A stretch of DNA of 64,000 nucleotides from Actinomycetota bacterium (lineage in GTDB: Bacteria > Actinomycetota > Acidimicrobiia > Acidimicrobiales > CAIXPF01): assembly GCA_016870475.1 (NCBI GenBank), contig VGBO01000004.1:4144-68143 (forward strand). Reading direction: 5' to 3'. The position numbers and the translations under genes are program-made. Below, piece after piece: positions 1 through 64,000 of this stretch. The notes under the pieces were generated by a model. That model saw only the letters and a program-made list of their open reading frames with translations, made no database searches and had not been told where the DNA came from. How positions within the stretch are numbered: position 1 is the stretch's first letter; each line of letters begins with the position of its first letter.

Positions 1-441
1 GAGCGGCGGTGCCGTACGACCGCGCACTGCAGAGGACACCACGCGGTCGTGCCCGGTGCGATGGTGCAGGACCGCCGCTCGACCACCGACCCATGCGTCG
101 ACCTCGGCGGTCGTGGGGAGCCTGCCCTCCGCGAGGTCGGTCTCGTCGATCCCCCAGGCGCGGATCCACCCGTCGCCCGGAGCCGTCCGCAGCAGATCGG
201 CGACGTCCGCGAGACACGACGCCGCCGACAGGTCGATCGACCGTCGGGCGGCAGCCGTCGCGAGCAGGTGCAGGTGGTCGTCCTCGAACGCCGGGAGCAC
301 GACCGCACCCGGGGGGAGCGCCGTCACACCCGGTGCACCGTGCGGGACATCGAGGGCGGCGATCCGTCCCGAACGCAGCACGACCCCGTCCGCCAGTGGG
401 CGGACGGGGTCGAGCGTGCGGACCGTTCCGGCGAGGATCAC
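1..441 (-). CDS. amidohydrolase-family metal-dependent hydrolase, partial (N-terminal part; gene continues past window start)
   Basis: Absent from the ORF track because it has no ATG. My minus-strand translation from GTG 441 reads VILAGTVRTLDPVRPLADGVVLRSGRIAALD...LPAFEDDHLHLL... This matches the usual N-terminus and HxH metal-motif region of amidohydrolases. The frame stays open to coordinate 1 and begins 1 nt after the upstream stop. Confidence 0.6.
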   Translation of the reverse strand, partial: MILAGTVRTLDPVRPLADGVVLRSGRIAALDVPHGAPGVTALPPGAVVLPAFEDDHLHLLATAAARRSIDLSAASCLADVADLLRTAPGDGWIRAWGIDETDLAEGRLPTTAEVDAWVGGRAAVLHHRTGHDRVVSSAVRGRTAPPL

Positions 442-442
442 C

Positions 443-1993
443 TCAGGCGAGGCGCTCCTCCACGAGCGGGAGCAGGTTGCGGCGCACCAGCTTGCCGGTC
501 GAGGTGCGGGGCAGTTCGTCGAACAGCAGGATCTCCTCCGGCCGCTTGAAGCTCGCCAGGTGCTCCCTCGCGTGTGCAGCGATCGAGTCGGTGGCGACAC
601 CCGGGCGCAGCACGACCGCAGCGACGACCCGCTCGCCCCACGTCTCGTCGGGCACGCCGACCACGGCCGCCTCGACCACGTCGGGGTGCTCGTAGAGGAC
701 GGCCTCGACCTCTTCCGGGGCGATGTTCTCGCCACCGCGGATGATCATGTCGCCCGACCGGCCCGACAGGAACAGGTAGTCGTCCTCGTCGAGGTACCCG
801 AGGTCACCCGTGTGCACCCAGCCGGACGTGTCGACGGTGACGCGCGTCTTCTCCGGGTTGCCCCAGTAGCCGTCCATGGCACGGAACGTCTTCAGCCACA
901 CCTCGCCGGGTGTGTCGCGCGGGACCTCGTTGCCCTCGGCGTCGCAGATCATCACCTCGACGTCGTCGAGGACCTTGCCGACCGAACGGAGCCGACGGAG
1001 ACGCCTCTCCTGCTCCTCGGGCGTGCCCTCCCAGAGGCGGTGGTCGTCCGGGTCGAGCACCGAGACGGTCGCCGTGGTCTCCGTCTGGCCGTAGGCCTGC
1101 GAGAACGCCACCGTCCGGGGGAACGCATCGATCGCCCGGCGGATGACCGCCGGCGGCATCGGCGCAGCGCCGTAGGTGACGCCCTCGAGGCTCGACAGGT
1201 CGGCCGACGCGAACGCCGGGTCGTCGAGCAGGCGAGCCATCATCGTCGGCACGAGGAACGCGTGCGTGATGCGCTCCTCGGCGACCTTGCGCAGCCAGTC
1301 GCCCGCCTCGAACTGCCCCAGCATCGCCACGACGCGGCCCGAGTACAGGGCGATCATCGTCGAGGTCAGGCCGGCCACGTGGTACAGCGGGGCGGCGAGC
1401 AGGGTGCGCCCGTGGTCCTCGCCGTCGGCGCACTCGTTCGTGCCCATCACGTACCCGCTGATGGCCCCGTGCTTGAGCATCACGCCCTTGGGCAGGGAGG
1501 TCGTCCCGCTCGTGTACAGCAGGGTGGCCAGTGCGTCGTCGTCGACGTCCTCGACGAGCTCGAACGGCTCGGCGGCGTCGCGTGCAGCCGGGTAGTCGCC
1601 GTCGAAGTACAGCACCGACGTCAGCGACGCCGGACGGGTCGACTCGATGAGGTCGCGGTACCGCGACTCGGCGACGAGCACCTTCGTGCCGGAGTCGGCC
1701 ATGAGGTGCGCCGCCTCGTCCTTCCCGGCCCGGTAGTTCATCGGGACGACGGTGCCGCCGAGGGCGGCGGTGCCGAAGAGCACTTCGAGGAAGGCAGCCC
1801 GGTTCGTGGCCAGGATGCCGACCCGGTCGCCGGCGCCGACGCCGAGTGACTGCAGCAGTCCCGCGGCCTGCGAGACGCCGGCCCGCAGCTCGCCGTAGCT
1901 GACCGGGGTGCCGTCGGAGTCGATGACCGCCGTCTGGTCGAAGCAGATCATCGAGGGGAGGTCGAGGAGCATGGCGATGTTCACGGTCCGCAC
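443..1993 (-). CDS. acyl-CoA ligase / AMP-dependent synthetase (FadD-like)
   Basis: 516-aa ORF with AMP-binding motifs (LLYTSGTTSLPKGVMLKH; GWVHTGDLGYLDEDDYLFLSGRSGDMIIRGGENI; PRTSTGKLVRR). The start may be GTG 1993 or ATG 1972. Confidence 0.9.
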   Translation of the reverse strand: MRTVNIAMLLDLPSMICFDQTAVIDSDGTPVSYGELRAGVSQAAGLLQSLGVGAGDRVGILATNRAAFLEVLFGTAALGGTVVPMNYRAGKDEAAHLMADSGTKVLVAESRYRDLIESTRPASLTSVLYFDGDYPAARDAAEPFELVEDVDDDALATLLYTSGTTSLPKGVMLKHGAISGYVMGTNECADGEDHGRTLLAAPLYHVAGLTSTMIALYSGRVVAMLGQFEAGDWLRKVAEERITHAFLVPTMMARLLDDPAFASADLSSLEGVTYGAAPMPPAVIRRAIDAFPRTVAFSQAYGQTETTATVSVLDPDDHRLWEGTPEEQERRLRRLRSVGKVLDDVEVMICDAEGNEVPRDTPGEVWLKTFRAMDGYWGNPEKTRVTVDTSGWVHTGDLGYLDEDDYLFLSGRSGDMIIRGGENIAPEEVEAVLYEHPDVVEAAVVGVPDETWGERVVAAVVLRPGVATDSIAAHAREHLASFKRPEEILLFDELPRTSTGKLVRRNLLPLVEERLA

Positions 1994-2005
1994 GATAACG
2001 CGGAC

Positions 2006-2042
2006 GTGACGTCCGTCTCTTCTCGTCTGCGACGGACGTCAC
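2006..2042. repeat. perfect 12-bp inverted repeat (GTGACGTCCGTC-N13-GACGGACGTCAC) in the CoA-transferase/ligase intergenic gap
   Basis: Read directly. Arms are at 2006-2017 and 2031-2042, and the right arm covers the stop codon (2039-2041) of the upstream gene. It could be an RNA hairpin or a dimeric regulator site. Confidence 0.4.
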
Positions 2043-4513
2043 CCGGTGATCTCGACGACCCCCTCGGCGAGCAGCATCGCCACCTCGTCCGGATCCATCC
2101 CCAGCACGTCGACGAGCACCGCGAAACTGTCCTCGCCAAGGCACGGACCGGCCTTGGTGAGCGCACCCGGGGTCCGGGAGAGCAACGCCGCCGTTCCGTC
2201 GTAGGGAACGGTCCCCTGCACCGAGTGCTGCAGCGGCACCCAGTAGCCCCGCGACCGGATCTGCGGGTCGGTGTGCAGGTCGGGGACGTCGAGCACGGGC
2301 CCGCACGGGACCGTCGGTTGCAGGCGACCGAGCACCTCGTCGAGGTCGAGCGAGCCGGTCCATGCGGCGATCGCCTCGTCGAGACGGTCCTCGGCCGCCT
2401 TGCGGCCGGCGAGGGTGGCGAGTGCGGGGTCCTGCGCCCACGGCGGGTCGCCGAGCGCGGTCCGCAGGGCCGGCCACTGCTCGTCCGTCGTCACCGCGAC
2501 CGCCACCCAGCACTCCCGCCCGTCGGAGCGGGGCCGACACGGGTACACGCCGTGGGGTGCGGCGTCGTCGTCGCGGTTGCCGTGTCGGGCGGCGATCTCA
2601 CCGCTGTGCTCGAAGGCGAGCAGTTCCGGTCCGAGGAACTGCAGCGCCGCCTCGAACTGGGCGAGATCGAGGTGCTGCCCCTCACCCGTGCGACGACGGT
2701 GGTCGAGGGCGGCGACGACCGCGGCGGTGCAGTACCGCTGGCAGATGAAGTCGGTGTAGGCGCCGTAGACACTCACCGGGTCCCGATCGGGCCAGCCGAT
2801 GACGTGGTAGAAGCCCGACAGCGAACCCATGAGGTTGCCGAAGCCCCGGTAGTCGGCCCGGGGGCCGGTCTGGCCCTGCATGCAGGTCGACAGCATGACG
2901 ATGGACGGGTTCCGGGCCGACAGCGCCGCGTAGTCGAGCCCCCACGCCCGCAGCGTCTTGGGTGTGAAGGACTCGAGCACCACGTCGGCCCAGTCGACGA
3001 GCCGGAGCACGATCTCCCGGGCCTCGGGCCGACCGAGGTCGAGGCCGAGGCCGAGCTTGCCGGCGTTCATGTTGGCGCAGAAGTGGCTCGTGTTGAGCCC
3101 AGGCTCACCGCCGAGGAAGGGCGGCGTGAGGCGCAGGATGTCCGGCCGGACCGACGACTCGACCTTGATCACCGTCGCCCCGTGCGCGGCGAGGTAGCCC
3201 CCCGTCATGGGCCCGACGCCGACCCAGGACAGGTCGAGGACCCGCAGCCCGGCGAACGCGTCGTCGGCGACCTCGGACCCGACCGGCGCGGGCACACGCC
3301 GCTCCGCAGCGAGCACCTCCTCGCTGTGCTCACCCACCCGCGGCGCCCGTCCGGTGTCGGCGAGCGGGGTCCGGGTGGGCAGCACCCAGCGGCCGGCGTG
3401 GTGGATCGTCGTGCCGTCGTGGTCGACCGGGGTGAAGTACCCGCGGGCGGCGAGCTGCTCGTCGGCGCGCAGGTCGGCCATCGTCGTCACCGGGGCGATG
3501 AGCATCAGCCGTTCGAGCGCGACCTCGTAGATCTCCGCCTTCGTGTGCCGGGCGAACAGGCGCCCGATCGTGTCGGAGATCCCGTCGAAGAACCGCTTCG
3601 CGATCTCCGGACCCTGCGCGTCGATCGCGGCGAAGTTCACGGTCTCGAAGTCGGTGGTGATCACCTCGGGGTCGGCGACCCCCTCGCGGTCGGCCCAGTC
3701 GAACAGGTACCGCATCATCGCCCCGCCGATCGGCCCGCCGAGGGGGAGGATCGTGAGGTGGCCGTCGATGCACGGGGTCACCATGCGGAACCTGGCGTGG
3801 CTGTACGCGCCGAGCCCGCCCATCCGCCCGAGCTCGCGTCCCTCGAGCAGGTGGAACGCCTGCGCGTTCATCAGCGTGCGGATGCCGGCGAGCTGCGCCG
3901 ACACGTCGACGTGCTGGCCGACACCCGTCCGGTTCGCATGGAGCAGGGCGATCAGCGACTGGGCGGCCGCCTCTGCGGATGCGTGGCGGTAGAGCTGCGG
4001 CACCGAGATGCGCACGGGCGCACGGTCCGGGTCGCCGCACAGCCACATCAGCCCGCACATCGCGGCGACCACGAGATCGGGGCCGTCGAGGCCGGCCTCG
4101 GCGTAGGGGCCGGTCCGACCGAACGGGGTGATCGACGTGACGACGAGCCGCGGGTTCGCGGCGAGCAGCACGTCCGGTCCGATGCCACGGGCCTCGAGCC
4201 AGCCCGGCGGGAACGACTCGAGCACCACCTCCGCACCGCGCACGAGCTCGAGCAGGCGGTCACGGTCGGCGGCGTCGTCGAGGTCGAGCACGACCGAGCG
4301 CTTGCCCCGGTTCTGGAACGACCAGGTGGCGTTCGCCTCGGGGTCACGGACCCCGCGATCGAGGAACAGGTTCCGGGAACGACCCGGATCACCGCCGGGG
4401 GGTTCGACCTTGACGACGTCGGCACCGAGGTCCGCGAGGATCTTCCCCGCGAGCCATCCGCGGTCCGTCGTCAGGTCGATGACCCGGTACGGGTGCAGCG
4501 CCGTCGTCGCCAT
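2039..4513 (-). CDS. family III (CaiB/BaiF) CoA-transferase, tandem two-module fusion
   Basis: 824-aa ORF with two consecutive modules. Each opens with the family N-terminus: YRVIDLTTDRGWLAGKILADLGADVVKVEPPGGDPGR and LRVLDLSWVGVGPMTGGYLAAHGATVIKVESSVRPD. Confidence 0.85.
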   Translation of the reverse strand: MATTALHPYRVIDLTTDRGWLAGKILADLGADVVKVEPPGGDPGRSRNLFLDRGVRDPEANATWSFQNRGKRSVVLDLDDAADRDRLLELVRGAEVVLESFPPGWLEARGIGPDVLLAANPRLVVTSITPFGRTGPYAEAGLDGPDLVVAAMCGLMWLCGDPDRAPVRISVPQLYRHASAEAAAQSLIALLHANRTGVGQHVDVSAQLAGIRTLMNAQAFHLLEGRELGRMGGLGAYSHARFRMVTPCIDGHLTILPLGGPIGGAMMRYLFDWADREGVADPEVITTDFETVNFAAIDAQGPEIAKRFFDGISDTIGRLFARHTKAEIYEVALERLMLIAPVTTMADLRADEQLAARGYFTPVDHDGTTIHHAGRWVLPTRTPLADTGRAPRVGEHSEEVLAAERRVPAPVGSEVADDAFAGLRVLDLSWVGVGPMTGGYLAAHGATVIKVESSVRPDILRLTPPFLGGEPGLNTSHFCANMNAGKLGLGLDLGRPEAREIVLRLVDWADVVLESFTPKTLRAWGLDYAALSARNPSIVMLSTCMQGQTGPRADYRGFGNLMGSLSGFYHVIGWPDRDPVSVYGAYTDFICQRYCTAAVVAALDHRRRTGEGQHLDLAQFEAALQFLGPELLAFEHSGEIAARHGNRDDDAAPHGVYPCRPRSDGRECWVAVAVTTDEQWPALRTALGDPPWAQDPALATLAGRKAAEDRLDEAIAAWTGSLDLDEVLGRLQPTVPCGPVLDVPDLHTDPQIRSRGYWVPLQHSVQGTVPYDGTAALLSRTPGALTKAGPCLGEDSFAVLVDVLGMDPDEVAMLLAEGVVEITG

Positions 4514-4542
4514 CGGGAACCCCCTGCCCCTCGGCCGTCTGC

Positions 4543-5247
4543 TCAGTCGCGTCGAAGCATCGCACGCGCGAGGCGTGCTTCGACGACCAAACCCGCGTCG
4601 AGGGGGAGGTCGCCGGCGCTGCGCAACGCCCGCTTCGCCGCCCGGAGCGCTGCGGGGTCACAGGCCGCCCACCGGCGGGCGACGTCGAGCGCGGCGGACT
4701 CCACGTCGTCGACGACGGCGTGCACGATGCCGACGCGGAGCGCCTCGGCGGCATCGAGGTTGCGGGCGGTCGCCACGATCGGCAGCGCCGCCGCTGGTCC
4801 GACGACCTTGGTGAGGCTCTGCGTTCCACCGGCAGCGGGGAGCATGCCGAGCTTCGTCTCCGGCAGGCCGACGACGGTGTCGGGGGCGGCGAGTCGGACG
4901 TCGCACAGCAAGGCCATCTCGAGACCGGCGGCGAGGGAGTAGCCGTGCAGGGCGACGACGACGGGTACGGGAAGGTCCCACAGCGGACCCCACGGGTCGC
5001 GGTCCCAGCGGATGCGCCGCGCCTCGAAGACGCTGTCGGCCGACCCGAACTCGGTGAGGTCCGCCCCGGCGGAGAAGTGCCGCCCGTTCGCCCGGAGCAC
5101 CATCGCCCGGGCATGCGGGAGGTCCCGCACCGCGAGGAACGCCTCGATGAGCGCGTCGCGCAGCGCGACGGTGACGGTGTTGAGCCGATCGGGCCGGTCG
5201 AGGGCGACGACCACGACCCCGGCGTCGTCGACGTCGAAGGTCAGCAC
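4543..5247 (-). CDS. enoyl-CoA hydratase/isomerase family protein
   Basis: Crotonase signature (VVVVALDRPDRLNTVT; MVLRANGRHFSAGADL; VVVALHGYSLAAGLEMALLCD). I place the start at in-frame GTG 5247 (VLTFDVDD), which overlaps the upstream stop (GTGCTGA). The track extension to 5400 is Arg/Gly-rich and unlikely. Confidence 0.8.
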   Translation of the reverse strand: MLTFDVDDAGVVVVALDRPDRLNTVTVALRDALIEAFLAVRDLPHARAMVLRANGRHFSAGADLTEFGSADSVFEARRIRWDRDPWGPLWDLPVPVVVALHGYSLAAGLEMALLCDVRLAAPDTVVGLPETKLGMLPAAGGTQSLTKVVGPAAALPIVATARNLDAAEALRVGIVHAVVDDVESAALDVARRWAACDPAALRAAKRALRSAGDLPLDAGLVVEARLARAMLRRD

Positions 5248-6665
5248 GGGGCCACCGTCGGCACGGTCACCGGGGCGTCGAACCACGAATCGTCCCACGA
5301 GGTCGCCGCGGCGCCGTACGGCTCCCTCGGTGCCGTCGGCAGCGCGGCGAGCAGTTCGACCGCGCCACGCAGGCTGACCTCGAGGTGCGCGGGCGACCAA
5401 CCGTGCTCCCGGCCGACCACCGCTGCGACCGTCGTGGCGAAGGCGAGCGCGCCGGCGAGCGGGTCCGGCCAGGCGAACGGTGCGGCACGCAGTCGGCCGT
5501 CACCCCGGTCGCCGAACCCGGCGATCGCGTGGATCCCGCCGCCATAGGCGACCCAGTCCCGCTCAGGTGCCCCGATGGGGAACGCCGGCATCGACACGGT
5601 CACGAGGTCGGGTCGCAGCCGCCGCAACGCCGCCGGGTCGATGCCGAGGTTCTCCGCCACCCGTGGCGAGAAGTTGTCGAGGACGACGTCGGCGCGGGCG
5701 ACGGCCTCCTCGAAGCGGGCCCGGTCGGCAGGGACCCGGAGGTCCCAGTCGGCGACGGTCTTGCGGCGGTGCAGAAGGGAGAAGTGGGTGCCGTCGCCGG
5801 TGCCGTCGCCGGGCCCGGCCCGCATCCCGTCGCGGCGACACGCCGGTTCGACCTTCGTGACCGTCGCGCCGAGCTCGGCGAGGAGCCACGAACAGAACGG
5901 TCCGCCCCACAGCACGGTCAGGTCGACGACGTCGATCCCGGCGAGCGGGGCCTCGCGGCACCGGTCCGGGGCGCGCCACGCCCTCGGGCCGCTCGCCGGC
6001 CACGAGCCGGCGCGGATCCCGCCGACCGGGTCGGGAGCGGCGTCGTCGACGGCGTCGCGCCAGCGTCGGAACGGGGTCACCGGGAGCCGCCACTCCTGGG
6101 CGCGGCGGGCGACCTCATCGGCGTCGAGCGGCGCCGTCCCGTCCGCCTTGAGCAGGTCGACGAGCCGGTCGAAGTCGTCGTGGTCGTCCACCGTGCCGTC
6201 GACGAGCACGGCGCCGTCGCCGACCGGGACGACCCGGGTGGTCGGTGCGACCCCACCGTGGAGGAGCCGGGGTGCGAGCGTGTGCGCAGCGACCCGGGCG
6301 GCGTCGACCCGCACGGCCGCGCCGGCCCGGTGTCCGGCGAGCGCCGCACCGACGAGCACGGCCCCGGTGACGGCATCGCAGACACCGGCGGGCAGATCGG
6401 CGGGGGGGATCGGGCCTGGGGCCTCGACCAGCTCCGCACCCGGAACGCCGGGCCGACCGCCGCCGCCGGGCCCTCGCACCACGAGGTCACCCGCGCGCCG
6501 GGCCACCCGGGCGCCGACGCAGCCGGACGGCGGGTCGGGAGCGGACGCGCCGAAGGTCTCGAACAGCGACCGGGCGGCGACGAGGGACGGTCGATGGCCC
6601 GCCACCGCCACCCGGGCGCCCTCGAGCGGCGGTCCGCGGTGCCCGGTGGTCGTCACCGACGGCAC
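5241..6665 (-). CDS. family III CoA-transferase-like protein with divergent N-terminal half
   Basis: The C-terminal half is a clear CaiB/BaiF module (LAGIDVVDLTVLWGGPFCSWLLAELGATVTKVEP; DVVLDNFSPRVAENLGIDPAALRRLRPDLVTVSMPAF). The N-terminal ~250 aa are only weakly CaiB-like. The start is uncertain (GTG 6665 or 6656; ATG 6719 would overlap the upstream gene). Confidence 0.7.
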   Translation of the reverse strand: MPSVTTTGHRGPPLEGARVAVAGHRPSLVAARSLFETFGASAPDPPSGCVGARVARRAGDLVVRGPGGGGRPGVPGAELVEAPGPIPPADLPAGVCDAVTGAVLVGAALAGHRAGAAVRVDAARVAAHTLAPRLLHGGVAPTTRVVPVGDGAVLVDGTVDDHDDFDRLVDLLKADGTAPLDADEVARRAQEWRLPVTPFRRWRDAVDDAAPDPVGGIRAGSWPASGPRAWRAPDRCREAPLAGIDVVDLTVLWGGPFCSWLLAELGATVTKVEPACRRDGMRAGPGDGTGDGTHFSLLHRRKTVADWDLRVPADRARFEEAVARADVVLDNFSPRVAENLGIDPAALRRLRPDLVTVSMPAFPIGAPERDWVAYGGGIHAIAGFGDRGDGRLRAAPFAWPDPLAGALAFATTVAAVVGREHGWSPAHLEVSLRGAVELLAALPTAPREPYGAAATSWDDSWFDAPVTVPTVAPC

Positions 6666-6672
6666 GGCCGCC

Positions 6673-7410
6673 TCACCGACCGGCGAAGTCGGCGGGGCGC
6701 TTGGCGAAGAACGCCGCAAGCCCTTCCGCCCGGTCGGCGGAGGTGGCGAGCAGCGTGTTCAGGTCGCCTTCGAGCCGTAGCCCGTCACGGAGCGGCAGCT
6801 CCGCCCCCCGGTGGACGGCGTCCTTCGCGAACTCGAGCGCGAGCGGGCCGATCGTCGTGAGCCCGGCGACGATCTCTCCGGTCGCCGTGTCGACGTCGTC
6901 GGCGATCGCCGAGCAGAACCCGCAGGCGACCGCGTCCCCGGCGGTGAGCGGCGTGCCGAGGAGCAGCATCGCCGTCGCCCGGGCGGTACCGACCGCCCGG
7001 GGCAGTCGCTGGGTGCCGCCCCAACAGGGCAGCCGACCGCCCTCGACGACGTCGTCGAGGACGAAGGTGGTGTCGGGTGCGACGACCCGGACGTCGGCCG
7101 CGAGGACGAGCTCGAGACCCACCGACGCGCACCGACCGCGCACCGCCGCGACGACCGGCACCCGGAGGCGGGCGAGCGACGCTGCGGGGTCGACGCCGAG
7201 AGCGACCGGGTCGAGGTCGTCCGCCGCACCGGTGCAGAAGTCGGGTCCGCCCCGGAGCACGACCACCCGGACCGTCCGGTCCTCGACGAGCGCGTCGACG
7301 ACGCCCGCGACTGCGGACGCCGTCGCTGCGGTCAAGGGCCCGTCCGGCAGGGTGATCGTCCGGACCGTGCCGTCGGCCGCCGCCTCGACGATGCCAGGGC
7401 GTGGCGTCAC
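6673..7410 (-). CDS. enoyl-CoA hydratase/isomerase family protein
   Basis: 245-aa ORF that is crotonase-like (VRVVVLRGGPDFCTGAADD; VPVVAAVRGRCASVGLELVLAADVRVV; C-terminal FFAKRPADFAGR). Confidence 0.8.
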   Translation of the reverse strand: MTPRPGIVEAAADGTVRTITLPDGPLTAATASAVAGVVDALVEDRTVRVVVLRGGPDFCTGAADDLDPVALGVDPAASLARLRVPVVAAVRGRCASVGLELVLAADVRVVAPDTTFVLDDVVEGGRLPCWGGTQRLPRAVGTARATAMLLLGTPLTAGDAVACGFCSAIADDVDTATGEIVAGLTTIGPLALEFAKDAVHRGAELPLRDGLRLEGDLNTLLATSADRAEGLAAFFAKRPADFAGR

Positions 7411-7424
7411 GACGGCTCGGGTGA

Positions 7425-7673
7425 TCAGTCCGCGGACTTGGTCTGCTTCGGCTGGACCTGCGCCATCTCGGCGCCGCCGACCGTCAGGCAGCCCGCCCCG
7501 GCCTTGGTGACGAGCACCTCTATACCCGACGCCTCGTCGGTGTACCGCTTGCCGACCTGCAACTGGCCGGCGCCCGCCGCGTCGTACTCGATGGTGGCGT
7601 CGCCACCCTTGGTGACCACCACTTCTGCGGTCCCGGTCTCGAACTTCAAGCGCTCACCGGCCTTGGTCGGCAT
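7425..7673 (-). CDS. small (82 aa) protein with internal tandem repeat; function unknown
   Basis: The ORF is preceded by a strong SD (GAAGGAGG about 7 nt before ATG 7673). Two similar halves are visible: GERLKFETGTAEVVVTKGGDA and GKRYTDEASGIEVLVTKAGAG. Confidence 0.6.
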   Translation of the reverse strand: MPTKAGERLKFETGTAEVVVTKGGDATIEYDAAGAGQLQVGKRYTDEASGIEVLVTKAGAGCLTVGGAEMAQVQPKQTKSAD

Positions 7674-7803
7674 CAGTGACCTCCTTCACATGGCAGCAGA
7701 TGGAGCGACTGTACCGCGGCTCGTCCGTCGGACCGACAACCGACGCTGCGCCTACGATGCGCGGCACGGCCGGACGGCCGGGTTGCGGACCGGGGAGCGG
7801 GAC

Positions 7804-8610
7804 ATGGCGGGCGGCGGCTACGAGGAGATCGACTACCGGATCGAGGGCAACGTGGCGATCGTCACGATCGACCGGCCCGAGGCGCGCAACGCCCTCACCT
7901 GGACCACCTACGCCGAACTCGAGGACGCCGTCCGCACGAGCGGCACCGGCGACCGCTCCGAGGTCCGCTGCCTCGTGATCACCGGGAACGGGACGGCGTT
8001 CTGCTCCGGCGACGACGTGAAGCAGGTGATGGGCGGCGGCGACCGCCCGCCGGTGTCGGTCAGCGGACCGCGCGTCCCCCGGCTCACCCCCGCGGCGGAC
8101 GCGCTGTTGCACACCGACCTGCCGATCGTCGCCGCGGTGAACGGCGCCGCGGTCGGCTGGGGGATGGAGCTCGCGCTCATGTGCGACCTGCGCGTCGCGT
8201 CGGAGCGGGCGAAGTTCGGTGAGTTGTTCGTGCTCCGTGGGTTGTGCACCGACGTGCCGGGGATCGGGCGGCTCGCTGCGGTCGTCGGCCGGGAGAAGGC
8301 GGCCGAGCTGGCGTTCACCGGCGCGATCGTCGACGCCGAGGAGGCAGCACGCATCGGCCTCGTCGGACGGGTCGTGCCCCACGACGACCTGCTGCCGACG
8401 GCGCTCGAACTCGCGGGAAGGATCGCCGCCAACCCGCCGCTCGCCGTGCAGGCCATCAAGCGGGGCATGCGCAAGGCGCTCGACCCGGACTGGGACGACC
8501 TCGGCGAGTGGGTGTCGTCGACGCTCGGCCGCCTCTTCCTCACCGAGGACCACCGCGAGGGAGTGAAGTCGTTCCTCGAGAAGCGCCCCGCCCGCTACAC
8601 GGGCCGCTAG
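7804..8610 (+). CDS. enoyl-CoA hydratase/isomerase family protein
   Basis: ATG 7804 gives MAGGGYEEIDYRIEGNVAIVTIDRPEARNALT...ITGNGTAFCSGDD...AAVNGAAVGWGMELALMCDLRVA...FLEKRPARYTGR. The upstream part of the 599-aa track ORF is shadow sequence. Confidence 0.85.
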   Translation: MAGGGYEEIDYRIEGNVAIVTIDRPEARNALTWTTYAELEDAVRTSGTGDRSEVRCLVITGNGTAFCSGDDVKQVMGGGDRPPVSVSGPRVPRLTPAADALLHTDLPIVAAVNGAAVGWGMELALMCDLRVASERAKFGELFVLRGLCTDVPGIGRLAAVVGREKAAELAFTGAIVDAEEAARIGLVGRVVPHDDLLPTALELAGRIAANPPLAVQAIKRGMRKALDPDWDDLGEWVSSTLGRLFLTEDHREGVKSFLEKRPARYTGR

Positions 8611-8645
8611 CGAGCGGCCTCCACGAGCAGGACGTCGCGGGCCGG

Positions 8646-8651
8646 TAGCCT
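8646..8651 (+). promoter_or_regulatory. -10-like TAGCCT, 10 nt upstream of the GtrA ATG
   Basis: Read directly. It belongs to the recurrent TAnnnT-start codon pattern, but the spacing is longer than in the others. Confidence 0.3.
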
Positions 8652-8661
8652 TGATCTCCAC

Positions 8662-9105
8662 ATGTCTGCCCTCCCGCCGCTGCGGCTCCTGTTGCGCTCC
8701 GAGAGCGGCCGACGCTTCTTCCGCTACTGCGTCGTGTCCGGGTGGAACGTCGTGTTCGGACAGATCCTCCTGTTCGGCGTGCACCTGTGGGTCGAACGAC
8801 CAGGCGCGGCGAACGTGATCGCCGTGGTCGCCGGTCTCGGCCCCGCCTACCTCGTGAGCCGTCGATTCGTGTGGGAAGCGACCGGCAGCCACAGCGTGAC
8901 GGGCGAGATGCTCCCGTTCCTCGGGCTCACGGTGCTCGGCACCATCACCTCGACGGTCGCCGTCGAGATCGCCGGCGCGGTCACCGACGTCCGGATCGCG
9001 GTGAACCTCGCGAGCCTCTCGGCGTGGTTCGGTGTGTGGGTGGTCAAGTACGTGCTCCTCGACCGGATCATCTACCGGCGGCGCAACGCACTCGTCGCCC
9101 ACTGA
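8662..9105 (+). CDS. GtrA-family membrane protein
   Basis: 147-aa hydrophobic ORF with a GtrA-like pattern (RFFRYCVVSGWNVVFGQILLF ... VVKYVLLDRIIY). Confidence 0.75.
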   Translation: MSALPPLRLLLRSESGRRFFRYCVVSGWNVVFGQILLFGVHLWVERPGAANVIAVVAGLGPAYLVSRRFVWEATGSHSVTGEMLPFLGLTVLGTITSTVAVEIAGAVTDVRIAVNLASLSAWFGVWVVKYVLLDRIIYRRRNALVAH

Positions 9106-9134
9106 GGGCGACCGCTCCGGTCGCTGCGATCCGC

Positions 9135-9140
9135 TACGGT
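9135..9140 (+). promoter_or_regulatory. -10-like TACGGT, 7 nt upstream of the nitroreductase ATG (leaderless-type)
   Basis: Read directly: TACGGT ccggccc ATG. Confidence 0.4.
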
Positions 9141-9147
9141 CCGGCCC

Positions 9148-9801
9148 ATGGCCGACCATCTGCCCCCCCTCAGCGCCGACGAGGTGCTCACCACCACCCG
9201 AGCCGTCCGGAAGCGGCTCGACCTCGACCGGCCGGTGCCGCTCGACCTCATCACCGAGTGCGTCGCCGTCGCCCAGCAGGCACCGACGGGTTCGAACACC
9301 CAGCGCTGGCACTTCGTGGTCGTCACCGATCAGGCGAAGAAGGAAGCGCTCGGCGCGATCTACGCGAAGGCGTTCGACACCTACCGCACCTCGCCGATGT
9401 ACGCCGGTGCGATCCGCACGGGTGACGCGGCGCGCGACGCCCAGCAGGAGCGGGTCGGCGCCTCCGCCGACTACCTCGCCGATGTGATGGGCCGTGCCCC
9501 GGTGCTCGTCATCCCCTGTGTGGAGGGGCGGATCACCCACGTCTCGACCGCTGCGGGGACGCTCGGCAGCATCATCCCGGCCGCGTGGTCGTTCATGCTC
9601 GCCGCCCGGGCCCGCGGGCTCGGCACCTGTTGGACGACGCTGCACCTGATGCACGAGCAGGAGGCCGCCGACGTGGTCGGCATCCCCTACGACAAGGTGA
9701 CCCAGGTGCTGCTGACCCCGGTTGCGTTCACGAAGGGCACCGACTTCAAGCCGGCGACCCGTCCCGCGCCGGAGTCGATCATGCACGTCGACGCCTGGTG
9801 A
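9148..9801 (+). CDS. nitroreductase family protein
   Basis: 217-aa ORF with a nitroreductase-type N-terminus (TTRAVRKRLDLDRPVPLDLITECVAVAQQAPTGSNTQRWHFVVV). Confidence 0.85.
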   Translation: MADHLPPLSADEVLTTTRAVRKRLDLDRPVPLDLITECVAVAQQAPTGSNTQRWHFVVVTDQAKKEALGAIYAKAFDTYRTSPMYAGAIRTGDAARDAQQERVGASADYLADVMGRAPVLVIPCVEGRITHVSTAAGTLGSIIPAAWSFMLAARARGLGTCWTTLHLMHEQEAADVVGIPYDKVTQVLLTPVAFTKGTDFKPATRPAPESIMHVDAW

Positions 9802-10472
9802 GCGAGGCGGCCCCGTCGATGCGGGCCGACCTCGCCGCTGCGGCCGAGGCCGCTCGGGGGTTCCTCCCCCCCGAGGAGGGGCGCGCCCTGTTCGCTGCCG
9901 CCGCCGGGGTGCCGGCGACGGTCGCCGGCCCGTTTCTCGAGATCGGCAGCTACTGCGGACGGTCTGCGCTGTTCCTCGGCGCGGCTGCGGAGGCACGGGG
10001 CACGGTGCTGTTCTGCGTCGACCACCACCACGGGTCGGAGGAGAACCAGCCCGGGTGGCCCTGGCACGAACCGGACCTCGTCGACCCGGCGACCGGGCGC
10101 CTCGACACGCTGCCGACGTTCCGGCGCACGGTGGAGGCGGCCGGACTCGGCGACACCGTCGTCGCGGTCGTCGGGGCGTCGACCACGGTCGCCCGTCACT
10201 GGACGACCCCGCTCGCCTTCCTCTTCGTCGACGGCGGCCACGGAAGCGACCCGGCGCACGACGACTTCGAGCAGTGGGCCCCGAAGGTGGCACCCGGCGG
10301 TCGGCTCGCTGTGCACGACGTGTTCCCCGACCCCGCTGACGGCGGTCGGCCCCCCTACGAGGTCTGGTGCCGGGCGCTGGCGTCGGGAGCGTTCGAGGAG
10401 ATCTCGGTCTGCGGTTCCCTGCGCGTGCTCGAACGCCTCGATCGCGCGCTGGCCGTCACCCGACGGCCGTGA
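9798..10472 (+). CDS. class I SAM-dependent methyltransferase (Methyltransf_24-like)
   Basis: In-frame GTG 9798 overlaps the nitroreductase stop (GTGA). Motifs present: FLEIGSYCGRSALFLG, FLFVDGGHGSD, GGRLAVHDV. Confidence 0.75.
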   Translation: MSEAAPSMRADLAAAAEAARGFLPPEEGRALFAAAAGVPATVAGPFLEIGSYCGRSALFLGAAAEARGTVLFCVDHHHGSEENQPGWPWHEPDLVDPATGRLDTLPTFRRTVEAAGLGDTVVAVVGASTTVARHWTTPLAFLFVDGGHGSDPAHDDFEQWAPKVAPGGRLAVHDVFPDPADGGRPPYEVWCRALASGAFEEISVCGSLRVLERLDRALAVTRRP

Positions 10473-11499
10473 CGTCGTCGACGACGGGGTCGACGAGCAG
10501 TCGGGAACCGGGGCTCGCTCCCGTGAGCGCGTCGGCGGCGAGGACCACCGCGGCGGACGTGTACGTCGACAGCTCGCGATCCGGGAACGTCACCGCGTCC
10601 GGGTGCACGAGCCCCGTCCAGTAGCGGCCGGTCGCCGGGTCACGGTGGGCTCCCGCCCACCGGAACAGGTCGACGGCCGTCGACCGGTCACCGACGGCGA
10701 GGTGCGCCAGCGCGCACTCGCAGGTCTCCGCCGCGGTGACCCACGGTTGGTCGCTCACGCAGCGGACGCCGTGCCCCTCGAGCACGAACGTCGCCCGGCG
10801 TTCCTCGAGCCGCCGTCGCGCGACCTCGCCGGTGACGACGCCCGCGAGGACCGGGTAGTACCAGTCCATCGCCCAGCGATGCTTCGGCGCGAACGCCTCC
10901 GTCTCGGCGGTGCGGATCGTCGTGGTGAGCCGTGCGAGCGCGGCGCGCCAACCCGGTCGGGGCTCGCCGAGCAGGTCCGCGAGCGCGAGAGCGTCCCCGA
11001 GGCTGCGGGCGATGCTCGACGACCCGGTGAGGAGCGCGAACGGCCAGGGCGTGCCGTCACCGTGGCGGGCCCAGAGGACCTCGCCGCGGGGGGTCTGCAG
11101 TCCGAGCACCACGGCGATCGCCCGGTCGATCATCGGCCAGAACCGTTCGGCGAGCGTCCGGTCGCCGGTGCAGGCGACGAGGTGGCGGACCCCGGTCGCC
11201 GGATAGGCGCAGCAGTTCGCGTCGACCTTGTCCTCCTCGACCCGGTCGGCGAGGTAGTAGCGGTGCCAGGAGCCGTCGGGGCGTTGCCGGGCCTCGAGCC
11301 AGGCGAACGCCCGCACGGCGTCCTCGATCCGACCGCCGACGGTCAGCGCCATCGCCGCCTCGGTGTGGTTCCACGGGTCGGCGTGACCGCCGGGGAACCA
11401 CGGGATCATCCCGTCGTCGAGCTGCCAGTCGGCGATCCCGTCGACGGTCCGACCGAGTTCGACGGCCGCCACGACGTCCTCGACGTCACGCAGCCACAC
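10456..11499 (-). CDS. prenyltransferase / squalene-oxidase-repeat (alpha/alpha-barrel) protein
   Basis: 347-aa ORF with QW-like repeats (LEARQRPDGSWHRYY; LQTPRGEVLWARHGDGTPW). GTG 11499 overlaps the upstream methyltransferase stop by 14 nt. Confidence 0.6.
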   Translation of the reverse strand: MWLRDVEDVVAAVELGRTVDGIADWQLDDGMIPWFPGGHADPWNHTEAAMALTVGGRIEDAVRAFAWLEARQRPDGSWHRYYLADRVEEDKVDANCCAYPATGVRHLVACTGDRTLAERFWPMIDRAIAVVLGLQTPRGEVLWARHGDGTPWPFALLTGSSSIARSLGDALALADLLGEPRPGWRAALARLTTTIRTAETEAFAPKHRWAMDWYYPVLAGVVTGEVARRRLEERRATFVLEGHGVRCVSDQPWVTAAETCECALAHLAVGDRSTAVDLFRWAGAHRDPATGRYWTGLVHPDAVTFPDRELSTYTSAAVVLAADALTGASPGSRLLVDPVVDDVTAVG

Positions 11500-12220
11500 G
11501 GGCGGGTTCCCTCACGGCGTAGAGCACGAGGCTCTTCGGCACGAACGGTCGGAGCAGCGTCTCCGCGATCCGGGTGGCGACCGGTCGGCGGACGATGTCC
11601 CACACGAGCAGCCGGTGGTAGGCGCGCACGAACGGGTGGTCGTCGTCGCCGATGCCGACCGCGCACCGCAGCCACCAGTACGGCGTGTGGAGCGCATGGG
11701 CCCGGCCGATGCCGACCGGTCGGAACCCGGCGCTGCGCAACCGGGTCTCGAGCACGGCCCGCGTGTAGATGCGCACGTGGCCGCCGACCGCTGCGGGTGC
11801 GTGGTAGTCCTCCGAGAGCCGCCAGCACACCGCTTCGGCGAGCCAGGCGGGCACGGTGACGGCGATCGTGCCGCCGGGACGCACGACCCGGGCGAGCTCG
11901 GCGAGCGCGGCGACGTCGTCGGGGACGTGCTCGAGCACCTCCGACGCGATGGCCCGGTCGAAGGACCCGGCCGCGAAGGGGAGGGCGGTCACCGAACCCC
12001 GCACCGCACCGGCACCGGCGCCGGGGAGCGCCTCGCCGGCCTCGGCCATCGCGGCGAACGTGGCCCGGCACGCCGTGAGGTCGTCGTGCCGGGGGTCGAC
12101 CCCCACCGTGTCGGCACCGCGGCGGAACGCCTCGAACGCGTGACGTCCGAGGCCGGCGCCGATGTCGAGCAGCCGATCCCCCGCTTCGAGGCCGAGGCGG
12201 TCGTAGTCGACGGTCAGCAC
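11486..12220 (-). CDS. class I SAM-dependent methyltransferase
   Basis: SAM motif I LLDIGAGLGRHAFEAF, then ALPFAAGSFDRAIASEVLEHV and VVRPGGTIAV. GTG 12220 (VLTVDYDRLGL) overlaps the GT4 stop (GTGCTGA). The rest of the 540-aa track ORF is shadow sequence. Confidence 0.85.
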   Translation of the reverse strand: MLTVDYDRLGLEAGDRLLDIGAGLGRHAFEAFRRGADTVGVDPRHDDLTACRATFAAMAEAGEALPGAGAGAVRGSVTALPFAAGSFDRAIASEVLEHVPDDVAALAELARVVRPGGTIAVTVPAWLAEAVCWRLSEDYHAPAAVGGHVRIYTRAVLETRLRSAGFRPVGIGRAHALHTPYWWLRCAVGIGDDDHPFVRAYHRLLVWDIVRRPVATRIAETLLRPFVPKSLVLYAVREPARVAA

Positions 12221-13527
12221 GGCCGGTCCGGCGTCATGGCGATCGTGCGGCGGTACTCCTCGACGGTGCGCTGCGCCATGATCCGCCAGCTCCAGTTCTC
12301 CACCACGCGTCGCCGCCCTGCGGCCCCGACCCCGGCCCGCAGCTCGGCGCCCCGTCCGAGGGTGGCGCGCAGCCCGTCGGCGAGTGCGGCGACGTCCCCG
12401 GCGGCGACCACGAACGCCGTCTCGCCGTGCGGGCCGACCACCTCGGGCAACGCGCCGCCGTCGGTGGCGACGAGCGGCACCCCGCAGGCCTGCGCCTCGA
12501 TCGCGGGGAGCGAGAACCCTTCGTACAGTGACGGGACGCACGCGACCTCGGCGGAGGCGTACAGGTCGACGATCGCGTCGTCGTCGACCCCCGACACGTT
12601 GGTGACGGCGTCCTGCAGCCCGAGCCGGTCGATGGTGCGGGCGGACTCGCCGCCCTCCTTGCGCCGGCCGATCACCACGAGGTGGGTCTCGGGTCGTTCC
12701 TCCCGCAGCACGGCGAGCGCCTCGAGCAGGAAGCGCTGTCCCTTGAGCGCCACGTCGGCCGACGCGGTGGTGACGATGCGGCCGGGGACGACGGGGACGG
12801 CGGGTCGGGGGGCGAACAGGTCGACGTCGACACCGACGGGGATCGTCGCCATGCGGTCGGGGCGGACCCCGAACTCGGTGCAGATGTCGCGGTGGGAGTT
12901 CTCCGACACGGTGATGATCCGCGGCATCCGCCGGGCGACCCGGACCTGCATGCGGGTGAACCCGTGCCAGCGGGCCTTCGCCCAGCGTTCCCGCCGGTTG
13001 CGGGCGTGCTCCATCTCGAGGCGACGGTCGACGGTGATGGGGTGGTGCACGGTCGCGACGAGCGGCAGTCCCGTGCGGAGGATGCCGAGCATCCCGTAGC
13101 CGAGGCACTGGTTGTCGTGGACCACGTCGAAGTCGGCGACCCGGTCACGGAGGTGTCGCCAGGCGCGCAGCGAGAACGAGAGCGGCTCGGGGAACGAGCC
13201 GGACATGAACACGCCGACCTCGACCGCGTCGATCCAGTCGCGCAGCTCCCACCAACCCGGCATTCGCATGGGGTGGTGGTCGTTGTAGATGTCGAGGCTC
13301 GGCAGCCGGGTGAGCGGCACCCGCTCGTCGAGCAGCGGGTACGGCTGTCCGCCGAGCACCTCGACGTGGTGCCCGAGGTCGGCGAGTGCCTTCGTGAGGT
13401 GACGCGTGTAGACGCCCTGGCCGCCGACGTGCGGTTTGCCCCGGTAGCTCAGGTAGGCGATCCGCAACGGCGCGTCGTGGACGGCGTCCGGGCGGGGCGG
13501 GGGGCTCGGCACTGGACCACTGTTCAC
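12214..13527 (-). CDS. glycosyltransferase family 4 (GT-B)
   Basis: 437-aa ORF: LRIAYLSYRGKPHVGGQGVYTRHLTKALADLGHHV ... CVPSLYEGFSLPAIEAQACGVPLVATDGGALPEVV (EX7E motif). Confidence 0.9.
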   Translation of the reverse strand: MNSGPVPSPPPRPDAVHDAPLRIAYLSYRGKPHVGGQGVYTRHLTKALADLGHHVEVLGGQPYPLLDERVPLTRLPSLDIYNDHHPMRMPGWWELRDWIDAVEVGVFMSGSFPEPLSFSLRAWRHLRDRVADFDVVHDNQCLGYGMLGILRTGLPLVATVHHPITVDRRLEMEHARNRRERWAKARWHGFTRMQVRVARRMPRIITVSENSHRDICTEFGVRPDRMATIPVGVDVDLFAPRPAVPVVPGRIVTTASADVALKGQRFLLEALAVLREERPETHLVVIGRRKEGGESARTIDRLGLQDAVTNVSGVDDDAIVDLYASAEVACVPSLYEGFSLPAIEAQACGVPLVATDGGALPEVVGPHGETAFVVAAGDVAALADGLRATLGRGAELRAGVGAAGRRRVVENWSWRIMAQRTVEEYRRTIAMTPDRPC

Positions 13528-13567
13528 GGTGGTCCCGTTGGACGCAAGGCGCGGCGGTGGCGCGCCC

Positions 13568-13573
13568 TACGAT
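13568..13573 (+). promoter_or_regulatory. -10-like TACGAT, 8 nt upstream of the dtd GTG (leaderless-type)
   Basis: Read directly: TACGAT cggcggcc GTG. Confidence 0.4.
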
Positions 13574-13581
13574 CGGCGGCC

Positions 13582-14034
13582 GTGCGGGCGTTGGTGCAGC
13601 GGGTGCTCGAGGCGTCGGTGACCGTGGTCGACGACGACGGCGGGCGTGAGGAGTCCGGTCGGATCGGGCCGGGCTTGTGCGTGCTCGTCGGGGTCACCCA
13701 CGGGGACGGCGTCGAGGAGGCACGGCGGCTCGCCGCCAAGATCTGGAACCTGCGGGTCATGGCCGACGACGACGGGGTGATGAACCGTTCGGTCGGTGAG
13801 ACGACCGGTGCGGTGCTCGTCGTCTCGCAGTTCACCCTGTACGGCGACACCGAACGGGGTCGACGGCCGAGCTGGGTGGCGGCGGCTCGACCGGAGCACG
13901 CCGAACCGCTCGTCTCCCTCGTCGTCGACGAACTGCGGGCGCTCGGTGCGACCGTCGGCACCGGACGGTTCCGCACCCACATGGAGGTGGCGCTCACGAA
14001 CGACGGTCCGGTCACGCTCCTGATCGAGGTGTGA
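13582..14034 (+). CDS. dtd: D-aminoacyl-tRNA deacylase
   Basis: GTG 13582 gives VRALVQRV...VVSQFTLYGDT...GRRPSW...MEVALTNDGPVTLLIEV, with the SQFTL and NDGPVT signatures. Confidence 0.9.
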   Translation: MRALVQRVLEASVTVVDDDGGREESGRIGPGLCVLVGVTHGDGVEEARRLAAKIWNLRVMADDDGVMNRSVGETTGAVLVVSQFTLYGDTERGRRPSWVAAARPEHAEPLVSLVVDELRALGATVGTGRFRTHMEVALTNDGPVTLLIEV

Positions 14035-15493
14035 CCCGTCGGTCCGTCCGCCGGTCGGCGTAGATCGCCCCGGCGACGAGGCCGAACGCTACGCCCAGCC
14101 ACGGCCACGGGCCGGTGCGGACCGCCGGCGTCGTGCCGGTGCGACGTTCGACCGTCGCCCGCAGCACCCGGGCCTCCGAGGTGCCCGTGCGGTCGAGGAC
14201 CGTGCCGTCCGGGTCGACGACGGCGGAGAACCCCGTCGGCGCCGCCTGCAGCACCCAGCGGTCCGACTCGATCGCCCGCAGACGTGAGGAAGCCACCTGC
14301 TGGGACTGCACGATCGTGAGCCAGTACGACGAACCGTTCGTCGGGTTGAGGAGCACCTCGCCGCCGTCGCCGACGCCGTCGCGGGCCCGTCGTTCGAAGA
14401 ACACCTCCCAGGAGATGACGATCGCGAGTCGACCGACCGGGGTGTCGAGGCGGGCCGGTCCGGTCCCGGCCCGCGCGTCGCGTGGGATGAACGTCGACGC
14501 CGCACCGCCCGACAGCAGGTCGACGGCGCCGCGGAACGGCACGTACTCGCCGAAGGGGACCCGCTGCACCTTGTCGTAGCGGTCGGTGAAGGTGCCCTCC
14601 GGGGTGATCACGAGGCTCGCGTTCCGGAAGTGGTCGTCGAACCCCTCGACCACACCGGGGACGACCGTCGCGTCGAGGCGACGGGCGAGCGCCGCGAGCT
14701 CCGCACCTTCCGGTGTGTCCTCGACGAACCCGTCGACGGTGACGACGTTCTCGGGCCACAGCACCAGGTCCACCGGCCCGGTGATCCCCTCGGTCGCCTG
14801 GACGTGACGGCGGTACGGCAACGCCGGGTCGGTGTCGACCGCACGGGTGCGTTGGGGTCCGCCCCCTTGGACGACGGCGACGTCGAGCGTGCCCACGGTG
14901 CGTGCCCGGGGGAGGAGGGTCGCAGCCGCGACGATGACGACGGTGCACGCGAGCCCGATCGCGACGGCGCGACGGTGGCGCAGCAGCGCCGCCCGCAACG
15001 CCACCCCGCCGCCGACCACGACGAGCGTGACGAGCACGCCACCCCCGAGGCGGGCGACCACGGCGAAGGGGCTCGCCGCCTGGCCCATCGGCACGGTCGA
15101 GAGCGGCACCCCACCGAAGGGGAACGACCAGCGGGCGAACTCGGCGAGGGCGAGCGCCCCCGGGAGGGCCAGCCAGCGCCACGGCCGCCGGCCGGGCACG
15201 ACGGCGGCGGCCACGCCGGGCGCGGCGGACAGGACGAACGCTGCGGCGACGTACCCGGGCGGCGAGAAGTCGAGCATCCACACGGTCGACGGCGCGAGCC
15301 ACCCGACCCCGGCGAGCCAGCCGACGGCGAACCGGCCCCGGCGACCCGTGCCCTCGAGTGCGACGTCCAGCACGGCGACGGCGACGAAGGCGAGCGGCCA
15401 CCAACCCCACGGCGGAACGGAGGCGGCGAGGAGCAGGCCGCCACCGACGGCCGTGCCGAGCCGGCGTCCGTTGCGTCGGAGCCGTCCCGTCAC
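14012..15493 (-). CDS. lnt: apolipoprotein N-acyltransferase-like CN-hydrolase membrane protein (Ser at the catalytic Cys position)
   Basis: N-terminal multi-TM region plus a CN-hydrolase domain: LVLWPENVV (Glu), YDKVQRVPFGEYVP (Lys), LAIVISWEVFF (expected ICYE-type Cys is Ser, codon 14411-14413), NGSSYWL...RLRAIESDRWVLQAAPTGFSAVV. GTG 15493 overlaps the hemY stop (GTGA). Confidence 0.75.
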   Translation of the reverse strand: MTGRLRRNGRRLGTAVGGGLLLAASVPPWGWWPLAFVAVAVLDVALEGTGRRGRFAVGWLAGVGWLAPSTVWMLDFSPPGYVAAAFVLSAAPGVAAAVVPGRRPWRWLALPGALALAEFARWSFPFGGVPLSTVPMGQAASPFAVVARLGGGVLVTLVVVGGGVALRAALLRHRRAVAIGLACTVVIVAAATLLPRARTVGTLDVAVVQGGGPQRTRAVDTDPALPYRRHVQATEGITGPVDLVLWPENVVTVDGFVEDTPEGAELAALARRLDATVVPGVVEGFDDHFRNASLVITPEGTFTDRYDKVQRVPFGEYVPFRGAVDLLSGGAASTFIPRDARAGTGPARLDTPVGRLAIVISWEVFFERRARDGVGDGGEVLLNPTNGSSYWLTIVQSQQVASSRLRAIESDRWVLQAAPTGFSAVVDPDGTVLDRTGTSEARVLRATVERRTGTTPAVRTGPWPWLGVAFGLVAGAIYADRRTDRRVTPRSGA

Positions 15494-16881
15494 GCGGTGC
15501 GGTCCCCACCGTCGAGGAGGCGACCCGCTGCCGTGCGACCCGACACGATGCACGCCGGGATCCCGAGACCGCGCAACGCTGCGCCGGCGAGCGCGACGCC
15601 GGGGAGCGCCGCCGCGAGCGCTGCCTCGGCGGATTCGACGCGAGCGAGGTGGCCCGGGCGGTACTGGGGGAGCGACGCGTCCCAGCGGTGCACGCGGGCG
15701 TCGGTCGGGCGGGCGGTGATCCCGAGCAGGGTGACGAGGTCGGCGCGCACCGCGTCGAGGAGCTCGTCGTCGGTGAGGCGGGTGCAACGCGTGTCGTCGC
15801 TCCGTCCGACCGACACCCGCAGCCGTACGACACCGTCGCCGCCCTGGTGCGCCCACTTCGACGACGCGAACGAGCAGGCGGTCACCAACAGGCCGGCGGA
15901 CCGGGGCACGAGCAACCCGGACGCGTCGAGGGGCACCGCAACGTCGGCCACCCGGTAGGCGAGCGCGGCGATCGCTACCGAGGCGTAGCGGAGGTCGGCG
16001 AGCACGGCCGCCGTCGCGGGCGCCTCGGCGGCGAGCAGTCCGGCCCCGACCGCGGCGGGGGCGGCGAGCACGACCCGGTCGGCCCGTTGCGGCCCCTTCG
16101 GGGTGTCCACCTCGTACCCCGTCCCCGCCCGCCGGAGCGCGGTCGCGGGCGTCGAGCCGTGCACGCGGTCGGCACCGATCGATTCGACGAGCCGTTCCAC
16201 GAGTCGGCCGGTTCCGGTCAGCGGGGTGAGGAACACGGGAGTCGCGCTCGCGGTCGCAGCGCGCAGCGTCGTGCGCAGCGCTCGCACGAGACTCGCGTCG
16301 GTGCGGGCGGCGGCGGCGAGCTGCGCTGCACCGCACTGGAGGCTCAGCTCGTCGGCGTCGCCGGCGTTCACCCCCGACAGCAGCGGGTCGACGAGCCGTT
16401 CGAAGACCTCGTCCCCGACGCGGCGGCGCACGAGTGCGCCGACCGACTCGTCGTCGGTGTGGTCCCGTTCGGGGTCGTCGGGGGCGCGGTCGAGGTCGGC
16501 GGCGACCGCCCGCAGCCCGTCCGCGCTCAGCAGGCCGGAGTGGGCGAGGGCGTCGAGGTCGGTGGGCACGCCGAGCACGAGACCCTCGGGGAGTCGACGG
16601 GCGACGCCGTCGTGCCACACGAGCGCCGAGCCGATCGCCGGGCTGGTCAGCTCGTCCTCGAGGCCGAGCTCCCGGCAGAGCTCCACGGCACCGGGGACCC
16701 GGGCGAGGAACGCGTCGGCGGCCTCGTCGAGGGCGACGCCGGCGAACGGCGTGGTCTGGAGCTTCCCGCCGGGGCGTCCCGCGTCGAGCACGACGACGTC
16801 CGCGCCGCGACGGGTGGCCTCCCAGGCGGCGGCGAGGCCGGCGATGCCGCCGCCGACGACCACGACCCGCACGGCGGTCAT
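15490..16881 (-). CDS. hemY: protoporphyrinogen/coproporphyrinogen III oxidase (FAD-dependent, HemY/CgoX type)
   Basis: ATG 16881 gives [41 protein letters not shown]..., a Rossmann FAD motif. Length is 463 aa. It follows hemE with an ATGA overlap. Confidence 0.85.
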
Positions 16882-17930
16882 CGTTCGTCGGTGGTGTCCG
16901 ACCAGGTGTGCACGAGGTCGACGAGGCGGGCGAGCACGTCGGGATCGGTCTCCGGCAGCACCCCGTGCCCGAGGTTGAAGACGTGCCCCGGATGGCCGCC
17001 GTTGCGCCGCAGCACGTCGGTGGCCTCCGCGGCGACGGCGTCCCAACCGGCGAGGCAGACCGCCGGGTCGAGGTTGCCCTGCAGAGCGTGCCCGTCGCCG
17101 ACCCGGGTACGGGCCGCGTCGAGCGGGACGCGCCAGTCGACCCCGACGACGTCGGCGCCGGCGTCGCGCAGCAGCGGGAGCAGCTCGCCGGTCGTCACAC
17201 CGAAGTGGATCTTCGGGACGCCGAGGTCGTCGAGCGCCGCGAACACGCGCTGCGAGTGCGGGAGGACGTGCCGGGTGTAGTGCGCCGGGTGCAGCGCCCC
17301 GGCCCAGCTGTCGAAGAGCTGTACGGCGGAGGCGCCGGCGGCGACCTGGGCGCGCAGGGAGGCGATGGCGTAATCGGCGAGCCGGCCGAGCAGCGCGGCG
17401 AAGAGCTCCGGGTCGCCGAGCATGAGCGCCTTCGTGCGCGTGTAGGTCCGTGACGGGCCGCCTTCGACGAGGTAGCTGGCCACCGTGAACGGTGCGCCGG
17501 CGAACCCGATGAGCGGTACCGGCAGCTCCGCGGTGAGGAGCCGCACGGTCTCCTGCACGTAGGGGACGTGCACGTCGGGGTCGAACGGCGGCAGTCGATC
17601 GAGGTCGTCGGCGTCGCGGAACGGCTGCTCGGCGACCGGTCCCACGCCGGGGCGGACGTCGACGCCGAACCCGACGGCGGCGACGGGCACGACGATGTCG
17701 GAGTACAGGATCGCCGCGTCGACGCCGTATCGGCGTACCGGTTGAAGGGTGATCTCGGTGGCGAGCGCCGGGTCGCGCACCGCCTGCAGGATCGAGCCGG
17801 TCCCGCGGATGGCCCGGTACTCGGGCAGGGATCGTCCGGCCTGGCGCATGAACCACACGGGCACGCGGTCGTGGGGTCGGCGCCGGCAGGCGGCGAGGAA
17901 CGGCGAGTTCTCGGGGGTGTGTCCAAGCAT
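16878..17930 (-). CDS. hemE: uroporphyrinogen decarboxylase
   Basis: ATG 17930 gives [42 protein letters not shown]...ILYSDIVVP..., the canonical URO-D N-terminus. Length is 350 aa. Confidence 0.93.
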
Positions 17931-17941
17931 CGGTGGTGGGG

Positions 17942-18901
17942 TCAACGGTTCGAAGGGATTCGGAGACGTCTGGCCCAGGCGGGTTCGGCGCGGAGTCGGG
18001 CGGCGACGCTCGCGGCGGCGGCGTCGGCGGCGGCGGTCGGGTCGTCGTGGCCGCCGGTCGCCTGCTCGAGGACGAGCACGGGCGCATCGGCACCGTGGAT
18101 GCGGGCGACTTCCCGCCGGAGTTGGCGGCGTTGCCACCACAGCGCCGTGGCTGGGACGACGACGACGACGACGTCGAACCCGAGGCCGGCGACGAGGTCG
18201 GCGTTGGTCGCCGACCAGGCGGACGCCTCGACGTACCGTCGGGCGCCGATCGTCACCGGGGTGTTCGCCCACCGGTCGCTGCGGGCGGCACGGACCGCGG
18301 TCTCGGTGGTGGTGCCCGGGTGGTCGTCCCTGCCGAACACGATGCGGCGGCCATCGGGGAGTCGCACCGTGCACAGCCACAGCCCTTCCGGCCAGCCATC
18401 GTCCGTCCGCCGGTCGGCGTCGGTCGTGGCGTGGCGCGGGGTGACCCCGATCGGCACGGTGGTGGGCACGGGGCGGACCCCGTCGAGGATCAGGCCGGGT
18501 CGGGGTGGGCGTCGGAGCGTGGCGCGCAGGGCGAGCACCGGGTCGGCGGGTCGACGGGAGGTGGGCGGACCCGCCGTCGCCGGCGTCACGACTTCGGTCG
18601 CCGTCGCCTCGGTGCGGAGCGCCCCCGTCGGTCGCCCGCGGCGGAGCCCGACGGCGAGGTCGGCGCCGGCGCCGGTCCCGACGACGAGGTCGGCGGTGCG
18701 CGGGTCCCACCCGGTGCCGGTGGCGAGGCCGTCGAGCGCGCCGGCGAGCCAGGCCGCGGAGGTCGGGCCGCCCGCGCCGAGCACGAGGGCGACGGCCGCG
18801 GCGGGTCCGTCGGCGGTGTCGTGTCGCTCGTCGGCCACCGGGGCATGCTCCCACGGTGTCGGGCCGGCGGGCGATTCCGTCTGCGGTCGGCGCCCGGTCA
18901 T
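17942..18901 (-). CDS. patatin-like phospholipase-fold protein, catalytic dyad apparently substituted
   Basis: ATG 18901 overlaps the lhr stop (ATGA). [21 protein letters not shown] fits the Gly-rich oxyanion motif. The GxSxG position reads [11 protein letters not shown], and the DGG position reads [11 protein letters not shown]. Confidence 0.6.
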
Positions 18902-21900
18902 CGGTCGTTCCGCAGCACGAGGCCCTTGTAGCCGTCGCGGAAGCCGCAGCGGCGGAGGTCGGCGGCGAGCGGCGACGAGGCGACGGGGACCCCGTCGATG
19001 CGGGTCAGCTCGATCTGGCGGACGCGTCGCTGGTCGACGAGGGTGCGCAGCAGTCCCGGCCAGTCCGGGTGGTCCGCCGCCGCGGGGAACGTGAGGAGCG
19101 ATCGACCGCCCCGGTCGAGGTGGGCGATCGCCTGCCCGTCGACGACGACGACGTGGGCACCGGCGGCGCGTGCGGGCCGGCCGGCGGAGGGCGGCCAGGG
19201 CAGTGCGGCGCCGAAGGGTTGCGCCGGGTCGGTGACGGCGAGGACGACGCTGACGGGCTCCTCCGGGTCGGGTTCCCGGTAGGACCGGAGGCGGTCCACG
19301 GCGCCCGGGAGGGCGAACTGGGCGGCGCCGAGGCCGGCGACGAAATAGCCGCGCCGCACCTGCCCGCGCTCCTCGAGCTCGCGGAGGACCGGGTACACGC
19401 CGGCGAACCCGCCGTCGGCACCCTCGCCGAGGGCCGCCTCGCGGGTGAGGACCCCGTACCGTTCGAGCAGTTGCAGCGCCCGCGCGAGGCGCGCCTCGGT
19501 CGGGGGTGGGGCCGGGGCGAGGAGCGGACCGACGAGCGACCAGCGCCCTGCCCCGGCGGGCGGTCCGGCGGCGCGGAGTCGACCGGGTCGAGGGCGCGGT
19601 CGGAGGCCCGGGGTCGTGCGGCTCCTCGCCGGTGACCCTGCGAGCAGCGCTCGGAGCGGTTGCAGCGAATCGTTCGTGACGAGCCCCGACCAGACGAGGT
19701 CCCACAGCGCCGTGAGCACAGACGTGTCGTCGGTCGGACCGTTCCCGGTGCGTGCCGCGTGCGCAAGCTCGTGCCAGAAGCTCGCCCCGCGGTCGCCGAG
19801 GTGGTCGAGGAGCGCCCGGTGCAACGGTCCGTCCGGCGGGTCGGACGGGGTGACGCCGGCGAGCAGGGCGGCGGCCTGGTCCCGGAAGAGGAGGCGGACC
19901 CGGCCGTCGGTGCTGCCGATCGCCCCGGCACCGACCCACACGAGGTCGCCGGAGGTGCACAGTGCGTCGAGGTCGCCTGGGGTGTGCCCGGCGAGTCGGA
20001 CGGCGAGCACGTCCCGTTCGAGCACCGACGCGGGGATCGGTGCCCCCTGGAGGACGCCGACCGTCTCGGCGAGCGCGTCGAGGCCGCGCCGTCGGCCGCC
20101 GACCCCCTGCCATGCCGGCAGGAAGCGCGCGAACGCCTCCTGCTCGACGGGTTCCACCTCCCGGCGGAGCACGGCGAGCGAGCGGCGCCGCAGCCGGCGC
20201 AGGACGTCGCTGTCGCACCATTCCGATCCGGTCCCCCCGGGCCGGAACTCGCCGCGCAGGACGCGGCCGTCGGCTTCGAGGGTGCGCAACGCGTCGACGG
20301 CCCGGTCGACCGTGATGCCGTAGCGTTCGGCGACGTCGACGACCTGGAACGGCCCGTGCGTGCGGGCGTGCCGGCCGACGAGACCGACGAGGGGTTCGGG
20401 GACCGGTTCCGTGCAGTGCGTCGGCAGGCCGACCGGGACCGCCGTGCCGAGCGCGTCGCGGAGTCGTCCGGCGTCCTCGGCGGCGGCGAGGCGAGGTTGC
20501 CCGGCCACGACGACGTCGATGATGCGTCGGGCGGCGAGGAGCTCCTCGATGAGCGGTCCGGCGTCGGTGGTGCACCGGGCGGCGATCTCGTCGCGGTCGA
20601 GGGGTCCGAGCAGGCGGAGCAGGTCCCACACCTCGTCACGGTTGCGGGCCCGACGGTCGTCCGCGAGGTGTTGCAGCTCGAGTTCGAGGTCGGCGACGGC
20701 GCCCGCGTCGAGGAGTTCCCGGAGCTCCTCGGTGCCGAGCAGGTCGCGGAGCAGCTCGCGGTCGAGTGCGAGCGCCGCGGCGCGTCGTTCGGCGAGCGGG
20801 GCGTCGCCCTCGTAGAGGTACACGGCCATCCACCCGAACAGCAGCGATGCGGCGAAGGGCGACGCCTTCGGGGTGTCGACGGCGACCATGCGGACCCGAC
20901 GGTTGCGGAGGTCGCCGAGGAGGGTCCGCAGGGCGTCGAGGTCGAAGACGTCGTGGAGGCATTCGCGGGTGGTCTCGAGCAGGAGCGGGAAGGCCGGGTA
21001 CCGGGCGGCGACGCGCAACAGGTCGGCGGCGCGTTGGCGCTGCTGCCACAGCGGCGTACGTCGGTCGGGTCGTCGTCGGGGGAGGAGGAGGGCGCGGCCG
21101 GCGGCCTCGCGGAACCGGGCGGCGAACATCGCGGTCGAGGGCAGGGCGGCGACGACGAGCTCCTCGAGCTCCTCGGGTTCGATGCGGAGGAGGTCGAGGG
21201 GGAGCTCGTCGACCGCTTCGGGGAGTCGGATGACGATCCCGTCGTCGCTCCACAGCATCTCCGGTTCGTCACCCCACGTCGCGCCGAGGCGGTTGCGGAG
21301 CGCCATCGCCCACGGGGCGAGGACTGGCGTGCCGAGGGGGCAGTGGATGCAGATCCGCCAGTCGCCGATCTCGTCCCGGAACCGTTCGACGACGACGGTG
21401 CGGTCGTCGGGCACGATGCCCGTCGCCTCGTGCTGTTCCTCGAGATAGCGCAGCAGGTTGTCGGCGGCGAGGTCGTCGAGCGCGTGCTCGGCGAGCAGCC
21501 GGGCTCGGGCGTCGTTCGGGTCGACGGCGCGGATCTCACGGACGAAGGCCCCGATCGCGACGCCGAGCTCGACGGGTCGACCGGGCCCGTCGCCGTGCCA
21601 GAAGGGCATCTTGCCGGGCTGGCCGGGCGCCGGGGTGACGACCACCCGGTCGAAGGTGATGTCCTCGATCCGCCAGGTCGAGGCGCCGAGGAGGAACGTC
21701 TCGCCGGGTCGTGACTCGTAGACCATCTCCTCGTCGAGTTCGCCGACGCGGGTGCCGTCGGGCAGGAACACGCCGTAGAGCCCGCGGTCGGGGATGGTGC
21801 CCGGATTCGTCACGGCGAGTCGTTGTGCGCCGGGCCGTGCGGTGACGGTGTCGGCGAGCCGGTCCCAGGTGATGCGGGGGCGGAGCTCCGCGAACTCCTC

Positions 21901-23424
21901 GGAGGGGTAGCGGCCGGACAGCAGGTCGAGGACGCCGTTGAGCTGTTCGTCGGAGAGCTCCGCGAAGTTCGCCGCACCGCGCACGGTCGTCGCGACGGCC
22001 GCCCGGTCGAGGTCGTCGACGGCGGTCATCGCGACGATCTGCTGGCAGAGCACGTCGAGGGGGTTGCGCGGGTAGCGGGTCGCCTCGACGAGCCCTTCGC
22101 GCATGCGTCTGGCGACGACGGCCGTCTCCACCAGGTCGGCCCGGTGCTTCGGGAACAACTTGCCGTGCGAGGGTGCGCCGACCTGGTGGCCGGCCCGCCC
22201 GACGCGTTGGAGGCCGCTGGCGACGGCACCGGGGGAGGCGACCTGCACGACGAGGTCGACGGCGCCCATGTCGATGCCGAGCTCGAGGGAGGAGGTGGCG
22301 ACGAGCGCGCGGAGTCGGCCGCTCTTCAGCTCGTCCTCCACGATCAGGCGACGTTCGCGGGACAGCGAGCCGTGGTGGGCCTTCACGAGTTCCGCGTCGG
22401 CGGCGGTGGGGTCGCCGTCGTGGTCGTTGCCGGCCTCGGCGAGCCGCTCGAGGTGGAGCTCGTTGAGGCGGGCGGCGAGTCGTTCGGCGAGCCGCCGGGC
22501 GTTCACGAACACGATGGTGGAGCGGTGCGCGTCGATGAGGTCGAGCAGTCGCGGGTGCACGGCGGGCCAGATCGAGCGGCGGACCGGCCCGCCGGCGAGG
22601 TCGCCGGATGCGGCCTCGTCCTCGATCGTGCCGAGCGCACCGAGGTCGGGGACGGGGACGATCACCTCGAGGTCGAGGGGTTTGCGGATGCCGGTGTCCA
22701 CGATCGTGACCGGGCGCTCCCGTCCCGTCGTCGGGTCGTTCCCGCCGAGGAACCGTGCGATCTCGGTGAGTGGGCGTTGCGTCGCGGAGAGCCCGATGCG
22801 CTGCGGCGGGCGCTCGGTGACCCGGGCGAGTCGTTCGAGGGTGAGCGCGAGGTGCGCGCCCCGTTTGGTGCGGGCGAGCGCGTGGATCTCGTCGACGATG
22901 ACCGTCTCGACGTTCCGCAGGGTCTCCCGGGCGCGCGACGTCAACAGCAGGTAGAGCGATTCGGGGGTGGTGATGAGGATGTCGGGCGGGTTGCGGACGA
23001 GGGACCGGCGGACGTCGGCCGGGGTGTCGCCGGTGCGGACGCCCACTTCGGGGACGGTCACCGGCGTGCCGAGTCGTTCGCCGGCGAGGGCGATGCCGGC
23101 GAGTGGGGTGCGCAGGTTCTTGTCGACGTCGACGGCGAGGGCCCGCAGCGGCGACACGTAGACGAGCCGGGTGCGTGCGGCTCGGTCCGGTGGTGGGGTC
23201 CCGGTGAGACGGTCGAGGCCCCACAGGAACGCGCTGAGCGTCTTGCCGGAACCGGTCGGGGCGAGGACGAGCGTGTGCTCACCCCGTGCGATCGCCGGCC
23301 AGGCGGCCCGTTGCGCAGGGGTCGCCTCGCCGAAGGTGGTCCGGAGCCACGCGCGCACCGGCGGCGCGAACACGTCGAGCACGTCGTCGCCGTCCGGTTC
23401 GATTGGGGTCGACGTCTGCTCCAC
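18898..23424 (-). CDS. lhr: ATP-dependent helicase Lhr (large helicase-related, superfamily 2)
   Basis: 1508-aa ORF with [15 protein letters not shown] (motif I), VIVDEIHAL (DExH), [12 protein letters not shown] and QRVGRAGH. The size and long C-terminal extension are typical of Lhr. An SD (GAAGGA) precedes GTG 23424. Confidence 0.95.
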
Positions 23425-23491
23425 CGTCCTTCACGTTAGGAGCATGCGCTCTGGGTCCCCCGAGGCCGGGCCTGGCTGGGAGGATGCCCGG

Positions 23492-24295
23492 GTGCCCGAG
23501 GGCGACACGATCTGGCGGGTCGCCGCCCGTCTGCGACCGGCGCTCGTCGGTCGGGAGGTGCGGCGGTTCGAGGCGCCGCGCCTCGTCGGGCCGCGGCCGC
23601 GCACCGGTGAGGTCGTCCAGGCGGTCGACGCGGTCGGCAAGCACCTGCTCGTGCGGTTCTCCTCGGGCGTGGTGGTGCGCACCCATCTGCGGATGACGGG
23701 CTCGTGGCACCTGTACCGGGACGGGGAGCCCTGGCGTCGAGCGGCGCACCTCGCCCGACTCGTCGTCGGCGTCGACGGGTGGACGGCGGTGTGCTTCTCG
23801 GCGCCGGTCGTCCGGTCGAGCGTCGACGCCGCCGACGGCGTCGCCCACCTCGGTCCCGACCTCACGTCCCCCGAACCGGATCTCGACGTCGCCGTCGACC
23901 GCCTCGGCCGTCTCGCCGAGGCCGGCACGTGCATCGCCGACGCCCTGCTCGACCAGCGGGTGGCGGCGGGGATCGGCAACGTCTACAAGTCGGAGGTGCT
24001 GTGGGCGTTGCGGGTGCACCCGCGCACGCCGGTGGCCGCCATCGACCCCGCGACCCGACGCGGCCTGCTCGAGCGGGCGCACGCACTGCTGCGGGCGAAC
24101 CTCGGACCGGGTCGGCGGGTGACGGCACCGACGGTCCCCGGCGGTCTGGCGGTGTACGGACGGTCGGGGCGGGGCTGTCCGCGTTGCGGCACCCCCATCG
24201 TGCGAAGCGTGGTCGGCGTCACGGCGCGGAGCACCTACCACTGTCCCCGCTGTCAGGAGCCGACGTCGGCCACGGACGGTACGCTGCGCGCATGA
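23492..24295 (+). CDS. nei: Fpg/Nei family DNA glycosylase (endonuclease VIII-like)
   Basis: GTG 23492 gives (M)PEGDTIWR, with catalytic Pro2/Glu3. An H2TH region is present (LLDQRVAAGIGNVYKSEVLW), and a C-terminal zinc finger (CPRCGTPI...YHCPRCQ). SD GGGAGGA lies upstream. Confidence 0.87.
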   Translation: MPEGDTIWRVAARLRPALVGREVRRFEAPRLVGPRPRTGEVVQAVDAVGKHLLVRFSSGVVVRTHLRMTGSWHLYRDGEPWRRAAHLARLVVGVDGWTAVCFSAPVVRSSVDAADGVAHLGPDLTSPEPDLDVAVDRLGRLAEAGTCIADALLDQRVAAGIGNVYKSEVLWALRVHPRTPVAAIDPATRRGLLERAHALLRANLGPGRRVTAPTVPGGLAVYGRSGRGCPRCGTPIVRSVVGVTARSTYHCPRCQEPTSATDGTLRA

Positions 24296-24834
24296 CGGTG
24301 AGGTTCCTCGATCCACGGGCGGAGCCGGGTGCGCCGGTCGAGCCGTACACACTCGGCATCGATCTCGGGTCCGGCCCGGTGACGATCGGCATGTTGGCGA
24401 ACGGGTTCCCGGACTCGGTGCCGTTCCTCGCCGAGGTCGAGACGGCGTTGCGGACGGTGCTGCCCGACGCCCGGTTCGTGCACTACGACAAGGGCAACGC
24501 GTCGACGATCGCATCGGACGAGCTGCTCGGGCGGATCGTCGGTGAGTGCCAGGCGGTCGTCGCCGCGTACGGCCATTGAGGGTCCTGCACCACCGGCACC
24601 GTGCGTGACGGCGTGAACCTGGCGAGGCGGGACGTCCCCGCAGTGGCGCTCGTCTCCTCCGAGTTCTGGGCGCAGGGCGAGTTCATCGCCCGTTCGGTCG
24701 GCATGCCCGACATCCCCCGGGTCTGCTTCGAGCACCCGGTCGCCGGTGCGGGGGTGGCCGTGATGCGCCGCGTCGCCGCCGCGATCCGTGACGACATCGT
24801 CGCGTCGCTCGCCGCGCGGGGAGTCGCGTCGTGA
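24292..24834 (+). CDS. candidate UGSC-motif selenoprotein (two track ORFs joined through in-frame TGA 24577-24579)
   Basis: ORFs 24292..24579 and 24601..24834 share one frame. The only stop between them is one TGA. Read-through gives ...ECQAVVAAYGH-U-GSCTTGTVRDGVNLARRDVPAVALV... The ATG overlaps the nei stop (ATGA), and the terminal stop overlaps the next gene's GTG (GTGA). Confidence 0.7.
24577..24579 (+). other. in-frame UGA, candidate selenocysteine codon (U of UGSC)
   Basis: The TGA is flanked by GGC CAT and GGG TCC TGC. A stem-loop lies at 24582-24609 (GUCCUGCAC-N10-GUGCGUGAC). Confidence 0.6.
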
Positions 24835-25913
24835 GCGTCCTGCTCGAGGCGGCGGACGAGTACGCGGCGCTCGAGCGGTTGCACGACCTCGGCTGCACCG
24901 ACGGGCTGCCGGTCGTGGTCCCCACCCCCGACCGGGTGGAGCGGATGGTCGTGGCGTCGGGCCTCCCCGGTGACGTGAGCCTCGGGACGATGGGCCCGAA
25001 CCACGGCAACGCCTCGATCGAGACCGTCGCGGCGTGCGCGGTCATGGCGGGTTGCCTACCCGACCACCTGCCGGTGGTGCTCGGCGCGGTCCGCGCCGCG
25101 CTCGACCCGAGGTTCGATCTCACCGAACTGCAGGCGACGACGCACGCGATCGCTCCGTTCATGATCGTGAACGGCCCGGCCCGGCACGCGTGCGGGCCGA
25201 TCGCCTCCGGATTCGGTGCGCTCGGTCCGGGGTTCCGGGCGAACGCGTCGATCGGACGGGCGTTGCGGTTGTGCATGATCAACATCGGCGGCGCACGGGC
25301 GGGGGTGTCGGACATGGCGCTGCTCGGCCATTCCGGCAAGTTCACGTTCTGCATGGCGGAGGACGAGGAGTCCTCGCCGTTCGAGCCGTTGCACGTCGCG
25401 CTCGGGTACGACCCGTCGGCGTCGACGGTGACGCTCGTGGGCACGGAGGCGCCGCACTCGGTGATCTTCGTCGGCGATGCGGACGACCCGACGGCACCGG
25501 ATCGCCTGTTGACGACGCTGGGCCTGAGCCTGGCGACGGTCGGTGCGAACAACGCCCACTTCGGCGGTGGCACCGGTGTGGTCGTGCTGAACCCGGATCA
25601 CGCCGCGGTGTTGCACCGTGCGGGCCTCGACCGCCGTTCGCTGGCCGAGGCGATCTGGGAGCGGGCGGCGAACCCGCGATCGCTCATGGCCCGGCTGAAC
25701 CCGTCGATGGTGCGTCCGCCGTCGGGTGCCGACGAGCCGTTCCGGGCCTTCCGGTCGCCGGACGACCTCGTGATCATCGCGGGTGGCGGCTCGGGCCTGT
25801 ACTCGATGGTGTTGCCGTCGTGGGCGGCTGGTCCGCACGCGAACCCTGCGGTCACCGCCGTGGTGGACCTCGACCAGGCGTGTGAGATCCCGGGGTTCGC
25901 CGGATCGGCGTAG
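24831..25913 (+). CDS. conserved-looking hypothetical protein (360 aa), translationally coupled to the UGSC gene
   Basis: The ORF has globular, non-shadow composition (LGCTDGLPVVVPTPDRVERMV...; FMIVNGPARHACGPIASGFGALGPGFRANASIGRALRLCMINIGG...). GTG 24831 overlaps the upstream stop (GTGA). I recognise no family. Confidence 0.75.
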   Translation: MSVLLEAADEYAALERLHDLGCTDGLPVVVPTPDRVERMVVASGLPGDVSLGTMGPNHGNASIETVAACAVMAGCLPDHLPVVLGAVRAALDPRFDLTELQATTHAIAPFMIVNGPARHACGPIASGFGALGPGFRANASIGRALRLCMINIGGARAGVSDMALLGHSGKFTFCMAEDEESSPFEPLHVALGYDPSASTVTLVGTEAPHSVIFVGDADDPTAPDRLLTTLGLSLATVGANNAHFGGGTGVVVLNPDHAAVLHRAGLDRRSLAEAIWERAANPRSLMARLNPSMVRPPSGADEPFRAFRSPDDLVIIAGGGSGLYSMVLPSWAAGPHANPAVTAVVDLDQACEIPGFAGSA

Positions 25914-25920
25914 CCGGCGT

Positions 25921-26775
25921 TCAGATCCCCCGGCGGACGGGGGGCAGGTCGGCGTAGACGGCCGGCCGCTTGTCGGCCATCGCCCGGAACGCCTCCGCCA
26001 TGTCGTCGGGGTCGAGCATCGACGCGTTCCAGGTGGCGATGTACTCGAGCCCGTCGGCGATGGTGTGCTCGCGGGCGTAGGCCATCGTCTGCTTCGTACC
26101 GTGAACGGCGAGCGGGCTCTTCGACGCGATCTCCGCCGCGACGGCGTGCACGCCCTCGAGGAGCGCGGTGTGGTCGGGGAACACCTCGTTCACGAGGCCG
26201 ACCTCCCGGGCCCGGGCGGCGGGCATGCGGCGGCCCGTGTAGGCGAGCTCGGCGACGACGCCGGGCGGGACGAGCTTGGGCAGCCGCTGGAGGGTGCCGA
26301 CGTCGGCGGTCATGCCGATGTTGATCTCCTGGATGCAGAAGAACGCATCCTCGGTCGCGTACCGCAGGTCGGCGGCGGTGACCATGTCGACGCCGCCGCC
26401 GACGCACGCGCCCTGGATGGCGGCGATCACCGGCATGCGGGCCCGCTCGAGGCAGGTGAACGTCTCCTGCAGGTGCATCGCCATCGCTCGGAACCCGCTC
26501 GCGAGCCGCGCCCGGCTGCGGGGGCCGTGCCCGCCGTCGTGTGCGAGACCGCCTTCGCCGGTGAACACGGTGGTGTCCATGCCGGAGCAGAAGTGGCGAC
26601 CTTCTGCCGACAGCACGATCACCCGCGCTCGTCCTTCGTCGGACAGCGTGTTGACGATCTCGGGGAGTTCGGTCCAGAACGCCGGGATCATCGAGTTGGC
26701 CCGTTCCGGCCGGATCATGCGGATGTGGGCGACGTGGTCGACGGTGTCGACGGCGAAGCAGGTGGTCGTGGTCAC
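25921..26775 (-). CDS. enoyl-CoA hydratase/isomerase family protein (dienoyl-CoA isomerase-like)
   Basis: GTG 26775 gives VTTTTCFAVDTVDHVAHIRMIRPERANSM...VLSAEGRHFCSGMD...VIAAIQGACVGGGVDMVTAADLRYA... Confidence 0.85.
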   Translation of the reverse strand: MTTTTCFAVDTVDHVAHIRMIRPERANSMIPAFWTELPEIVNTLSDEGRARVIVLSAEGRHFCSGMDTTVFTGEGGLAHDGGHGPRSRARLASGFRAMAMHLQETFTCLERARMPVIAAIQGACVGGGVDMVTAADLRYATEDAFFCIQEINIGMTADVGTLQRLPKLVPPGVVAELAYTGRRMPAARAREVGLVNEVFPDHTALLEGVHAVAAEIASKSPLAVHGTKQTMAYAREHTIADGLEYIATWNASMLDPDDMAEAFRAMADKRPAVYADLPPVRRGI

Positions 26776-26798
26776 GCCGCCAGGGTAGGGCGAACGCG

Positions 26799-27200
26799 TC
26801 AGGCCCGTCCCATGATCCGGTCGACGGTGATCTCGATCGTGGCGCGGTCCGCCCGGGCGGCGGGTTCTCGGTACCGCTCGGCGTAGCGCCGGACCCCCTC
26901 GGCGTTGGCGTCGTCGTCGGTGCGGAGCGTCGCCGCGCCCTCGAGGGTTAGCCAGCGCCCGCCGTCGACCTGGCACACGGCGACCCGGCTGCCGGGTGCG
27001 GCGGCGAGCAGCTTCGCCTTCACCGATCCGGTCCAGGTGATGATCCGGGCGGTGCGGGTCGAGGCGTCGTAGCTGAACCCGATCGGGGTCACGTGCGGGG
27101 TGCCGTCCGGGCGCGGTGCGGTGAGGGTGGCGAGGTGTCGTTCACGGAGGAACTCGAGCACGTCGGCGGGCGGATCGGCGGGGTCGATGCGGGGTGCCAT
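26799..27200 (-). CDS. PPOX-class (pyridoxamine 5'-phosphate oxidase-like, probably F420/FMN-dependent) protein
   Basis: 133-aa ORF: LEFLRERHLATLTAPRPDGTPHVTPIGFSYD...ARIITWTGSVKAKLL. Confidence 0.8.
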   Translation of the reverse strand: MAPRIDPADPPADVLEFLRERHLATLTAPRPDGTPHVTPIGFSYDASTRTARIITWTGSVKAKLLAAAPGSRVAVCQVDGGRWLTLEGAATLRTDDDANAEGVRRYAERYREPAARADRATIEITVDRIMGRA

Positions 27201-27208
27201 TCACGTCA

Positions 27209-27214
27209 ATGTTA
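27209..27214 (-). promoter_or_regulatory. -10-like TAACAT, 8 nt upstream of the PPOX ATG (leaderless-type)
   Basis: Minus strand reads TAACAT tgacgtga ATG. Confidence 0.4.
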
Positions 27215-27250
27215 GGGGCGGGCCGCGGCGTGGACAGCCGGTCGGAGTCG

Positions 27251-27256
27251 TATGCT
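27251..27256 (+). promoter_or_regulatory. -10-like TATGCT, 8 nt upstream of the cyclase ATG (leaderless-type)
   Basis: Read directly: TATGCT caggcgtc ATG. Confidence 0.4.
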
Positions 27257-27264
27257 CAGGCGTC

Positions 27265-30200
27265 ATGACCTGCTCGTCGTGCGGTGCCGAGCTCCCCGCC
27301 GGGAGCCGGTTCTGCCCGTCCTGCGGGCAGCCGCAGTCGGCGCACACCGAGGAGCGGCGGGTCGTCACCGTGCTGTTCGCCGATCTGGTCGGGTTCACCG
27401 CCATCGCCGAGTCGATGGACCCGGAGGCGGCGAAACTGCTCGTCGACCGGGGGTTCGAGCGGCTCGTCCGGGACGTGGTCGGGTTCGGTGGTCGGGTCGA
27501 CAAGATCCTCGGCGACGCCATCGTCGCCCTCTTCGGCGCCCCCATCGCGCACGAGGACGATGCGGAGCGCGCGGTCCGGACGGCGTTGCAGATGCAGAAG
27601 ACGATGCGGGCTTACGCCGCCGAGGTCGGGGCCGACGTCCGGCTTCGGATCGGGGTGAACACCGGTGAGGTCCTCACCGGCGCGATGCGCTCCGGTGGCG
27701 AGTACACGGCGATGGGCGACGTGGTGAACACGGCGAGTCGGCTCCAGTCGACGGCGGCGCCCGGTGAGGTGTTCGTCGGCGGGCCGACCTACGAGGCGAC
27801 GCGGGACGTGATCGTCTACGAGGCGGTCGGCCCCGTGCAGGTGCGCAACCGCGAGGAGCTGGTCGACGCCCACCGTGCGGTCGACGTGCTGGTGCTCCCG
27901 GGGCGGCGTCCGCGTCGTCGGCAGACCCCGCTCGTCGGACGCGACGCCGAGGTCGCGCTGTTGCGCAGCGCGGTGTCGCTCGCGTTCCGCCAGGAACGCA
28001 CCCAGCTCGTGCTGCTGCTCGGGGACTCCGGGGTCGGCAAGACCCGTCTCGCCGACGAGGTCGTCGCGTGGTCGGTTCGGGAGCACCAGGCCAGGGTGCT
28101 CGAGAGCCGTTGCGTGCCCTATGGCGAGGCGAACGTCTGGTATCCGATCGGGTCGGCGGTCCGGTCGCTCTGCGGCCTCGAGGAGGATGCGCCGGCGGAT
28201 CGGACGAGGGCCGCGTGCGAGGACCTCGTCGCCGATGCGCTGGGCGAGCCCCGTGACGCTGCGGCGGTGCGGCGGACGGTCGCGTCGTTCCTCGGTCTGA
28301 TGGGTGCGGAGTCGGCCGGCCGCGATCAGGAACCGGGTCGGGTCCGTACGGAGGCTTCCGCTGCGTTGATCCGCGTCCTCGAGTCGCTCTCGGAGCGTTC
28401 ACCGATCTTCCTGCGGATCGCCGATCTGCACTGGGCCGACGACGTGGTGCTCGAGCTCGTCGACGATCTCGTCGACGGCCTCGGTCGGAGTCCGGTGGTG
28501 CTCATGGCGTCGGCCCGCCACCTGATCGACGAGCGATGGGCGCCGAGGACGGGCCGGCACAACCACCTGATCCTGAACCTCGACCCGCTCGACGCCGCAG
28601 CGACCGAGCTGCTGCTCGACACGCTGCTCGGGACCTCGCTCGACGAGGCGACCCGATCGGTGCTGCTCGCACGGAGCGGTGGGAACCCGCTGTTCCTCGA
28701 GGAGCTCGTCGCGCTCGTCGACCGGCAGGGGTTGGCGGACGCCCGCCCGGTCGAGATCGTCGGGGAGGGTGCGGAGACCGACCTGCCGGAGACGTTGCGC
28801 GGGCTGATCGCGGCACGGCTCGACGGGCTGCCCCCCGAGCTGCGGACGGTGCTCGACCAGGCGTCGGTGATCGGCAGCAGCGGGTTGCTCGCCGAGCTCG
28901 AGGTGCTGTGCTCGGTCGCCGGCGCGGAAGGTTGGGCGGCGGCGCTCGACGATCTCGTCGACCGGGAGCTGATGGAGCAGTCGGGCCCGCGCTGGTCGTT
29001 CCGTTCGGATGTGATCCGCGAGGTCGCCTACGGCACCTTGACGAAGGCGGACCGGTCGAGCCGGCACGCCGCGCTCGCCCGGTGGATGGCGGACCGGGCG
29101 TCGGGCCCGGTCGCCGACGACGAGGCGGTCGACCGGACGGCCTTCCAGTTCGCGCAGGCGGCGGTGCTCGCGTCGGATGTCGCGCTCGGTGGGACCGACG
29201 CCCGCGAACTGCGCGACCGTGCGCTGTCGTGGCTGTTCGAGGCAGCGCGCCGGGCGCGTCGCACCGAGTCCTACGTGCTCGCCGCCCGACTGTGCACGCA
29301 GGCGCTCGACCTGATCGGCGATGACCCCTCCGACCGCCGGCTCGACTTCCTGCTCGGTCGGGCCGAGGCGAGGGTCGGCCTGTTCGAGCTCGCCGGGGCT
29401 CGGGCCGACGTGGAGGAGGCGCGCCGGGTCGCCGCCGCTCTCGGCGACGAGCGGGGCCATTCCCGGGTGCTGCTCGTGGAGGGCGATCTCCAGCAGCGGG
29501 CCGGTGACGTCGACGCCGCCGCGGCGGCGCTCGACGACGCCCTGGCGCGGTTCCGGGCGACGGAGGACCGTCGCGGGGAGGCGGAGGCGTTGCGTCGCCT
29601 CGGCACGGTGCGGATGTTCGAGCGCGACTACGTCGGTGCGGAGGAACGCACCCGTGAGGCGCTCGCGATCTTCGAGGAGCTCGAGGACCGTCGCGGTGAG
29701 GCGTGGGCGCTGCAGAGCCTGGCGTGGGTGGCGTACCTCGCCGATCGGGTCACCGAGGTCGAGGAGCGCATCGCGGCGGCGTCGTCGAGCTTCGAGTGGC
29801 TCGGGGACGTGGCGGGGATCGGCTGGTCGAACGCGTTGTTGGCGTTCACCCGGTTCCAGCAGGGCCGGTTCGAGGAGGCCGAGCAGCTCGCCGAGACGAC
29901 GCTCGTCGACGCGACCGGGCGCGGTGACCGGTTCGGCGAGTCGATGATGGCGCTCGTCACGGCGCTCGTGCGCCTGTGGACGGGACGCACGGTGCAGTCG
30001 ATCGAACGGGCGGAGGAGGCGGCGGAACTGTTCGCCCGGATCGGCGACGCAGTCGGACAGGCCCGGGCCGAGGCGACGATCGGCCGCGCCCGGCTGATGT
30101 CGGGCGATGTCGTGGGCGGGTTCGAGACGATCGACGCGGCGATCGCCGCGCACCGCCGGACCGGACGACCGGACGCGGTGGCGATCCTCGCGACCGTCGG

Positions 30201-30810
30201 GCTCGCCGCGTCGAATGCGACCGGCGACCCGGATCGTGCGGCCGCCTACGGGACGGCGCTGCAGGGGGCCGGGATCCCCGAGGAGATCATCGGTTCGACC
30301 GACCGGACGATCGCGCAGGCGGTGGCGTTGCTCCAGCGCGGCGAGGCGCCTGCCGCGGCGGAGCTGCTCGAGGTGCGTGCGTCGGCGGACGGGGCCGGCC
30401 AGCTCGCGTCGCTCGCCGTGGCGACGGCGTTCGCCCGCCTCGCCGAGGGACGCGCCTCGGAGGCGTTAGCGCTCACCGACCGGGTCCACGAGGCGGCGCG
30501 GAGCACCTACGTCGACCTCGCCACGAGCTACGTGGTGGCCGGGTTGGCGCACGCGGTCCGGGGCGACGCCTCGGAGATGATCGCCGCCTTCTCCGCGGCC
30601 CGCCAGGAGCTCGATGCCACCGCGGACGTGCTCGGTCAGGCCGTGGTGCGGCTCGCCGAGGCCGAAGCGGCGGCGGCGATGGGAGCGATGTCGGCCCGGG
30701 GGCTGCGACGTGAGGCCGACACCCGGCTCGCCGAGCTCGGGATCACCGCCGACGGTTGGCGAACCCTCTACCGGTCGGTGCTCGCGTCGGTCGAGCCCGT
30801 GCGGGGCTGA
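27265..30810 (+). CDS. zinc-ribbon / class III adenylate-guanylate cyclase / AAA(STAND) ATPase / TPR multidomain regulator
   Basis: ATG 27265 gives MTCSSCGAELPAGSRFCPSCG (zinc ribbon). Cyclase motifs follow: VTVLFADLVGFT, GDAIVALFGAP, RIGVNTGEV, MGDVVNTASRL. The P-loop is LLLGDSGVGKTRL. The long C-terminal half is helical and TPR-like. Confidence 0.85.
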   Translation: MTCSSCGAELPAGSRFCPSCGQPQSAHTEERRVVTVLFADLVGFTAIAESMDPEAAKLLVDRGFERLVRDVVGFGGRVDKILGDAIVALFGAPIAHEDDAERAVRTALQMQKTMRAYAAEVGADVRLRIGVNTGEVLTGAMRSGGEYTAMGDVVNTASRLQSTAAPGEVFVGGPTYEATRDVIVYEAVGPVQVRNREELVDAHRAVDVLVLPGRRPRRRQTPLVGRDAEVALLRSAVSLAFRQERTQLVLLLGDSGVGKTRLADEVVAWSVREHQARVLESRCVPYGEANVWYPIGSAVRSLCGLEEDAPADRTRAACEDLVADALGEPRDAAAVRRTVASFLGLMGAESAGRDQEPGRVRTEASAALIRVLESLSERSPIFLRIADLHWADDVVLELVDDLVDGLGRSPVVLMASARHLIDERWAPRTGRHNHLILNLDPLDAAATELLLDTLLGTSLDEATRSVLLARSGGNPLFLEELVALVDRQGLADARPVEIVGEGAETDLPETLRGLIAARLDGLPPELRTVLDQASVIGSSGLLAELEVLCSVAGAEGWAAALDDLVDRELMEQSGPRWSFRSDVIREVAYGTLTKADRSSRHAALARWMADRASGPVADDEAVDRTAFQFAQAAVLASDVALGGTDARELRDRALSWLFEAARRARRTESYVLAARLCTQALDLIGDDPSDRRLDFLLGRAEARVGLFELAGARADVEEARRVAAALGDERGHSRVLLVEGDLQQRAGDVDAAAAALDDALARFRATEDRRGEAEALRRLGTVRMFERDYVGAEERTREALAIFEELEDRRGEAWALQSLAWVAYLADRVTEVEERIAAASSSFEWLGDVAGIGWSNALLAFTRFQQGRFEEAEQLAETTLVDATGRGDRFGESMMALVTALVRLWTGRTVQSIERAEEAAELFARIGDAVGQARAEATIGRARLMSGDVVGGFETIDAAIAAHRRTGRPDAVAILATVGLAASNATGDPDRAAAYGTALQGAGIPEEIIGSTDRTIAQAVALLQRGEAPAAAELLEVRASADGAGQLASLAVATAFARLAEGRASEALALTDRVHEAARSTYVDLATSYVVAGLAHAVRGDASEMIAAFSAARQELDATADVLGQAVVRLAEAEAAAAMGAMSARGLRREADTRLAELGITADGWRTLYRSVLASVEPVRG

Positions 30811-30819
30811 GCGGACCCG

Positions 30820-32031
30820 TCAGGCCGACAGCCGCTCGGTGACCCGGGCGGCGATCGTGCGGCCGATGGCGAGCGACGCGGTCGCCGCCGGTGAGGGTGC
30901 GTTGACGACGTGGAGGGCCCGCGGGGTCTCGGCGAACGCGAAGTCGTCGAGCAGGTTGCCAGCGGCGTCGATGGCTTGGGCGCGGACCCCGGCTCCGGCA
31001 CGTCGCAGGTCGTCGGCACGAACGTCGGGGACGAGTCGCTGCAGTGCTCGCACGAACGCCTGGCGCGACGCGCTGCGGGCGATCTCGCCGAGCCCGGTCC
31101 GCCAGTACCGACGGGCGAGCACGTGCGAGCTGCGGGCCCGCACGATCTCGACGGCGTCGCGCAGGTCGACGTCGCGCCAGCGGTACCCCTCACGGGCGAA
31201 GGCGGGGACCGCGTTCGGGCCCGCCTCGACGGTGCCGTCGACCCGCCGGGTGAAGTGCACGCCGAGGAAGGGGAACCTGGGGTCGGGCACCGGGTAGATC
31301 AGGTTGCGCACGAGGTCGCGTCGGCCGGGGACGAGCTCGTGGTACTCGCCTCGGAACGGCATGATCCGCACGCCGGTCGTCGCCCCGGGCCACGAGGCCG
31401 CGATCCGGTCGGCCTGCAGGCCGGCGCAGTTCACGACGACGGCAGACCCGATGTCGCCGCGGTCGGTGTGCACGGTCACCCCGTCCCGACGTTCGTCGCC
31501 GCCGAGGACGGTCGTGCCGAGACGCACCTCGTGGCCTGCGTCGGTCAGCTCGGCGGCGAGCGCCCGGCACACCGCCGGGTAGTCGACGATGCCGGTGCCG
31601 GGCACGTGGAGGGCGTCGATGCCGTCGACGTGGGGTTCGAGCTCGCGCAGGCGGCCGAGCGGGATCCGTTCGGCCGCGACCCCGTTCGCCTCGGCGCGCG
31701 CGGCGAGCGTGGCGAGTGCGTCGAGTTCGCTCGGTCGGGTCGCGACGACGACCTTGCCGCACCGCTCCCACGCCACTCCGTGCTCGGTGCAGAACCGCTC
31801 GAGTTCGATCTTCCCGGCGACGGTCAGCGCGGCCTTGAGCGACCCCGGCCGGTAGTAGAGCCCCGAGTGGATGACGCCGGAGTTCGAGCCGGTCTGGTGG
31901 CGGGCGAGCGTCGGCTCCTTGTCCACCACGACGACCCGGGTTCCCGGTCGTGCGGCGTGGATCGCCCTGGCGGTCGCGAGGCCGACGATGCCTGCGCCGA
32001 TGATCACGACGTCGGTGGTCGTCGCGCTCAT
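30820..32031 (-). CDS. lhgO: L-2-hydroxyglutarate oxidase-like FAD-dependent oxidoreductase
   Basis: ATG 32031 gives MSATTTDVVIIGAGIVGLATARAI...HQTGSNSGVIHSGLYYRPGSLKA...PFRGEY...VNAPSPAATASLAIG. It overlaps the permease stop (ATGA). Confidence 0.85.
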   Translation of the reverse strand: MSATTTDVVIIGAGIVGLATARAIHAARPGTRVVVVDKEPTLARHQTGSNSGVIHSGLYYRPGSLKAALTVAGKIELERFCTEHGVAWERCGKVVVATRPSELDALATLAARAEANGVAAERIPLGRLRELEPHVDGIDALHVPGTGIVDYPAVCRALAAELTDAGHEVRLGTTVLGGDERRDGVTVHTDRGDIGSAVVVNCAGLQADRIAASWPGATTGVRIMPFRGEYHELVPGRRDLVRNLIYPVPDPRFPFLGVHFTRRVDGTVEAGPNAVPAFAREGYRWRDVDLRDAVEIVRARSSHVLARRYWRTGLGEIARSASRQAFVRALQRLVPDVRADDLRRAGAGVRAQAIDAAGNLLDDFAFAETPRALHVVNAPSPAATASLAIGRTIAARVTERLSA

Positions 32032-34616
32032 TCGTGTGCGATGGCGTCGAGGATCTGCAGTCGTCCGGCGCGCCAGGCGGGGAGGATCGCTGCGACCACG
32101 CCGGCGACGGCGGCCACGACGAGCGTGCCGACCACCTGCGACCACGGGACGGAGATCACCGACACGATGTCGCGGGGGAGTGCGGAGGAGATCGCGAGGC
32201 CGAACAGCAGGCCGAGCACGACGCCGGATCCGGCGCCGAAGAGGGCGACGACGACGGCCTCGAGGCGGATCATGCGCCGGGTCTGCCGCCGCTGCTGTCC
32301 GATGGCCCGCAGGAGTCCGAGCTCCCGCGTCCGTTCGAACACGGCGAGCGCGAGGGTGATCGCGATGCCCAGCACGGCGATGACGAGCGAGAAGAACAGC
32401 AGACCGTTGACGATGACCTGCAGCGAGTCGATCTGGCCTTCCTGGTTCGCCTTGAACGTGCTCCGGTCCTGCAGCTCGACCTCGGGGTAGCGGGCAACGA
32501 CCGCTTCGATCGCCGCGGCCGTGGTCGCACGGTCGGCGCCGTCCTCGAGCGCGATCCCGCCGAAGGTGTCGGCCTGACTCTCGGCGGGGAAGCCGACGGC
32601 GAACAGGTCGTGGTTCACGATCCAGTTCGGCAGGCCGCCGACGCCGGTGGCGAAGACGGCGACGACCCGCAGGTCGCGGGCGCCGCCGACGGGGAAGCGG
32701 ACGGTGACGGTGTCACCGACCCCGACGCCGAGGTCGTCCGCGCTGTCGCGGTGCAGCACGAGGCCGTCGTCGGGGATGGCGGCGACGTCACCCTCCTCGA
32801 TGCCGAGGTTCACGATGCGGTCGAGGCCGACGGCCTGCACGCCGGCGATGGTCTTGGTGTCCTCGCCGACGCGCACGATGCCCGTGCGGAACGTGGCGAC
32901 CCGGTCGACGCCCTCGATCGCGGCGAGCTCCTCGGCGACCTCGGGGCTGAACCCGTAGAACGCCTCCGACGACAGGAACCAGTCGGCGGTGATCCCCTGG
33001 TCGAGCTGGTCGGAGATGCTCGCCTTGAACGATGCACCGACCACCCCGACCATCGAGACGAGCGCCACCCCGATCATGAGCGCTGCGGCGGTCGACGCCG
33101 TGCGCCGGGGGTTGCGGGCGGCGTTCCCCCGGGCGAGACGACCGGAGGCACCGAAGATCCGTTCGAAGGGCCACCCGATCACCCGTGCGGCGGGCCGGGC
33201 GAGCAGGGGGCTGAGCGCGGTGACCCCGACGAACACGAGAAGGGCCCCACCACCGAGCAGACCGAGCCGGGATGCCGTGCCACCGGTGTCGGCGAACAGG
33301 CCGGCGAGGAACACGACGGCGCCGACGACGGTCACGAGCGAACCGACGACGAGGCGCCGGACGATCCGTGTCGGGCTTGGCGACCAGCTCGCCCGCATCC
33401 CGGCGATCGGCGGTACCTGCCCGGCGCGCCAGGCGGGGAGGAGGGAGACAGCGAGGGTGATCCCGACGCCGATCACGAAGGAGATGAGCCAGGTCCGCCC
33501 GGCGAGCACGAGGGGCCGGTCGGGGAACCCGCCGCCCTGGCTGATGACGAGCTGCTTGATGAGTTCCGCGACGCCGATGCCGGCGACGGTGCCGACCCCC
33601 CAGGCGAGCAGGCCGATGGCGAGCGATTCGGCGAGCACCGACACGGTGACCTGCCGGTTGCGGGCACCGAGCGCCCGCAGGAGCGCGAGCTCGCGCACCC
33701 GTTGCCCGACCGTGGTCGTGAACACGGTGTTGATGAGGAACCCGGCGACGAAGAGGGTGACGAACGCGAACACGAGCAGGGCCGTGCGGAACACGTCGAC
33801 GAACTGGCCGAAGCTCTCCGAGATCTCCTCGCCCGCCTGCTGGCCGGTGACGGCCTCGTACCTGGCGGGGAGCACGGCGGCGACGCGGTCGCGCAGCTCC
33901 GACTGGGTCACACCCTCGACCGCGTTGAGGGTGATCGACTGGTACTGCCCCTCGAGGCCGAAGAGTCGTTGGGCGGTGGGCTGGTCGGTGACGGCGTAGT
34001 AGGCGCCGCCACCGCCGTCACCGAGGGTGATGGTCCCCACGACGGTCCCGGTGATCGATCCGGCGACGCCGCGGACGGTGACGGTGTCGCCGATGGTGAT
34101 GTCGAACGCCTTCGCCGAGGTGGTGTCGATGGCGACCTCGTCGGGTCCCCGTGGGGCTCGTCCGTCGACGAGCTCGAGCGCCTGGCGGATCGTGGGGTCG
34201 GGGCCGAGCCAGCCGATGCCGACGACCGGGGCGCCGCCGCCGGGGTCGACGAGACGACCGTCGGGTGCGTTCACGGACACGAACGCGCTGAGATCGCCGC
34301 GGGCGCGTGCAACGCCGTCGACGGCGGCGAGCTCGTCGAGCAGCGACGCCGGTACGGGAGGGACGACCCCGCCGCCCGGGTCGGTCGTGCCGCCGGTCCC
34401 GGTGCCCGAGGCGAGCGGGTCGAGCGTGCGCACCTGCACGTCGACGTCACGGGTGACGGTCAGGGCGAGCGAGTCGAACACCTTCCGCAGGGTGTCGGCG
34501 AGCACGAAGCTGCCGACGACGAACGCGACGCCGAGCACCACAGCGCTCGAGGTGAGCAGGAACCGGATCCAGCGGGCGCGCAGCGAACGTCGGGTGAGCG
34601 TGGCGACGACGGCCAT
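32028..34616 (-). CDS. ABC transporter permease, double FtsX/MacB-type
   Basis: 862-aa ORF. It has an N-terminal TM segment (RFLLTSSAVVLGVAFVVGSFV), two large extracytoplasmic regions, and two 4-TM FtsX-like modules. Confidence 0.9.
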   Translation of the reverse strand: MAVVATLTRRSLRARWIRFLLTSSAVVLGVAFVVGSFVLADTLRKVFDSLALTVTRDVDVQVRTLDPLASGTGTGGTTDPGGGVVPPVPASLLDELAAVDGVARARGDLSAFVSVNAPDGRLVDPGGGAPVVGIGWLGPDPTIRQALELVDGRAPRGPDEVAIDTTSAKAFDITIGDTVTVRGVAGSITGTVVGTITLGDGGGGAYYAVTDQPTAQRLFGLEGQYQSITLNAVEGVTQSELRDRVAAVLPARYEAVTGQQAGEEISESFGQFVDVFRTALLVFAFVTLFVAGFLINTVFTTTVGQRVRELALLRALGARNRQVTVSVLAESLAIGLLAWGVGTVAGIGVAELIKQLVISQGGGFPDRPLVLAGRTWLISFVIGVGITLAVSLLPAWRAGQVPPIAGMRASWSPSPTRIVRRLVVGSLVTVVGAVVFLAGLFADTGGTASRLGLLGGGALLVFVGVTALSPLLARPAARVIGWPFERIFGASGRLARGNAARNPRRTASTAAALMIGVALVSMVGVVGASFKASISDQLDQGITADWFLSSEAFYGFSPEVAEELAAIEGVDRVATFRTGIVRVGEDTKTIAGVQAVGLDRIVNLGIEEGDVAAIPDDGLVLHRDSADDLGVGVGDTVTVRFPVGGARDLRVVAVFATGVGGLPNWIVNHDLFAVGFPAESQADTFGGIALEDGADRATTAAAIEAVVARYPEVELQDRSTFKANQEGQIDSLQVIVNGLLFFSLVIAVLGIAITLALAVFERTRELGLLRAIGQQRRQTRRMIRLEAVVVALFGAGSGVVLGLLFGLAISSALPRDIVSVISVPWSQVVGTLVVAAVAGVVAAILPAWRAGRLQILDAIAHE

Positions 34617-34617
34617 G

Positions 34618-35364
34618 TCAGTCGCCCATGGCGCGCATGGTGTCGAGGACCGCCTGCGCCGTCGGGTTCACGATCTCGTCGACGATGCGTCCGTCGGTGA
34701 GGAACACGACCCGGTGGGCGTGCGACGCCGCGACGGGGTCGTGGGTGACCATGACGATGGTCTGGGCGAGGTCGTCGACGGCGTGTCGCATGAACCGGAG
34801 GATGTCGGCGGAGGACCGCGAGTCGAGGTTGCCGGTCGGTTCGTCGGCGAAGATGATCTCCGGCCGCGACACGAGGGCCCGTGCGACGGCGACCCGTTGC
34901 TGCTGGCCGCCCGAGAGCTCGTTCGGACGGTGGCGAAGGCGGTCGCCGAGCCCGACGGTGGTGATCACCGTGTCCAGCCAGGCCTCGTCGACGTCGCGGC
35001 CGGCGAGGTCGAGCGGCAGGGTGATGTTCTCGCCGGCGTCGAGCGTCGGGATGAGGTTGAACGCCTGGAACACGAACCCGATGCGGTCCCGGCGCAGCTC
35101 GGTGAGCTGGCGCTCGCCGAGCGTGGTGAGGTCGACGTCGCCGATCCAGGTGTGTCCGGCGGTAAGCGTGTCGAGCCCGGCCATGCAGTGCATGAGCGTC
35201 GATTTCCCGGATCCGGACGGACCCATGATCGCGCTGAACCGACCGCGATCGAACGCGACGTCGACGGCGTCGAGGGCGACGACCTGGGTGTCGCCGGTGC
35301 CGTAGACCTTCGATGCGCCGTCGGTGCGCGCCGCGGCGCCGACAGCGGGGGGAGGCAGGGTCAT
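34618..35364 (-). CDS. ABC transporter ATP-binding protein (MacB/LolD-like)
   Basis: Walker A GPSGSGKST, signature LSGGQQQRVAVARAL, Walker B IIFADEPTGNLD. I prefer ATG 35364 because a TAGCGT -10 hexamer lies 7 nt upstream. The track start 35430 is also possible. Confidence 0.9.
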   Translation of the reverse strand: MTLPPPAVGAAARTDGASKVYGTGDTQVVALDAVDVAFDRGRFSAIMGPSGSGKSTLMHCMAGLDTLTAGHTWIGDVDLTTLGERQLTELRRDRIGFVFQAFNLIPTLDAGENITLPLDLAGRDVDEAWLDTVITTVGLGDRLRHRPNELSGGQQQRVAVARALVSRPEIIFADEPTGNLDSRSSADILRFMRHAVDDLAQTIVMVTHDPVAASHAHRVVFLTDGRIVDEIVNPTAQAVLDTMRAMGD

Positions 35365-35371
35365 GGGCGGG

Positions 35372-35377
35372 ACGCTA
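35372..35377 (-). promoter_or_regulatory. -10-like TAGCGT, 7 nt upstream of the ABC ATPase ATG 35364 (leaderless-type)
   Basis: Minus strand reads TAGCGT cccgccc ATG. Confidence 0.4.
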
Positions 35378-35405
35378 CCGGTGTCGCCGTGGCTAGCGGC
35401 CCGGT

Positions 35406-35411
35406 TAGGGT
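35406..35411 (+). promoter_or_regulatory. -10-like TAGGGT, 9 nt upstream of the phosphotransferase GTG
   Basis: Read directly: TAGGGT ctcctgctc GTG. Confidence 0.35.
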
Positions 35412-35420
35412 CTCCTGCTC

Positions 35421-36470
35421 GTGGGAGCACCAGGGCAGGACATCGTCGGGATCCGGGCGGCTGCGCTCGCCGAGTGGTTCGAGGCGAACGTGGCGGGGGC
35501 GCGTGGACCGCTCGCGTTCGACCAGATCGCGGGCGGCCACTCGAACCTCACCTACCGGGTGACGGACGCCGTGGGCAACGTGTTCGTGCTTCGCCGGCCG
35601 CCGACCGGACCGCTGCTGCCGTCGGCGCACGACATGGCGCGTGAGCACCGCATCATCTCCGGGGTGGGCCGCAGCGGGGTGCCGGTACCCGAGGCGCTCG
35701 GCCTGTGCACCGACACCTCGGTGAACGACCAGCCGTTCTACGTGATGCGGTTCGTTCCCGGTGTGGTGCTCGACGATCCGGCGAAGGTGACGGCCTCGTA
35801 CCCGCCGCCGACGCGCCGGACGATCGGCGAGTCGGTGGTGACGACGCTTGCTGTGTTGCATGCGGTCGATCCCGCCGACGTCGGCCTCGGCGACCTCGGC
35901 AAGCGGGAGGACTACCTGCCGCGACAGCTCCGGCGTTGGCGCGGGCAGTGGGAGGCGTCGAAGACCCGTGAGCTGGTGACGATGGAGGCAGTCGCCGACG
36001 CGCTCGAGCAGGCGGTGCCCGCCCAGGTCGGGTCGGGGATCGTGCACGGCGACTATCGGCTCGGCAACATGCTCGTCGACCCCGACGGGGCGATCGCCGC
36101 GGTGCTCGACTGGGAGCTGTGCACCCTCGGCGACGTGCTCGCCGACGTCGGCTACCTGCTGAACAACTGGGTGCAGCCCGGGGAGGAGGGCCCGGCGACG
36201 ACGGGTGCGGCGATGCCGCCCACGCTCGCCGGCGGCTTCGCGACCCGGGAGGAGCTCGTCGCCCGCTACGAGGAGCTCACCGGCCGGGACTGTTCGGGGA
36301 TCGCCTACTACCGGGCGTTCCAGTACTGGCGGTTCGCCGTGATCATGGAAGGTGTCCTCGACCGCTACACGAAGGGGGCGATGGGCGACGCCGGGGACAC
36401 GGAGGCGTTCCGCCTCCAGGTCGAGGCGTGCGCGGACGAGGCGCTCGGCCTCATCCGTTCCTGGGGGTGA
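35421..36470 (+). CDS. phosphotransferase (APH/choline-kinase-like) family protein
   Basis: 349-aa ORF with GGHSNLTYRV, FVLRRPP, and the catalytic loop IVHGDYRLGNMLVD...VLDWELCTLGD. Confidence 0.85.
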   Translation: MGAPGQDIVGIRAAALAEWFEANVAGARGPLAFDQIAGGHSNLTYRVTDAVGNVFVLRRPPTGPLLPSAHDMAREHRIISGVGRSGVPVPEALGLCTDTSVNDQPFYVMRFVPGVVLDDPAKVTASYPPPTRRTIGESVVTTLAVLHAVDPADVGLGDLGKREDYLPRQLRRWRGQWEASKTRELVTMEAVADALEQAVPAQVGSGIVHGDYRLGNMLVDPDGAIAAVLDWELCTLGDVLADVGYLLNNWVQPGEEGPATTGAAMPPTLAGGFATREELVARYEELTGRDCSGIAYYRAFQYWRFAVIMEGVLDRYTKGAMGDAGDTEAFRLQVEACADEALGLIRSWG

Positions 36471-38061
36471 CCCGTCGCCGCCGTGCGGTGACGAGCTCCA
36501 CGTCGATCGTGTGACCGAGCGCGTCCTCGGCGAGCTCGCGGCGCGCCTGTGCGGTGTACGCCTCGAGTTCGGCGATGGACGGGTCGGCGGTCTCGGCGAG
36601 CACGGTGAGGTGCCGACGCTCGTGGTCGACGCGGACCCGGACGGCGTCGATGCGGCCCGCCTGGCCCCGGTCGAGGCCGATCGCGATCCGCAGCAGCCCG
36701 GCGAGGACCCGCACGGCCTGTCGGTCGGCGGCGCCGAGGGCGGCGAACTCGGGGTGGGACCGCGGCTTCGGGGCGCTCTTGCGGTGGTAGCGGGCCACGA
36801 GGGCGATGCGTTCGATCTCCGCCTCGCTGAACCCGGTCAGGTGCTCGCTGTTGCGGATCACGTAGTAGCTGTGCTGGTGGTGCGACTCGTGGGACACGAA
36901 CCGGCCGACGTTGCACAGCAGCGCGGCGGCCTCGAGCGTGTCGAGGTGGCGTTCGTCGAGGCCGTGGAGGTCGGCGGTCGCACGGAAGAGCTGCACGGCG
37001 AGGCGGGCGACCCGTTGAGCGTGCTCGGCGCCTTCGGGGTCGAAACGTTGCAGGAGGTGCTCGACGCCGGAGCGACGGAGGTCGTTGAGGTGTCCGTCGC
37101 GGGTCCGCCGGCCACGGCGCCGTTCGGCGAGCGTGTCGAGGAGCACGCCCTCGCGCAGCGCGTAGCCGGACACGGTGAGCTCGGTGAGGTCGAGCGCCTC
37201 GAAGATCGCGCCGAGCAGCAGCGCGCCGGCGGCGAGGATGTCGGACCGTTTCGGGTCGACACCGTCGACGCTGCTGCGCAGCGACGGCGTGCGGGCGTTG
37301 ACGAGTTCGGTGACGACCTCGTCGAGTTGGTCGCGGTCGATGCGCAGTCCGTTCGGCGAACGGGGCAGGGTGTCGCCCCGAGCGAGGACGGCGATCTCGG
37401 CGAGGTTCTGCACCGTTCCGGAGCTGCCGACGGCGAGGTCGAACCCGGCAGCCCGGGCCTCGGCGGCCATCGGCGCGAGGTAGGACCGCAGGTAGTCGCG
37501 GCATGCGGCGACTCGTGCCGGCGTGGTCGTGCCACCGGGGAAGAAGCGGTCGGTGAGCCGAATCGCCCCGAGTTTCAGGCTGCGGACGAACCGCACGTCG
37601 GGACCGTGGGCGACGACGAACTCGGTGGACCCTCCGCCGATGTCGACGACGAGGTGGCGCCGCTCGTAGAGGGGGAGGGCCTGGAGCACGCCGAGGTGGA
37701 TGAGGCGCGCCTCCTCCGGTCCGGAGACGACCTCAACATCCACGCCCGCATCCTCGCGTGCCCGGCGCAGGAAGTCGTCGCGGTTCGAGGCTTCGCGCAC
37801 GGCGCTGGTGGCGACGGCGCGCACGGTGGCTCCGGACGACTCGGCGACGAGGCGGAGGCGTCGGAGGGCGGCGACACCCCGGTCGATCGCGTCGGCGCGG
37901 AGCCGCTTCATGTCGCCCGACCCGGCACCGAGCCGGACGACCTCCTTCTCGGAGGTGATGACGTCGAAGCGGTGACGACCGGCCCGGGCGACGACGAGGT
38001 GGAAGCTGTTCGTGCCGATGTCGATCGCCGCGAGCACGGTGTCCTCGGCCACGGCGCGCAC
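36451..38061 (-). CDS. ppx: Ppx/GppA-family phosphatase with C-terminal HD domain
   Basis: LAAIDIGTNSFHLVVA, DIGGGSTEFVV, then the HD region (SHESHHQHSYYVIRNS). The start is uncertain (GTG 38061 or 38052; the track ATG 38106 would overlap the LysM gene). Confidence 0.85.
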   Translation of the reverse strand: MRAVAEDTVLAAIDIGTNSFHLVVARAGRHRFDVITSEKEVVRLGAGSGDMKRLRADAIDRGVAALRRLRLVAESSGATVRAVATSAVREASNRDDFLRRAREDAGVDVEVVSGPEEARLIHLGVLQALPLYERRHLVVDIGGGSTEFVVAHGPDVRFVRSLKLGAIRLTDRFFPGGTTTPARVAACRDYLRSYLAPMAAEARAAGFDLAVGSSGTVQNLAEIAVLARGDTLPRSPNGLRIDRDQLDEVVTELVNARTPSLRSSVDGVDPKRSDILAAGALLLGAIFEALDLTELTVSGYALREGVLLDTLAERRRGRRTRDGHLNDLRRSGVEHLLQRFDPEGAEHAQRVARLAVQLFRATADLHGLDERHLDTLEAAALLCNVGRFVSHESHHQHSYYVIRNSEHLTGFSEAEIERIALVARYHRKSAPKPRSHPEFAALGAADRQAVRVLAGLLRIAIGLDRGQAGRIDAVRVRVDHERRHLTVLAETADPSIAELEAYTAQARRELAEDALGHTIDVELVTARRRRVTPRNG

Positions 38062-38062
38062 G

Positions 38063-38494
38063 CTACCCCGTGGTGTTCGTCGGCCCGGCTGGCTGGGGCG
38101 TGGCACCCGTCACGCCGTCGCTCGTGGGGAGTGCGGTGGGGGTGGTGGTCGTGGCGGCCTCGGGGAGCGGGGGGAGGCGCAGGGTGCTGCCGACCTTCAG
38201 GTTCGTCGCGTCGATGCCCCGGTTGAGGGTCACGATGGCGGCCACGGTGGTGCCCTGGGCGGCGGCGATCGCTGCGAGCGTGTCCCCCGGCTCGATCGTG
38301 TAGCTGCGGGTGCCGACCAGGGTCGTCGTGGTGGCTGCGACGACACCGCCGGTCTCCGGCGCTCCGTCGCGCGGGAGCACGGTCAGTCGGGGCGGTTCGG
38401 CGACGGGCTCGGATCCGCCGCACGCACCGACGGCGACGGCCACGACGACGAGCAGCGGGCTCCAAGGGCGTCCGGATCGTCCGCGTCGGGGCAC
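38063..38494 (-). CDS. LysM-domain lipoprotein
   Basis: 143-aa ORF with a signal/lipobox (LLVVVAVAVGACGG) and a LysM motif (YTIEPGDTLAAIAAAQGTTVAAIVTLN). Confidence 0.8.
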   Translation of the reverse strand: MPRRGRSGRPWSPLLVVVAVAVGACGGSEPVAEPPRLTVLPRDGAPETGGVVAATTTTLVGTRSYTIEPGDTLAAIAAAQGTTVAAIVTLNRGIDATNLKVGSTLRLPPLPEAATTTTPTALPTSDGVTGATPQPAGPTNTTG

Positions 38495-38541
38495 CGGGCC
38501 AGTCTCGCCCCGCTCGGCGGCGGGGTGGGTGATGGCGGCGT

Positions 38542-39705
38542 TCAGCGCAACGGCCGGAAGAAGTCCCGCATGGACCGCACGAGGTCATCGGGCCGTTCGA
38601 GCGCGGCGAAGTGCCCGCCCCGGTCGAACTCCTCCCAGTAGGTCACGTTGTAGGCCCGTTCCATCCACCGCCGCGACGACCGGAACAACTCCTTCGGGAA
38701 CATGGCCGCCCCGGTCGGCACGGTGATGGGGTTCTCCGGCCGGGGGACCCACGACCGGTCCACGTGGCGGAGCTCCCGGTAGAGGCGCACCGACGAGGCG
38801 ATCGTGTTCGTGAACCAGTAGATCGAGATGTTCGTGAGGAGCTCGTCACGGCTCACGACCGACTCGATGTCGCCGTCGCAGTCGGTCCAGGTGCGGAACT
38901 TCTCGGTGATCCATGCGGCGAGACCGACGGGCGAGTCGGTGAGGCCGAACCCGAGCGTCTGCGGCCGGGTGGACTGGATCCGGTTGTAACCGGACTCGTC
39001 GCGCTCGTACCACGCCGCGCGCTCGAGCGCCGACCGTTCGAAGTCGGTGAGGTCGTCGCGCTGGTCGGGGCCCGGCGTCGGCGTGACCATGTTGAGGTGG
39101 ATCCCGACGCAGTGCTCGGCGTCGGCCCGTGCGACCCCGATCGTCGCGAGCGACCCCCAGTCGCCGCCCTGTGCGCCGTAGCGGTCGTAACCGAGCGCGG
39201 CCATGATCGCCGCGTTCACCTCGCCCATCGTCGGCGCGGCGAACCCGACGTTGCGGTTCGGGCCGGAGAACCCGTAGCCGCAGATCGAGGGGCACACGAC
39301 GTGGAACGCGTCGCGGGCGTCGCCGCCGTGCGCGGTGGGGTCGGTGAGCGGGCCGATGATCCGGTGGAACTCGTACACCGATCCCGGCCAGCCGTGGGTG
39401 ATCACGACGGGGAGGGCGTCGGCGTGGGGTGAGCGCACGTGCAGGAACCGCACGGTCTCCGTGCCGACGCTGCAGGTGGCCTCCATGCCGAAGTGGGGGA
39501 ACGCAGCGAGCTCGGCCTCGGCCTTCCGCCAGTCGTAGCCGTCGGCCCAGTAGGCGCACAGGTCGCGCAGGTAGGCCGCGTCGGTGCCGTAGTCCCAACC
39601 GGCGCCGGCGAGGGGTTCGGGCCACCGTGTGCGGCGCAGGCGGTCGCGCAGGTCGTCGAGTTCGGCGTCCGGTACGGCTACGTGGAACGGGGTGATCTCG
39701 GGCAC
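38542..39705 (-). CDS. epoxide hydrolase (alpha/beta hydrolase with N-terminal EHN domain)
   Basis: GTG 39705 gives VPEITPFHVAVPDAELDDLRDRLRRTRWP... (EHN domain). HGWPGS and the nucleophile motif GGDWGS are present. Confidence 0.85.
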   Translation of the reverse strand: MPEITPFHVAVPDAELDDLRDRLRRTRWPEPLAGAGWDYGTDAAYLRDLCAYWADGYDWRKAEAELAAFPHFGMEATCSVGTETVRFLHVRSPHADALPVVITHGWPGSVYEFHRIIGPLTDPTAHGGDARDAFHVVCPSICGYGFSGPNRNVGFAAPTMGEVNAAIMAALGYDRYGAQGGDWGSLATIGVARADAEHCVGIHLNMVTPTPGPDQRDDLTDFERSALERAAWYERDESGYNRIQSTRPQTLGFGLTDSPVGLAAWITEKFRTWTDCDGDIESVVSRDELLTNISIYWFTNTIASSVRLYRELRHVDRSWVPRPENPITVPTGAAMFPKELFRSSRRWMERAYNVTYWEEFDRGGHFAALERPDDLVRSMRDFFRPLR

Positions 39706-39711
39706 AGCCGC

Positions 39712-39717
39712 AGCGTA
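39712..39717 (-). promoter_or_regulatory. -10-like TACGCT, 6 nt upstream of the epoxide hydrolase GTG (leaderless-type)
   Basis: Minus strand reads TACGCT gcggct GTG. Confidence 0.4.
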
Positions 39718-39774
39718 GGCCCGAGCGGCGGTCGGGCGCGGCGGTGGTTGTGGTCGGTCGGTGCGTCCGGCAGG

Positions 39775-40698
39775 ATGACGCCCTTGACCTCCGCCACGCC
39801 CGCGTCGGACCTCGCCCGTCCGGACACCCCGACGATCCGTGCGGCGCTGCCGATGGCGGCGCTTCTGGCGGTGGTGGTGCTGTGGGGCATCGGGCCGCCG
39901 ATGTCGAAGTACGTGACCGCCCCGTCGCTCACGATCGTCTTCGTCCGCCTGTGGATGGCGGTGCCCGTCATGTTCGCGCTGCAGGCGTTCGCCGGGTCGC
40001 GGCCCTCCGTCGAGCAGTTGCGACGCACGGCGCTCGGCGGGGTGATGTTCGGGCTGAACATGGTGGCGTTCTTCGCGTCGTTGAAGGAGGCGTCGATCGC
40101 CACGCTCACGGTGATCGGTGCGCTGCAGCCCGGTTTCGTCATGTTCGGGGCGTCCCGGCTCTTCGGTGAGCGCCTCACCCGTTGGGGGGTGTCGTTCACG
40201 GCGGTCGGCATCGTCGGCGCGGCGATCGCGGTGCTCGGGGCGGGTGCCGGGGTGCGTTCGACGCCGATCGGGGTGTTCTGGTCGGCGTTGTCGATGGTCG
40301 CGATGTGCGTGTACTTCCTCGCGGGCAAGCGCGCCCGGTCGGACACGAAGTTGTCGGCGACCGACTACATCGCCGGTGTGATGTTGTGGGCGGCGATCGC
40401 GGTGACGCCGTTCTCGCTGCTCCTCGGGGGACTCGGTCGCCTCGATGCGATCGGTCGCGCCGACGTGATGTGGATGACGTTGGTGCTGATCGGCCCCGGG
40501 GTGGCGGGCCACCTGCTGCTGTCGTGGGCGCTGCGCTACATGCCGGTGTCGATGTCGTCGACGGCGATGCTCGGCTCGACCGTGATCTCGATCGCGGTGG
40601 CGTGGCCGATGCATGCGCAGCCGGTGACCGCCGTGCAGGCGCTCGGTGGAGCGATCGCTCTCGGTGCGGTCGCCGCGGTGACCCTGCGGCGCGCCTGA
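39775..40698 (+). CDS. EamA/DMT-family transporter
   Basis: ATG 39775. The product is a 307-aa polytopic membrane protein with two EamA-like halves. Confidence 0.85.
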   Translation: MTPLTSATPASDLARPDTPTIRAALPMAALLAVVVLWGIGPPMSKYVTAPSLTIVFVRLWMAVPVMFALQAFAGSRPSVEQLRRTALGGVMFGLNMVAFFASLKEASIATLTVIGALQPGFVMFGASRLFGERLTRWGVSFTAVGIVGAAIAVLGAGAGVRSTPIGVFWSALSMVAMCVYFLAGKRARSDTKLSATDYIAGVMLWAAIAVTPFSLLLGGLGRLDAIGRADVMWMTLVLIGPGVAGHLLLSWALRYMPVSMSSTAMLGSTVISIAVAWPMHAQPVTAVQALGGAIALGAVAAVTLRRA

Positions 40699-40710
40699 TC
40701 GACCGGCCGC

Positions 40711-41928
40711 TCAGCGGACGGCGTCGGCGAACGCGTCGATGACCCGGCCGATCTCGTCCTCGGTGATGACGAGCGGCGGGCAGAACGCCGTGGCGCCGAC
40801 GAGCGGTCGGGCGATCACCCCGGCGGCGAGCATCCGGTCGCGCACGACGTAGGGGTCGGTGCCGTCGACGAGTTGTGCCGCCCAGATGGCGCCCTCGCCG
40901 CGGTGGGAGGCGATGAGCCCGTCGTCGGCGAGGGAGCGGAGGCCTTCGTCGAAGAGCTTGCCGATGGTGGCGGCCCGTTCGAAGAGACGGTCCTGCTCGT
41001 ACACGTCGATGGTGGCGAGGCCGGCGGCGCAGGAGGTCGGGTGGCCGGAGTAGGTGTAGCCGTGGCGGAGCCAGAAGCCGGGTGCCTGCTCGAGCACGTC
41101 GAGGACGCGTCGGCCGACGATCACTCCGCCGAGGGGGACGTAGCCGGAGGTGACCCCCTTCGCGAAGGTGATCAGGTCGGGCACGACGCCGTAGTGGTCC
41201 GATCCGAACCAGTGCCCGAGCCGACCCCACCCGCAGATCACCTCGTCGACGATGAGCAGGGCCCCGTGTGCGTCGCAGAGGCGCCGCAGGCCGGCGAGGT
41301 AGTCGGGGTGCGGCGGGTGCACGCCACCTGCGCCCTGCACGGGTTCGGCGACGACGGCGGCGATCCTGTCGCCCTGTTCGGCGAAGAGGCGGGCGGCGGC
41401 CTCGATGTCGTGCTGGGGCAGGGTGACGGTGCCGGGGACGAGGTCGCCCCAGCCTTCCCGGTTGGCGGCGATGCCCTGCACGGAGGTGCCGCCGAACGCC
41501 GTGCCGTGGTAGCCCGCGGTGCGGCTCACGAGGAGCTGTCGGTCGCCCTCGCCCCGCAGGCCTGCGGTGAGGCGGGCGAGTTTGAGCGCAGTGTCGATCG
41601 CCTCGGATCCCGAGCAGGTGAAGAACACCCGGGCGTCGTCCATCGGCGCGACCCCGGCAATGCGTGCGGCGAGGGCTTCGGCCGGTTCGTTCGTCCAGGG
41701 GTCGAAGGTGTTGTAGGTGGCGAGCGTGTCGAGCTGTCGCTGCGCAGCCTCGATGATGCGCCGGTCGCCGTGGCCGGCGTTGCAGTACCACAGGCTCGCC
41801 ATGGCGTCGATGTAGCTGTTGCCGTCGCGGTCCCACAGCGTGGACCCCTCGCCCCGGACGAGGGTGATGAACGACGCCGCGTCCTTCGCGGGCGGGGCGA
41901 AGGGGTGGAGGTACGACGAGGGCGCCAT
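40711..41928 (-). CDS. class III (omega) aminotransferase, PLP-dependent
   Basis: ATG 41928 gives MAPSSYLHPF... Motifs present: FFTCSGSEAIDTALKLAR, LLIVDEVICGWGRLGHWF, and FAKGVTSGYVPLG (PLP Lys). Confidence 0.9.
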   Translation of the reverse strand: MAPSSYLHPFAPPAKDAASFITLVRGEGSTLWDRDGNSYIDAMASLWYCNAGHGDRRIIEAAQRQLDTLATYNTFDPWTNEPAEALAARIAGVAPMDDARVFFTCSGSEAIDTALKLARLTAGLRGEGDRQLLVSRTAGYHGTAFGGTSVQGIAANREGWGDLVPGTVTLPQHDIEAAARLFAEQGDRIAAVVAEPVQGAGGVHPPHPDYLAGLRRLCDAHGALLIVDEVICGWGRLGHWFGSDHYGVVPDLITFAKGVTSGYVPLGGVIVGRRVLDVLEQAPGFWLRHGYTYSGHPTSCAAGLATIDVYEQDRLFERAATIGKLFDEGLRSLADDGLIASHRGEGAIWAAQLVDGTDPYVVRDRMLAAGVIARPLVGATAFCPPLVITEDEIGRVIDAFADAVR

Positions 41929-41934
41929 TCCGAC

Positions 41935-41940
41935 ATCGTA
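41935..41940 (-). promoter_or_regulatory. -10-like TACGAT, 6 nt upstream of the aminotransferase ATG (leaderless-type)
   Basis: Minus strand reads TACGAT gtcgga ATG. Confidence 0.4.
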
Positions 41941-42103
41941 GGCCCCCGCCGGCGTGGCCGCTCCTACGATGTGGGCATGGTGCTCGTCGGGTTGGTGTTC
42001 GTCGCAGGGGCGGTGCTGGTGGTCGTCGTGGCGGTCCGGAACCGTCGGGGTTGAGGCCCTCGGAGGGGTCCCGGTCGCCGTTGCGAACGATGTCGACCAC
42101 GGG

Positions 42104-42132
42104 TTGACACGAGCGTCAAGTTCTCCTAGGGT
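42104..42132 (+). promoter_or_regulatory. sigma-70-type promoter TTGACA-17 nt-TAGGGT
   Basis: TTGACA lies at 42104-42109 and TAGGGT at 42127-42132, with an exact 17-nt spacer. It sits in a locally lower-GC intergenic region. Confidence 0.5.
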
Positions 42133-42138
42133 GACATT

Positions 42139-42245
42139 CGTCGCACAGACCCGAGGGCCTGGGACACGAAAGCGGAGACTCGCTCTCTGCAGGCGGTGGT
42201 TCTCTCGGCCGGGGGGAGAGAGAACCACCGCCCTTTTCCTTTTCC
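42139..42245 (+). ncRNA. candidate small RNA (about 105 nt) bounded by a promoter and an intrinsic terminator
   Basis: The predicted transcription start site (TSS) is about 7 nt after the -10 element. A small hairpin lies at about 42172-42189. A perfect 15-bp terminator stem with a U-tract follows. There is no ATG/GTG ORF inside. The downstream gene has its own -10 hexamer. Confidence 0.4.
42192..42245 (+). terminator. intrinsic terminator: 15-bp perfect stem + CUUUUCCUUUUCC
   Basis: GGCGGTGGTTCTCTC (42192-42206) pairs with GAGAGAACCACCGCC (42218-42232). The loop is 11 nt, and a T-rich tract follows at 42233-42245. Confidence 0.65.
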
Positions 42246-42267
42246 GGGCAGGTCGTCGGTCGCCCGG

Positions 42268-42273
42268 TAGGGT
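42268..42273 (+). promoter_or_regulatory. -10-like TAGGGT, 7 nt upstream of the acetyltransferase ATG (leaderless-type)
   Basis: Read directly: TAGGGT ccgcgcg ATG. It lies downstream of the candidate sRNA terminator. Confidence 0.4.
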
Positions 42274-42280
42274 CCGCGCG

Positions 42281-42931
42281 ATGCGTCGCCTCCTCCGACG
42301 GGTCGTCGTCGACGGCCTGCACCGCTGGGCGGACCGCTTGCCGGTGTGGGCGTCGGTGCACTCGGGCACCCGTCGGGCCGGACGGTTCGCCGCGTTCGGC
42401 GAGGGCAGCCTGCTGTGCTTCCCGTGGACCGCCCTGTACGGCGAGCAGGCGATCCACATCGGCCGCGACACGATGATCGGCTCCTACGTCAGCCTGTCCG
42501 CCGGGATGGTCCCGGGGCAGCGCCTGCTGCACGAGGGGATCGTCGTCATCGGCGACCGGTGTGTGATCGGTCGGGGCACCTCGATCGTCGGTCACTACCG
42601 GATCGAGATCGGCGACGACGTGTGGACCGGCCCGGGGGTGTACGTCACCGACCAGAACCACGGTGTGGACGACCCCGACCTGCCGATCGGCGTGCAGCCG
42701 CCGGCGCCGGAACGACCGGTGCGGATCGGGGCCGGTTCGTGGCTCGGCGCCGGTGTCGTCGTGCTGCCGGGGGTGACCATCGGCGAGCACGTCGCCGTCG
42801 GTGCCGGGGCCGTGGTGACGCGCGATCTGCCCGACCGGTGCGTCGCCGCCGGGGTGCCCGCCCGGGTGGTTCGCATGCTCGGTCCGGGTGAGTCGCCTCA
42901 TCCGAGCAGCGGGCGGACCTCCTCCGCGTAG
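42281..42931 (+). CDS. hexapeptide-repeat (LbH) acetyl/acyltransferase
   Basis: ATG 42281. Left-handed beta-helix repeats are visible (IGRDTMIGSYVSLSAG...VIGDRCVIGRGTSIVG...IGAGSWLGAGVVVLPGVTIGEHVAVGAGAVV). Confidence 0.8.
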   Translation: MRRLLRRVVVDGLHRWADRLPVWASVHSGTRRAGRFAAFGEGSLLCFPWTALYGEQAIHIGRDTMIGSYVSLSAGMVPGQRLLHEGIVVIGDRCVIGRGTSIVGHYRIEIGDDVWTGPGVYVTDQNHGVDDPDLPIGVQPPAPERPVRIGAGSWLGAGVVVLPGVTIGEHVAVGAGAVVTRDLPDRCVAAGVPARVVRMLGPGESPHPSSGRTSSA

Positions 42932-44049
42932 CGGGTGAGCTGCTCATCGGTCTTGTCGTAGGTGTCGCCGCTGAAGTTCGGGAACAGGCACAGGTCGGTG
43001 AGTCCGAGCCGGTCACGGTAGGCGGCGATGCCCTCGGCGACCTGGGCGGGCGAGCCGACGATCCACGTGCGGTTCTCGAGGGAATCCTCGAGCGTCGGGA
43101 TCAACCCGGGTGCGACGGGTGACCCGTCGGGGTTCCGGTACCCGCGGCTCCAGCCGTAGGGGCCGAGGAACTTCCAGAACTCGTCGTGACCGGGACGGGC
43201 CGAGGCGACGGCCTGCTCGTAGGTGTCCTCGATCCGGACGTTCACCACGAGCATGCGGCCCTCACCGGGGGCGAGGGCTCGTCCGTGTGCCGCCTCGTAG
43301 TTGTCGGCGTAGCGACCCCACCACTCGGCGATGGCGTCGTGGTGCTTCAACCAGAACACCCCGCCGAACCCCTTGCGCGGGACAGCGTCGAGCGACGGCG
43401 GCGAGGTGATCGCCTGCCACCACTCCACCGGGTGCCGGGGCCGGGGGATCAGCGTCAGGGTCTCCACGAACCCGCCCCGGTCGGGGATGCCGGGCGGGGG
43501 GAAGTCGAAGTGGCGGCCGTGGAAGCTGAACTGCTCGTCGGTGAACGCCCGACGGATCACCTCGACGGCCTCGTCGAACTGTTCCCGGTTGAACGTGTCG
43601 GCGTCGACGGCGTCGGGGTTGTCGAAGCTCCCGATGCGGGTGCCGAGCGATTCGGCCTCGCGCGGCACGGTGCCCCGGCCGATGCCGAGGATCCCGCGGC
43701 CGCCGGAGATGTTGTGCAGGAACGAGAAGTCCTCGGCCAGCTTGAGCGGGTGCCACTGGCCGACGACGTTGAACATCGTGCCGATCTTGATCCGCTCGGT
43801 GCGCTCGGCGAGCGTGGCGCCGAAGAGGATCCCGTTCGGGACGATCTCGTAGCCCTCGTACTGGAAGTGGTGCTCGGTCAACCAGAAGATGTCGAAGCCG
43901 AGCTGGTCGGACCGCACCCCCATGTCGAGGATGCGTTCGGTCGCGTGCCAGCACGCCTCGTTGTCGTAGCGACGGTCGGTCGGCGCTGGCGGCCCGGCCC
44001 CCGCGTCGTCCATCTCGACCCCGCCGAACAGGAACACCCCGGTGCGCAT
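42898..44049 (-). CDS. LLM-class (luciferase-like) flavin/F420-dependent oxidoreductase
   Basis: ATG 44049 gives MRTGVFLFGG...FDIFWLTEHHFQYEGYEIVPN...IGTMFNVVGQWHPLKLAEDF... Length is 383 aa. Confidence 0.85.
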   Translation of the reverse strand: MRTGVFLFGGVEMDDAGAGPPAPTDRRYDNEACWHATERILDMGVRSDQLGFDIFWLTEHHFQYEGYEIVPNGILFGATLAERTERIKIGTMFNVVGQWHPLKLAEDFSFLHNISGGRGILGIGRGTVPREAESLGTRIGSFDNPDAVDADTFNREQFDEAVEVIRRAFTDEQFSFHGRHFDFPPPGIPDRGGFVETLTLIPRPRHPVEWWQAITSPPSLDAVPRKGFGGVFWLKHHDAIAEWWGRYADNYEAAHGRALAPGEGRMLVVNVRIEDTYEQAVASARPGHDEFWKFLGPYGWSRGYRNPDGSPVAPGLIPTLEDSLENRTWIVGSPAQVAEGIAAYRDRLGLTDLCLFPNFSGDTYDKTDEQLTRYAEEVRPLLG

Positions 44050-44055
44050 GGGCGC

Positions 44056-44061
44056 ATCGTA
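44056..44061 (-). promoter_or_regulatory. -10-like TACGAT, 6 nt upstream of the LLM oxidoreductase ATG (leaderless-type)
   Basis: Minus strand reads TACGAT gcgccc ATG. Confidence 0.4.
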
Positions 44062-44145
44062 CGGGTGCCGTCGCGTGCTCGGCCTGCTCGGAGCCGTGCC
44101 GGCGCCGCGCGGCTCGAGGAGTCGAACCAGCGGGGGCGCCGCCGC

Positions 44146-44151
44146 TACGCT
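44146..44151 (+). promoter_or_regulatory. -10-like TACGCT, 7 nt upstream of the lipoprotein GTG (leaderless-type)
   Basis: Read directly: TACGCT tgcggac GTG. Confidence 0.4.
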
Positions 44152-44158
44152 TGCGGAC

Positions 44159-44668
44159 GTGACCGCATCCCGCTCCCTCCTCCGCGTGTCCGCCCTCGTG
44201 CTCGCCGGCGTGTTCGGCGCCGGCACCCTCGCCGCCTGCGGCGCCGAGGTCGACGACGCCGCACAGGTGACCATCGGTGGCGAGCGTTTCGAGAAGATCC
44301 GGTTCGCCGACCTGCCCCGTCCGACGGGGGCGGAGTCGAAGGTCGTCGAGGCCAAGGACCTCGTCGAGACCGAGACCCTCGAGGTGACCGGCGTCGAGCC
44401 CCAGGCCGTGCTCGTGTACTACACCGAGATCCTCGAGACCGAGGGGTGGGAGGTCGGCGAGAAGGCCCAGGCGAACCGCGACGGATCGTGGATCGGCACC
44501 TGGAACCTCGCCGGGCGCACGCTCATCGTCCGGTCGGCGCTGAAGACCGCCGCCGACGGCACCACGTCGACGGAGTTCTCGCTCAACTTCAAGCGACCGG
44601 TGAAGAACGACCAGATCACCGGCATCCACAACAAGAAGAAGTCGGGGGTCACCGGACCCGCGCACTGA
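44159..44668 (+). CDS. putative lipoprotein, function unknown
   Basis: GTG 44159 gives VTASRSLLRVSALVLAGVFGAGTLAACG (signal peptide plus lipobox). The mature part has acidic, globular composition. A TACGCT hexamer lies 7 nt upstream. Confidence 0.65.
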   Translation: MTASRSLLRVSALVLAGVFGAGTLAACGAEVDDAAQVTIGGERFEKIRFADLPRPTGAESKVVEAKDLVETETLEVTGVEPQAVLVYYTEILETEGWEVGEKAQANRDGSWIGTWNLAGRTLIVRSALKTAADGTTSTEFSLNFKRPVKNDQITGIHNKKKSGVTGPAH

Positions 44669-44680
44669 TCCGGCGCGGGG

Positions 44681-45040
44681 TCACCCGCCGTTCAGGAACG
44701 CTTCGATCCGTTCGACAGGTCGTCCGATCAGCACCCGGTCGTCGTGCACGACCAGCGGACGCTGCAGGAGTGCGGGCTCTCGCACCAACAGGTCGACGAC
44801 CTGCGCGGCGGTCTCGACGTCGGCGTCGCCGAGACCGAGCTCCCGGAACCGGGCGTCACGCCGCACGAGGTCGGTGACCGGGTCGACGAGCCCGGCGACG
44901 AGGCGTTCGAGCGTCCCGCGGTCGGGCGGCGTGCGCAGGTAGGCGACGACGTCGACCTCGACCTCGCGCTCGGCGAGCAGGGCGAGTGCCCGTCGCGAGC
45001 TGCCGCAGGAGGGGTTGTGGTACACGGTCACGGCGGTCAC
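44681..45040 (-). CDS. arsC: ArsC/Spx-family (glutaredoxin-fold) arsenate reductase-like protein
   Basis: GTG 45040 gives VTAVTVYHNPSCGSSRRALALL...LLQRPLVV. Length is 119 aa. Confidence 0.85.
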   Translation of the reverse strand: MTAVTVYHNPSCGSSRRALALLAEREVEVDVVAYLRTPPDRGTLERLVAGLVDPVTDLVRRDARFRELGLGDADVETAAQVVDLLVREPALLQRPLVVHDDRVLIGRPVERIEAFLNGG

Positions 45041-45051
45041 GCTCGCGCACG

Positions 45052-45570
45052 CTACCGAGCTGCGACCCCGACGGTGCCACAGCTCGGCGGTGCGCCGCCG
45101 CTGCCGTTCGGGAAGGGTCCCGCACACGGGGCGCGACGCGCGCCGGCCCCGCCGATCCGATCGGGAGCGTTGTCGTCGACGACGACGAGGGCGGCGAGGA
45201 GGTCGCCGAGATCTGCGAGGAACGCGCACCGAGTGCTGCCGTCCGTGCAACCGATCCGACGAGCGTCGTCGAGGGGGAACCCCCAGGCGGCGGCGAACTC
45301 GTCGACGACCCGTCCCCGGTCCCCCCATTCGACGGCGAACGCGACGGCGTCGCCGATGGGGACGTTCCAGATGCTGTCCCAGGGGAACGGGTGCTGCCAC
45401 GGGTCGCGGGTCGGGAGCGGGGGTGTGGCGTTGCCGACGGCCTCCCCGACCTCCGCGACCCGGCACGAGCCCGCGGCGGCGCACAGCACGAGCACGACGG
45501 CTGCGACGCGGGCGCGTCGGGTTCGGGGGCCGGGCACCCCGGGTGATACCCGTGCACGGGCGCGTTCCAC
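45052..45570 (-). CDS. hypothetical secreted/lipoprotein-like protein
   Basis: 172-aa ORF with a signal-like N-terminus (RVAAVVLVLCAAAGSC) and a Trp/Asp-rich middle (DPWQHPFPWDSIWNVPIGDAVAF). The alternative frames are clear shadows. The C-terminal third is low-complexity, and the start is uncertain. Confidence 0.5.
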   Translation of the reverse strand: MERARARVSPGVPGPRTRRARVAAVVLVLCAAAGSCRVAEVGEAVGNATPPLPTRDPWQHPFPWDSIWNVPIGDAVAFAVEWGDRGRVVDEFAAAWGFPLDDARRIGCTDGSTRCAFLADLGDLLAALVVVDDNAPDRIGGAGARRAPCAGPFPNGSGGAPPSCGTVGVAAR

Positions 45571-45587
45571 CGACTAGCAACACGACC

Positions 45588-46580
45588 GTGGACGTGCTGA
45601 TGACCGAGACCGCCTACGCCGCGTTCGCCGCCGACGTGCGAGCCGTCAATCCGATGATCGGCCTCCTCGCCATGGACCGGGACGGGACGATCCGGCGTGA
45701 CGCCGCCGGTGCACCGCTCGACTGGGACGACGCGCACCCCGAGGTGATCTGGAGCACCTACGACCTGTTCCCGGACCAGGGTGTCCGCCGCTTCTACGGG
45801 TTCGCCGGTCGCTGCGGGTCGCTGCGCTGGTTCGCGTCGGCCGCGGCGGGGTTCGAGACGCCGTTCTACGCCGGGCTGATCGATCGTGGGGTTCGGCTGA
45901 CGACCGGCCACGGGACGCGTGTGGCGATCGCCGAGTTCGTGCTGCGTGCGGTGCTCGACGCCTTCCAGGACGCCGGTGCCTGGCGGCGCCTGCAGGCGGA
46001 GCGGCGGTGGGAACGGGCGCCGTTCGCGTTCCGGGAGGTCGACGGTTCTCGTTGGCTGGTGTGGGGGATGGGCCACATCGGCGGGGAGGTCGCCCGTCGG
46101 GCCCGGGCGCTCGGCGCCGAGGTGGTCGGCGTGCGCCGGACGCCTCGTGGGGACGAACCCGTCGACGTCCTGTGCACCCCGCAGGAGGCGACGGACCGGA
46201 TCGGCTGGGCGGACGTCGTCGTGCTGACGGCGGCGTCGAACGCGTCGACCGCCCGGTTGGTCGACGCCGGGTTCCTGGCGGCGATGCGACCCGACGCGGT
46301 GCTGGTCAACATCGCCCGCGGTGATCTCGTCGACGAGGAGGCGTTGGTGGCCTCCCTCGATGCCGGCCGTCCCGGAACGGCGGTGCTCGACGTGTTCGCC
46401 ACCGAACCGCTCCCGGCGGAGAGCCCGCTGTGGGGTCACCCCCGTGTGGTGGTGTCGCCGCACGAGGCGGGGGCGAGCCGGGAGGCGAACCGCCGGTTCG
46501 CTCCGGAGTTCTGCGAGAACCTGGGCCGCTACCTCGCCGGTCTGCCGCTCGTCGACGAGCGGACCGCAGCGGACCTCTGA
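45588..46580 (+). CDS. D-isomer-specific 2-hydroxyacid dehydrogenase family, NAD-binding
   Basis: WLVWGMGHIGGEVARRARALGAEVVGV (Rossmann fold), LVNIARGDLVDEEAL, VLDVFATEPLP, VVVSPHEAG. The start is GTG 45588 or ATG 45600. Confidence 0.8.
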   Translation: MDVLMTETAYAAFAADVRAVNPMIGLLAMDRDGTIRRDAAGAPLDWDDAHPEVIWSTYDLFPDQGVRRFYGFAGRCGSLRWFASAAAGFETPFYAGLIDRGVRLTTGHGTRVAIAEFVLRAVLDAFQDAGAWRRLQAERRWERAPFAFREVDGSRWLVWGMGHIGGEVARRARALGAEVVGVRRTPRGDEPVDVLCTPQEATDRIGWADVVVLTAASNASTARLVDAGFLAAMRPDAVLVNIARGDLVDEEALVASLDAGRPGTAVLDVFATEPLPAESPLWGHPRVVVSPHEAGASREANRRFAPEFCENLGRYLAGLPLVDERTAADL

Positions 46581-46590
46581 GGCAGCCCGG

Positions 46591-48375
46591 TCAGAGCCGG
46601 CCGGCGTCGCGGGCGGCCTGTTCCGCCGCGTCGAGGAGCTCTTCGACGATGCGGAGCCCGCCGTCCCAGAACCCGGGGTCGTCGAGGTCGCAGCCGACGA
46701 TGCGGGCGAGCTCGGTCGGGGGGAGCGACCCGCCCGCGGCGAGCAGGTCGAGGTAGCGGGGCACGAAGTCCGGCCCGGTCTCCGTCGCCCGGCGGTACAC
46801 GGCGAGGGCGAGGAGTTGCCCGTAGGCGTACGCGTACACGTAGCCGGGGGTCGAGATGAAGTGCGGGATGTAGCTCCACCACGTGCGGTAGCCGTCGGTG
46901 ATCCGGACGGCGTCGCCGAGCATCTCCGCCTGGGTCCGCTCCCAGTGGTCGCCGAAGTCGTCGACGGAGAGCTCGCCGACCTCCCGTCGGTGGGTGTGGA
47001 CGGCGTCCTCGAACCGGTGCATCGCGGTCTGGCGGAACACGGTCGCGATCGCCCCCTCGATCTGTTCGGCGAGGAGCGCGAGCCGGTCCGTCGGGTCGGT
47101 CGTGCGTTCGAGCAGTCGGGCGAAGGTGATCGTCTCGCCGAACACCGAGGCGGTCTCGGCGAGGGTCAGCGGGGTCGACTGGTGGAACACGCCCTGGGGT
47201 CGGGCGAGATGCGCGTGCACGCCGTGACCGAGCTCGTGGGCGAGGGTGAGGACGTCGCGCCGGGTTCCCGTCCAGTTGAGCAGGACGTAGGGGTGGTGGG
47301 AGGGCACGGTGTAGGCGCAGAACGCGCCGGGTCGCTTGGCCGGTCGGACGGGGGCGTCGATCCAGTCGCCCGCGAAGAACAGGCTCGCCACGTCGGCGAG
47401 CTCGGGGGAGAATCCGCGGTAGGCCTCGAGCACGATGTCCCGGGCGTTGTCCCAGCGATAGGTGGGTGTCGTGGTGGCGACCGACGCCATGCGGTCGTGG
47501 TCGGCGAGCCGGTCGACCCCGAGGATGGTCGCCTTGAGGCGGTACCACCGGCGGGGGAGGTCGTAGCGGGCGACGACGGCGTCGACGAGCGCGTCGACGG
47601 ACGCGTCGGTGGTCTCGTTGTGGAGGTTCCGGGCGGACAGCCACGTCGGGTAGGCGCGGAGGCGGTCGTCGACCGCCTTGTCGAGCAACAGGGTGTTGAA
47701 GACGAACGCCCGGGTGCGCAGGCCCGGGGCGAGGCCGGCGGTCACCGCCTCGGCGACCTCGCGGCGTGTGCCGGCGTCGGGGTGGGCGAGGAGGGCGAGT
47801 CCCTCCTCGAGCCGGACGGTCCGGTCGGGCAGGGGGACCTCGATCGCCGCGCACAGCTCACCGAACAGGCGGCTCCAGGCGGTCGCCCCGGTCTGGGTCT
47901 TCTCGGCGTCGAGGCGTTCCTCAGCCTCGGCGAGCTGGTGTGGCCGGTAGCGGCGCTGGGACCGCAGGTGGTGGGCGCAGAAGGCGAGCGCCGGGTCGGC
48001 GAGGAGCGCCTCGGCCCGGTCGTCGTCGACGGCCGCCCACTCGAGGTCGAGGAAGATAAGCCGCGTCCAGATCGCGATGGACCGTTCCTGCACGCGGGCC
48101 ACGAGGGCGCCGCGGGTCGGGTCGGCGGTGTCGGTCGCGAAGCGGAGGTGGGCGTAGTTGCCGGCCCGCCCGAGGTGGTCCTGGAGCGCGGCGAGGTCTC
48201 CCATGGCCCGGGCGAGCTCGGCCGCCCCGAGGCTGGCGACGCGGCCGCGGACGGCTTCGACGGCGCTGGCCAGCGTGTCGGCCCGGTCGAGCAGGGTGTC
48301 GACGTCGGCGCCGTCGAGCAGCGGGTCGAGGTCCCAGGCGACCTCGTCGGCCGTGGTGTCCGTCGTCGTGGTCAT
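46591..48375 (-). CDS. pepF: M3-family oligoendopeptidase (PepF-like)
   Basis: ATG 48375 gives MTTTTDTTADEVAWDLDPLL... The zinc motif TLAHELGHGVH ... ETASVFGE is present. Length is 594 aa. Confidence 0.9.
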   Translation of the reverse strand: MTTTTDTTADEVAWDLDPLLDGADVDTLLDRADTLASAVEAVRGRVASLGAAELARAMGDLAALQDHLGRAGNYAHLRFATDTADPTRGALVARVQERSIAIWTRLIFLDLEWAAVDDDRAEALLADPALAFCAHHLRSQRRYRPHQLAEAEERLDAEKTQTGATAWSRLFGELCAAIEVPLPDRTVRLEEGLALLAHPDAGTRREVAEAVTAGLAPGLRTRAFVFNTLLLDKAVDDRLRAYPTWLSARNLHNETTDASVDALVDAVVARYDLPRRWYRLKATILGVDRLADHDRMASVATTTPTYRWDNARDIVLEAYRGFSPELADVASLFFAGDWIDAPVRPAKRPGAFCAYTVPSHHPYVLLNWTGTRRDVLTLAHELGHGVHAHLARPQGVFHQSTPLTLAETASVFGETITFARLLERTTDPTDRLALLAEQIEGAIATVFRQTAMHRFEDAVHTHRREVGELSVDDFGDHWERTQAEMLGDAVRITDGYRTWWSYIPHFISTPGYVYAYAYGQLLALAVYRRATETGPDFVPRYLDLLAAGGSLPPTELARIVGCDLDDPGFWDGGLRIVEELLDAAEQAARDAGRL

Positions 48376-48381
48376 GGGGTC

Positions 48382-48387
48382 ACGGTA
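48382..48387 (-). promoter_or_regulatory. -10-like TACCGT, 6 nt upstream of the pepF ATG (leaderless-type)
   Basis: Minus strand reads TACCGT gacccc ATG. Confidence 0.4.
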
Positions 48388-48441
48388 CCGGCGGCTCGCC
48401 CGCCGGGAGGAGGCGGAGCGCCGCACCGGTGCCCGGACGCG

Positions 48442-48477
48442 GCACGACCCGGGCAGGGGGGGATGCCCGGGTCGTGC
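48442..48477 (-). terminator. perfect 14-bp hairpin downstream of the small zinc-ribbon gene (no U-tract)
   Basis: GCACGACCCGGGCA (48442-48455) pairs with TGCCCGGGTCGTGC (48464-48477) across a G-rich loop. It lies 34 nt after the stop at 48511. Confidence 0.4.
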
Positions 48478-48510
48478 ATTCGGCTGCCTGTCGGCGGCCG
48501 GGGGGGGGGA

Positions 48511-48666
48511 TCAGGAGCGGGCGCGAGCCCGGCGGCGCTCCTCAGCGCAGGCGGAGCACTCGTCCGCTACGGCGATGCCCTTGGCGGTGACGTACTGCAC
48601 CGTCGGCTGGCCGCAGGCGCAGAGCCTGGCGAGCGGGCGTGACTTCCGGAGGATGGTGGTGGGCAT
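48511..48666 (-). CDS. small (51 aa) basic Cys-rich zinc-ribbon-like protein, function unknown
   Basis: ATG 48666 is preceded by AAGGAG (48680-48675, 8-nt spacer) and its own promoter. The sequence is MPTTILRKSRPLARLCACGQPTVQYVTAKGIAVADECSACAEERRRARARS (CxC...CxxC). Confidence 0.6.
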   Translation of the reverse strand: MPTTILRKSRPLARLCACGQPTVQYVTAKGIAVADECSACAEERRRARARS

Positions 48667-48703
48667 CCGCTTCACTCCTTTGTGAAGGTTCGAACGTAAA
48701 GTT

Positions 48704-48732
48704 ACTCTACCGGAAAGTGAATGAGCGCACAA
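48704..48732 (-). promoter_or_regulatory. promoter TTGTGC-17 nt-TAGAGT for the small zinc-ribbon gene
   Basis: On the minus strand, -35 TTGTGC is at 48732-48727 and -10 TAGAGT at 48709-48704, with an exact 17-nt spacer. The region is lower in GC. Confidence 0.5.
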
Positions 48733-48795
48733 GGGCATTCGCGATGACATCCGTCACCCGGCAGCCCGACGACAGGGTACCCGCCGCCCCGGGCG

Positions 48796-48801
48796 TACAG
48801 T
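48796..48801 (+). promoter_or_regulatory. -10-like TACAGT, 7 nt upstream of the cobU GTG (leaderless-type)
   Basis: Read directly: TACAGT caccgtc GTG. Confidence 0.4.
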
Positions 48802-48808
48802 CACCGTC

Positions 48809-49324
48809 GTGCTGGTGCTCGTCCTCGGGGGAACCCGATCGGGGAAGTCGGAGCTCGCCGAGCGCTGGGCCGGCACCGCTGGACCGGTGACCTACCTCGC
48901 GACCGGCAGCGCCTCCGACGCCGGCATGGCCGACCGCATCGCCCGGCACCGGGACCGCCGGCCGGCGTCGTGGACCACGGTCGAGGCCGGCGCCGACCTC
49001 GCGGCCGCACTCGACGCCGTTCCGTCGACCGACACGGTGCTCGTGGACGCGCTCGGCACCTGGGTCGCCGCGCACCCGGACTTCCGGGTCGCCGTCGACC
49101 CGCTGGTCGTCGCGCTGCGCCGTCGCCGTGGCCTCACCGTCGTGGTGTCCGACGAGGTCGGGCTCGGCGTGCACCCCTCGAGCGAGCTCGGCGTCCGGTT
49201 CCGCGACGTGCTCGGCGCGGTCAACCGCGCCGTGGCCGACGCCGCCGATCGGGCCGTCCTCGTGGTCGCCGGCCGGGTCCTCGACCTCGCACCCGCGCCA
49301 CCGGCGCCACACCTCCCGTCGTGA
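48809..49324 (+). CDS. cobU: adenosylcobinamide kinase / adenosylcobinamide-phosphate guanylyltransferase
   Basis: GTG 48809 gives (M)LVLVLGGTRSGKSELAE (P-loop), then IARHRDRRP, LVDALGTW and VVSDEVGLGVHP. Confidence 0.9.
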   Translation: MLVLVLGGTRSGKSELAERWAGTAGPVTYLATGSASDAGMADRIARHRDRRPASWTTVEAGADLAAALDAVPSTDTVLVDALGTWVAAHPDFRVAVDPLVVALRRRRGLTVVVSDEVGLGVHPSSELGVRFRDVLGAVNRAVADAADRAVLVVAGRVLDLAPAPPAPHLPS

Positions 49325-50067
49325 ACGCCCGACGCCCCGCAGCCGGACCGCGCGCCGCCGTCGGGTTCCTGACCGTGCTCGGCGGTGCCGCCCCGCTCGG
49401 CCCGGCGGCGCTCGCCTGGTTCGGGGTCGTCGGCGCCCTCCTCGGCGCGGCGGTCGGCGGCGCGCGCTGGGGTCTCGACGGGGCAACCGGACCGCTGCTC
49501 GCCGCAGCACTCGCGGTCGGCCTCGACCTCGCCCTCACCGGGCTCCTCCACGTCGACGGCCTCGCCGACACTGCGGACGGGCTGCTGCCGCCGCTCCCCC
49601 GGGACCGGCGCCTCGAGGTCATGCGCCGCCCCGACGTCGGAGCGTTCGGGGTCGCCGTCATCGTCGGCGTCCTGCTGGTGCGCTGGAGCGCGTTCGCCTC
49701 ACTCGCACCGACCACCACCACGATCGCCGGGGTGGCCGCGGTGTGGGCGGCGACCCGGGCCGCCATGGTCGCCGTCCTCCTCAACCGACCCCATGCCCGC
49801 CCCGACGGGGGCCTGCCCGCACGGTTCGGTACCGCTCGGCGCGGGGCGACGCTCGTCGCCGGGGCGGTGCCCGTCGTGCTGTGCGCGACGCTCGGCGGCG
49901 TCGGCGGGGTCGCAGCGGTCGCTGCGGCGCTGCTGACCGCGGTCCTCGTCGTCGCCGGGGCGCAGCGGAAGATCGGCGGCTACACGGGTGACGTGCTCGG
50001 CGCGCTCGGGGTCCTCGGCGAGACGGCGGGTCTCGTCGCGCTCGTCGTCTGGCAGCGTGTCGGCTGA
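49321..50067 (+). CDS. cobS: adenosylcobinamide-GDP ribazoletransferase (cobalamin synthase)
   Basis: GTG 49321 overlaps the cobU stop (GTGA). The product is a polytopic membrane protein with LHVDGLADTADGL and GGYTGDVLGA motifs. Confidence 0.85.
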   Translation: MNARRPAAGPRAAVGFLTVLGGAAPLGPAALAWFGVVGALLGAAVGGARWGLDGATGPLLAAALAVGLDLALTGLLHVDGLADTADGLLPPLPRDRRLEVMRRPDVGAFGVAVIVGVLLVRWSAFASLAPTTTTIAGVAAVWAATRAAMVAVLLNRPHARPDGGLPARFGTARRGATLVAGAVPVVLCATLGGVGGVAAVAAALLTAVLVVAGAQRKIGGYTGDVLGALGVLGETAGLVALVVWQRVG

Positions 50068-50082
50068 GCGTTCCGCCGGGGG

Positions 50083-50796
50083 TCAGGACGACCGCTCGTA
50101 CGCCCAGCCGGCGGCGTCCATGATGAGCCGGTGCCGGGGGCCCGGGGCGTCGACGTCGCCGCTGCCGTAGGCGACGTCCGGCTCCCACACGATCATGCGG
50201 ATCCCGTCGTCGCCCTTGCGTCCGACCCGGGTGACGAACTCCTCCACGGGCGCTGCGGCGAGGTCTGCGAGGGCGGCGTCGACGTCGGTGAACCCGGCGA
50301 GCCGGTGCAGCGTCACCCACGTCGGGGGGATGAGCTCGATCTCGCCCGCGTCTCGTCGGACGAGCGCGTCGGCAGGGCGGATCCACGCATGGTCGTGGAT
50401 CTCGCCGCCGTCGATGGTGACCTCGTGCGACGCCGGCGCCGCGGCGACGAAGAACCACGTGTCGAAGCGCTTCGGTGCCTCCGGCGGCGGGCACCAGCGC
50501 GACAGCACGACGAAACCGTCGGCGTCGAGATCGATCGCGGCCTCCTCGGCGGCCTCGCGCACCGCGGCGTTGCGCGCCGCGGCGAGCTGGTCGTGCGGGG
50601 CGTCGGGGTCGACGTCCTCGGGATCGACTCGTCCACCCGGGAACACCCACGCGCCGCCGGCGAACGCGAGCGCCGAGTTCCGTCGCAGCATCAGCACCTC
50701 GAGACCGGTCGCACCGTCGCGGAGGAGGATCACGGTCGCAGCGGGAACGGCGTCGTCGGGGCCGGTGGGAGCGTTCATCGGCAGAGTCAACACCAC
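50083..50796 (-). CDS. NUDIX-family hydrolase
   Basis: 237-aa ORF: VFPGGRVDPED...VREAAEEAAI (Nudix box with an insertion). The start may be 50796 or the MNAPTG Met. Confidence 0.75.
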   Translation of the reverse strand: MVLTLPMNAPTGPDDAVPAATVILLRDGATGLEVLMLRRNSALAFAGGAWVFPGGRVDPEDVDPDAPHDQLAAARNAAVREAAEEAAIDLDADGFVVLSRWCPPPEAPKRFDTWFFVAAAPASHEVTIDGGEIHDHAWIRPADALVRRDAGEIELIPPTWVTLHRLAGFTDVDAALADLAAAPVEEFVTRVGRKGDDGIRMIVWEPDVAYGSGDVDAPGPRHRLIMDAAGWAYERSS

Positions 50797-50827
50797 CGCG
50801 CCTGCGACGCACGCGACCCCGGGTGGC

Positions 50828-51544
50828 TCATCGCCCGGCGGCGGCGACGACGAGGTCGGCGAACCGGGCGGCGCTGAGCTCGCCGGAGGCCCGTGCCACG
50901 ACCTTGCCCTGGGCGTCGATCGCGACGAAGGACGGGAACGACGACGCGCCGGTCGCCCGGAAGGCGCTGCCGGTGGCGTCGTCGGCGATGGTCTGGACGA
51001 ACCACCCCTCCTCGGTCAGCCACGACGCCGGCGGGTAGTTGCCGCGGCTGCGATCGACGGCCGTCGAGATCGCGTACACGTCGACGAGCGAGGCCCGGGG
51101 GTCCCGGCCCAGCCAGTCGGCGACGACGGGGACCTCGCGCTGGCAGTGCGGGCACCAGTGCGCGACGACCATCACGATCTTCGGCCGACCGTCGTTCGCG
51201 ATGGTCACCGGCAGGCCGCTCGCCACGTCCTGGCCTCTGATCTCGGGGAAGGCCAGCCCCTTCGCCCGGTCGGCGCCGCTCTCGGGGAACGCGGGCAGCG
51301 ACGCCCCGACGACACGCACGGTGCCGACCGCGACCCCGCCGGCGGACGCGCCCGAGGTGCTGACCGCGCCGTCGCCCGATGCCGTGGTCGGCCGGGTGGT
51401 CTGCGTCGGGGACGCGGTGTCGTCCTCCCCGCCACCGGTCAGCAGCGCCACCGCAGCCGCGGCGACGACGAGGCCCACGACGATGGCGACGATGCCGGGG
51501 ACCGCCGAGCGGCGACGCTTCGAGGACGGTGCAGGCGAGCTCAT
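50828..51544 (-). CDS. TlpA/ResA-like membrane-anchored thiol:disulfide oxidoreductase (redoxin)
   Basis: N-terminal TM anchor, Thr/Ser-rich linker, and a thioredoxin fold with the WCPHC motif. ATG 51544 overlaps the DsbB-like stop (ATGA). Confidence 0.85.
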   Translation of the reverse strand: MSSPAPSSKRRRSAVPGIVAIVVGLVVAAAAVALLTGGGEDDTASPTQTTRPTTASGDGAVSTSGASAGGVAVGTVRVVGASLPAFPESGADRAKGLAFPEIRGQDVASGLPVTIANDGRPKIVMVVAHWCPHCQREVPVVADWLGRDPRASLVDVYAISTAVDRSRGNYPPASWLTEEGWFVQTIADDATGSAFRATGASSFPSFVAIDAQGKVVARASGELSAARFADLVVAAAGR

Positions 51545-52101
51545 GGGACGGGTACCTCCGAGGTGGTCGCAGGAACGGCGGTTCGGGTCGGACGGCCGGC
51601 GAGGAACAGGGCGACGACGGTGACGAACCCGGCGAGGGCCATCATCGGGATGGTCACGAACCCGAGGGCGGTGACCTCACGGACCGTGCACGGTGCCGCG
51701 GCGTCGCAGGACGAGGACTGGTCGGGGAACGCCTGGAGCTGCACGTGGTACACCGACACCGCGGCCCCGAGGACGGCGAGCGGCACGGCATAGCGGCCCA
51801 CCGTCCGGTCGCCACGGACCGCGGCGATGGGCAGGACGACGGCGAGCGGGTACATGGCGATCCGCTGGTACCAGCACAACTCGCAGGGCACGAACCCGGC
51901 GATCTCGGAGTAGTAGAGGCTGCCGGCTGTGGCGGCGACCGCGACCGCCGCGGCGAGCCACGGTGCGACCCGGGCGACGTCGGCCCGGACGGTGGCGGGG
52001 CCCGGGCCGGGCAGCAGCCGAAGCGCGGTGATCGCCACCGAACCGCCCACGGCGACGATTGCGAGGAGCGCCAGGAACTTGCTCGTGGTCGCGACATCCA
52101 T
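51541..52101 (-). CDS. disulfide bond formation protein, DsbB/BdbC family
   Basis: 186-aa 4-TM protein with CELCWYQR in the first loop and a second Cys pair (SSCDAAAPC). Confidence 0.8.
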   Translation of the reverse strand: MDVATTSKFLALLAIVAVGGSVAITALRLLPGPGPATVRADVARVAPWLAAAVAVAATAGSLYYSEIAGFVPCELCWYQRIAMYPLAVVLPIAAVRGDRTVGRYAVPLAVLGAAVSVYHVQLQAFPDQSSSCDAAAPCTVREVTALGFVTIPMMALAGFVTVVALFLAGRPTRTAVPATTSEVPVP

Positions 52102-52110
52102 CGGACCGAG

Positions 52111-52116
52111 AGCCTA
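52111..52116 (-). promoter_or_regulatory. -10-like TAGGCT, 9 nt upstream of the DsbB-like ATG
   Basis: Minus strand reads TAGGCT ctcggtccg ATG. Confidence 0.35.
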
Positions 52117-52155
52117 CGGGGGTGCCCTCCGGCAGCGGGTGCCGCCGGTCGGCGG

Positions 52156-52161
52156 TAGGGT
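52156..52161 (+). promoter_or_regulatory. -10-like TAGGGT, 6 nt upstream of the HpcH aldolase ATG (leaderless-type)
   Basis: Read directly: TAGGGT ccgccc ATG. Confidence 0.4.
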
Positions 52162-52167
52162 CCGCCC

Positions 52168-52959
52168 ATGCAGAACGCACTGAAGGCGAAGTGGCGGGCC
52201 GGGGAACCGACCTTCGGTGCGTGGCTCGCGATCCCGAGCCCGCTCGTCGCCGAGGCGACCGCCCACGCCGGGTTCGACTACGTCTGCATCGACCTCCAGC
52301 ACGGCGCGGCCGACTACCAGGCAGCGATCGCGATGCTCGCCGCGATGCGTGGTGCCGACACGACCCCCATCGTCCGGGTGCCGTGGAACGAGTTCGGGAT
52401 CATCGGCCGCATGCTCGACGCAGGGGCGATGGGGATCGTCGTCCCGATGGTGAACAGCGTCGAGGAGGCCCGGGCGGCGACCGCCGCGTGCCGATACGCG
52501 CCCGACGGTGCGCGCAGCTACGGACCGGTGCGGGCGTCGCTCGAGCACGGCGCCGAGTACTACGAGGCGGCGAACCGTGAGATCGCCTGCATCCCGATGA
52601 TCGAGACCCGTCAGGCCGTCGAACGCCTCGACGACATCCTCGCCGTCCCCGGCATCGACGCCGTCTACGTCGGCCCTGCCGACCTGTCCATCACCTATGG
52701 GTTGCCGCCCGCCGTCGACAACCCGGGCACCGTCTTCGACGACGCGATCGCCACGGTCGTCGCTGCCTGCCGGGTGCGCGGGATCACCCCGGGCATCCAC
52801 TCCGTCGCCGGACTCGCCGCCAAGCGCGTCGGGCGCGGGTTCGGGATGGTGACGATCACCTCCGACCTCGGGAACCTCACCGGCTCCTACCGTGCCGACC
52901 TGCGTACGGCGCACGCGGGCACCGCGGCGACGCCCGACGGTCCGGCGACCGGGTACTGA
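52168..52959 (+). CDS. HpcH/HpaI-family aldolase
   Basis: 263-aa ORF: GAWLAIPSPLVAEATAHAGFDYVCIDLQHG...IVRVPWNE...MIETRQAVERLDDILAVPGIDAVYVGPADLS. Confidence 0.88.
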   Translation: MQNALKAKWRAGEPTFGAWLAIPSPLVAEATAHAGFDYVCIDLQHGAADYQAAIAMLAAMRGADTTPIVRVPWNEFGIIGRMLDAGAMGIVVPMVNSVEEARAATAACRYAPDGARSYGPVRASLEHGAEYYEAANREIACIPMIETRQAVERLDDILAVPGIDAVYVGPADLSITYGLPPAVDNPGTVFDDAIATVVAACRVRGITPGIHSVAGLAAKRVGRGFGMVTITSDLGNLTGSYRADLRTAHAGTAATPDGPATGY

Positions 52960-52973
52960 CCGGTCGACGCAGG

Positions 52974-53606
52974 ATGGCCGAGGGAGCGTCGGGCGGGCGT
53001 TGCTGGTGGTGCGGCGACGACCCCACCTACGTCGCGTACCACGACGAGGAGTGGGGCCGACCCGTCGTCGACGACCGGCGGCTGTTCGAGAAGCTGTGCC
53101 TCGAGGGGTTCCAGGCCGGGCTGTCGTGGTTGACGATCCTGCGGAAGCGCCCGGCCTTCCGGGCGGCGTTCGCCGACTTCGACCCGAACGTCGTCGCCCG
53201 GTTCGGTGTCCGTGACGTCGAGCGCCTGCTCGGCGACGCCGGCATCGTCCGTCATCGCGGCAAGATCGAGGCGACCGTCACGAACGCCGGCAGGGCGCTC
53301 GAGTTGATCGAGGAGGTCGGCTCGCTCGCGGCGTACGTCTGGTCGTTCGAACCGGCGCCGTCGGGACGGCCTCCCCGTCTCGACCGGTCCACGCTCGCCG
53401 GGCTCGGGACGTCGCCGGCGTCGGTGGCGCTGTCGGCCGATCTCCGTCGTCGCGGGTGGCGCTTCGTCGGACCGACGACCGTGTACGCGTTCCTGCAGTC
53501 GATGGGGGTCGTGAACGACCACGTCGAGGGGTGCCCGTCCCGTCCGGTCGTCGAGGCGATGCGCGACGCGCTCCATCGACCCGGTCTGCGGGAGACCCGC
53601 CGATGA
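52974..53606 (+). CDS. tag: DNA-3-methyladenine glycosylase I
   Basis: RCWWCGDDPTYVAYHDEEWGRPVVDDRRLFEKLCLEGFQAGLSWLTIL...YAFLQSMGVVNDH. Confidence 0.9.
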   Translation: MAEGASGGRCWWCGDDPTYVAYHDEEWGRPVVDDRRLFEKLCLEGFQAGLSWLTILRKRPAFRAAFADFDPNVVARFGVRDVERLLGDAGIVRHRGKIEATVTNAGRALELIEEVGSLAAYVWSFEPAPSGRPPRLDRSTLAGLGTSPASVALSADLRRRGWRFVGPTTVYAFLQSMGVVNDHVEGCPSRPVVEAMRDALHRPGLRETRR

Positions 53607-54535
53607 GCTCGTCCGATCTCGCAGCGACGACGGAGCAGCGCCGTGTCGGTCTCGGCGCCGCCGCCGTGCTCGTCGCCACCGTGTGCTGGAGCTTCGGCGG
53701 GGTCATCGCCGTGGCGATCGACGCCCCGGGCGTCGTGACGTCCTTCTACCGCCTGTGGATGGGCAGCGTGTTCCTCGTCGCCATCGGCGCCGCGACCAGG
53801 CGGCTGCCGACGTGGCGCGAGCTCCGGCAGGTCGCACCGTCCGGCGCACTGTTCGGACTGAACCTCTGCCTGTTCTTCACGGCGCTGAACTACACGACCG
53901 TCGCGAACGCCATCATCGTGGGGGCACTCACCCCGGTGTTGATGCTGCCCATCGCCGCCCGGCTGCTCGGGGAGCGCCTCGACGCCGTGAAGATCGGCTG
54001 CGCGCTCGTCGCCGTCGGCGGGGTCGTGTTCGCCGTGCTCACCGCGCCGGGGGGTGGCGAGTCGGGTGGTCGGTCCCTGCGCGGTGACCTCCTGGCGGTC
54101 GGCTCGCTGCTGCTGTGGATCGGCTTCCTCACCTCGGCGAAGCGGGTGCGGGCGCAGGTCGGCACCCTGCAGTTCCTGACCGCAACGACGATCAGCGCGG
54201 CGGTCGCGGTCACACCCCTCGCCGTCTTCGGACCCTACGACCTCGGCGTGCTCGAGGGGACCGACTGGCCGTTGCTCGTCGCGCTCACCGTCGTGCCGGG
54301 CATGGTGGGGCACGGGCTGATCGCCTGGGCGCAGCGCCACATCGACGCGACGGTGTCGTCGGTGCTCATGCAGGGCGAGCCGGTCGGCGGGACGATCCTC
54401 GCCGCGGTGCTGCTCGGCCAGGCGATGTCGGTGCTGCAGGGTTTCGCGATGGCGATCGTCGTCGGTGCGCTCGCCGTCCTCGCTGCGGCCGGTCGGCGCC
54501 GGGCGGGACCGCTCGAGGAGCCGGCGTCCACCTGA
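53603..54535 (+). CDS. EamA/DMT-family transporter
   Basis: ATG 53603 overlaps the tag stop (ATGA). The product is a 310-aa, 10-TM-type protein. Confidence 0.85.
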   Translation: MSSSDLAATTEQRRVGLGAAAVLVATVCWSFGGVIAVAIDAPGVVTSFYRLWMGSVFLVAIGAATRRLPTWRELRQVAPSGALFGLNLCLFFTALNYTTVANAIIVGALTPVLMLPIAARLLGERLDAVKIGCALVAVGGVVFAVLTAPGGGESGGRSLRGDLLAVGSLLLWIGFLTSAKRVRAQVGTLQFLTATTISAAVAVTPLAVFGPYDLGVLEGTDWPLLVALTVVPGMVGHGLIAWAQRHIDATVSSVLMQGEPVGGTILAAVLLGQAMSVLQGFAMAIVVGALAVLAAAGRRRAGPLEEPAST

Positions 54536-54556
54536 GCGCACAGTCGCCGCCGGCCC

Positions 54557-54562
54557 TACGCT
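54557..54562 (+). promoter_or_regulatory. -10-like TACGCT, 6 nt upstream of the msrA ATG (leaderless-type)
   Basis: Read directly: TACGCT cggccc ATG. Confidence 0.4.
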
Positions 54563-54568
54563 CGGCCC

Positions 54569-55225
54569 ATGGCGCTGTTCGGATCCTCGAAGTTGCACCT
54601 CCCCACGGCGGAGGAGGCCCTGCCCGGTCGCACCGATTCCATGGCCGTGCCGTCGGCCCACCACGTGAACGGTCACCCGCTCGTCGGCCCGTGGGCCGCC
54701 GAGCTCGAGGTCGCGTACGTCGGCATGGGCTGCTTCTGGGGTGCGGAACGGATCTTCTGGAAGTCCGACGGGGTGGTCACCACGGCGGTCGGCTACCAGG
54801 GTGGCCACACGCCGAACCCGACGTATGAGGAGGTGTGCTCCGGTCGCACGGCACACACCGAGGCGGTGCTCGTCGTGTTCGACACGAATCGGACCACCTA
54901 CGAGCGGGTGCTCGCCACGTTCTGGGAGAACCACGACCCGACCCAGGGCATGCGGCAGGGCAACGACGTGGGGACCCAGTACCGCTCGGCCGTCTACACG
55001 ACCTCCGAGACGCAGGCCGAGATCGCCCGGGCGACCCGGGCCACCTACCAGGAGCGTCTGCGGGCGGCCGGGTACGGCGAGATCACGACCGAGATCGCAC
55101 CGGCCGGCCCGTTCTTCTACGCGGAGGCCTACCACCAGCAGTACCTCGCCAAGGTGCCGAACGGGTACTGCGGCATTGGCGGCACGGGCGTGACCTGCCC
55201 GGTGGGGCTGGTCGGCCGCAGCTGA
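54569..55225 (+). CDS. msrA: peptide-methionine (S)-S-oxide reductase
   Basis: GMGCFWGAE (Cys form), [45 protein letters not shown]. Confidence 0.93.
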
Positions 55226-55277
55226 CGCCGGCCCCGGGCGCGCCGGGTCGCCTTGGGGGGCCGTCGGGTCGCGCCGG

Positions 55278-55283
55278 TACGCT
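55278..55283 (+). promoter_or_regulatory. -10-like TACGCT, 9 nt upstream of the ileS ATG
   Basis: Read directly: TACGCT gggcgggcc ATG. Confidence 0.35.
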
Positions 55284-55292
55284 GGGCGGGCC

Positions 55293-58200
55293 ATGGACAC
55301 GCCCGACCGCCCCGATCAGCCGTACCCGAACGTGCCCGTACGGGCCGACTACCCGGCGATCGAGCGTCGGATCCTCGACCGGTGGCGGGCCGACGGGACG
55401 TTCGCCCGATCGGTGCAGGAGCGCCCTGCGGAGAGCTCCTACCTGTTCTTCGACGGCCCCCCGTTCGCGAACGGTCTCCCCCACTACGGGCACCTGCTCA
55501 CCGGGTACGTGAAGGACGTCGTGCCCCGCTACCGCACCATGTGCGGGCAGCGGGTCGAGCGTCGGTTCGGGTGGGACTGCCACGGGCTGCCGGCCGAGAT
55601 GGAGTCGGAGAAGGAGCTCGGGGTCTCCGGTCGCCGGAACATCACCGAGTACGGCATCGACCGGTTCAACGAACATTGCCGCACCTCCGTGCTCCGGTAC
55701 ACGAAGGAGTGGGAGGAGTACGTCACCCGGCAGGCGCGCTGGGTCGACTTCGACAACGACTACAAGACGATGGACCTCTCCTACATGGAGAGCGTCATGT
55801 GGGCGTTCAAGCAGCTCTGGGACAAGGGCCTCGTCTACGAGGCGTTCCGGGTGATGCCGTACTCGTGGGGGGCGGAGACGCCGCTGTCGAACTTCGAGAT
55901 CCGTCTCGACGACGCCACCCGGCCACGGCAGGACCCGGCGCTCACCGTGCTGTTCACGCTCGAACCCACGGCCGACGACCCGGGGCCGACGAAGATCCTC
56001 GCCTGGACGACGACCCCGTGGACGTTGCCGTCGAACCTGGCACTCGCCGTGGGGCCCGACCTCGATTACGCGGTGTACGAGGAGGACGGCGTCCGTTACG
56101 TGCTCGGCACCGCGACGGTGGCGAAGTACGAGAAGGAGCTCGCGGGCGCCACGCAGGTGGCGACGCTCCGCGGTGCCGACCTCGTCGGCCGCCGGTACGA
56201 GCCGTTGCTGCCGTTCTTCGCCGAGCGGACCGACGCCTTCCGGATCCTCGCCGGGGATTTCGTGGACACCGCCGAGGGCACCGGGGTCGTGCACATGGCC
56301 CCCGGGTTCGGTGAGGACGACCAGCGGGTGTGCGAGGCGAACGGCATCGGGGTCGTCGTCCCCGTCGACGACGAGGGGCGCTTCACCGACGAGGTGCCCG
56401 ACTTCGAGGGGCAGAACGTGTTCGACGCGAACGCGCTCGTCGCCCGCCGCCTCCGCGAGGAGGGCAAGCTCGTCCGCCAGGACAGCTACGTGCACAACTA
56501 CCCGCACTGCTGGCGGACCGACACGCCGATCATCTACCGGGCGCTGTCGTCGTGGTACGTGCGGGTCACCGACCTGCGCGACCGGCTCGTCGAGCTGAAC
56601 GAGCAGATCAACTGGATCCCCGGTCACGTCCGCGACGGCGCGTTCGGGAAGTGGCTCGAAGGGGCCCGCGACTGGTCGATCTCCCGGAACCGGTTCTGGG
56701 GTGCGCCGATCCCGGTGTGGCGGAGCGACGACCCCGCGTACCCCCGCATCGACGTGTACGGCTCGATCGCCGAGCTCGAGGCCGACTTCGGGGTGCCGGT
56801 CACCAGCCTGCACCGACCCTTCATCGACTCCCTCGTGCGGCCGAACCCCGACGACCCGACCGGTCGGTCGATGATGCGGCGGGTGCCCGAGGTGCTCGAC
56901 TGCTGGTTCGAGTCCGGGTCGATGCCGTTCGCGCAGAGCCACTACCCCTTCGAGAACCGCGAGTTCGTCGAGGAGCACACCGCCGACTTCATCGTGGAGT
57001 ACATCGCCCAGACGCGCGGGTGGTTCTACACGATGCACGTCCTGTCGGTCGCGCTGTTCGACCGGCCGGCGTTCAAGAACTGCATCTGTCACGGTGTGGT
57101 GCTCGACGAGGACGGCCGCAAGCTGTCCAAGCGCCTGCGCAACTATCCCGACCCCGAGGAGGTCTTCGAGACCATCGGGTCGGACGCGTTGCGCTGGTTC
57201 CTCGTGTCGTCGCCGATCCTGCGGGGTCTCGACCTGAAGATCGACCGTGACGGCTCCGGCATCGCCGAGGTCGTTCGGCTCGTGCTCAACCCGATCTGGA
57301 ACGCGTTCCACTTCTTCACGCTGTACGCGAACGTCGAGGGCCACGAGGCCGTCTGGCGGACCGACAGCACCCAGCTCCTCGACCGGTACGTGCTCGCGAA
57401 GACCGGGGAGCTCGTCCGTGACGTCACCGCCCGCATGGACGCCTACGACCTCGCCGGCGCGTGCGGCGAGGTCACGGCGTTCCTCGACGCGCTGAACAAC
57501 TGGTACATCCGGCGGAGCCGTGACCGGTTCTGGGGCACCGACGGCGTCGACCGTGACGCCTTCGACACGCTCTACACCGTGCTGCACACGGTCGTGCGCG
57601 TCGCCGCCCCGCTGCTGCCCTACCTCGCCGAGGAGGTCGCCACGGGCCTCGGTGCCACCGACAGCGTCCACCTCACCGACTGGCCGGACGCCGCCGCCTT
57701 CCCCGCCGACGCCGAGCTCGTCGCCCGGATGGACCGGGTGCGCGAGGTCTGCTCCGCCGCGTTGTCGCTGCGGGAGACCCGCGGGCTGCGGGTGCGCCTC
57801 CCGCTGCGGCGGCTCACCGTGGCCGGTGCGGGCGCCGCGGCGCTCGTCGACCACGCCGACCTCATCGCGGACGAGCTCAACGTGAAGGACGTCGCCTTCC
57901 TCGACGACGTCGCCACGTTCGGCACCTTCCAGCTCCGGCCGAACGGGCGGGTCCTCGGCCCGAAGCTCGGCGGTGACGTCCAGCGCGTCATCCGGGCGGC
58001 GAAGGAGGGGGCGTGGGAGGCGGCGGCCGACGGGACCGTCGTCGTCGCCGGGTACACCCTCGAGCCCGGTGAGTTCGACCTGGTCCTGCAGGCGCCCGAC
58101 GGCGCGGCGACGATGCCGCTGCGAGGCAACGACCTCGTCGTCGACCTCGACGTGACCGTCGACGACGAGTTGCGGGCCGAGGGCGTGGCCCGCGACCTCG

Positions 58201-58424
58201 TTCGTCTCGTGCAGCAGGCCCGTAAGGACGCCGACCTGCACGTGGCCGACCGCATCACCGTCGAGGTGTGCGCCCCGCCGGAGATCGCCGCCGCGGTCGA
58301 CGCCCATCGGCAGATGGTCGCCGAGGCGACGTTGGCCGTCGATCTGCGGATCGTCGACGTGCCGCAGCCGGTCACCGGAAGCGTCGAGGGCGCCGAGGTG
58401 TCGTTCTCGATCGTCCGCCGGTAG
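55293..58424 (+). CDS. ileS: isoleucine--tRNA ligase (type 2, actinobacterial/eukaryote-like)
   Basis: 1043-aa ORF with PPFANGLPHYGHLL (HIGH), GWDCHGLP, the WTTTPWTLPSN editing domain, and KLSKRLRN (KMSKS). Confidence 0.97.
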   Translation: MDTPDRPDQPYPNVPVRADYPAIERRILDRWRADGTFARSVQERPAESSYLFFDGPPFANGLPHYGHLLTGYVKDVVPRYRTMCGQRVERRFGWDCHGLPAEMESEKELGVSGRRNITEYGIDRFNEHCRTSVLRYTKEWEEYVTRQARWVDFDNDYKTMDLSYMESVMWAFKQLWDKGLVYEAFRVMPYSWGAETPLSNFEIRLDDATRPRQDPALTVLFTLEPTADDPGPTKILAWTTTPWTLPSNLALAVGPDLDYAVYEEDGVRYVLGTATVAKYEKELAGATQVATLRGADLVGRRYEPLLPFFAERTDAFRILAGDFVDTAEGTGVVHMAPGFGEDDQRVCEANGIGVVVPVDDEGRFTDEVPDFEGQNVFDANALVARRLREEGKLVRQDSYVHNYPHCWRTDTPIIYRALSSWYVRVTDLRDRLVELNEQINWIPGHVRDGAFGKWLEGARDWSISRNRFWGAPIPVWRSDDPAYPRIDVYGSIAELEADFGVPVTSLHRPFIDSLVRPNPDDPTGRSMMRRVPEVLDCWFESGSMPFAQSHYPFENREFVEEHTADFIVEYIAQTRGWFYTMHVLSVALFDRPAFKNCICHGVVLDEDGRKLSKRLRNYPDPEEVFETIGSDALRWFLVSSPILRGLDLKIDRDGSGIAEVVRLVLNPIWNAFHFFTLYANVEGHEAVWRTDSTQLLDRYVLAKTGELVRDVTARMDAYDLAGACGEVTAFLDALNNWYIRRSRDRFWGTDGVDRDAFDTLYTVLHTVVRVAAPLLPYLAEEVATGLGATDSVHLTDWPDAAAFPADAELVARMDRVREVCSAALSLRETRGLRVRLPLRRLTVAGAGAAALVDHADLIADELNVKDVAFLDDVATFGTFQLRPNGRVLGPKLGGDVQRVIRAAKEGAWEAAADGTVVVAGYTLEPGEFDLVLQAPDGAATMPLRGNDLVVDLDVTVDDELRAEGVARDLVRLVQQARKDADLHVADRITVEVCAPPEIAAAVDAHRQMVAEATLAVDLRIVDVPQPVTGSVEGAEVSFSIVRR

Positions 58425-58436
58425 GGCGGCGTCGGC

Positions 58437-59600
58437 TCAGCCGACCCGGCCGTAGGTCATCGGCTTGCGGGAGTACCACATCGTCTTCACCTGCACGACG
58501 TCCCCGATCTGGGGGGCATCGACGATCAGCTCGTTGCCGATGTACATCGAGACGTGGCTGACGGGCTCACCGTAGAACACGAGGTCACCCGGTTCGAGCT
58601 GCTCGAAGGAGATCGGGATCGCTTCGTCGCGCTGGTAGTCGGCGGGCCGGGGGATCCACACGCCGGCCTGTGCCCACGCCCAGTACATGAGCCCCGAGCA
58701 GTCGAAGCCACGGCTCGGGCTCGCGCCGCCGAACACGTAGGGGACGCCGAGTTGGGAGAGGGCGGCGTTCACCGCGACGCCTGCCTCGGGCCGCACGGCC
58801 GGGGTGAGGCCCGGCGGCACCGTCACCCGGGAGGAACCGCCATCGCTCACTCGGCCGGCCGCGGCCGCCGCCGCAGCGGCCTCCTCGGCCCGACGCCGCT
58901 CCTCGGCCTCGGCGAGCAGAGTGGCGAGCTCGCCCTTCGTGGCGTCGAGCGTGGCGACGATCGCGGCCTCGACCTCGGTGGCCTCGGCCTGTGCCGCCTC
59001 GAGACGGGCGAGCTGCTCGTCGGCGCGTGCCCGTGCGGCGTCGACCGTGCGGATGCGACCCTCGAGCGCCTGGCGGCTCGACCGCAGCCCTTCGAGGAGT
59101 TGGCGACGGTTCCCGGCGGCGTTCCCGAGGTAGCTCAGCCGTTGCCCGGCCTCGTTCGCGCGGCTCGAGAAGAGCCCCTCGACGTCGGCGAGGCTGCCAC
59201 CGCCGATGTATGCGGTGATCGCGTACTCGGCGAGCTCGGCGCTGCGCAGCTCGGCCTCCGCCCGGGTGGCCTCGAGCGCGGATTCGGCTGCGGCCTGCTC
59301 CGCGAGGGCGGCCTCACGGTCGGCGGTGGCCTGCAGGTACTCCTCGCCGAGCACGTCGAGGCGGTCGCGGGCCTCCTCGAGCTCGGCGGCGAGCCGGTTG
59401 GCCTCGGCCCGGAGCTCCTCGATGGTGCGGGCCCGGGCCGGTGCGGGGACGAGCGCGAGGAGGGTGAACGCGACGATCGTGACGACTGCGGTGCGCAGCG
59501 GTCGTCGCCGGGGGCGCACCGTCGAGGAGGTGCGATCGAGCCGAAGGGGCTGCCGCTCCGCGGCGCTGGCCGTCGTCATCGTGGACGAAAGGCTAGCCAC
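58437..59600 (-). CDS. NlpC/P60 (C40) peptidoglycan endopeptidase with N-terminal coiled-coil (RipA-like architecture)
   Basis: TM/signal segment, long Ala/Glu coiled-coil, then GVPYVFGGASPSRGFDCSGLMYWAW...HVSMYIG. The start is GTG 59600 or ATG 59579. Confidence 0.85.
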   Translation of the reverse strand: MASLSSTMTTASAAERQPLRLDRTSSTVRPRRRPLRTAVVTIVAFTLLALVPAPARARTIEELRAEANRLAAELEEARDRLDVLGEEYLQATADREAALAEQAAAESALEATRAEAELRSAELAEYAITAYIGGGSLADVEGLFSSRANEAGQRLSYLGNAAGNRRQLLEGLRSSRQALEGRIRTVDAARARADEQLARLEAAQAEATEVEAAIVATLDATKGELATLLAEAEERRRAEEAAAAAAAAGRVSDGGSSRVTVPPGLTPAVRPEAGVAVNAALSQLGVPYVFGGASPSRGFDCSGLMYWAWAQAGVWIPRPADYQRDEAIPISFEQLEPGDLVFYGEPVSHVSMYIGNELIVDAPQIGDVVQVKTMWYSRKPMTYGRVG

Positions 59601-59640
59601 CCACCGCCGCGATCACGACCGGGGCCTCCCCGGGGTGCTG

Positions 59641-59646
59641 CATACT
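59641..59646 (+). promoter_or_regulatory. -10-like CATACT, 6 nt upstream of the cobD ATG
   Basis: Read directly: CATACT gcggtc ATG. This is a weaker match (A2 and T6 only). Confidence 0.3.
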
Positions 59647-59652
59647 GCGGTC

Positions 59653-60597
59653 ATGGTGCAGGTGCTGCGGCGTCGGGCCGGAGGTGTCGCGCTCGGGCTC
59701 CTGTGGGACCGGCTCGTGCCCGAGCCGCCCGATGCGTTCCACCCGGTCGCGCGGTTCGGCTCGCTCATGGCGGAGCTCGAGCGCCGCCGCTACGCCGACC
59801 GGCGGAGCCGCGGCGTGGCGCACGCCGTCGCCGGCTTGGCGGTCGGTGCGGCGGCGGGCACCCTCGTGCCCACGGCGGTCGCGGTCGGGGTCGTCGCCGC
59901 CCCGCGGATGCTCGGGTCGACCGCCCGGGAGATCGGTGACCTGCTCGTCGCCGGTGATCTCGACGGGGCCCGGCAGGCGTTGCCGGGTCTCGTAGGTCGC
60001 GACCCCTCGACGCTGGATGAGGGGGGCATCGCCCGGGCCGTCGTGGAGTCGGTGGCGGAGAACGCGGTCGATGCGTTCGCGGCCCCGGTGTTCTGGGCGC
60101 TCGTCGGCGGTCGCGCCGCAGCGACGGCGCACCGGGCGGTGAACACCCTCGACGCGATGGTCGGACACCGCTCGGCGCGTTACGAGCGGTTCGGGTGGGC
60201 GTCGGCGCGGCTCGACGACGTCGCCGCCTGGGTGCCGGCCCGGCTCGTCGTGCTCGGTGTCGTCGTGCTGCGGCCGAGGCGGGCGGGGGCGATCCTCCGG
60301 GCGGTGCGGACCCAGGCGCCGGCACACCCCTCACCGAACGCTGGTGTCGCCGAGGCGGCGTTCGCGGCGGCGCTCGGGGTACGGCTCGGCGGGGAGCTCC
60401 GCTACGGCGATCGTGTCGAGGTGCGGCCGACGCTCGGCGAGGGCGACCCGCCGACGGCGGCGGACGTGGCCCGGGCGGTGCGGTTGCTCGACGAGCTCGT
60501 GCTCCTCACCGCGCTGTGCAGCGCGGGTGCGGCGTCGGTCGCCGCCGGCCGACGCCGCCGGCGGTCGCGGCGCGTCAGCGCAGCACGGCCTGGATGA
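59653..60597 (+). CDS. cobD: cobalamin biosynthesis protein CobD/CbiB (adenosylcobinamide-phosphate synthase)
   Basis: ATG 59653. Motifs present: HPVARFG, GRDPSTLDEGGIARAVVESVAENAVDA, NTLDAMVGH, HPSPNAGVAEAAFAAALGVRLGG. Confidence 0.85.
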   Translation: MVQVLRRRAGGVALGLLWDRLVPEPPDAFHPVARFGSLMAELERRRYADRRSRGVAHAVAGLAVGAAAGTLVPTAVAVGVVAAPRMLGSTAREIGDLLVAGDLDGARQALPGLVGRDPSTLDEGGIARAVVESVAENAVDAFAAPVFWALVGGRAAATAHRAVNTLDAMVGHRSARYERFGWASARLDDVAAWVPARLVVLGVVVLRPRRAGAILRAVRTQAPAHPSPNAGVAEAAFAAALGVRLGGELRYGDRVEVRPTLGEGDPPTAADVARAVRLLDELVLLTALCSAGAASVAAGRRRRRSRRVSAARPG

Positions 60598-61636
60598 CGG
60601 ACAGCTCGACCCGCCGACGACGACGGTCGACCTTGAGCACCTTCACCGAGACCGCGTCGCCCGGGGTCACGACCTCCTCCGGTCCGCTGATCCGGTACTC
60701 GGCGAGCTCGCTGACGTGGACGAGGCCCTCGACGTCGTCGCCGATGCGCACGAACGCGCCGAAGGGGGCGAGTCGGGTCACGATGCCGTCGAGTACGGCG
60801 CCCGGCTCGACGCCGCGGAACGGGTCGTCCTGCAGTGCCTTCATCGACAGGCTGACCTTGCGGTCGCCGCGGGCCTGCAGCACCTTCACCTCGACCTCGT
60901 CGCCGACGCGGACGACCTCGTCGGCGCGAGACACCCGCCGCCACGTGAGCTCGGACAGGTGGACGAGCCCGCGCACCCCGCCGACGTCGACGAACGCCCC
61001 GAACTCGGTGAGCAGCACGACCTTGCCACGGTGTACCTGACCGGGTTCGAGGGTTGCCGCGAAGGTGGCGGCCCGGGCGCGTTCGGCCTTGCGCAGCACG
61101 GCCCGACGTGACACGACGACCCGGTCGCGGGTGCGATCCGCCTCGGTGACGAGCACCTCGACGGTGCGACCCACCCATGCCTCGACGTCGTCGACCCGTT
61201 CGAGGTCGAGCTGCGACGCCGGCAGGAACCCCCGGACCCCGAGGTCGACGACGAGACCACCCTTGGTGCGGCCGGTGACGGTCACCTCGATCGGGGTCGC
61301 CGCAGCGAGCGCGACGTCGATCCGTTCCCATGCCCGTTGGCGCATCGCCCAGGTGCGGGAGAGCACGATCCGCCGCTGCGGGTCGTCGCGGAGCAACACC
61401 GCCGCCTCGATCCCGTCGCCCGCTGCGAGCAGGTCCGCCGGAGCGGTCCGCCCGCCGGTGGTGAGGTGGTCGCGCTGCACCACACCGACGAGTCCGCCGG
61501 GCAGCTCGACGACGACCTCGTTCGCGTCGACGGCGCGCACCGTCCCGGTGAGGATCTGCCCGCTGCGCAGGCCCGCCTCGGTGGCGGGGTCCGGGGTGGG
61601 GGGCGGTCCGGGGACGACGGGCGTCGGCTGGTCCAT
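60575..61636 (-). CDS. S1 RNA-binding domain protein (four S1 repeats; short RpsA-like paralogue)
   Basis: 353-aa ORF with repeated S1 motifs (GQILTGTVRAVD...; VTVTGRTKGGLVVDLG.VRGFLPASQ; GQVHRGKVVLLTEFGAFVDVGGVRGLVHLSEL; GAVLDGIVTRLAPFGAFVRIGDDVEGLVHVSEL). Confidence 0.8.
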   Translation of the reverse strand: MDQPTPVVPGPPPTPDPATEAGLRSGQILTGTVRAVDANEVVVELPGGLVGVVQRDHLTTGGRTAPADLLAAGDGIEAAVLLRDDPQRRIVLSRTWAMRQRAWERIDVALAAATPIEVTVTGRTKGGLVVDLGVRGFLPASQLDLERVDDVEAWVGRTVEVLVTEADRTRDRVVVSRRAVLRKAERARAATFAATLEPGQVHRGKVVLLTEFGAFVDVGGVRGLVHLSELTWRRVSRADEVVRVGDEVEVKVLQARGDRKVSLSMKALQDDPFRGVEPGAVLDGIVTRLAPFGAFVRIGDDVEGLVHVSELAEYRISGPEEVVTPGDAVSVKVLKVDRRRRRVELSVIQAVLR

Positions 61637-61644
61637 CGGGGGCG

Positions 61645-61650
61645 AGCCTA
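61645..61650 (-). promoter_or_regulatory. -10-like TAGGCT, 8 nt upstream of the S1-domain protein ATG (leaderless-type)
   Basis: Minus strand reads TAGGCT cgcccccg ATG. Confidence 0.4.
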
Positions 61651-61688
61651 CCGGCGACGGTGACGGCGGGTCGGCGAGAACTGCGCGG

Positions 61689-62333
61689 TCAGCGGTGCCA
61701 GTCGCTCACGGAGGTCGGCGTGTCGATCCCGGGGCGGAGGTTCGCCGCCGGTTCGGCGGTGCCGGCCGTGAGCCGCAGGGGCACGACACCCGCCCACGCC
61801 GTGGCGTCGAGGTCCTCGTCGTCGTCGGCGGGTCCGCCGCTGCGGACCTTCGCCGAGGCCTCGTCGAGCGCGACGGCGAGCACGGTGGTCTGGCGCATCT
61901 CGAGGTCGGTGTGGGGCCGGAGATCCGCCATGCGGCCGTCGAGGACGTGATCGACGAGGCGGTCGAGCGCGCGGCGCTTCTCGTCCTGGTCGACGACCTC
62001 ACGGGCGTCGCCGAACACGAGCACCGAGCGGTAGTTCATGGAGCTGTTGAACCCCGACCGGGCGAGCACGAGGCCGTCGAGCAGGGTGACGGTGACGCAG
62101 ACGGGCAGCGTCCGGGCCGTTCGCATGGCACGACTCGCCACCGACCCGTGGAGGTACACCGTGTCCCCGAGGCGGGCGTGGATCGTGGGGATCACGACCG
62201 GTCGACCGTCGTGGACGAACCCGAGGTGGGCGAGGAGTCCCTCGTCGAGGATCGCGTCGATCGTCGCGCGGTCGTGGCGCCCACGCTGCGGGTAGCGGTG
62301 CAGCGTCGTCCGGTCGGACATCGGCTCGGTCAT
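61689..62333 (-). CDS. pyridoxamine 5'-phosphate oxidase-family flavin-binding protein (Pyridox_ox_2-like)
   Basis: 214-aa ORF: RGRHDRATIDAILDEGLLAHLGFVHDGRPVVIPT...YLHGS. ATG 62333 overlaps the upstream stop (ATGA). Confidence 0.8.
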   Translation of the reverse strand: MTEPMSDRTTLHRYPQRGRHDRATIDAILDEGLLAHLGFVHDGRPVVIPTIHARLGDTVYLHGSVASRAMRTARTLPVCVTVTLLDGLVLARSGFNSSMNYRSVLVFGDAREVVDQDEKRRALDRLVDHVLDGRMADLRPHTDLEMRQTTVLAVALDEASAKVRSGGPADDDEDLDATAWAGVVPLRLTAGTAEPAANLRPGIDTPTSVSDWHR

Positions 62334-62995
62334 GCGGTTCCCTCACTCTCGGGGGTGGTTTCCCGCCGGGAAAGTACATGGTGCAGGGACTTCCGGTACT
62401 GCTCGAGGTCGAGGGCGCCGGGGAGCAGGTAGGTGCGGTCGATCACGACGGCGGGCACGCCGGTCACCTCCGACTGCACGGCGGTCGTGTGGTCCTCGAG
62501 CACGCGGCGGACGAGATCGTCCTCGTAGGTGTTCCATGCCGTGTCGTAGGCGTCGCCGTCGATGCCGGCCTCGATGGCGACCTCACGCAGCACCGAGCGA
62601 CGGGAGATCGTGCGGTGCTCGCCGAAGTACGCCTCGAACAGGCGCATGCGGAACGCCGCCCCGACGTCGGCGCCGAAGAGCTGTGCGACCTTCCCGCCGA
62701 TCGCGGACGGCACCGAGTGGCTCGGTGGCTCGTGCTCGCCCGACCACGGCACCCGGAACCGCGCCCCCGGTTCGAGGTCGGCCGGTCGAGCCCAGTTCGT
62801 CGTGTACTCGGTGAACCGGTCCATCGGGCGACCGCCCGGCTTCGCCTCCGGGCGGAGCAGGAACGACCGCCACACGACGGTGATCGCATCACCGAACTCG
62901 GCCTGGAGCTGTTCGAGACGCACGGCCCCGACGTAACACCAGGGTCAGAGGAAGTCGGAGAAGACGAGGAGTTCGAGCGGTCCGTCGGCGGTCAT
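62330..62995 (-). CDS. candidate DsbA/FrnE-like selenoprotein (U-P-W-C active site; track ORF extended through in-frame TGA 62945-62947)
   Basis: The track ORF 62330..62923 lacks the thioredoxin-fold N-terminus. Extending the same frame upstream gives ATG 62995: MTADGPLELLVFSDFL-U-PWCYVGAVRLEQLQAEFGD... This is the FrnE-type SD..CPWCY motif with TGA at the first Cys. ATG 62995 overlaps the NUDIX stop (ATGA). Confidence 0.7.
62945..62947 (-). other. in-frame UGA, candidate selenocysteine codon (U of UPWC)
   Basis: Minus-strand codons read TTC CTC TGA CCC TGG TGT TAC. A small hairpin lies directly downstream (CCCUGG-UGUUACG-UCGGGG, 62944-62926). Confidence 0.6.
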
Positions 62996-63516
62996 GCCGG
63001 CCAGTCTTGCCGACCGAGCCGTTCGAGCACGAGGACATCGGTGGGGAAGGCGAGCGCGCCCGGCGGTTCGAGCGGCGGGAAGAAGCCGACGTCGTCGAGA
63101 TCGTCACCGGCGGCGAGTTCGCCACCGACGACCGTGCCGGCGAACCAGATGCCGACGGTGTGCTGCGCCGGGTTGTGGTCGTTGGAGTGCACGGCGACGA
63201 CGTTCCCGAGGACGACGTGCAGGCCGGTCTCCTCGGCGAACTCCCGGGCCGCCGCGGCGCGTACGTCCTCGTCCCACTCGACGTACCCGCAGGGGATGCA
63301 CCACTGCCCTGCGTAGCTGCCCGCCCGCCGACCGAGCAGCACGTCGCCGCGCTCGTCGCGCACCACGACGGCGACGCCGACGGCCGGGTTGAAGTAGCGG
63401 ACGCGCCCGCAGGCCGTGCAGACCGGTCGGCGGCGATCACCGACGAGTCGGGCCTCGAGGGCGCCGCCGCAACGGTCGCAGTGGGTGATGCCGGGCGGAC
63501 CGGCGACCCCGTTCAC
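62992..63516 (-). CDS. NUDIX hydrolase with N-terminal zinc ribbon
   Basis: GTG 63516 overlaps the upstream stop (GTGA). The zinc ribbon is HCDRCGG...CTACG, and the Nudix box is canonical (GYVEWDEDVRAAAAREFAEETGL). Confidence 0.8.
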   Translation of the reverse strand: MNGVAGPPGITHCDRCGGALEARLVGDRRRPVCTACGRVRYFNPAVGVAVVVRDERGDVLLGRRAGSYAGQWCIPCGYVEWDEDVRAAAAREFAEETGLHVVLGNVVAVHSNDHNPAQHTVGIWFAGTVVGGELAAGDDLDDVGFFPPLEPPGALAFPTDVLVLERLGRQDWPA

Positions 63517-64000
63517 GCCGGCACCGCCGGCCGGGACGGCCGGAGCACCACCGCGAACAGGGCGACGAGCACCACGCCCATTCCGACGAACTGCACCGGG
63601 GCGACGTCCTCGTCGATGAACGCCCACGCGAGGAGCACGGAGGTGACGGGGATGAACAGGCTGAGCGTCGAGCTCATCCACACGGGGATCCGGGTGAGCG
63701 ACCAGTTCATCGCCGTGTGAGCGACGAGTCCGGGGCCGATCGCGAGCCCGATGAGCCACGGCCAGTTCGACGCGGCGGGCCACGACAGGTCCTGACCGGA
63801 CAGCAGGGCGAAGGGCAGCACGACGATCGTGGAGATCACGGCGGTGGCGGCGCTGTACTCGAAGGGGTCGAGCGTCTGCTGGGTCCGCTTCGAGGCGATC
63901 AGGTACCACGCCCACGCGAACTGGGCGCCGGTAGCGATCAGGTCGCCGCGCGGGTTCCAGTCGGGCAAGCCGGTCGACCCGAACATGACGACGGCGACCC
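63513..64000 (-). CDS. EamA/DMT-family transporter, partial (C-terminal half; 5' end beyond window)
   Basis: Hydrophobic EamA-like C-terminal half (AWYLIASKR...LAIGPGLVAHTAMNWSLTRIP...). The frame stays open upstream of the Met at 63986 to the window edge. Confidence 0.75.
   Translation of the reverse strand, partial: VAVVMFGSTGLPDWNPRGDLIATGAQFAWAWYLIASKRTQQTLDPFEYSAATAVISTIVVLPFALLSGQDLSWPAASNWPWLIGLAIGPGLVAHTAMNWSLTRIPVWMSSTLSLFIPVTSVLLAWAFIDEDVAPVQFVGMGVVLVALFAVVLRPSRPAVPA

Follow-up and report, generated by a model that had tools for sequence, protein, structure and literature searches.

The window, a 64-kb stretch of DNA from a member of the Acidimicrobiia, contains two short open reading frames (ORFs; 24292..24579 and 24601..24834) that share one frame. 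Only a single TGA (24577–24579), followed by 21 stop-free nucleotides, lies between them, and the read-through peptide (...AAYGH-*-GSCTTGTVRDGVNLARRDVPAVALVSSEF...) matches that quoted in an initial annotation of the sequence. The composite frame begins with an ATG at 24292, which overlaps the stop codon of an upstream nei2-like gene (ATGA), and ends with a TGA (24832–24834) that shares bases with the GTG from which the following ORF starts, as had also been noted there. Public gene calls split the gene into its two short ORFs, each of which matches the Pfam family PF24696 (UGSC) separately. The features of the locus are listed in Table 1.

Table 1. Features of the UGSC locus (coordinates are positions in the 64-kb window).
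Feature	Position	Strand	Remarks
UGSC-family gene, predicted selenoprotein	24292..24834	+	180 sense codons including one predicted Sec codon, plus terminal TGA; single frame
In-frame UGA, predicted Sec residue 96	24577..24579	+	TGA in 81/81 relatives; aligns with invariant Cys of full-length homologues
U-G-S-C redox motif, codons UGA GGG UCC UGC	24577..24588	+	G, S and C fixed as amino acids, codons variable
Stem-loop of the initial annotation	24582..24609	+	Not the conserved structure
Putative SECIS hairpin CCG.CAC[CGUGC]GUG.CGG	24593..24611	+	6 bp, G/A mismatch, 5-nt apical loop; starts 13 nt past the UGA
Invariant 15-nt core of the putative SECIS, GGCACCGUGCGUGAC	24595..24609	+	Gly-Thr-Val-Arg-Asp codons; third-position entropy 0.00 bits
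Apical loop CGUGC, proposed SelB contact	24600..24604	+	Invariant in all sequences
GTGA overlap, UGSC terminal stop/partner start	24831..24834	+	Translational coupling; 4-nt NTGA overlap in 59/81
ORF360, conserved partner	24831..25913	+	360 aa, uncharacterised family; directly downstream of UGSC, same strand

TGA is an ordinary stop codon at this locus and beyond it. It ends 35 of the 41 likely genes in the window and is also the terminal stop of the UGSC genes in 76 of 81 sequences, hence there is no reassignment of the genetic code, and one and the same mRNA would bear one recoded and one terminating UGA. Three other same-frame TGA junctions in the window (2039, 9103 and 54533) were rejected as selenoprotein candidates, being ordinary gene boundaries.

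When the read-through translation was compared with UGSC-family models, the Pfam HMM matched it across the TGA with a score of 131.1 bits (GA 25; E = 6e-38), residues 30–173 aligning with model positions 27–170 of 172. The NCBIfam model NF041046, “UGSC family (seleno)protein”, covered positions 4–146 of its 147 with 93.7 bits (E = 1e-26), which falls short of the equivalog cutoff of 125 bits; although homology is clear, membership is therefore claimed at the level of the Pfam family only. Full-length matches were found by tblastn in 80 related loci. The database homologues of about 100 residues all stop at ...AAYGH, and those of about 180 residues all go on with GH-C-GSC, a sequence that is invariant in 39 full-length homologues. 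The column of the TGA thus holds the Sec codon (TGA) in 81/81 close relatives and Cys in more distant ones. UGSC has been described as a selenoprotein family (PMC2398784, PMC5029168, PMC13188914), and the initial annotation had correctly stated that it and its Cys homologues feature in selenoproteome surveys of marine metagenomes: in the GOS ocean survey it ranked by abundance in the top five of the selenoprotein families, with 255 Sec versus 21 Cys forms (PMC2398784). The window gene is a further member of this already described, functionally uncharacterised family.

We considered whether the TGA could stem from an error in sequencing or assembly, or from a nonsense mutation of recent date, in what would then be a Cys-form UGSC gene or a pseudogene. 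Only one base separates TGA from TGC or TGT, and gene callers give two ORFs. However, TGA occupies the same column in 80/80 related species-level genomes, mostly from Acidimicrobiia, at 54–95% identity, and it recurs in an independent assembly that is 99.5% identical, with 61 differing positions over 12.9 kb. Complete chromosomes with the TGA form include OZ242355.1, NZ_OZ244791.1, OZ244139.1, NZ_OZ244049.1 and OZ220703.1, CAYVOK01 is a close MAG, and a relative of Ilumatobacter or Microthrix would be a culturable carrier. Purifying selection on the downstream frame and a conserved hairpin specific to the TGA form (both described below) point the same way, and the error or mutation reading is effectively refuted. 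The column was never TAA, TAG, TGC or TGT in the related sequences (81/81 TGA), and GSCT[TS]GTVRD was conserved 3' of the TGA in all 81. Judged from this alignment, the combination of the TGA and a conserved following frame is far beyond chance.

The entropy at the three codon positions was 0.64/0.40/1.41 on the 3' side of the TGA, compared to 0.54/0.56/1.25 on the 5' side. Within the motif, the Gly codon (GGN) occurred in four forms, and the Ser at +2 was encoded by AGY (78 sequences) or UCN (3 sequences). This codon pattern indicates that the reading frame 3' of the UGA is still under protein-level selection. The same pattern bears on the alternative that the locus comprises two separate small genes, encoding a 95-residue protein that ends at the TGA and a 77-residue protein that starts from GTG 24601. 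A GTG does exist at 24601, and each of the two publicly called ORFs matches PF24696, but the seven codons that lie between these ORFs (GSCTTGT) keep their amino acids with synonymous variation, including the switch between Ser codon families. This stretch holds the defining motif of the family, and Cys homologues and natural fusions are single polypeptides across the junction. What keeps the GTG itself invariant is its place in the hairpin loop rather than any role as a start codon. A division into two genes is thus hardly credible, and the initial annotation's point that GTG 24601 is preceded by neither a Shine–Dalgarno sequence nor a −10 element becomes moot, since the codons leading up to it are under protein-level selection.

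Comparison across the related sequences showed a small hairpin at 24593–24611, in which 99.1% of cells were paired; 0/500 shuffles attained the observed score, and RNAalifold independently predicted the identical structure. Its free energy is −4.9 kcal/mol. Two pairs covary, 17–35 (CG 59, GC 10, unpaired 4) and 18–34 (CG 65, UA 8), and each of them may go back to just a single evolutionary event. The 15-nt core was invariant in 81/81 sequences, with 0.00 bits over five consecutive degenerate codons versus about 1.3–1.4 in the flanking coding sequence. In the six Cys-form genes examined, the hairpin was degraded in every case (6/6), keeping 2–3 of its 6 pairs, and there were 3–8 mismatches to the core even where the encoded peptide was identical. 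These comparisons support this covarying, TGA-form-specific hairpin as the SECIS of the window gene. From what is known of SelB–SECIS recognition in E. coli and Moorella, the loop CGUGC is presumably the SelB contact. Spacing and a loop G are criteria of the bSECISearch model of bacterial SECIS elements. Further copies of the core were limited to chance near-matches without an in-frame TGA.

A different stem (GUCCUGCAC-N10-GUGCGUGAC, 24582–24609) had been proposed at the outset as the site of the SECIS. The stem is present in the sequence, but 63–70 of 73 relatives lack pairing at its three outer positions and there is no covariation, while the five inner pairs are invariant and hence uninformative; it was rejected as the SECIS, which is placed at 24593–24611 instead. 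The latter hairpin reuses the 3' arm of the rejected stem. Folding of 24577–24640 as a single sequence, which had been suggested as a check, performed no better than shuffles (z = +0.5), so the hairpin becomes visible only by cross-sequence comparison. None of the Rfam SECIS families (SECIS_1 to SECIS_5) was among the matches at E ≤ 10 in 24000–25200, and no gathering-level match to Rfam occurred anywhere in the 64-kb window.

Genes for selA, selB, selD and tRNA-Sec were absent from the 64-kb window and from 1.3 Mb of related loci (80 loci), as judged by ARAGORN (window and 81 loci), NCBIfam (all plausible window ORFs) and tblastn with E. coli SelA, SelB and SelD (window plus the 1.3 Mb of loci). 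The lack of Sec machinery in the window could be taken to favor a hairpin-aided recoding of the UGA to a residue other than Sec, for example Cys via a tRNA-Sec-like tRNA, or a structure-stimulated read-through, and there are reports from some bacteria of natural Sec-to-Cys recoding via SelB-dependent systems. Against this, Sec machinery is universal in a sister order of the same class, having been reported in all 84 complete Actinomarinales genomes, and the position, size and G/U-containing loop of the hairpin suit bacterial SECIS elements. An arrangement of this kind usually yields Sec, and surveys of selenoproteomes repeatedly list UGSC as a Sec/Cys pair (PMC2398784). We regard recoding to another residue as very improbable.

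It is almost certain that the TGA inside this UGSC-family gene is a true selenocysteine codon. What had been proposed, one cistron encoding a UGSC selenoprotein with Sec as the first residue of a UxxC motif, is borne out by the HMM match across the TGA, the Sec/Cys pairing, the TGA in 81/81 sequences, the codon periodicity and the hairpin found in the TGA form alone. Our literature searches returned no experimental report of selenium incorporation for any UGSC protein.

AlphaFold2 (AF2) modelled a Cys homologue, with a pLDDT of 91.8, as five parallel β-α units, in which the motif comes after a β-strand, at a helix N-terminus. A profile search of the PDB with UGSC gave no match, and Foldseek returned generic flavodoxin-like folds only, the best PDB matches being the Fld domain of flavorubredoxin, PurE and lumazine synthase, with TM scores of 0.4–0.5. 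The fold of UGSC is thus predicted to be flavodoxin-like and not that of thioredoxin. In this it differs from the “likely Trx-like fold” suggested in the GOS paper (PMC2398784), an assignment that the flavodoxin-like model, with no thioredoxin among its top Foldseek matches, does not bear out. The location of the motif at a helix N-terminus is thioredoxin-like in a functional sense only.

ORF360 lies directly 3' of UGSC on the same strand in 80/80 Sec-form and 8/8 Cys-form loci. The pair is kept in Cys forms at 47–56% identity and persists across several phyla while all other neighbors change, and the 4-nt NTGA overlap was found in 59/81 sequences. (An apparent third conserved neighbor, a cluster from 63 loci, was a single-linkage artefact of spurious Arg/Gly-rich ORFs.) The neighborhoods of the Cys forms, one host of which is a Novosphingobium strain with the pair, hold amidohydrolase, TauD, DAO, ornithine cyclodeaminase-like and TctA transporter genes, which hint at the catabolism of small molecules. 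Furthermore, natural fusions of UGSC and ORF360 that keep this order are known from at least seven other lineages (P0249, P0271, P0313, P0342, P0350, P0363 and L091), and one of these fusions is a Sec form that bears the same SECIS core. ORF360 homologues form at least 4828 clusters, all of them annotated as “hypothetical”. No Pfam match was obtained at E ≤ 10, nor with Pfam on 66 members of the family, nor in NCBIfam, and there was no PDB relative by sequence or by profile. The AF2 model of ORF360 has a pLDDT of 87.3; its best Foldseek match in the PDB was the α subunit of class I fumarate hydratase (TM score 0.28–0.32, probability 0.57), and none was convincing.

UGSC might instead be a stand-alone thiol/selenol oxidoreductase that is adjacent to ORF360 by inherited operon structure only, and some homologues (P0264 and P0333) are indeed fused to a small CxxC domain rather than to ORF360. 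This is unlikely, however, given the retention of the pair across several phyla and in the Cys forms, the translational coupling and the recurrent fusions in the same order. Conserved adjacency, translational coupling and natural fusions suggest that UGSC supplies the redox function in an enzyme made of two proteins or of one fused chain, where ORF360 would bind the substrate or carry out catalysis.

The following scheme would account for these observations, and we consider it correct as a whole with a probability of about 0.9: the 24292–24834 interval is one UGSC selenoprotein gene with a hairpin-marked UGA, and its product is a redox subunit working with ORF360. The evidence shows or strongly supports that translation begins at the ATG on the stop of the nei2-like gene, passes through the UGA at 24577 and ends at the second UGA (24832–24834), and that the hairpin at 24593–24611 marks the first UGA for recoding, the terminal UGA having no such hairpin. 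By analogy with the established bacterial Sec pathway, the hairpin would bind SelB bearing GTP plus Sec-tRNA(Sec), and selenocysteine would be delivered at the UGA. Model and motif point to a product of 180 residues with a flavodoxin-like α/β structure, in which U96-G-S-C99, at the N-terminus of a helix, would cycle between the selenol/thiol and selenenylsulfide states. We suggest more tentatively, as a possibility at somewhat under even odds, that UGSC and ORF360 constitute a new selenium-dependent enzyme in which a flavodoxin-fold selenenylsulfide center serves a catalytic partner with a new fold. ORF360 has conserved His, Arg, Asp and Cys residues and a faint resemblance to Fe–S hydro-lyases. 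If it exists, this enzyme would have a wide distribution that takes in Acidimicrobiia of water and soil as well as SAR86, Halieaceae and other groups.

Current annotation gives this gene, and hundreds of its kind in MAGs of Acidimicrobiia, as a pair of short hypothetical ORFs; each such pair should become a single selenoprotein gene, which also marks the organism as one that uses selenium. Nearly twenty years after the GOS survey (PMC2398784), the question of what UGSC does is made easier to test by an obligatory partner gene backed by fusions, by a defined minimal SECIS for which the Cys forms are a natural negative control, and by a fold assignment unlike that assumed in the literature.

The window gene shares with the UGSC family of the Sargasso Sea and GOS surveys (PF24696/NF041046; PMC2398784) the same domain, the same motif column, the Sec/Cys dimorphism and a length of about 180 residues, and among its close relatives, too, the Sec form is far commoner than the Cys form. 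It differs in its NF041046 score and in its lineage, Acidimicrobiia MAGs, which is absent from the discussion in the family papers. A “UGSC/Unknown_1” fusion is depicted for GOS reads (PMC2398784, Fig. S1A), and P0271, P0313, L091 and others fit its description as UGSC joined to a conserved domain of unknown function in aquatic organisms. By this analogy, Unknown_1 may be ORF360.

Like the bacterial SECIS elements of E. coli fdhF/fdnG and Moorella fdhA, the UGSC hairpin lies inside the coding region, closely 3' of the UGA, with an apical loop that begins 20 nt past the UGA and has G and U, an unpaired stem position and constrained synonymous sites. Unlike these, it is very short, it has a 15-nt core that does not vary among several phyla, and it matches no Rfam SECIS model even at E ≤ 10; its recognition by SelB is putative. 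In glycine reductase (GrdA/GrdB) and D-proline reductase (PrdB), a small redox subunit with Sec works for a catalytic partner. Neither in sequence nor in structure do these proteins resemble UGSC, which matches PF24696 only in Pfam and has none of them among its Foldseek PDB matches. The UGSC hosts are mostly aerobic aquatic and soil Acidimicrobiia rather than Stickland fermenters, and the partner ORF360 fits no known family. The likeness is in the arrangement: in each case, a small selenol–thiol protein of the UxxC/CxxU type is encoded beside a partner subunit.

The UGSC gene forms one reading frame that overlaps its neighbour at each end, its ATG with the stop codon of the preceding nei2-like gene (ATGA) and its terminal TGA with the start codon, GTG, of ORF360 (GTGA), just as the initial annotation had described it, with a single in-frame TGA. 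Read-through yields a peptide that includes AAYGH-U-GSCTTGTVRD. With U replaced by C for family-model matching, residues 30-173 of the product matched Pfam PF24696 (UGSC) with 131 bits (E = 6e-38), and the match runs across the TGA, bearing out the earlier family assignment. Against NCBIfam NF041046 ("UGSC family (seleno)protein") the score was 93.7 bits, below the model cutoff of 125, and the public gene calls in a near-identical copy of the locus (L085:1317-1859, equivalent to window 24292-24834) consist of 95-aa and 77-aa ORFs, each matching PF24696. Standard pipelines would therefore leave the gene as two hypothetical proteins. It is a new member of an established family that is currently mis-split, and we put the probability that it encodes selenocysteine (Sec) at about 0.92.

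UGSC-containing proteins are an established family of predicted selenoproteins, with 255 Sec forms and 21 Cys forms in the GOS survey (PMC2398784) and 33 genes in 26 of ≈5200 genomes in a survey from 2016; reviews from 2022 and 2026 list the family as uncharacterised. Our literature search found no paper characterising its function. What is added here is the exact SECIS, an obligatory partner with fusions, and a flavodoxin-like fold, which is useful but incremental. An exhaustive profile search gave 1379 representative clusters at E ≤ 1e-3. Database homologues of ≈180 aa read GH-C-GSCTSS at the motif, so that Cys stands in the TGA column, an alignment that had been proposed as a check; those of ≈100 aa every one end exactly at ...AAYGH, being gene calls truncated at this one codon.

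A reassigned genetic code is excluded as the cause of the in-frame TGA, because TGA is the ordinary stop in the window (G+C 73%), ending 35 of 41 likely genes, with TAG in the remaining six. A scan of one genome per species gave 410 relatives, of which the best 80, nearly all Acidimicrobiia/Acidimicrobiales MAGs at 54-95% identity, were analysed together with the window. All 81 sequences have TGA at the Sec column, with no other stop and no Cys codon, followed directly by GSCT[TS]GTVRD. Upstream of the TGA, entropy at codon positions 1/2/3 was 0.54/0.56/1.25 bits; downstream it was 0.64/0.40/1.41 bits. The Ser of the motif is encoded by AGC/AGT in 78 sequences and by TCC/TCG in three. Translation therefore covers the stretch from the TGA to the GTG at 24601. 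The TGA and its context recur unchanged in an independent metagenome assembly (ENA ERZ27247375), which over 12.9 kb differs at 61 positions (99.5% identity). The conserved TGA and translated frame, together with this second copy, thus rule out sequencing error, a pseudogene and two separate genes.

Counted from the U of the UGA, positions +19 to +33 read GGCACCGUGCGUGAC (window 24595-24609) without exception in the 81 sequences, with zero third-position variation across five consecutive degenerate codons. RNAalifold predicted one hairpin around this core, with 99.1% of cells paired and the observed covariation reached in 0 of 500 shuffles. Its two variable pairs change only compensatorily (pair 17-35: CG 59, GC 10, unpaired 4; pair 18-34: CG 65, UA 8); the encoded residues of both arms change with them (Thr/Ser and Gly/Ala/Ser), the protein sequence co-varying so that the RNA stays paired. 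The sequence of this site (24577-24640) folded alone gave no signal above shuffles (z = +0.5), and no Rfam model matches the region; cross-sequence comparison is decisive here and single-sequence folding uninformative. A SECIS just 3' of the TGA, as initially annotated, is thus retained, but not as the stem 24582-24609, which has its 3' arm in common with the conserved hairpin and whose three outermost pairs fail to form in 63-70 of 73 sequences. In six Cys-form genes the 15-nt core differs by 3-8 mismatches and only 2-3 of the six pairs remain; where the GTVRD peptide is unchanged, the codons ACG, CGC and GAT replace ACC, CGU and GAC. Since it is degraded even there, the hairpin tracks the TGA rather than the protein. 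Judged by sequence comparison, UGA recoding is signalled by this conserved hairpin. The terminal stop is also UGA in 76/81 sequences, and one mRNA therefore has a recoded and a terminating UGA, told apart by the hairpin.

The same invariant core occurs at about position 10280 in seven loci labelled Spirochaetales, Deltaproteobacteria, Syntrophales, Pirellulaceae, Pseudomonadales, Gammaproteobacteria and Thermoanaerobaculia (L026, L040, L061, L062, L065, L068 and L076). Horizontal transfer of the gene pair, a very tight SelB constraint common to different phyla or mis-binned contigs are possible explanations.

The Sec machinery is not linked to the gene, because searches of the window and of 1.3 Mb of related loci found none of it: the SelA, SelB and SelD probes from E. 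coli matched neither, NCBIfam scans of all plausible window ORFs gave no selA, selB or selD, the window has no tRNA, and the few ARAGORN calls in related loci include no tRNA-Sec. Three of these calls are odd: a 98-nt "tRNA" with a 4-base anticodon (L048:8453-8550, minus), a 95-nt tRNA-Ala(ggc) (L003:12271-12365, minus) and a tRNA-Ala(ggc) (L079:10843-10924, plus). None has a UCA anticodon, the first and last fall within the coding region of ORF360 or on its opposite strand, and all are probably false positives in G+C-rich DNA. For Actinomarinales, another Acidimicrobiia order, a 2026 preprint reports selA, selB, selC and selD in every one of the 84 complete genomes, which is indirect support for the presence of the machinery here.

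ORF360 lies directly downstream on the same strand in 80/80 related loci, with a 4-nt NTGA overlap in 59/81 sequences; nei, helicase and enoyl-CoA hydratase genes are common to only 2-10 of the 80, and no third conserved neighbour was found among them. An unannotated ≈360-aa gene also follows UGSC in 8/8 Cys-form loci examined (47% and 56% identity to ORF360 in the two compared). Among the top 150 of the 1379 clusters are proteins of 541-630 aa, which are fusions of UGSC (N-terminal) and ORF360 (C-terminal; blastp E 1e-26 to 1e-83). A related locus, L091, is a Sec-form fusion, because its 567-codon frame contains AAYGH-TGA-GSCTVGTVRD and the same SECIS core. These arrangements show, at the level of gene order, a coupled or fused module. 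The GOS paper notes a "UGSC/Unknown_1" fusion (PMC2398784), to which our fusions probably correspond. The homologue clusters of ORF360, at least 4828 in number, are without exception labelled hypothetical, and it has no relative in Pfam, NCBIfam or PDB; its AF2 model is confident (pLDDT 87.3) yet has only a weak best PDB match, to class I fumarate hydratase alpha (TM 0.28-0.32). Invariant His, Arg, Asp and Asn residues are numerous and five Cys are conserved, which suggests an enzyme.

Some UGSC homologues have a ≈90-aa extra C-terminal domain with a C-x-[ED]-C-[LV]-[VM]-P motif, directly after UGSC in P0264 (residue ≈231) and P0333 (≈236) and after the fused ORF360 domain in P0249 (≈598), a possible sign of a thiol relay involving a third redox module. 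Cys-form pairs (L083, L084, L087, L089, L090) neighbour varied small-molecule catabolic genes (amidohydrolases, TauD dioxygenase, D-amino-acid oxidase, ornithine cyclodeaminase-like, TctA transporter, CoA-transferase, short-chain dehydrogenase) that could steer substrate screening.

Elsewhere in the window, three more same-frame TGA junctions were rejected as selenoproteins, being ordinary gene boundaries. Many long ORFs overlap on both strands at 13500-18900 because of the high G+C content; one of them (17942-18601, minus) had no family match. The thiol-redox genes at 50828-52113 and msrA (54536-55225, plus), ≈3 kb away, bear no positional relation to the UGSC locus. The 1236-aa protein is common to only 4/80 related loci.

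Features of the window, in order of position
Feature	Position	Strand	Basis or remark
CoA-transferase/acyl-CoA ligase junction	2039-2041	-	two coding-looking ORFs abutting across TGA
Membrane protein/nitroreductase-like junction	9103-9105	+	two coding-looking ORFs abutting across TGA
lnt	14012-15301	-	GC3 profiles and NCBIfam
hemY protoporphyrinogen oxidase	15490-16800	-	GC3 profiles and NCBIfam
hemE	16878-17852	-	GC3 profiles and NCBIfam
UGSC-family selenoprotein gene (predicted)	24292-24834	+	one reading frame, single internal TGA
Internal TGA of UGSC gene	24577-24579	+	in-frame
SECIS hairpin (predicted)	24593-24611 (columns 17-35)	+	CCG.CAC[CGUGC]GUG.CGG; RNAalifold
ORF360	24831-25913	+	directly downstream of UGSC gene, 360 aa
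1236-aa protein	27100-30810	+	guanylate/adenylate cyclase, AAA_16 ATPase, TPR (Pfam on near-identical L085 copy)
Secreted protein with WCPHC motif	50828-51676	-	looks thioredoxin-like from sequence; no family match at threshold used
DsbB/BdbC-like disulfide oxidoreductase	51541-52113	-	thiol-redox cluster
EamA transporter/MsrA junction	54533-54535	+	two coding-looking ORFs abutting across TGA

The AF2 model of a Cys-form UGSC homologue (pLDDT 91.8) has five parallel β-α units, with the C/U-G-S-C motif at the N-terminal end of the helix that follows strand 3. Its best PDB matches are flavodoxin-like folds (TM 0.4-0.5), and the predicted fold would thus be flavodoxin-like, whereas the GOS paper supposed a thioredoxin fold (PMC2398784). 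Sec would be inserted at the UGA in a SelB-dependent way, U96 and C99 may cycle through selenenylsulfide redox, and UGSC would act as a redox subunit for ORF360. The apical loop of the UGSC hairpin starts 20 nt after the UGA and has G and U, in agreement with the features by which SelB recognises the E. coli and Moorella SECIS elements.

Follow-up and report, generated by a model that had tools for sequence, protein, structure and literature searches.

The oxidoreductase locus and its reading frame

The stretch analysed here (the window) comprises 64,000 nt of contig VGBO01000004.1 from assembly GCA_016870475.1, an Actinomycetota bacterium (Acidimicrobiales; CAIXPF01). On the minus strand, positions 62330..62995 hold the coding sequence of a FrnE/DsbA-like oxidoreductase that is predicted to contain selenocysteine (Sec). 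The coding sequence consists of 221 codons including U17, followed by the stop codon TGA at 62332-62330. Translation of the minus-strand frame 62995..62330 reads MTADGPLELLVFSDFL, a stop, and then PWCYVGAVRLEQ..., with exactly one internal stop codon, the TGA at 62947-62945; the frame carries no other disruption. This in-frame UGA (62945..62947, minus strand) is the putative codon of U17, which stands where a CPWC active site has its first, nucleophilic Cys. The UGA and the three codons after it form a U-P-W-C redox motif (62936..62947, minus strand), whose P, W and C do not vary among the 76 UGA forms.

The ATG start codon (62993..62995, minus strand) overlaps, as ATGA, with the TGA stop codon (62994-62992) of an upstream NUDIX hydrolase gene (62992..63513, minus strand), which is recognised by NUDIX-family NCBIfam matches and by Pfam NUDIX on an identical Logan contig. 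As judged from this overlap, the NUDIX gene and the oxidoreductase gene are predicted to be translationally coupled. Relatives likewise have an in-frame M or V located 10-16 codons 5' of the UGA. At the other end, the oxidoreductase stop codon and the ATG (62333) of the downstream gene, which encodes a Pyridox_ox_2 (PNPOx-like) domain (61689..62333, minus strand; PF12900, E 7.4e-45), also overlap as ATGA. Across 80 related loci, the NUDIX and PNPOx-like neighbours are common to the closest relative (L001) only, and the gene neighbourhood is otherwise unconserved. Because the sharing is limited to this one relative, the neighbourhood provides neither functional support nor a clue to the substrate.

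The ORF as listed for this locus spans 62330..62923 and encodes 197 amino acids. It begins at a GTG (62921..62923, minus strand) that corresponds to Val25 of the extended protein and that gene callers take as the start, while the true start is elsewhere. The coordinates that the first-pass annotation had given for the frame, the TGA, the ATG and the listed ORF all agree with the sequence and its translation, and so does the ATGA overlap that it had described between ATG 62995 and the NUDIX stop.

The extended 221-residue product matches the Pfam DSBA family (PF01323) with an E-value of 3.1e-29 and 102.6 bits (cut-off 25.6), and the alignment places residues 9-204 of the protein on positions 2-190 of the 191 profile positions. 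Because the match covers profile positions 2-190 of 191, the DSBA domain is complete only with the 16 codons before the TGA. The best sequence match in the PDB is D. radiodurans FrnE (5cnw; E 7.9e-15, residues 9-211, ~26% identity), in which SDIACPWCYIG stands opposite SDFL-U-PWCYVG of the window protein. Specifically, U17 falls on the first Cys of the CPWC motif of FrnE, of the Cys-form homologue P0002 and of other Cys-form homologues. The near-complete profile match and the alignment position of the TGA thus both bear out the earlier proposal of a FrnE/DsbA-family oxidoreductase with a U-P-W-C active site.

An AlphaFold model was made of P0002, which is 56% identical to the window protein, and the fold results given here are those of P0002. 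The model has a mean pLDDT of 97, with strand β1 formed by residues 4-10 and CPWC at the start of helix α1 (residues 15-34). In a Foldseek search, its best matches are FrnE 5cnw (TM 0.80) and SCO1869, with 3gl5 at TM 0.75, and the next matches are YjbH, DsbM and the kappa-class GST/HCCA isomerase; all of these proteins, FrnE and SCO1869 included, represent the cytosolic branch of the DsbA superfamily. By way of this model, the window protein is predicted to adopt the FrnE-like thioredoxin fold with an inserted helical domain and a cis-Pro loop. The latter is marked by Pro181 of a G-V-P motif (codon 62453..62455, minus strand), an invariant column of the alignment. As in the FrnE subfamily, the active site is located at the N-terminus of helix α1 after β1 and S-D, with a predicted Sec where the subfamily has its first Cys. 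In the model, the GTG start lies inside helix α1, and the core strand β1 and the active site would therefore be deleted in the 197-aa product, which matches the first-pass description of the listed ORF as one that starts within the thioredoxin fold and lacks the active site.

Additionally, Cys20 is the sole cysteine of the window protein, and its sequence contains no C-terminal CxxxxC regeneration motif. Such a CxxxxC tail regenerates D. radiodurans FrnE and is absent from some FrnE proteins, so that it is optional in the subfamily (PMC8945050). On inspection of the N-terminus, eight polar residues precede β1 and no hydrophobic segment is seen. The window protein also carries two invariant motifs specific to its clade, PPSHS and W(R/K)SFLLRPE. 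Assignment to periplasmic DsbA (the E. coli-type equivalog) was considered and rejected: NF008198 scores 37.7 bits where its cut-off is 279, matching residues 118-191 only, and the N-terminal hydrophobic segment is missing.

A conserved UGA codon and a covarying hairpin

The relatives used for comparison are the 80 closest loci, taken as DNA from one-genome-per-species GTDB contigs, and they belong to Acidimicrobiia, including the Microthrix and MedAcidi lineages, to Rubrobacteraceae and to a few other Actinomycetota. The codon homologous to that of U17 is TGA in 75 of these 80 loci and TGC or TGT in the other five. In the six codons before the TGA (-6 to -1), the 76 TGA forms encode V (97%), W/Y/F, S (100%), D (100%), Y/F and L (100%). 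Over these codons, the entropy is near zero at positions 1-2 and amounts to 0.6-1.7 bits at position 3. The region 5' of the UGA is therefore translated in frame and under purifying selection. Many of the closest protein homologues (188-197 aa) start at the M/V-R-L residue right after CPWCYVGA, and the full-length ones have CPWC.

Elsewhere in the window TGA is the usual stop codon, which excludes a reassigned genetic code. Among several other pairs of same-frame ORFs joined by a TGA, the two examined with Pfam (2039-2041 and 9103-9105) were discarded as candidates, the domains on the two sides being unrelated. In a neighbour-joining tree, Cys forms branch within a large Sec clade, and a trio of Sec forms branches among Cys forms. 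This topology matches the recurrent exchange of Sec and Cys that is already known.

Downstream of the UGA lies a SECIS-like hairpin (62913..62931, minus strand), which consists of a 5' stem UCGGGGC (62931-62925), a loop CGUGC (62924-62920) and a 3' stem GUCUCGA (62919-62913). Counting the U of UGA as +1, the 7-bp stem is formed by +17..+23 and +29..+35 and encloses a 5-nt loop, N-G-U-N-C, at +24..+28, so that the hairpin begins 13 nt after the UGA. Bacterial SECIS elements combine a short fixed spacer with G-U in the apical loop, and the geometry of the hairpin fits this description.

Covariation was assessed in an ungapped alignment of the 76 UGA forms (75 distinct sequences). The stem positions pair in 95.6% of cells, compared with 34-51% after a shift of the 3' partners by 1-3 columns. 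Changes on both sides of a pair are found in 39 cells versus 2.2 in shuffles, and none of 500 shuffles reaches the observed value. In particular, 62 sequences have GC and 11 have CG at pair 24-34, which couples the third base of a Gly codon to a Leu/Val replacement; at pair 25-33, 27 sequences have AU, 27 GC and 18 GU, which couples Ala/Thr to which Arg codon is used. The core of the conserved stem is also predicted by RNAalifold, and among the 76 UGA forms the entropy at synonymous sites falls inside the stem.

The hairpin is moreover specific to the UGA forms. All 76 of them form 6-7 of the 7 stem pairs, as against 1-5 of 7 in nine Cys-form genes. The Val codon of the loop is replaced in these nine Cys forms, four of which branch within the Sec clade and have an almost identical peptide. 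A covarying, UGA-form-specific hairpin is thus present downstream of the UGA. Folded alone, the window hairpin does not exceed shuffled GC-rich sequence in stability (z = +0.99), and because this single-sequence stability is not significant, the support for the hairpin is comparative only. At gathering thresholds, Rfam finds no SECIS and no tRNA-Sec in the whole window, and around the site nothing relevant appears up to E = 10. Since Rfam covers bacterial SECIS elements poorly, the lack of a match is expected.

The conservation of this region is also in part a consequence of the conserved peptide V-G-A/T-V-R-L.

The first-pass annotation had placed a SECIS directly after the UGA, as the hairpin CCCUGG-UGUUACG-UCGGGG. 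These letters are present in the sequence, but the proposed pairing shows no covariation, and the conserved stem is the one at +17..+35. Specifically, alignment columns 7-12 pair with columns 20-25 in 81.6% of cells, compared with 80.8% in shuffles, and 36 of the 75 distinct sequences lack one and the same pair. The CCCUGG/UCGGGG pairing moreover needs bases that the conserved stem uses.

A second UGA gene in the window is a candidate selenoprotein of the UGSC family (24292..24834, plus strand), a 180-codon ORF with a TGA at 24577-24579 within the motif GH-U-GSC. It matches NCBIfam NF041046, 'UGSC family (seleno)protein', with an E-value of 1e-26; the score of 93.7 bits falls short of the curated cut-off of 125 bits. 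This gene has a hairpin of its own (24593-24611, plus strand) at the same offset from the TGA as in the DsbA-like gene, with 6 of 7 stem pairs and an identical CGUGC loop. The Arg codon CGT, which is rare in the window at 9% of its Arg codons, is used in both genes. The pattern TGA-N19-CCGTGCGT has exactly two matches in the window, both in the UGA genes, with 0.07 expected, a comparison that is partly circular in that the pattern was derived from both sites. When a loose hairpin descriptor is applied to 553 kb, it picks out the UGSC gene, the DsbA-like genes and a site at 8220 that looks non-coding; with other codons it gives a background of 1-7 hits, so that the descriptor alone is not discriminating.

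The presence of a UGSC gene with a matching hairpin lends good indirect support to Sec decoding in the source genome. The Sec machinery itself was sought in the window and the related loci. ARAGORN detects no tRNA in the window and no tRNA-Sec in the related loci L001-L060, Pfam recognises no Sec machinery among 20 window ORFs, and E. coli SelA, SelB and SelD have no tblastn match in the window and 80 related loci. In related lineages, selA, selB, selC and selD are reported from all 84 complete genomes of Actinomarina, Actinomarinales being an order of Acidimicrobiia (2026 preprint), and five selenoproteins are listed for Rubrobacter xylanophilus.

Proposed decoding of the UGA and function

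We consider it highly likely that Sec is inserted at U17 under the direction of SelB and the SECIS-like hairpin, and that the product is a cytoplasmic FrnE-type thiol-disulfide oxidoreductase which cycles via a U17-C20 selenenylsulfide. By this proposal, translation would start at ATG 62995, coupled to translation of the NUDIX gene before it. Once a ribosome arrives at the UGA (62947-62945), the mRNA hairpin 13 nt further on would recruit SelB-GTP-Sec-tRNA(Sec), by analogy with the SelB system of E. coli, and Sec would be inserted in place of chain termination. In the folded protein, U17 is expected, from what is typical of the FrnE/DsbA family, to sit at the N-terminus of helix α1 facing the cis-Pro181 loop. 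It would there alternate between the selenolate form and a selenenylsulfide bond to Cys20, for the reduction or isomerisation of disulfides in cytoplasmic substrates. SelB binding, selenium incorporation, the cytoplasmic location, the kind of substrate and the physiological role are all inferred from analogy with such systems, and the enzyme probably has a role in oxidative-stress defence.

Among other explanations, the one that survives best, and which we nevertheless regard as improbable, is that the UGA is read through by means other than Sec, for instance by near-cognate insertion of Trp or Cys or by another kind of recoding, in which case the hairpin would only slow termination. In bacteria, a C directly after UGA makes for weak termination, and this UGA-C is present in all 76 UGA forms; in addition, Sec machinery is only presumed for the source genome. 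Yet the site is that of the catalytic Cys in all Cys homologues, so that Trp would inactivate the enzyme. The distance of the stem from the UGA and the G-U of the loop likewise fit the bacterial SECIS description, the UGSC gene in the window has its UGA at a catalogued Sec position together with the same element, and DsbA-like UxxC proteins are a catalogued selenoprotein family.

Still harder to sustain is the view that the TGA is a nonsense mutation in a pseudogene or a truncated gene, with nothing functional being made or only the 197-residue product from GTG 62923, devoid of the active site. A pseudogene would not be expected to keep the same TGA in 75 species, purifying selection on the codons 5' of the TGA, a frame free of other disruptions and a covarying downstream hairpin specific to UGA forms. 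The truncated product would, in terms of the P0002 model, miss β1 and half of helix α1. These observations outweigh the facts that gene callers and databases annotate exactly the 197-aa ORF, that similar truncated ORFs occur in relatives and that no Sec machinery is seen within the window. Finally, although the codon is one base away from a Cys codon and the source is metagenome-derived, it is scarcely credible that the TGA is a misread or misassembled TGC or TGT, given that the identical 666 nt including the TGA recur in four independent Logan assemblies of different SRA runs and that the TGA is found in the 94%-identical L001 and in 74 other species.

Sec insertion at U17 thus remains the reading that we favour, and its practical value lies in annotation. 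Gene callers halt at the UGA and restart at a GTG in the SECIS loop, which leaves a 'DsbA family protein' lacking its active site. Because this GTG start is the Val codon of the hairpin loop, the truncation in databases is systematic. Reading the UGA as Sec would restore a complete redox enzyme. Together, the DsbA-like and UGSC genes would mark this uncultured Acidimicrobiaceae genome as Sec-decoding. Additionally, the 76-sequence alignment provides a well-supported, lineage-specific SECIS example with compensatory changes and a matched Cys-form control, which could improve selenoprotein prediction in Actinomycetota.

A broader reading that joins these observations is advanced here tentatively, and we rate it at somewhat below an even chance. 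In it, the Sec form would be ancestral and dominant in the FrnE clade of Acidimicrobiia/Rubrobacteria, and Cys forms would have arisen repeatedly with decay of the hairpin afterwards. One fixed SECIS geometry, a 7-bp stem from +17 with an N-G-U-N-C loop at +24..+28, would serve unrelated selenoprotein genes and could be used as a lineage-specific descriptor. If true, this geometry could locate many mis-annotated selenoproteins in Actinomycetota MAGs.

Comparison with known systems

Periplasmic DsbA of the E. coli type belongs to the same superfamily and shares the Pfam domain with the window protein, with partial similarity over residues 117-196. It differs in that the window protein has, on inspection, no apparent signal peptide and appears structurally nearer to FrnE, YjbH, DsbM and kappa-GST, as seen with the P0002 model. 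D. radiodurans FrnE (DR_0659; 5cnw and related entries), a cytoplasmic disulfide oxidoreductase, is a closer counterpart. The two proteins share the SD..CPWCY.G context and the lack of an obvious signal peptide, and the fold is alike (TM 0.80, for the model of the Cys homologue). However, D. radiodurans FrnE has Cys22 where the window protein is predicted to have Sec, and the two are only ~26% identical. Whereas D. radiodurans FrnE has the C-terminal CxxxxC, the window protein has a single Cys and lacks this tail, a respect in which it resembles the FrnE proteins of S. roseofulvus and D. maricopensis. The PPSHS and W(R/K)SFLLRPE motifs, by comparison, are specific to the clade of the window protein.

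The hairpin resembles the fdhF-type SECIS of E. coli in being located within the coding sequence at a short fixed distance from the UGA, in having G-U in the apical loop and in being specific to UGA genes. The minimal SECIS element of E. coli lies ~11 nt after the UGA, compared with 13 nt in the window gene. In sequence the two are unrelated: the window hairpin has a plain 7-bp stem capped by a 5-nt loop, and no bulged U is conserved in the alignment. Whereas the fdhF-type element binds SelB, the window hairpin is a putative SelB site, and it has no Rfam model match.

The closest known system is the family of DsbA-like selenoproteins. The name that JGI gives to the homologues, 'DsbA family dithiol-disulfide isomerase', is one that we take to be the COG2761 name. 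DsbA-like selenoproteins (COG2761, UxxC) were described with nine sequences in the Sargasso Sea selenoproteome (Zhang, Fomenko & Gladyshev 2005; PMC1088965), so that the first-pass mention of such proteins in marine metagenome surveys was correct. They were found in 41 organisms in a 2016 survey (PMC5029168), and a 2026 review has the entry 'DsbA-like protein form 1, PF01323, UxxC' (PMC13188914). UGSC-containing proteins appear in the same selenoprotein lists as DsbA-like form 1. The window gene and this family have in common the PF01323 domain, U for the first Cys of CxxC and widespread Cys homologues, as well as a bacterial SECIS-type hairpin 3' of the UGA with a G in the apical loop. We find no essential difference between them, and the window gene presumably belongs to the same sub-clade as the published AACY01178397 and NIP15863.1. 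At the level of sequence, the window gene carries every feature that defines the DsbA-like form 1 (UxxC) family. As DsbA-like UxxC selenoproteins are already catalogued, knowledge of selenoprotein biology itself is unchanged by this gene. What the present analysis adds to the family is an explicit covariation test of its hairpin, together with breadth, in that the 80 nearest loci include 75 species from Acidimicrobiia and Rubrobacteraceae.

Sec and Cys forms across the DsbA-like family

In the neighbour-joining tree, Cys forms, which carry TGC or TGT at the first active-site codon (loci L087-L090, corresponding to the protein homologues P0002, P0005, P0010 and P0004), sit within the clade of Sec forms, which carry TGA there, and a trio of Sec forms (L044, L045 and L050) is placed among Cys forms. 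The SECIS-like hairpin is lost in the Cys forms nested in the Sec clade, in which 4-5 of its 7 pairs are found and the Val of the loop is also gone. This two-way nesting implies that Sec and Cys would have been exchanged repeatedly in the DsbA-like family. Separately, one Cys form, P0028 (287 aa, on an ENA contig of 47,960 bp), loses family similarity in mid-protein and at its C-terminus, as if frameshifted or fused; gene decay or misassembly could account for this.

The same loop also shapes how the family is annotated. Specifically, gene callers choose its GTG Val codon as the start, both in the window (62921-62923, minus strand) and in P0003, P0006, P0008, P0009, P0011-P0013, P0015, P0017, P0018, P0022, P0025, P0033, P0036 and P0049. 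Because of this choice, many public "DsbA family" entries, 188-201 aa in length, are missing beta1 and the active site.

Other TGA codons in the window

A second selenoprotein candidate, of the UGSC family, is encoded by a 180-codon ORF at 24292-24834 (plus strand), which carries a GH-U-GSC motif with its TGA at 24577-24579. Against the NCBIfam model NF041046, "UGSC family (seleno)protein", the ORF has an E-value of 1e-26 and 93.7 bits, below the 125-bit cut-off. The hairpin downstream of its TGA (24593-24611) shares the CGUGC loop and the offset from the TGA with that of the DsbA-like gene. This ORF probably corresponds to the "first candidate" selenoprotein of the first-pass annotation.

Downstream of the TGA at 8220-8222 (plus strand) there is likewise a hairpin, which satisfies the loose descriptor with 6 of 7 pairs and an xGUxC loop. 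This is probably a chance match, since the surrounding frame is Arg-rich and appears either not to code for protein or to be in a different frame from the enoyl-CoA hydratase gene. Additionally, the TGAs at 2039-2041 (minus strand) and 9103-9105 (plus strand) each separate two high-GC3 ORFs that share one reading frame. Recoding was rejected at both, where the Pfam domains on either side are unrelated (CoA-transferase III then AMP-binding enzyme, and GtrA-like then nitroreductase, respectively); these ORF pairs are ordinary adjacent genes.

Gene neighbour and conserved motifs of the DsbA-like clade

A PNPOx-like/FMN-binding split-barrel gene (Pyridox_ox_2 or PNPOx_N) adjoins the DsbA-like gene in the window (61689-62333, minus strand). 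It does so too at a small number of loci that otherwise lack synteny (L088, 1-473, and L089, 1-475, both minus strand; L062, 996-1553), and the two genes may form a weak recurring association.

Within the protein alignment (A1), two motifs are invariant or nearly so in both the Sec and the Cys forms of the clade, namely W-(R/K)-S-(F/Y)-L-L-R-P-E at window residues 42-50 and P-P-S-H-S at residues 90-94 (62728-62714). Neither motif was seen in the FrnE alignment, and both are therefore clade-specific.
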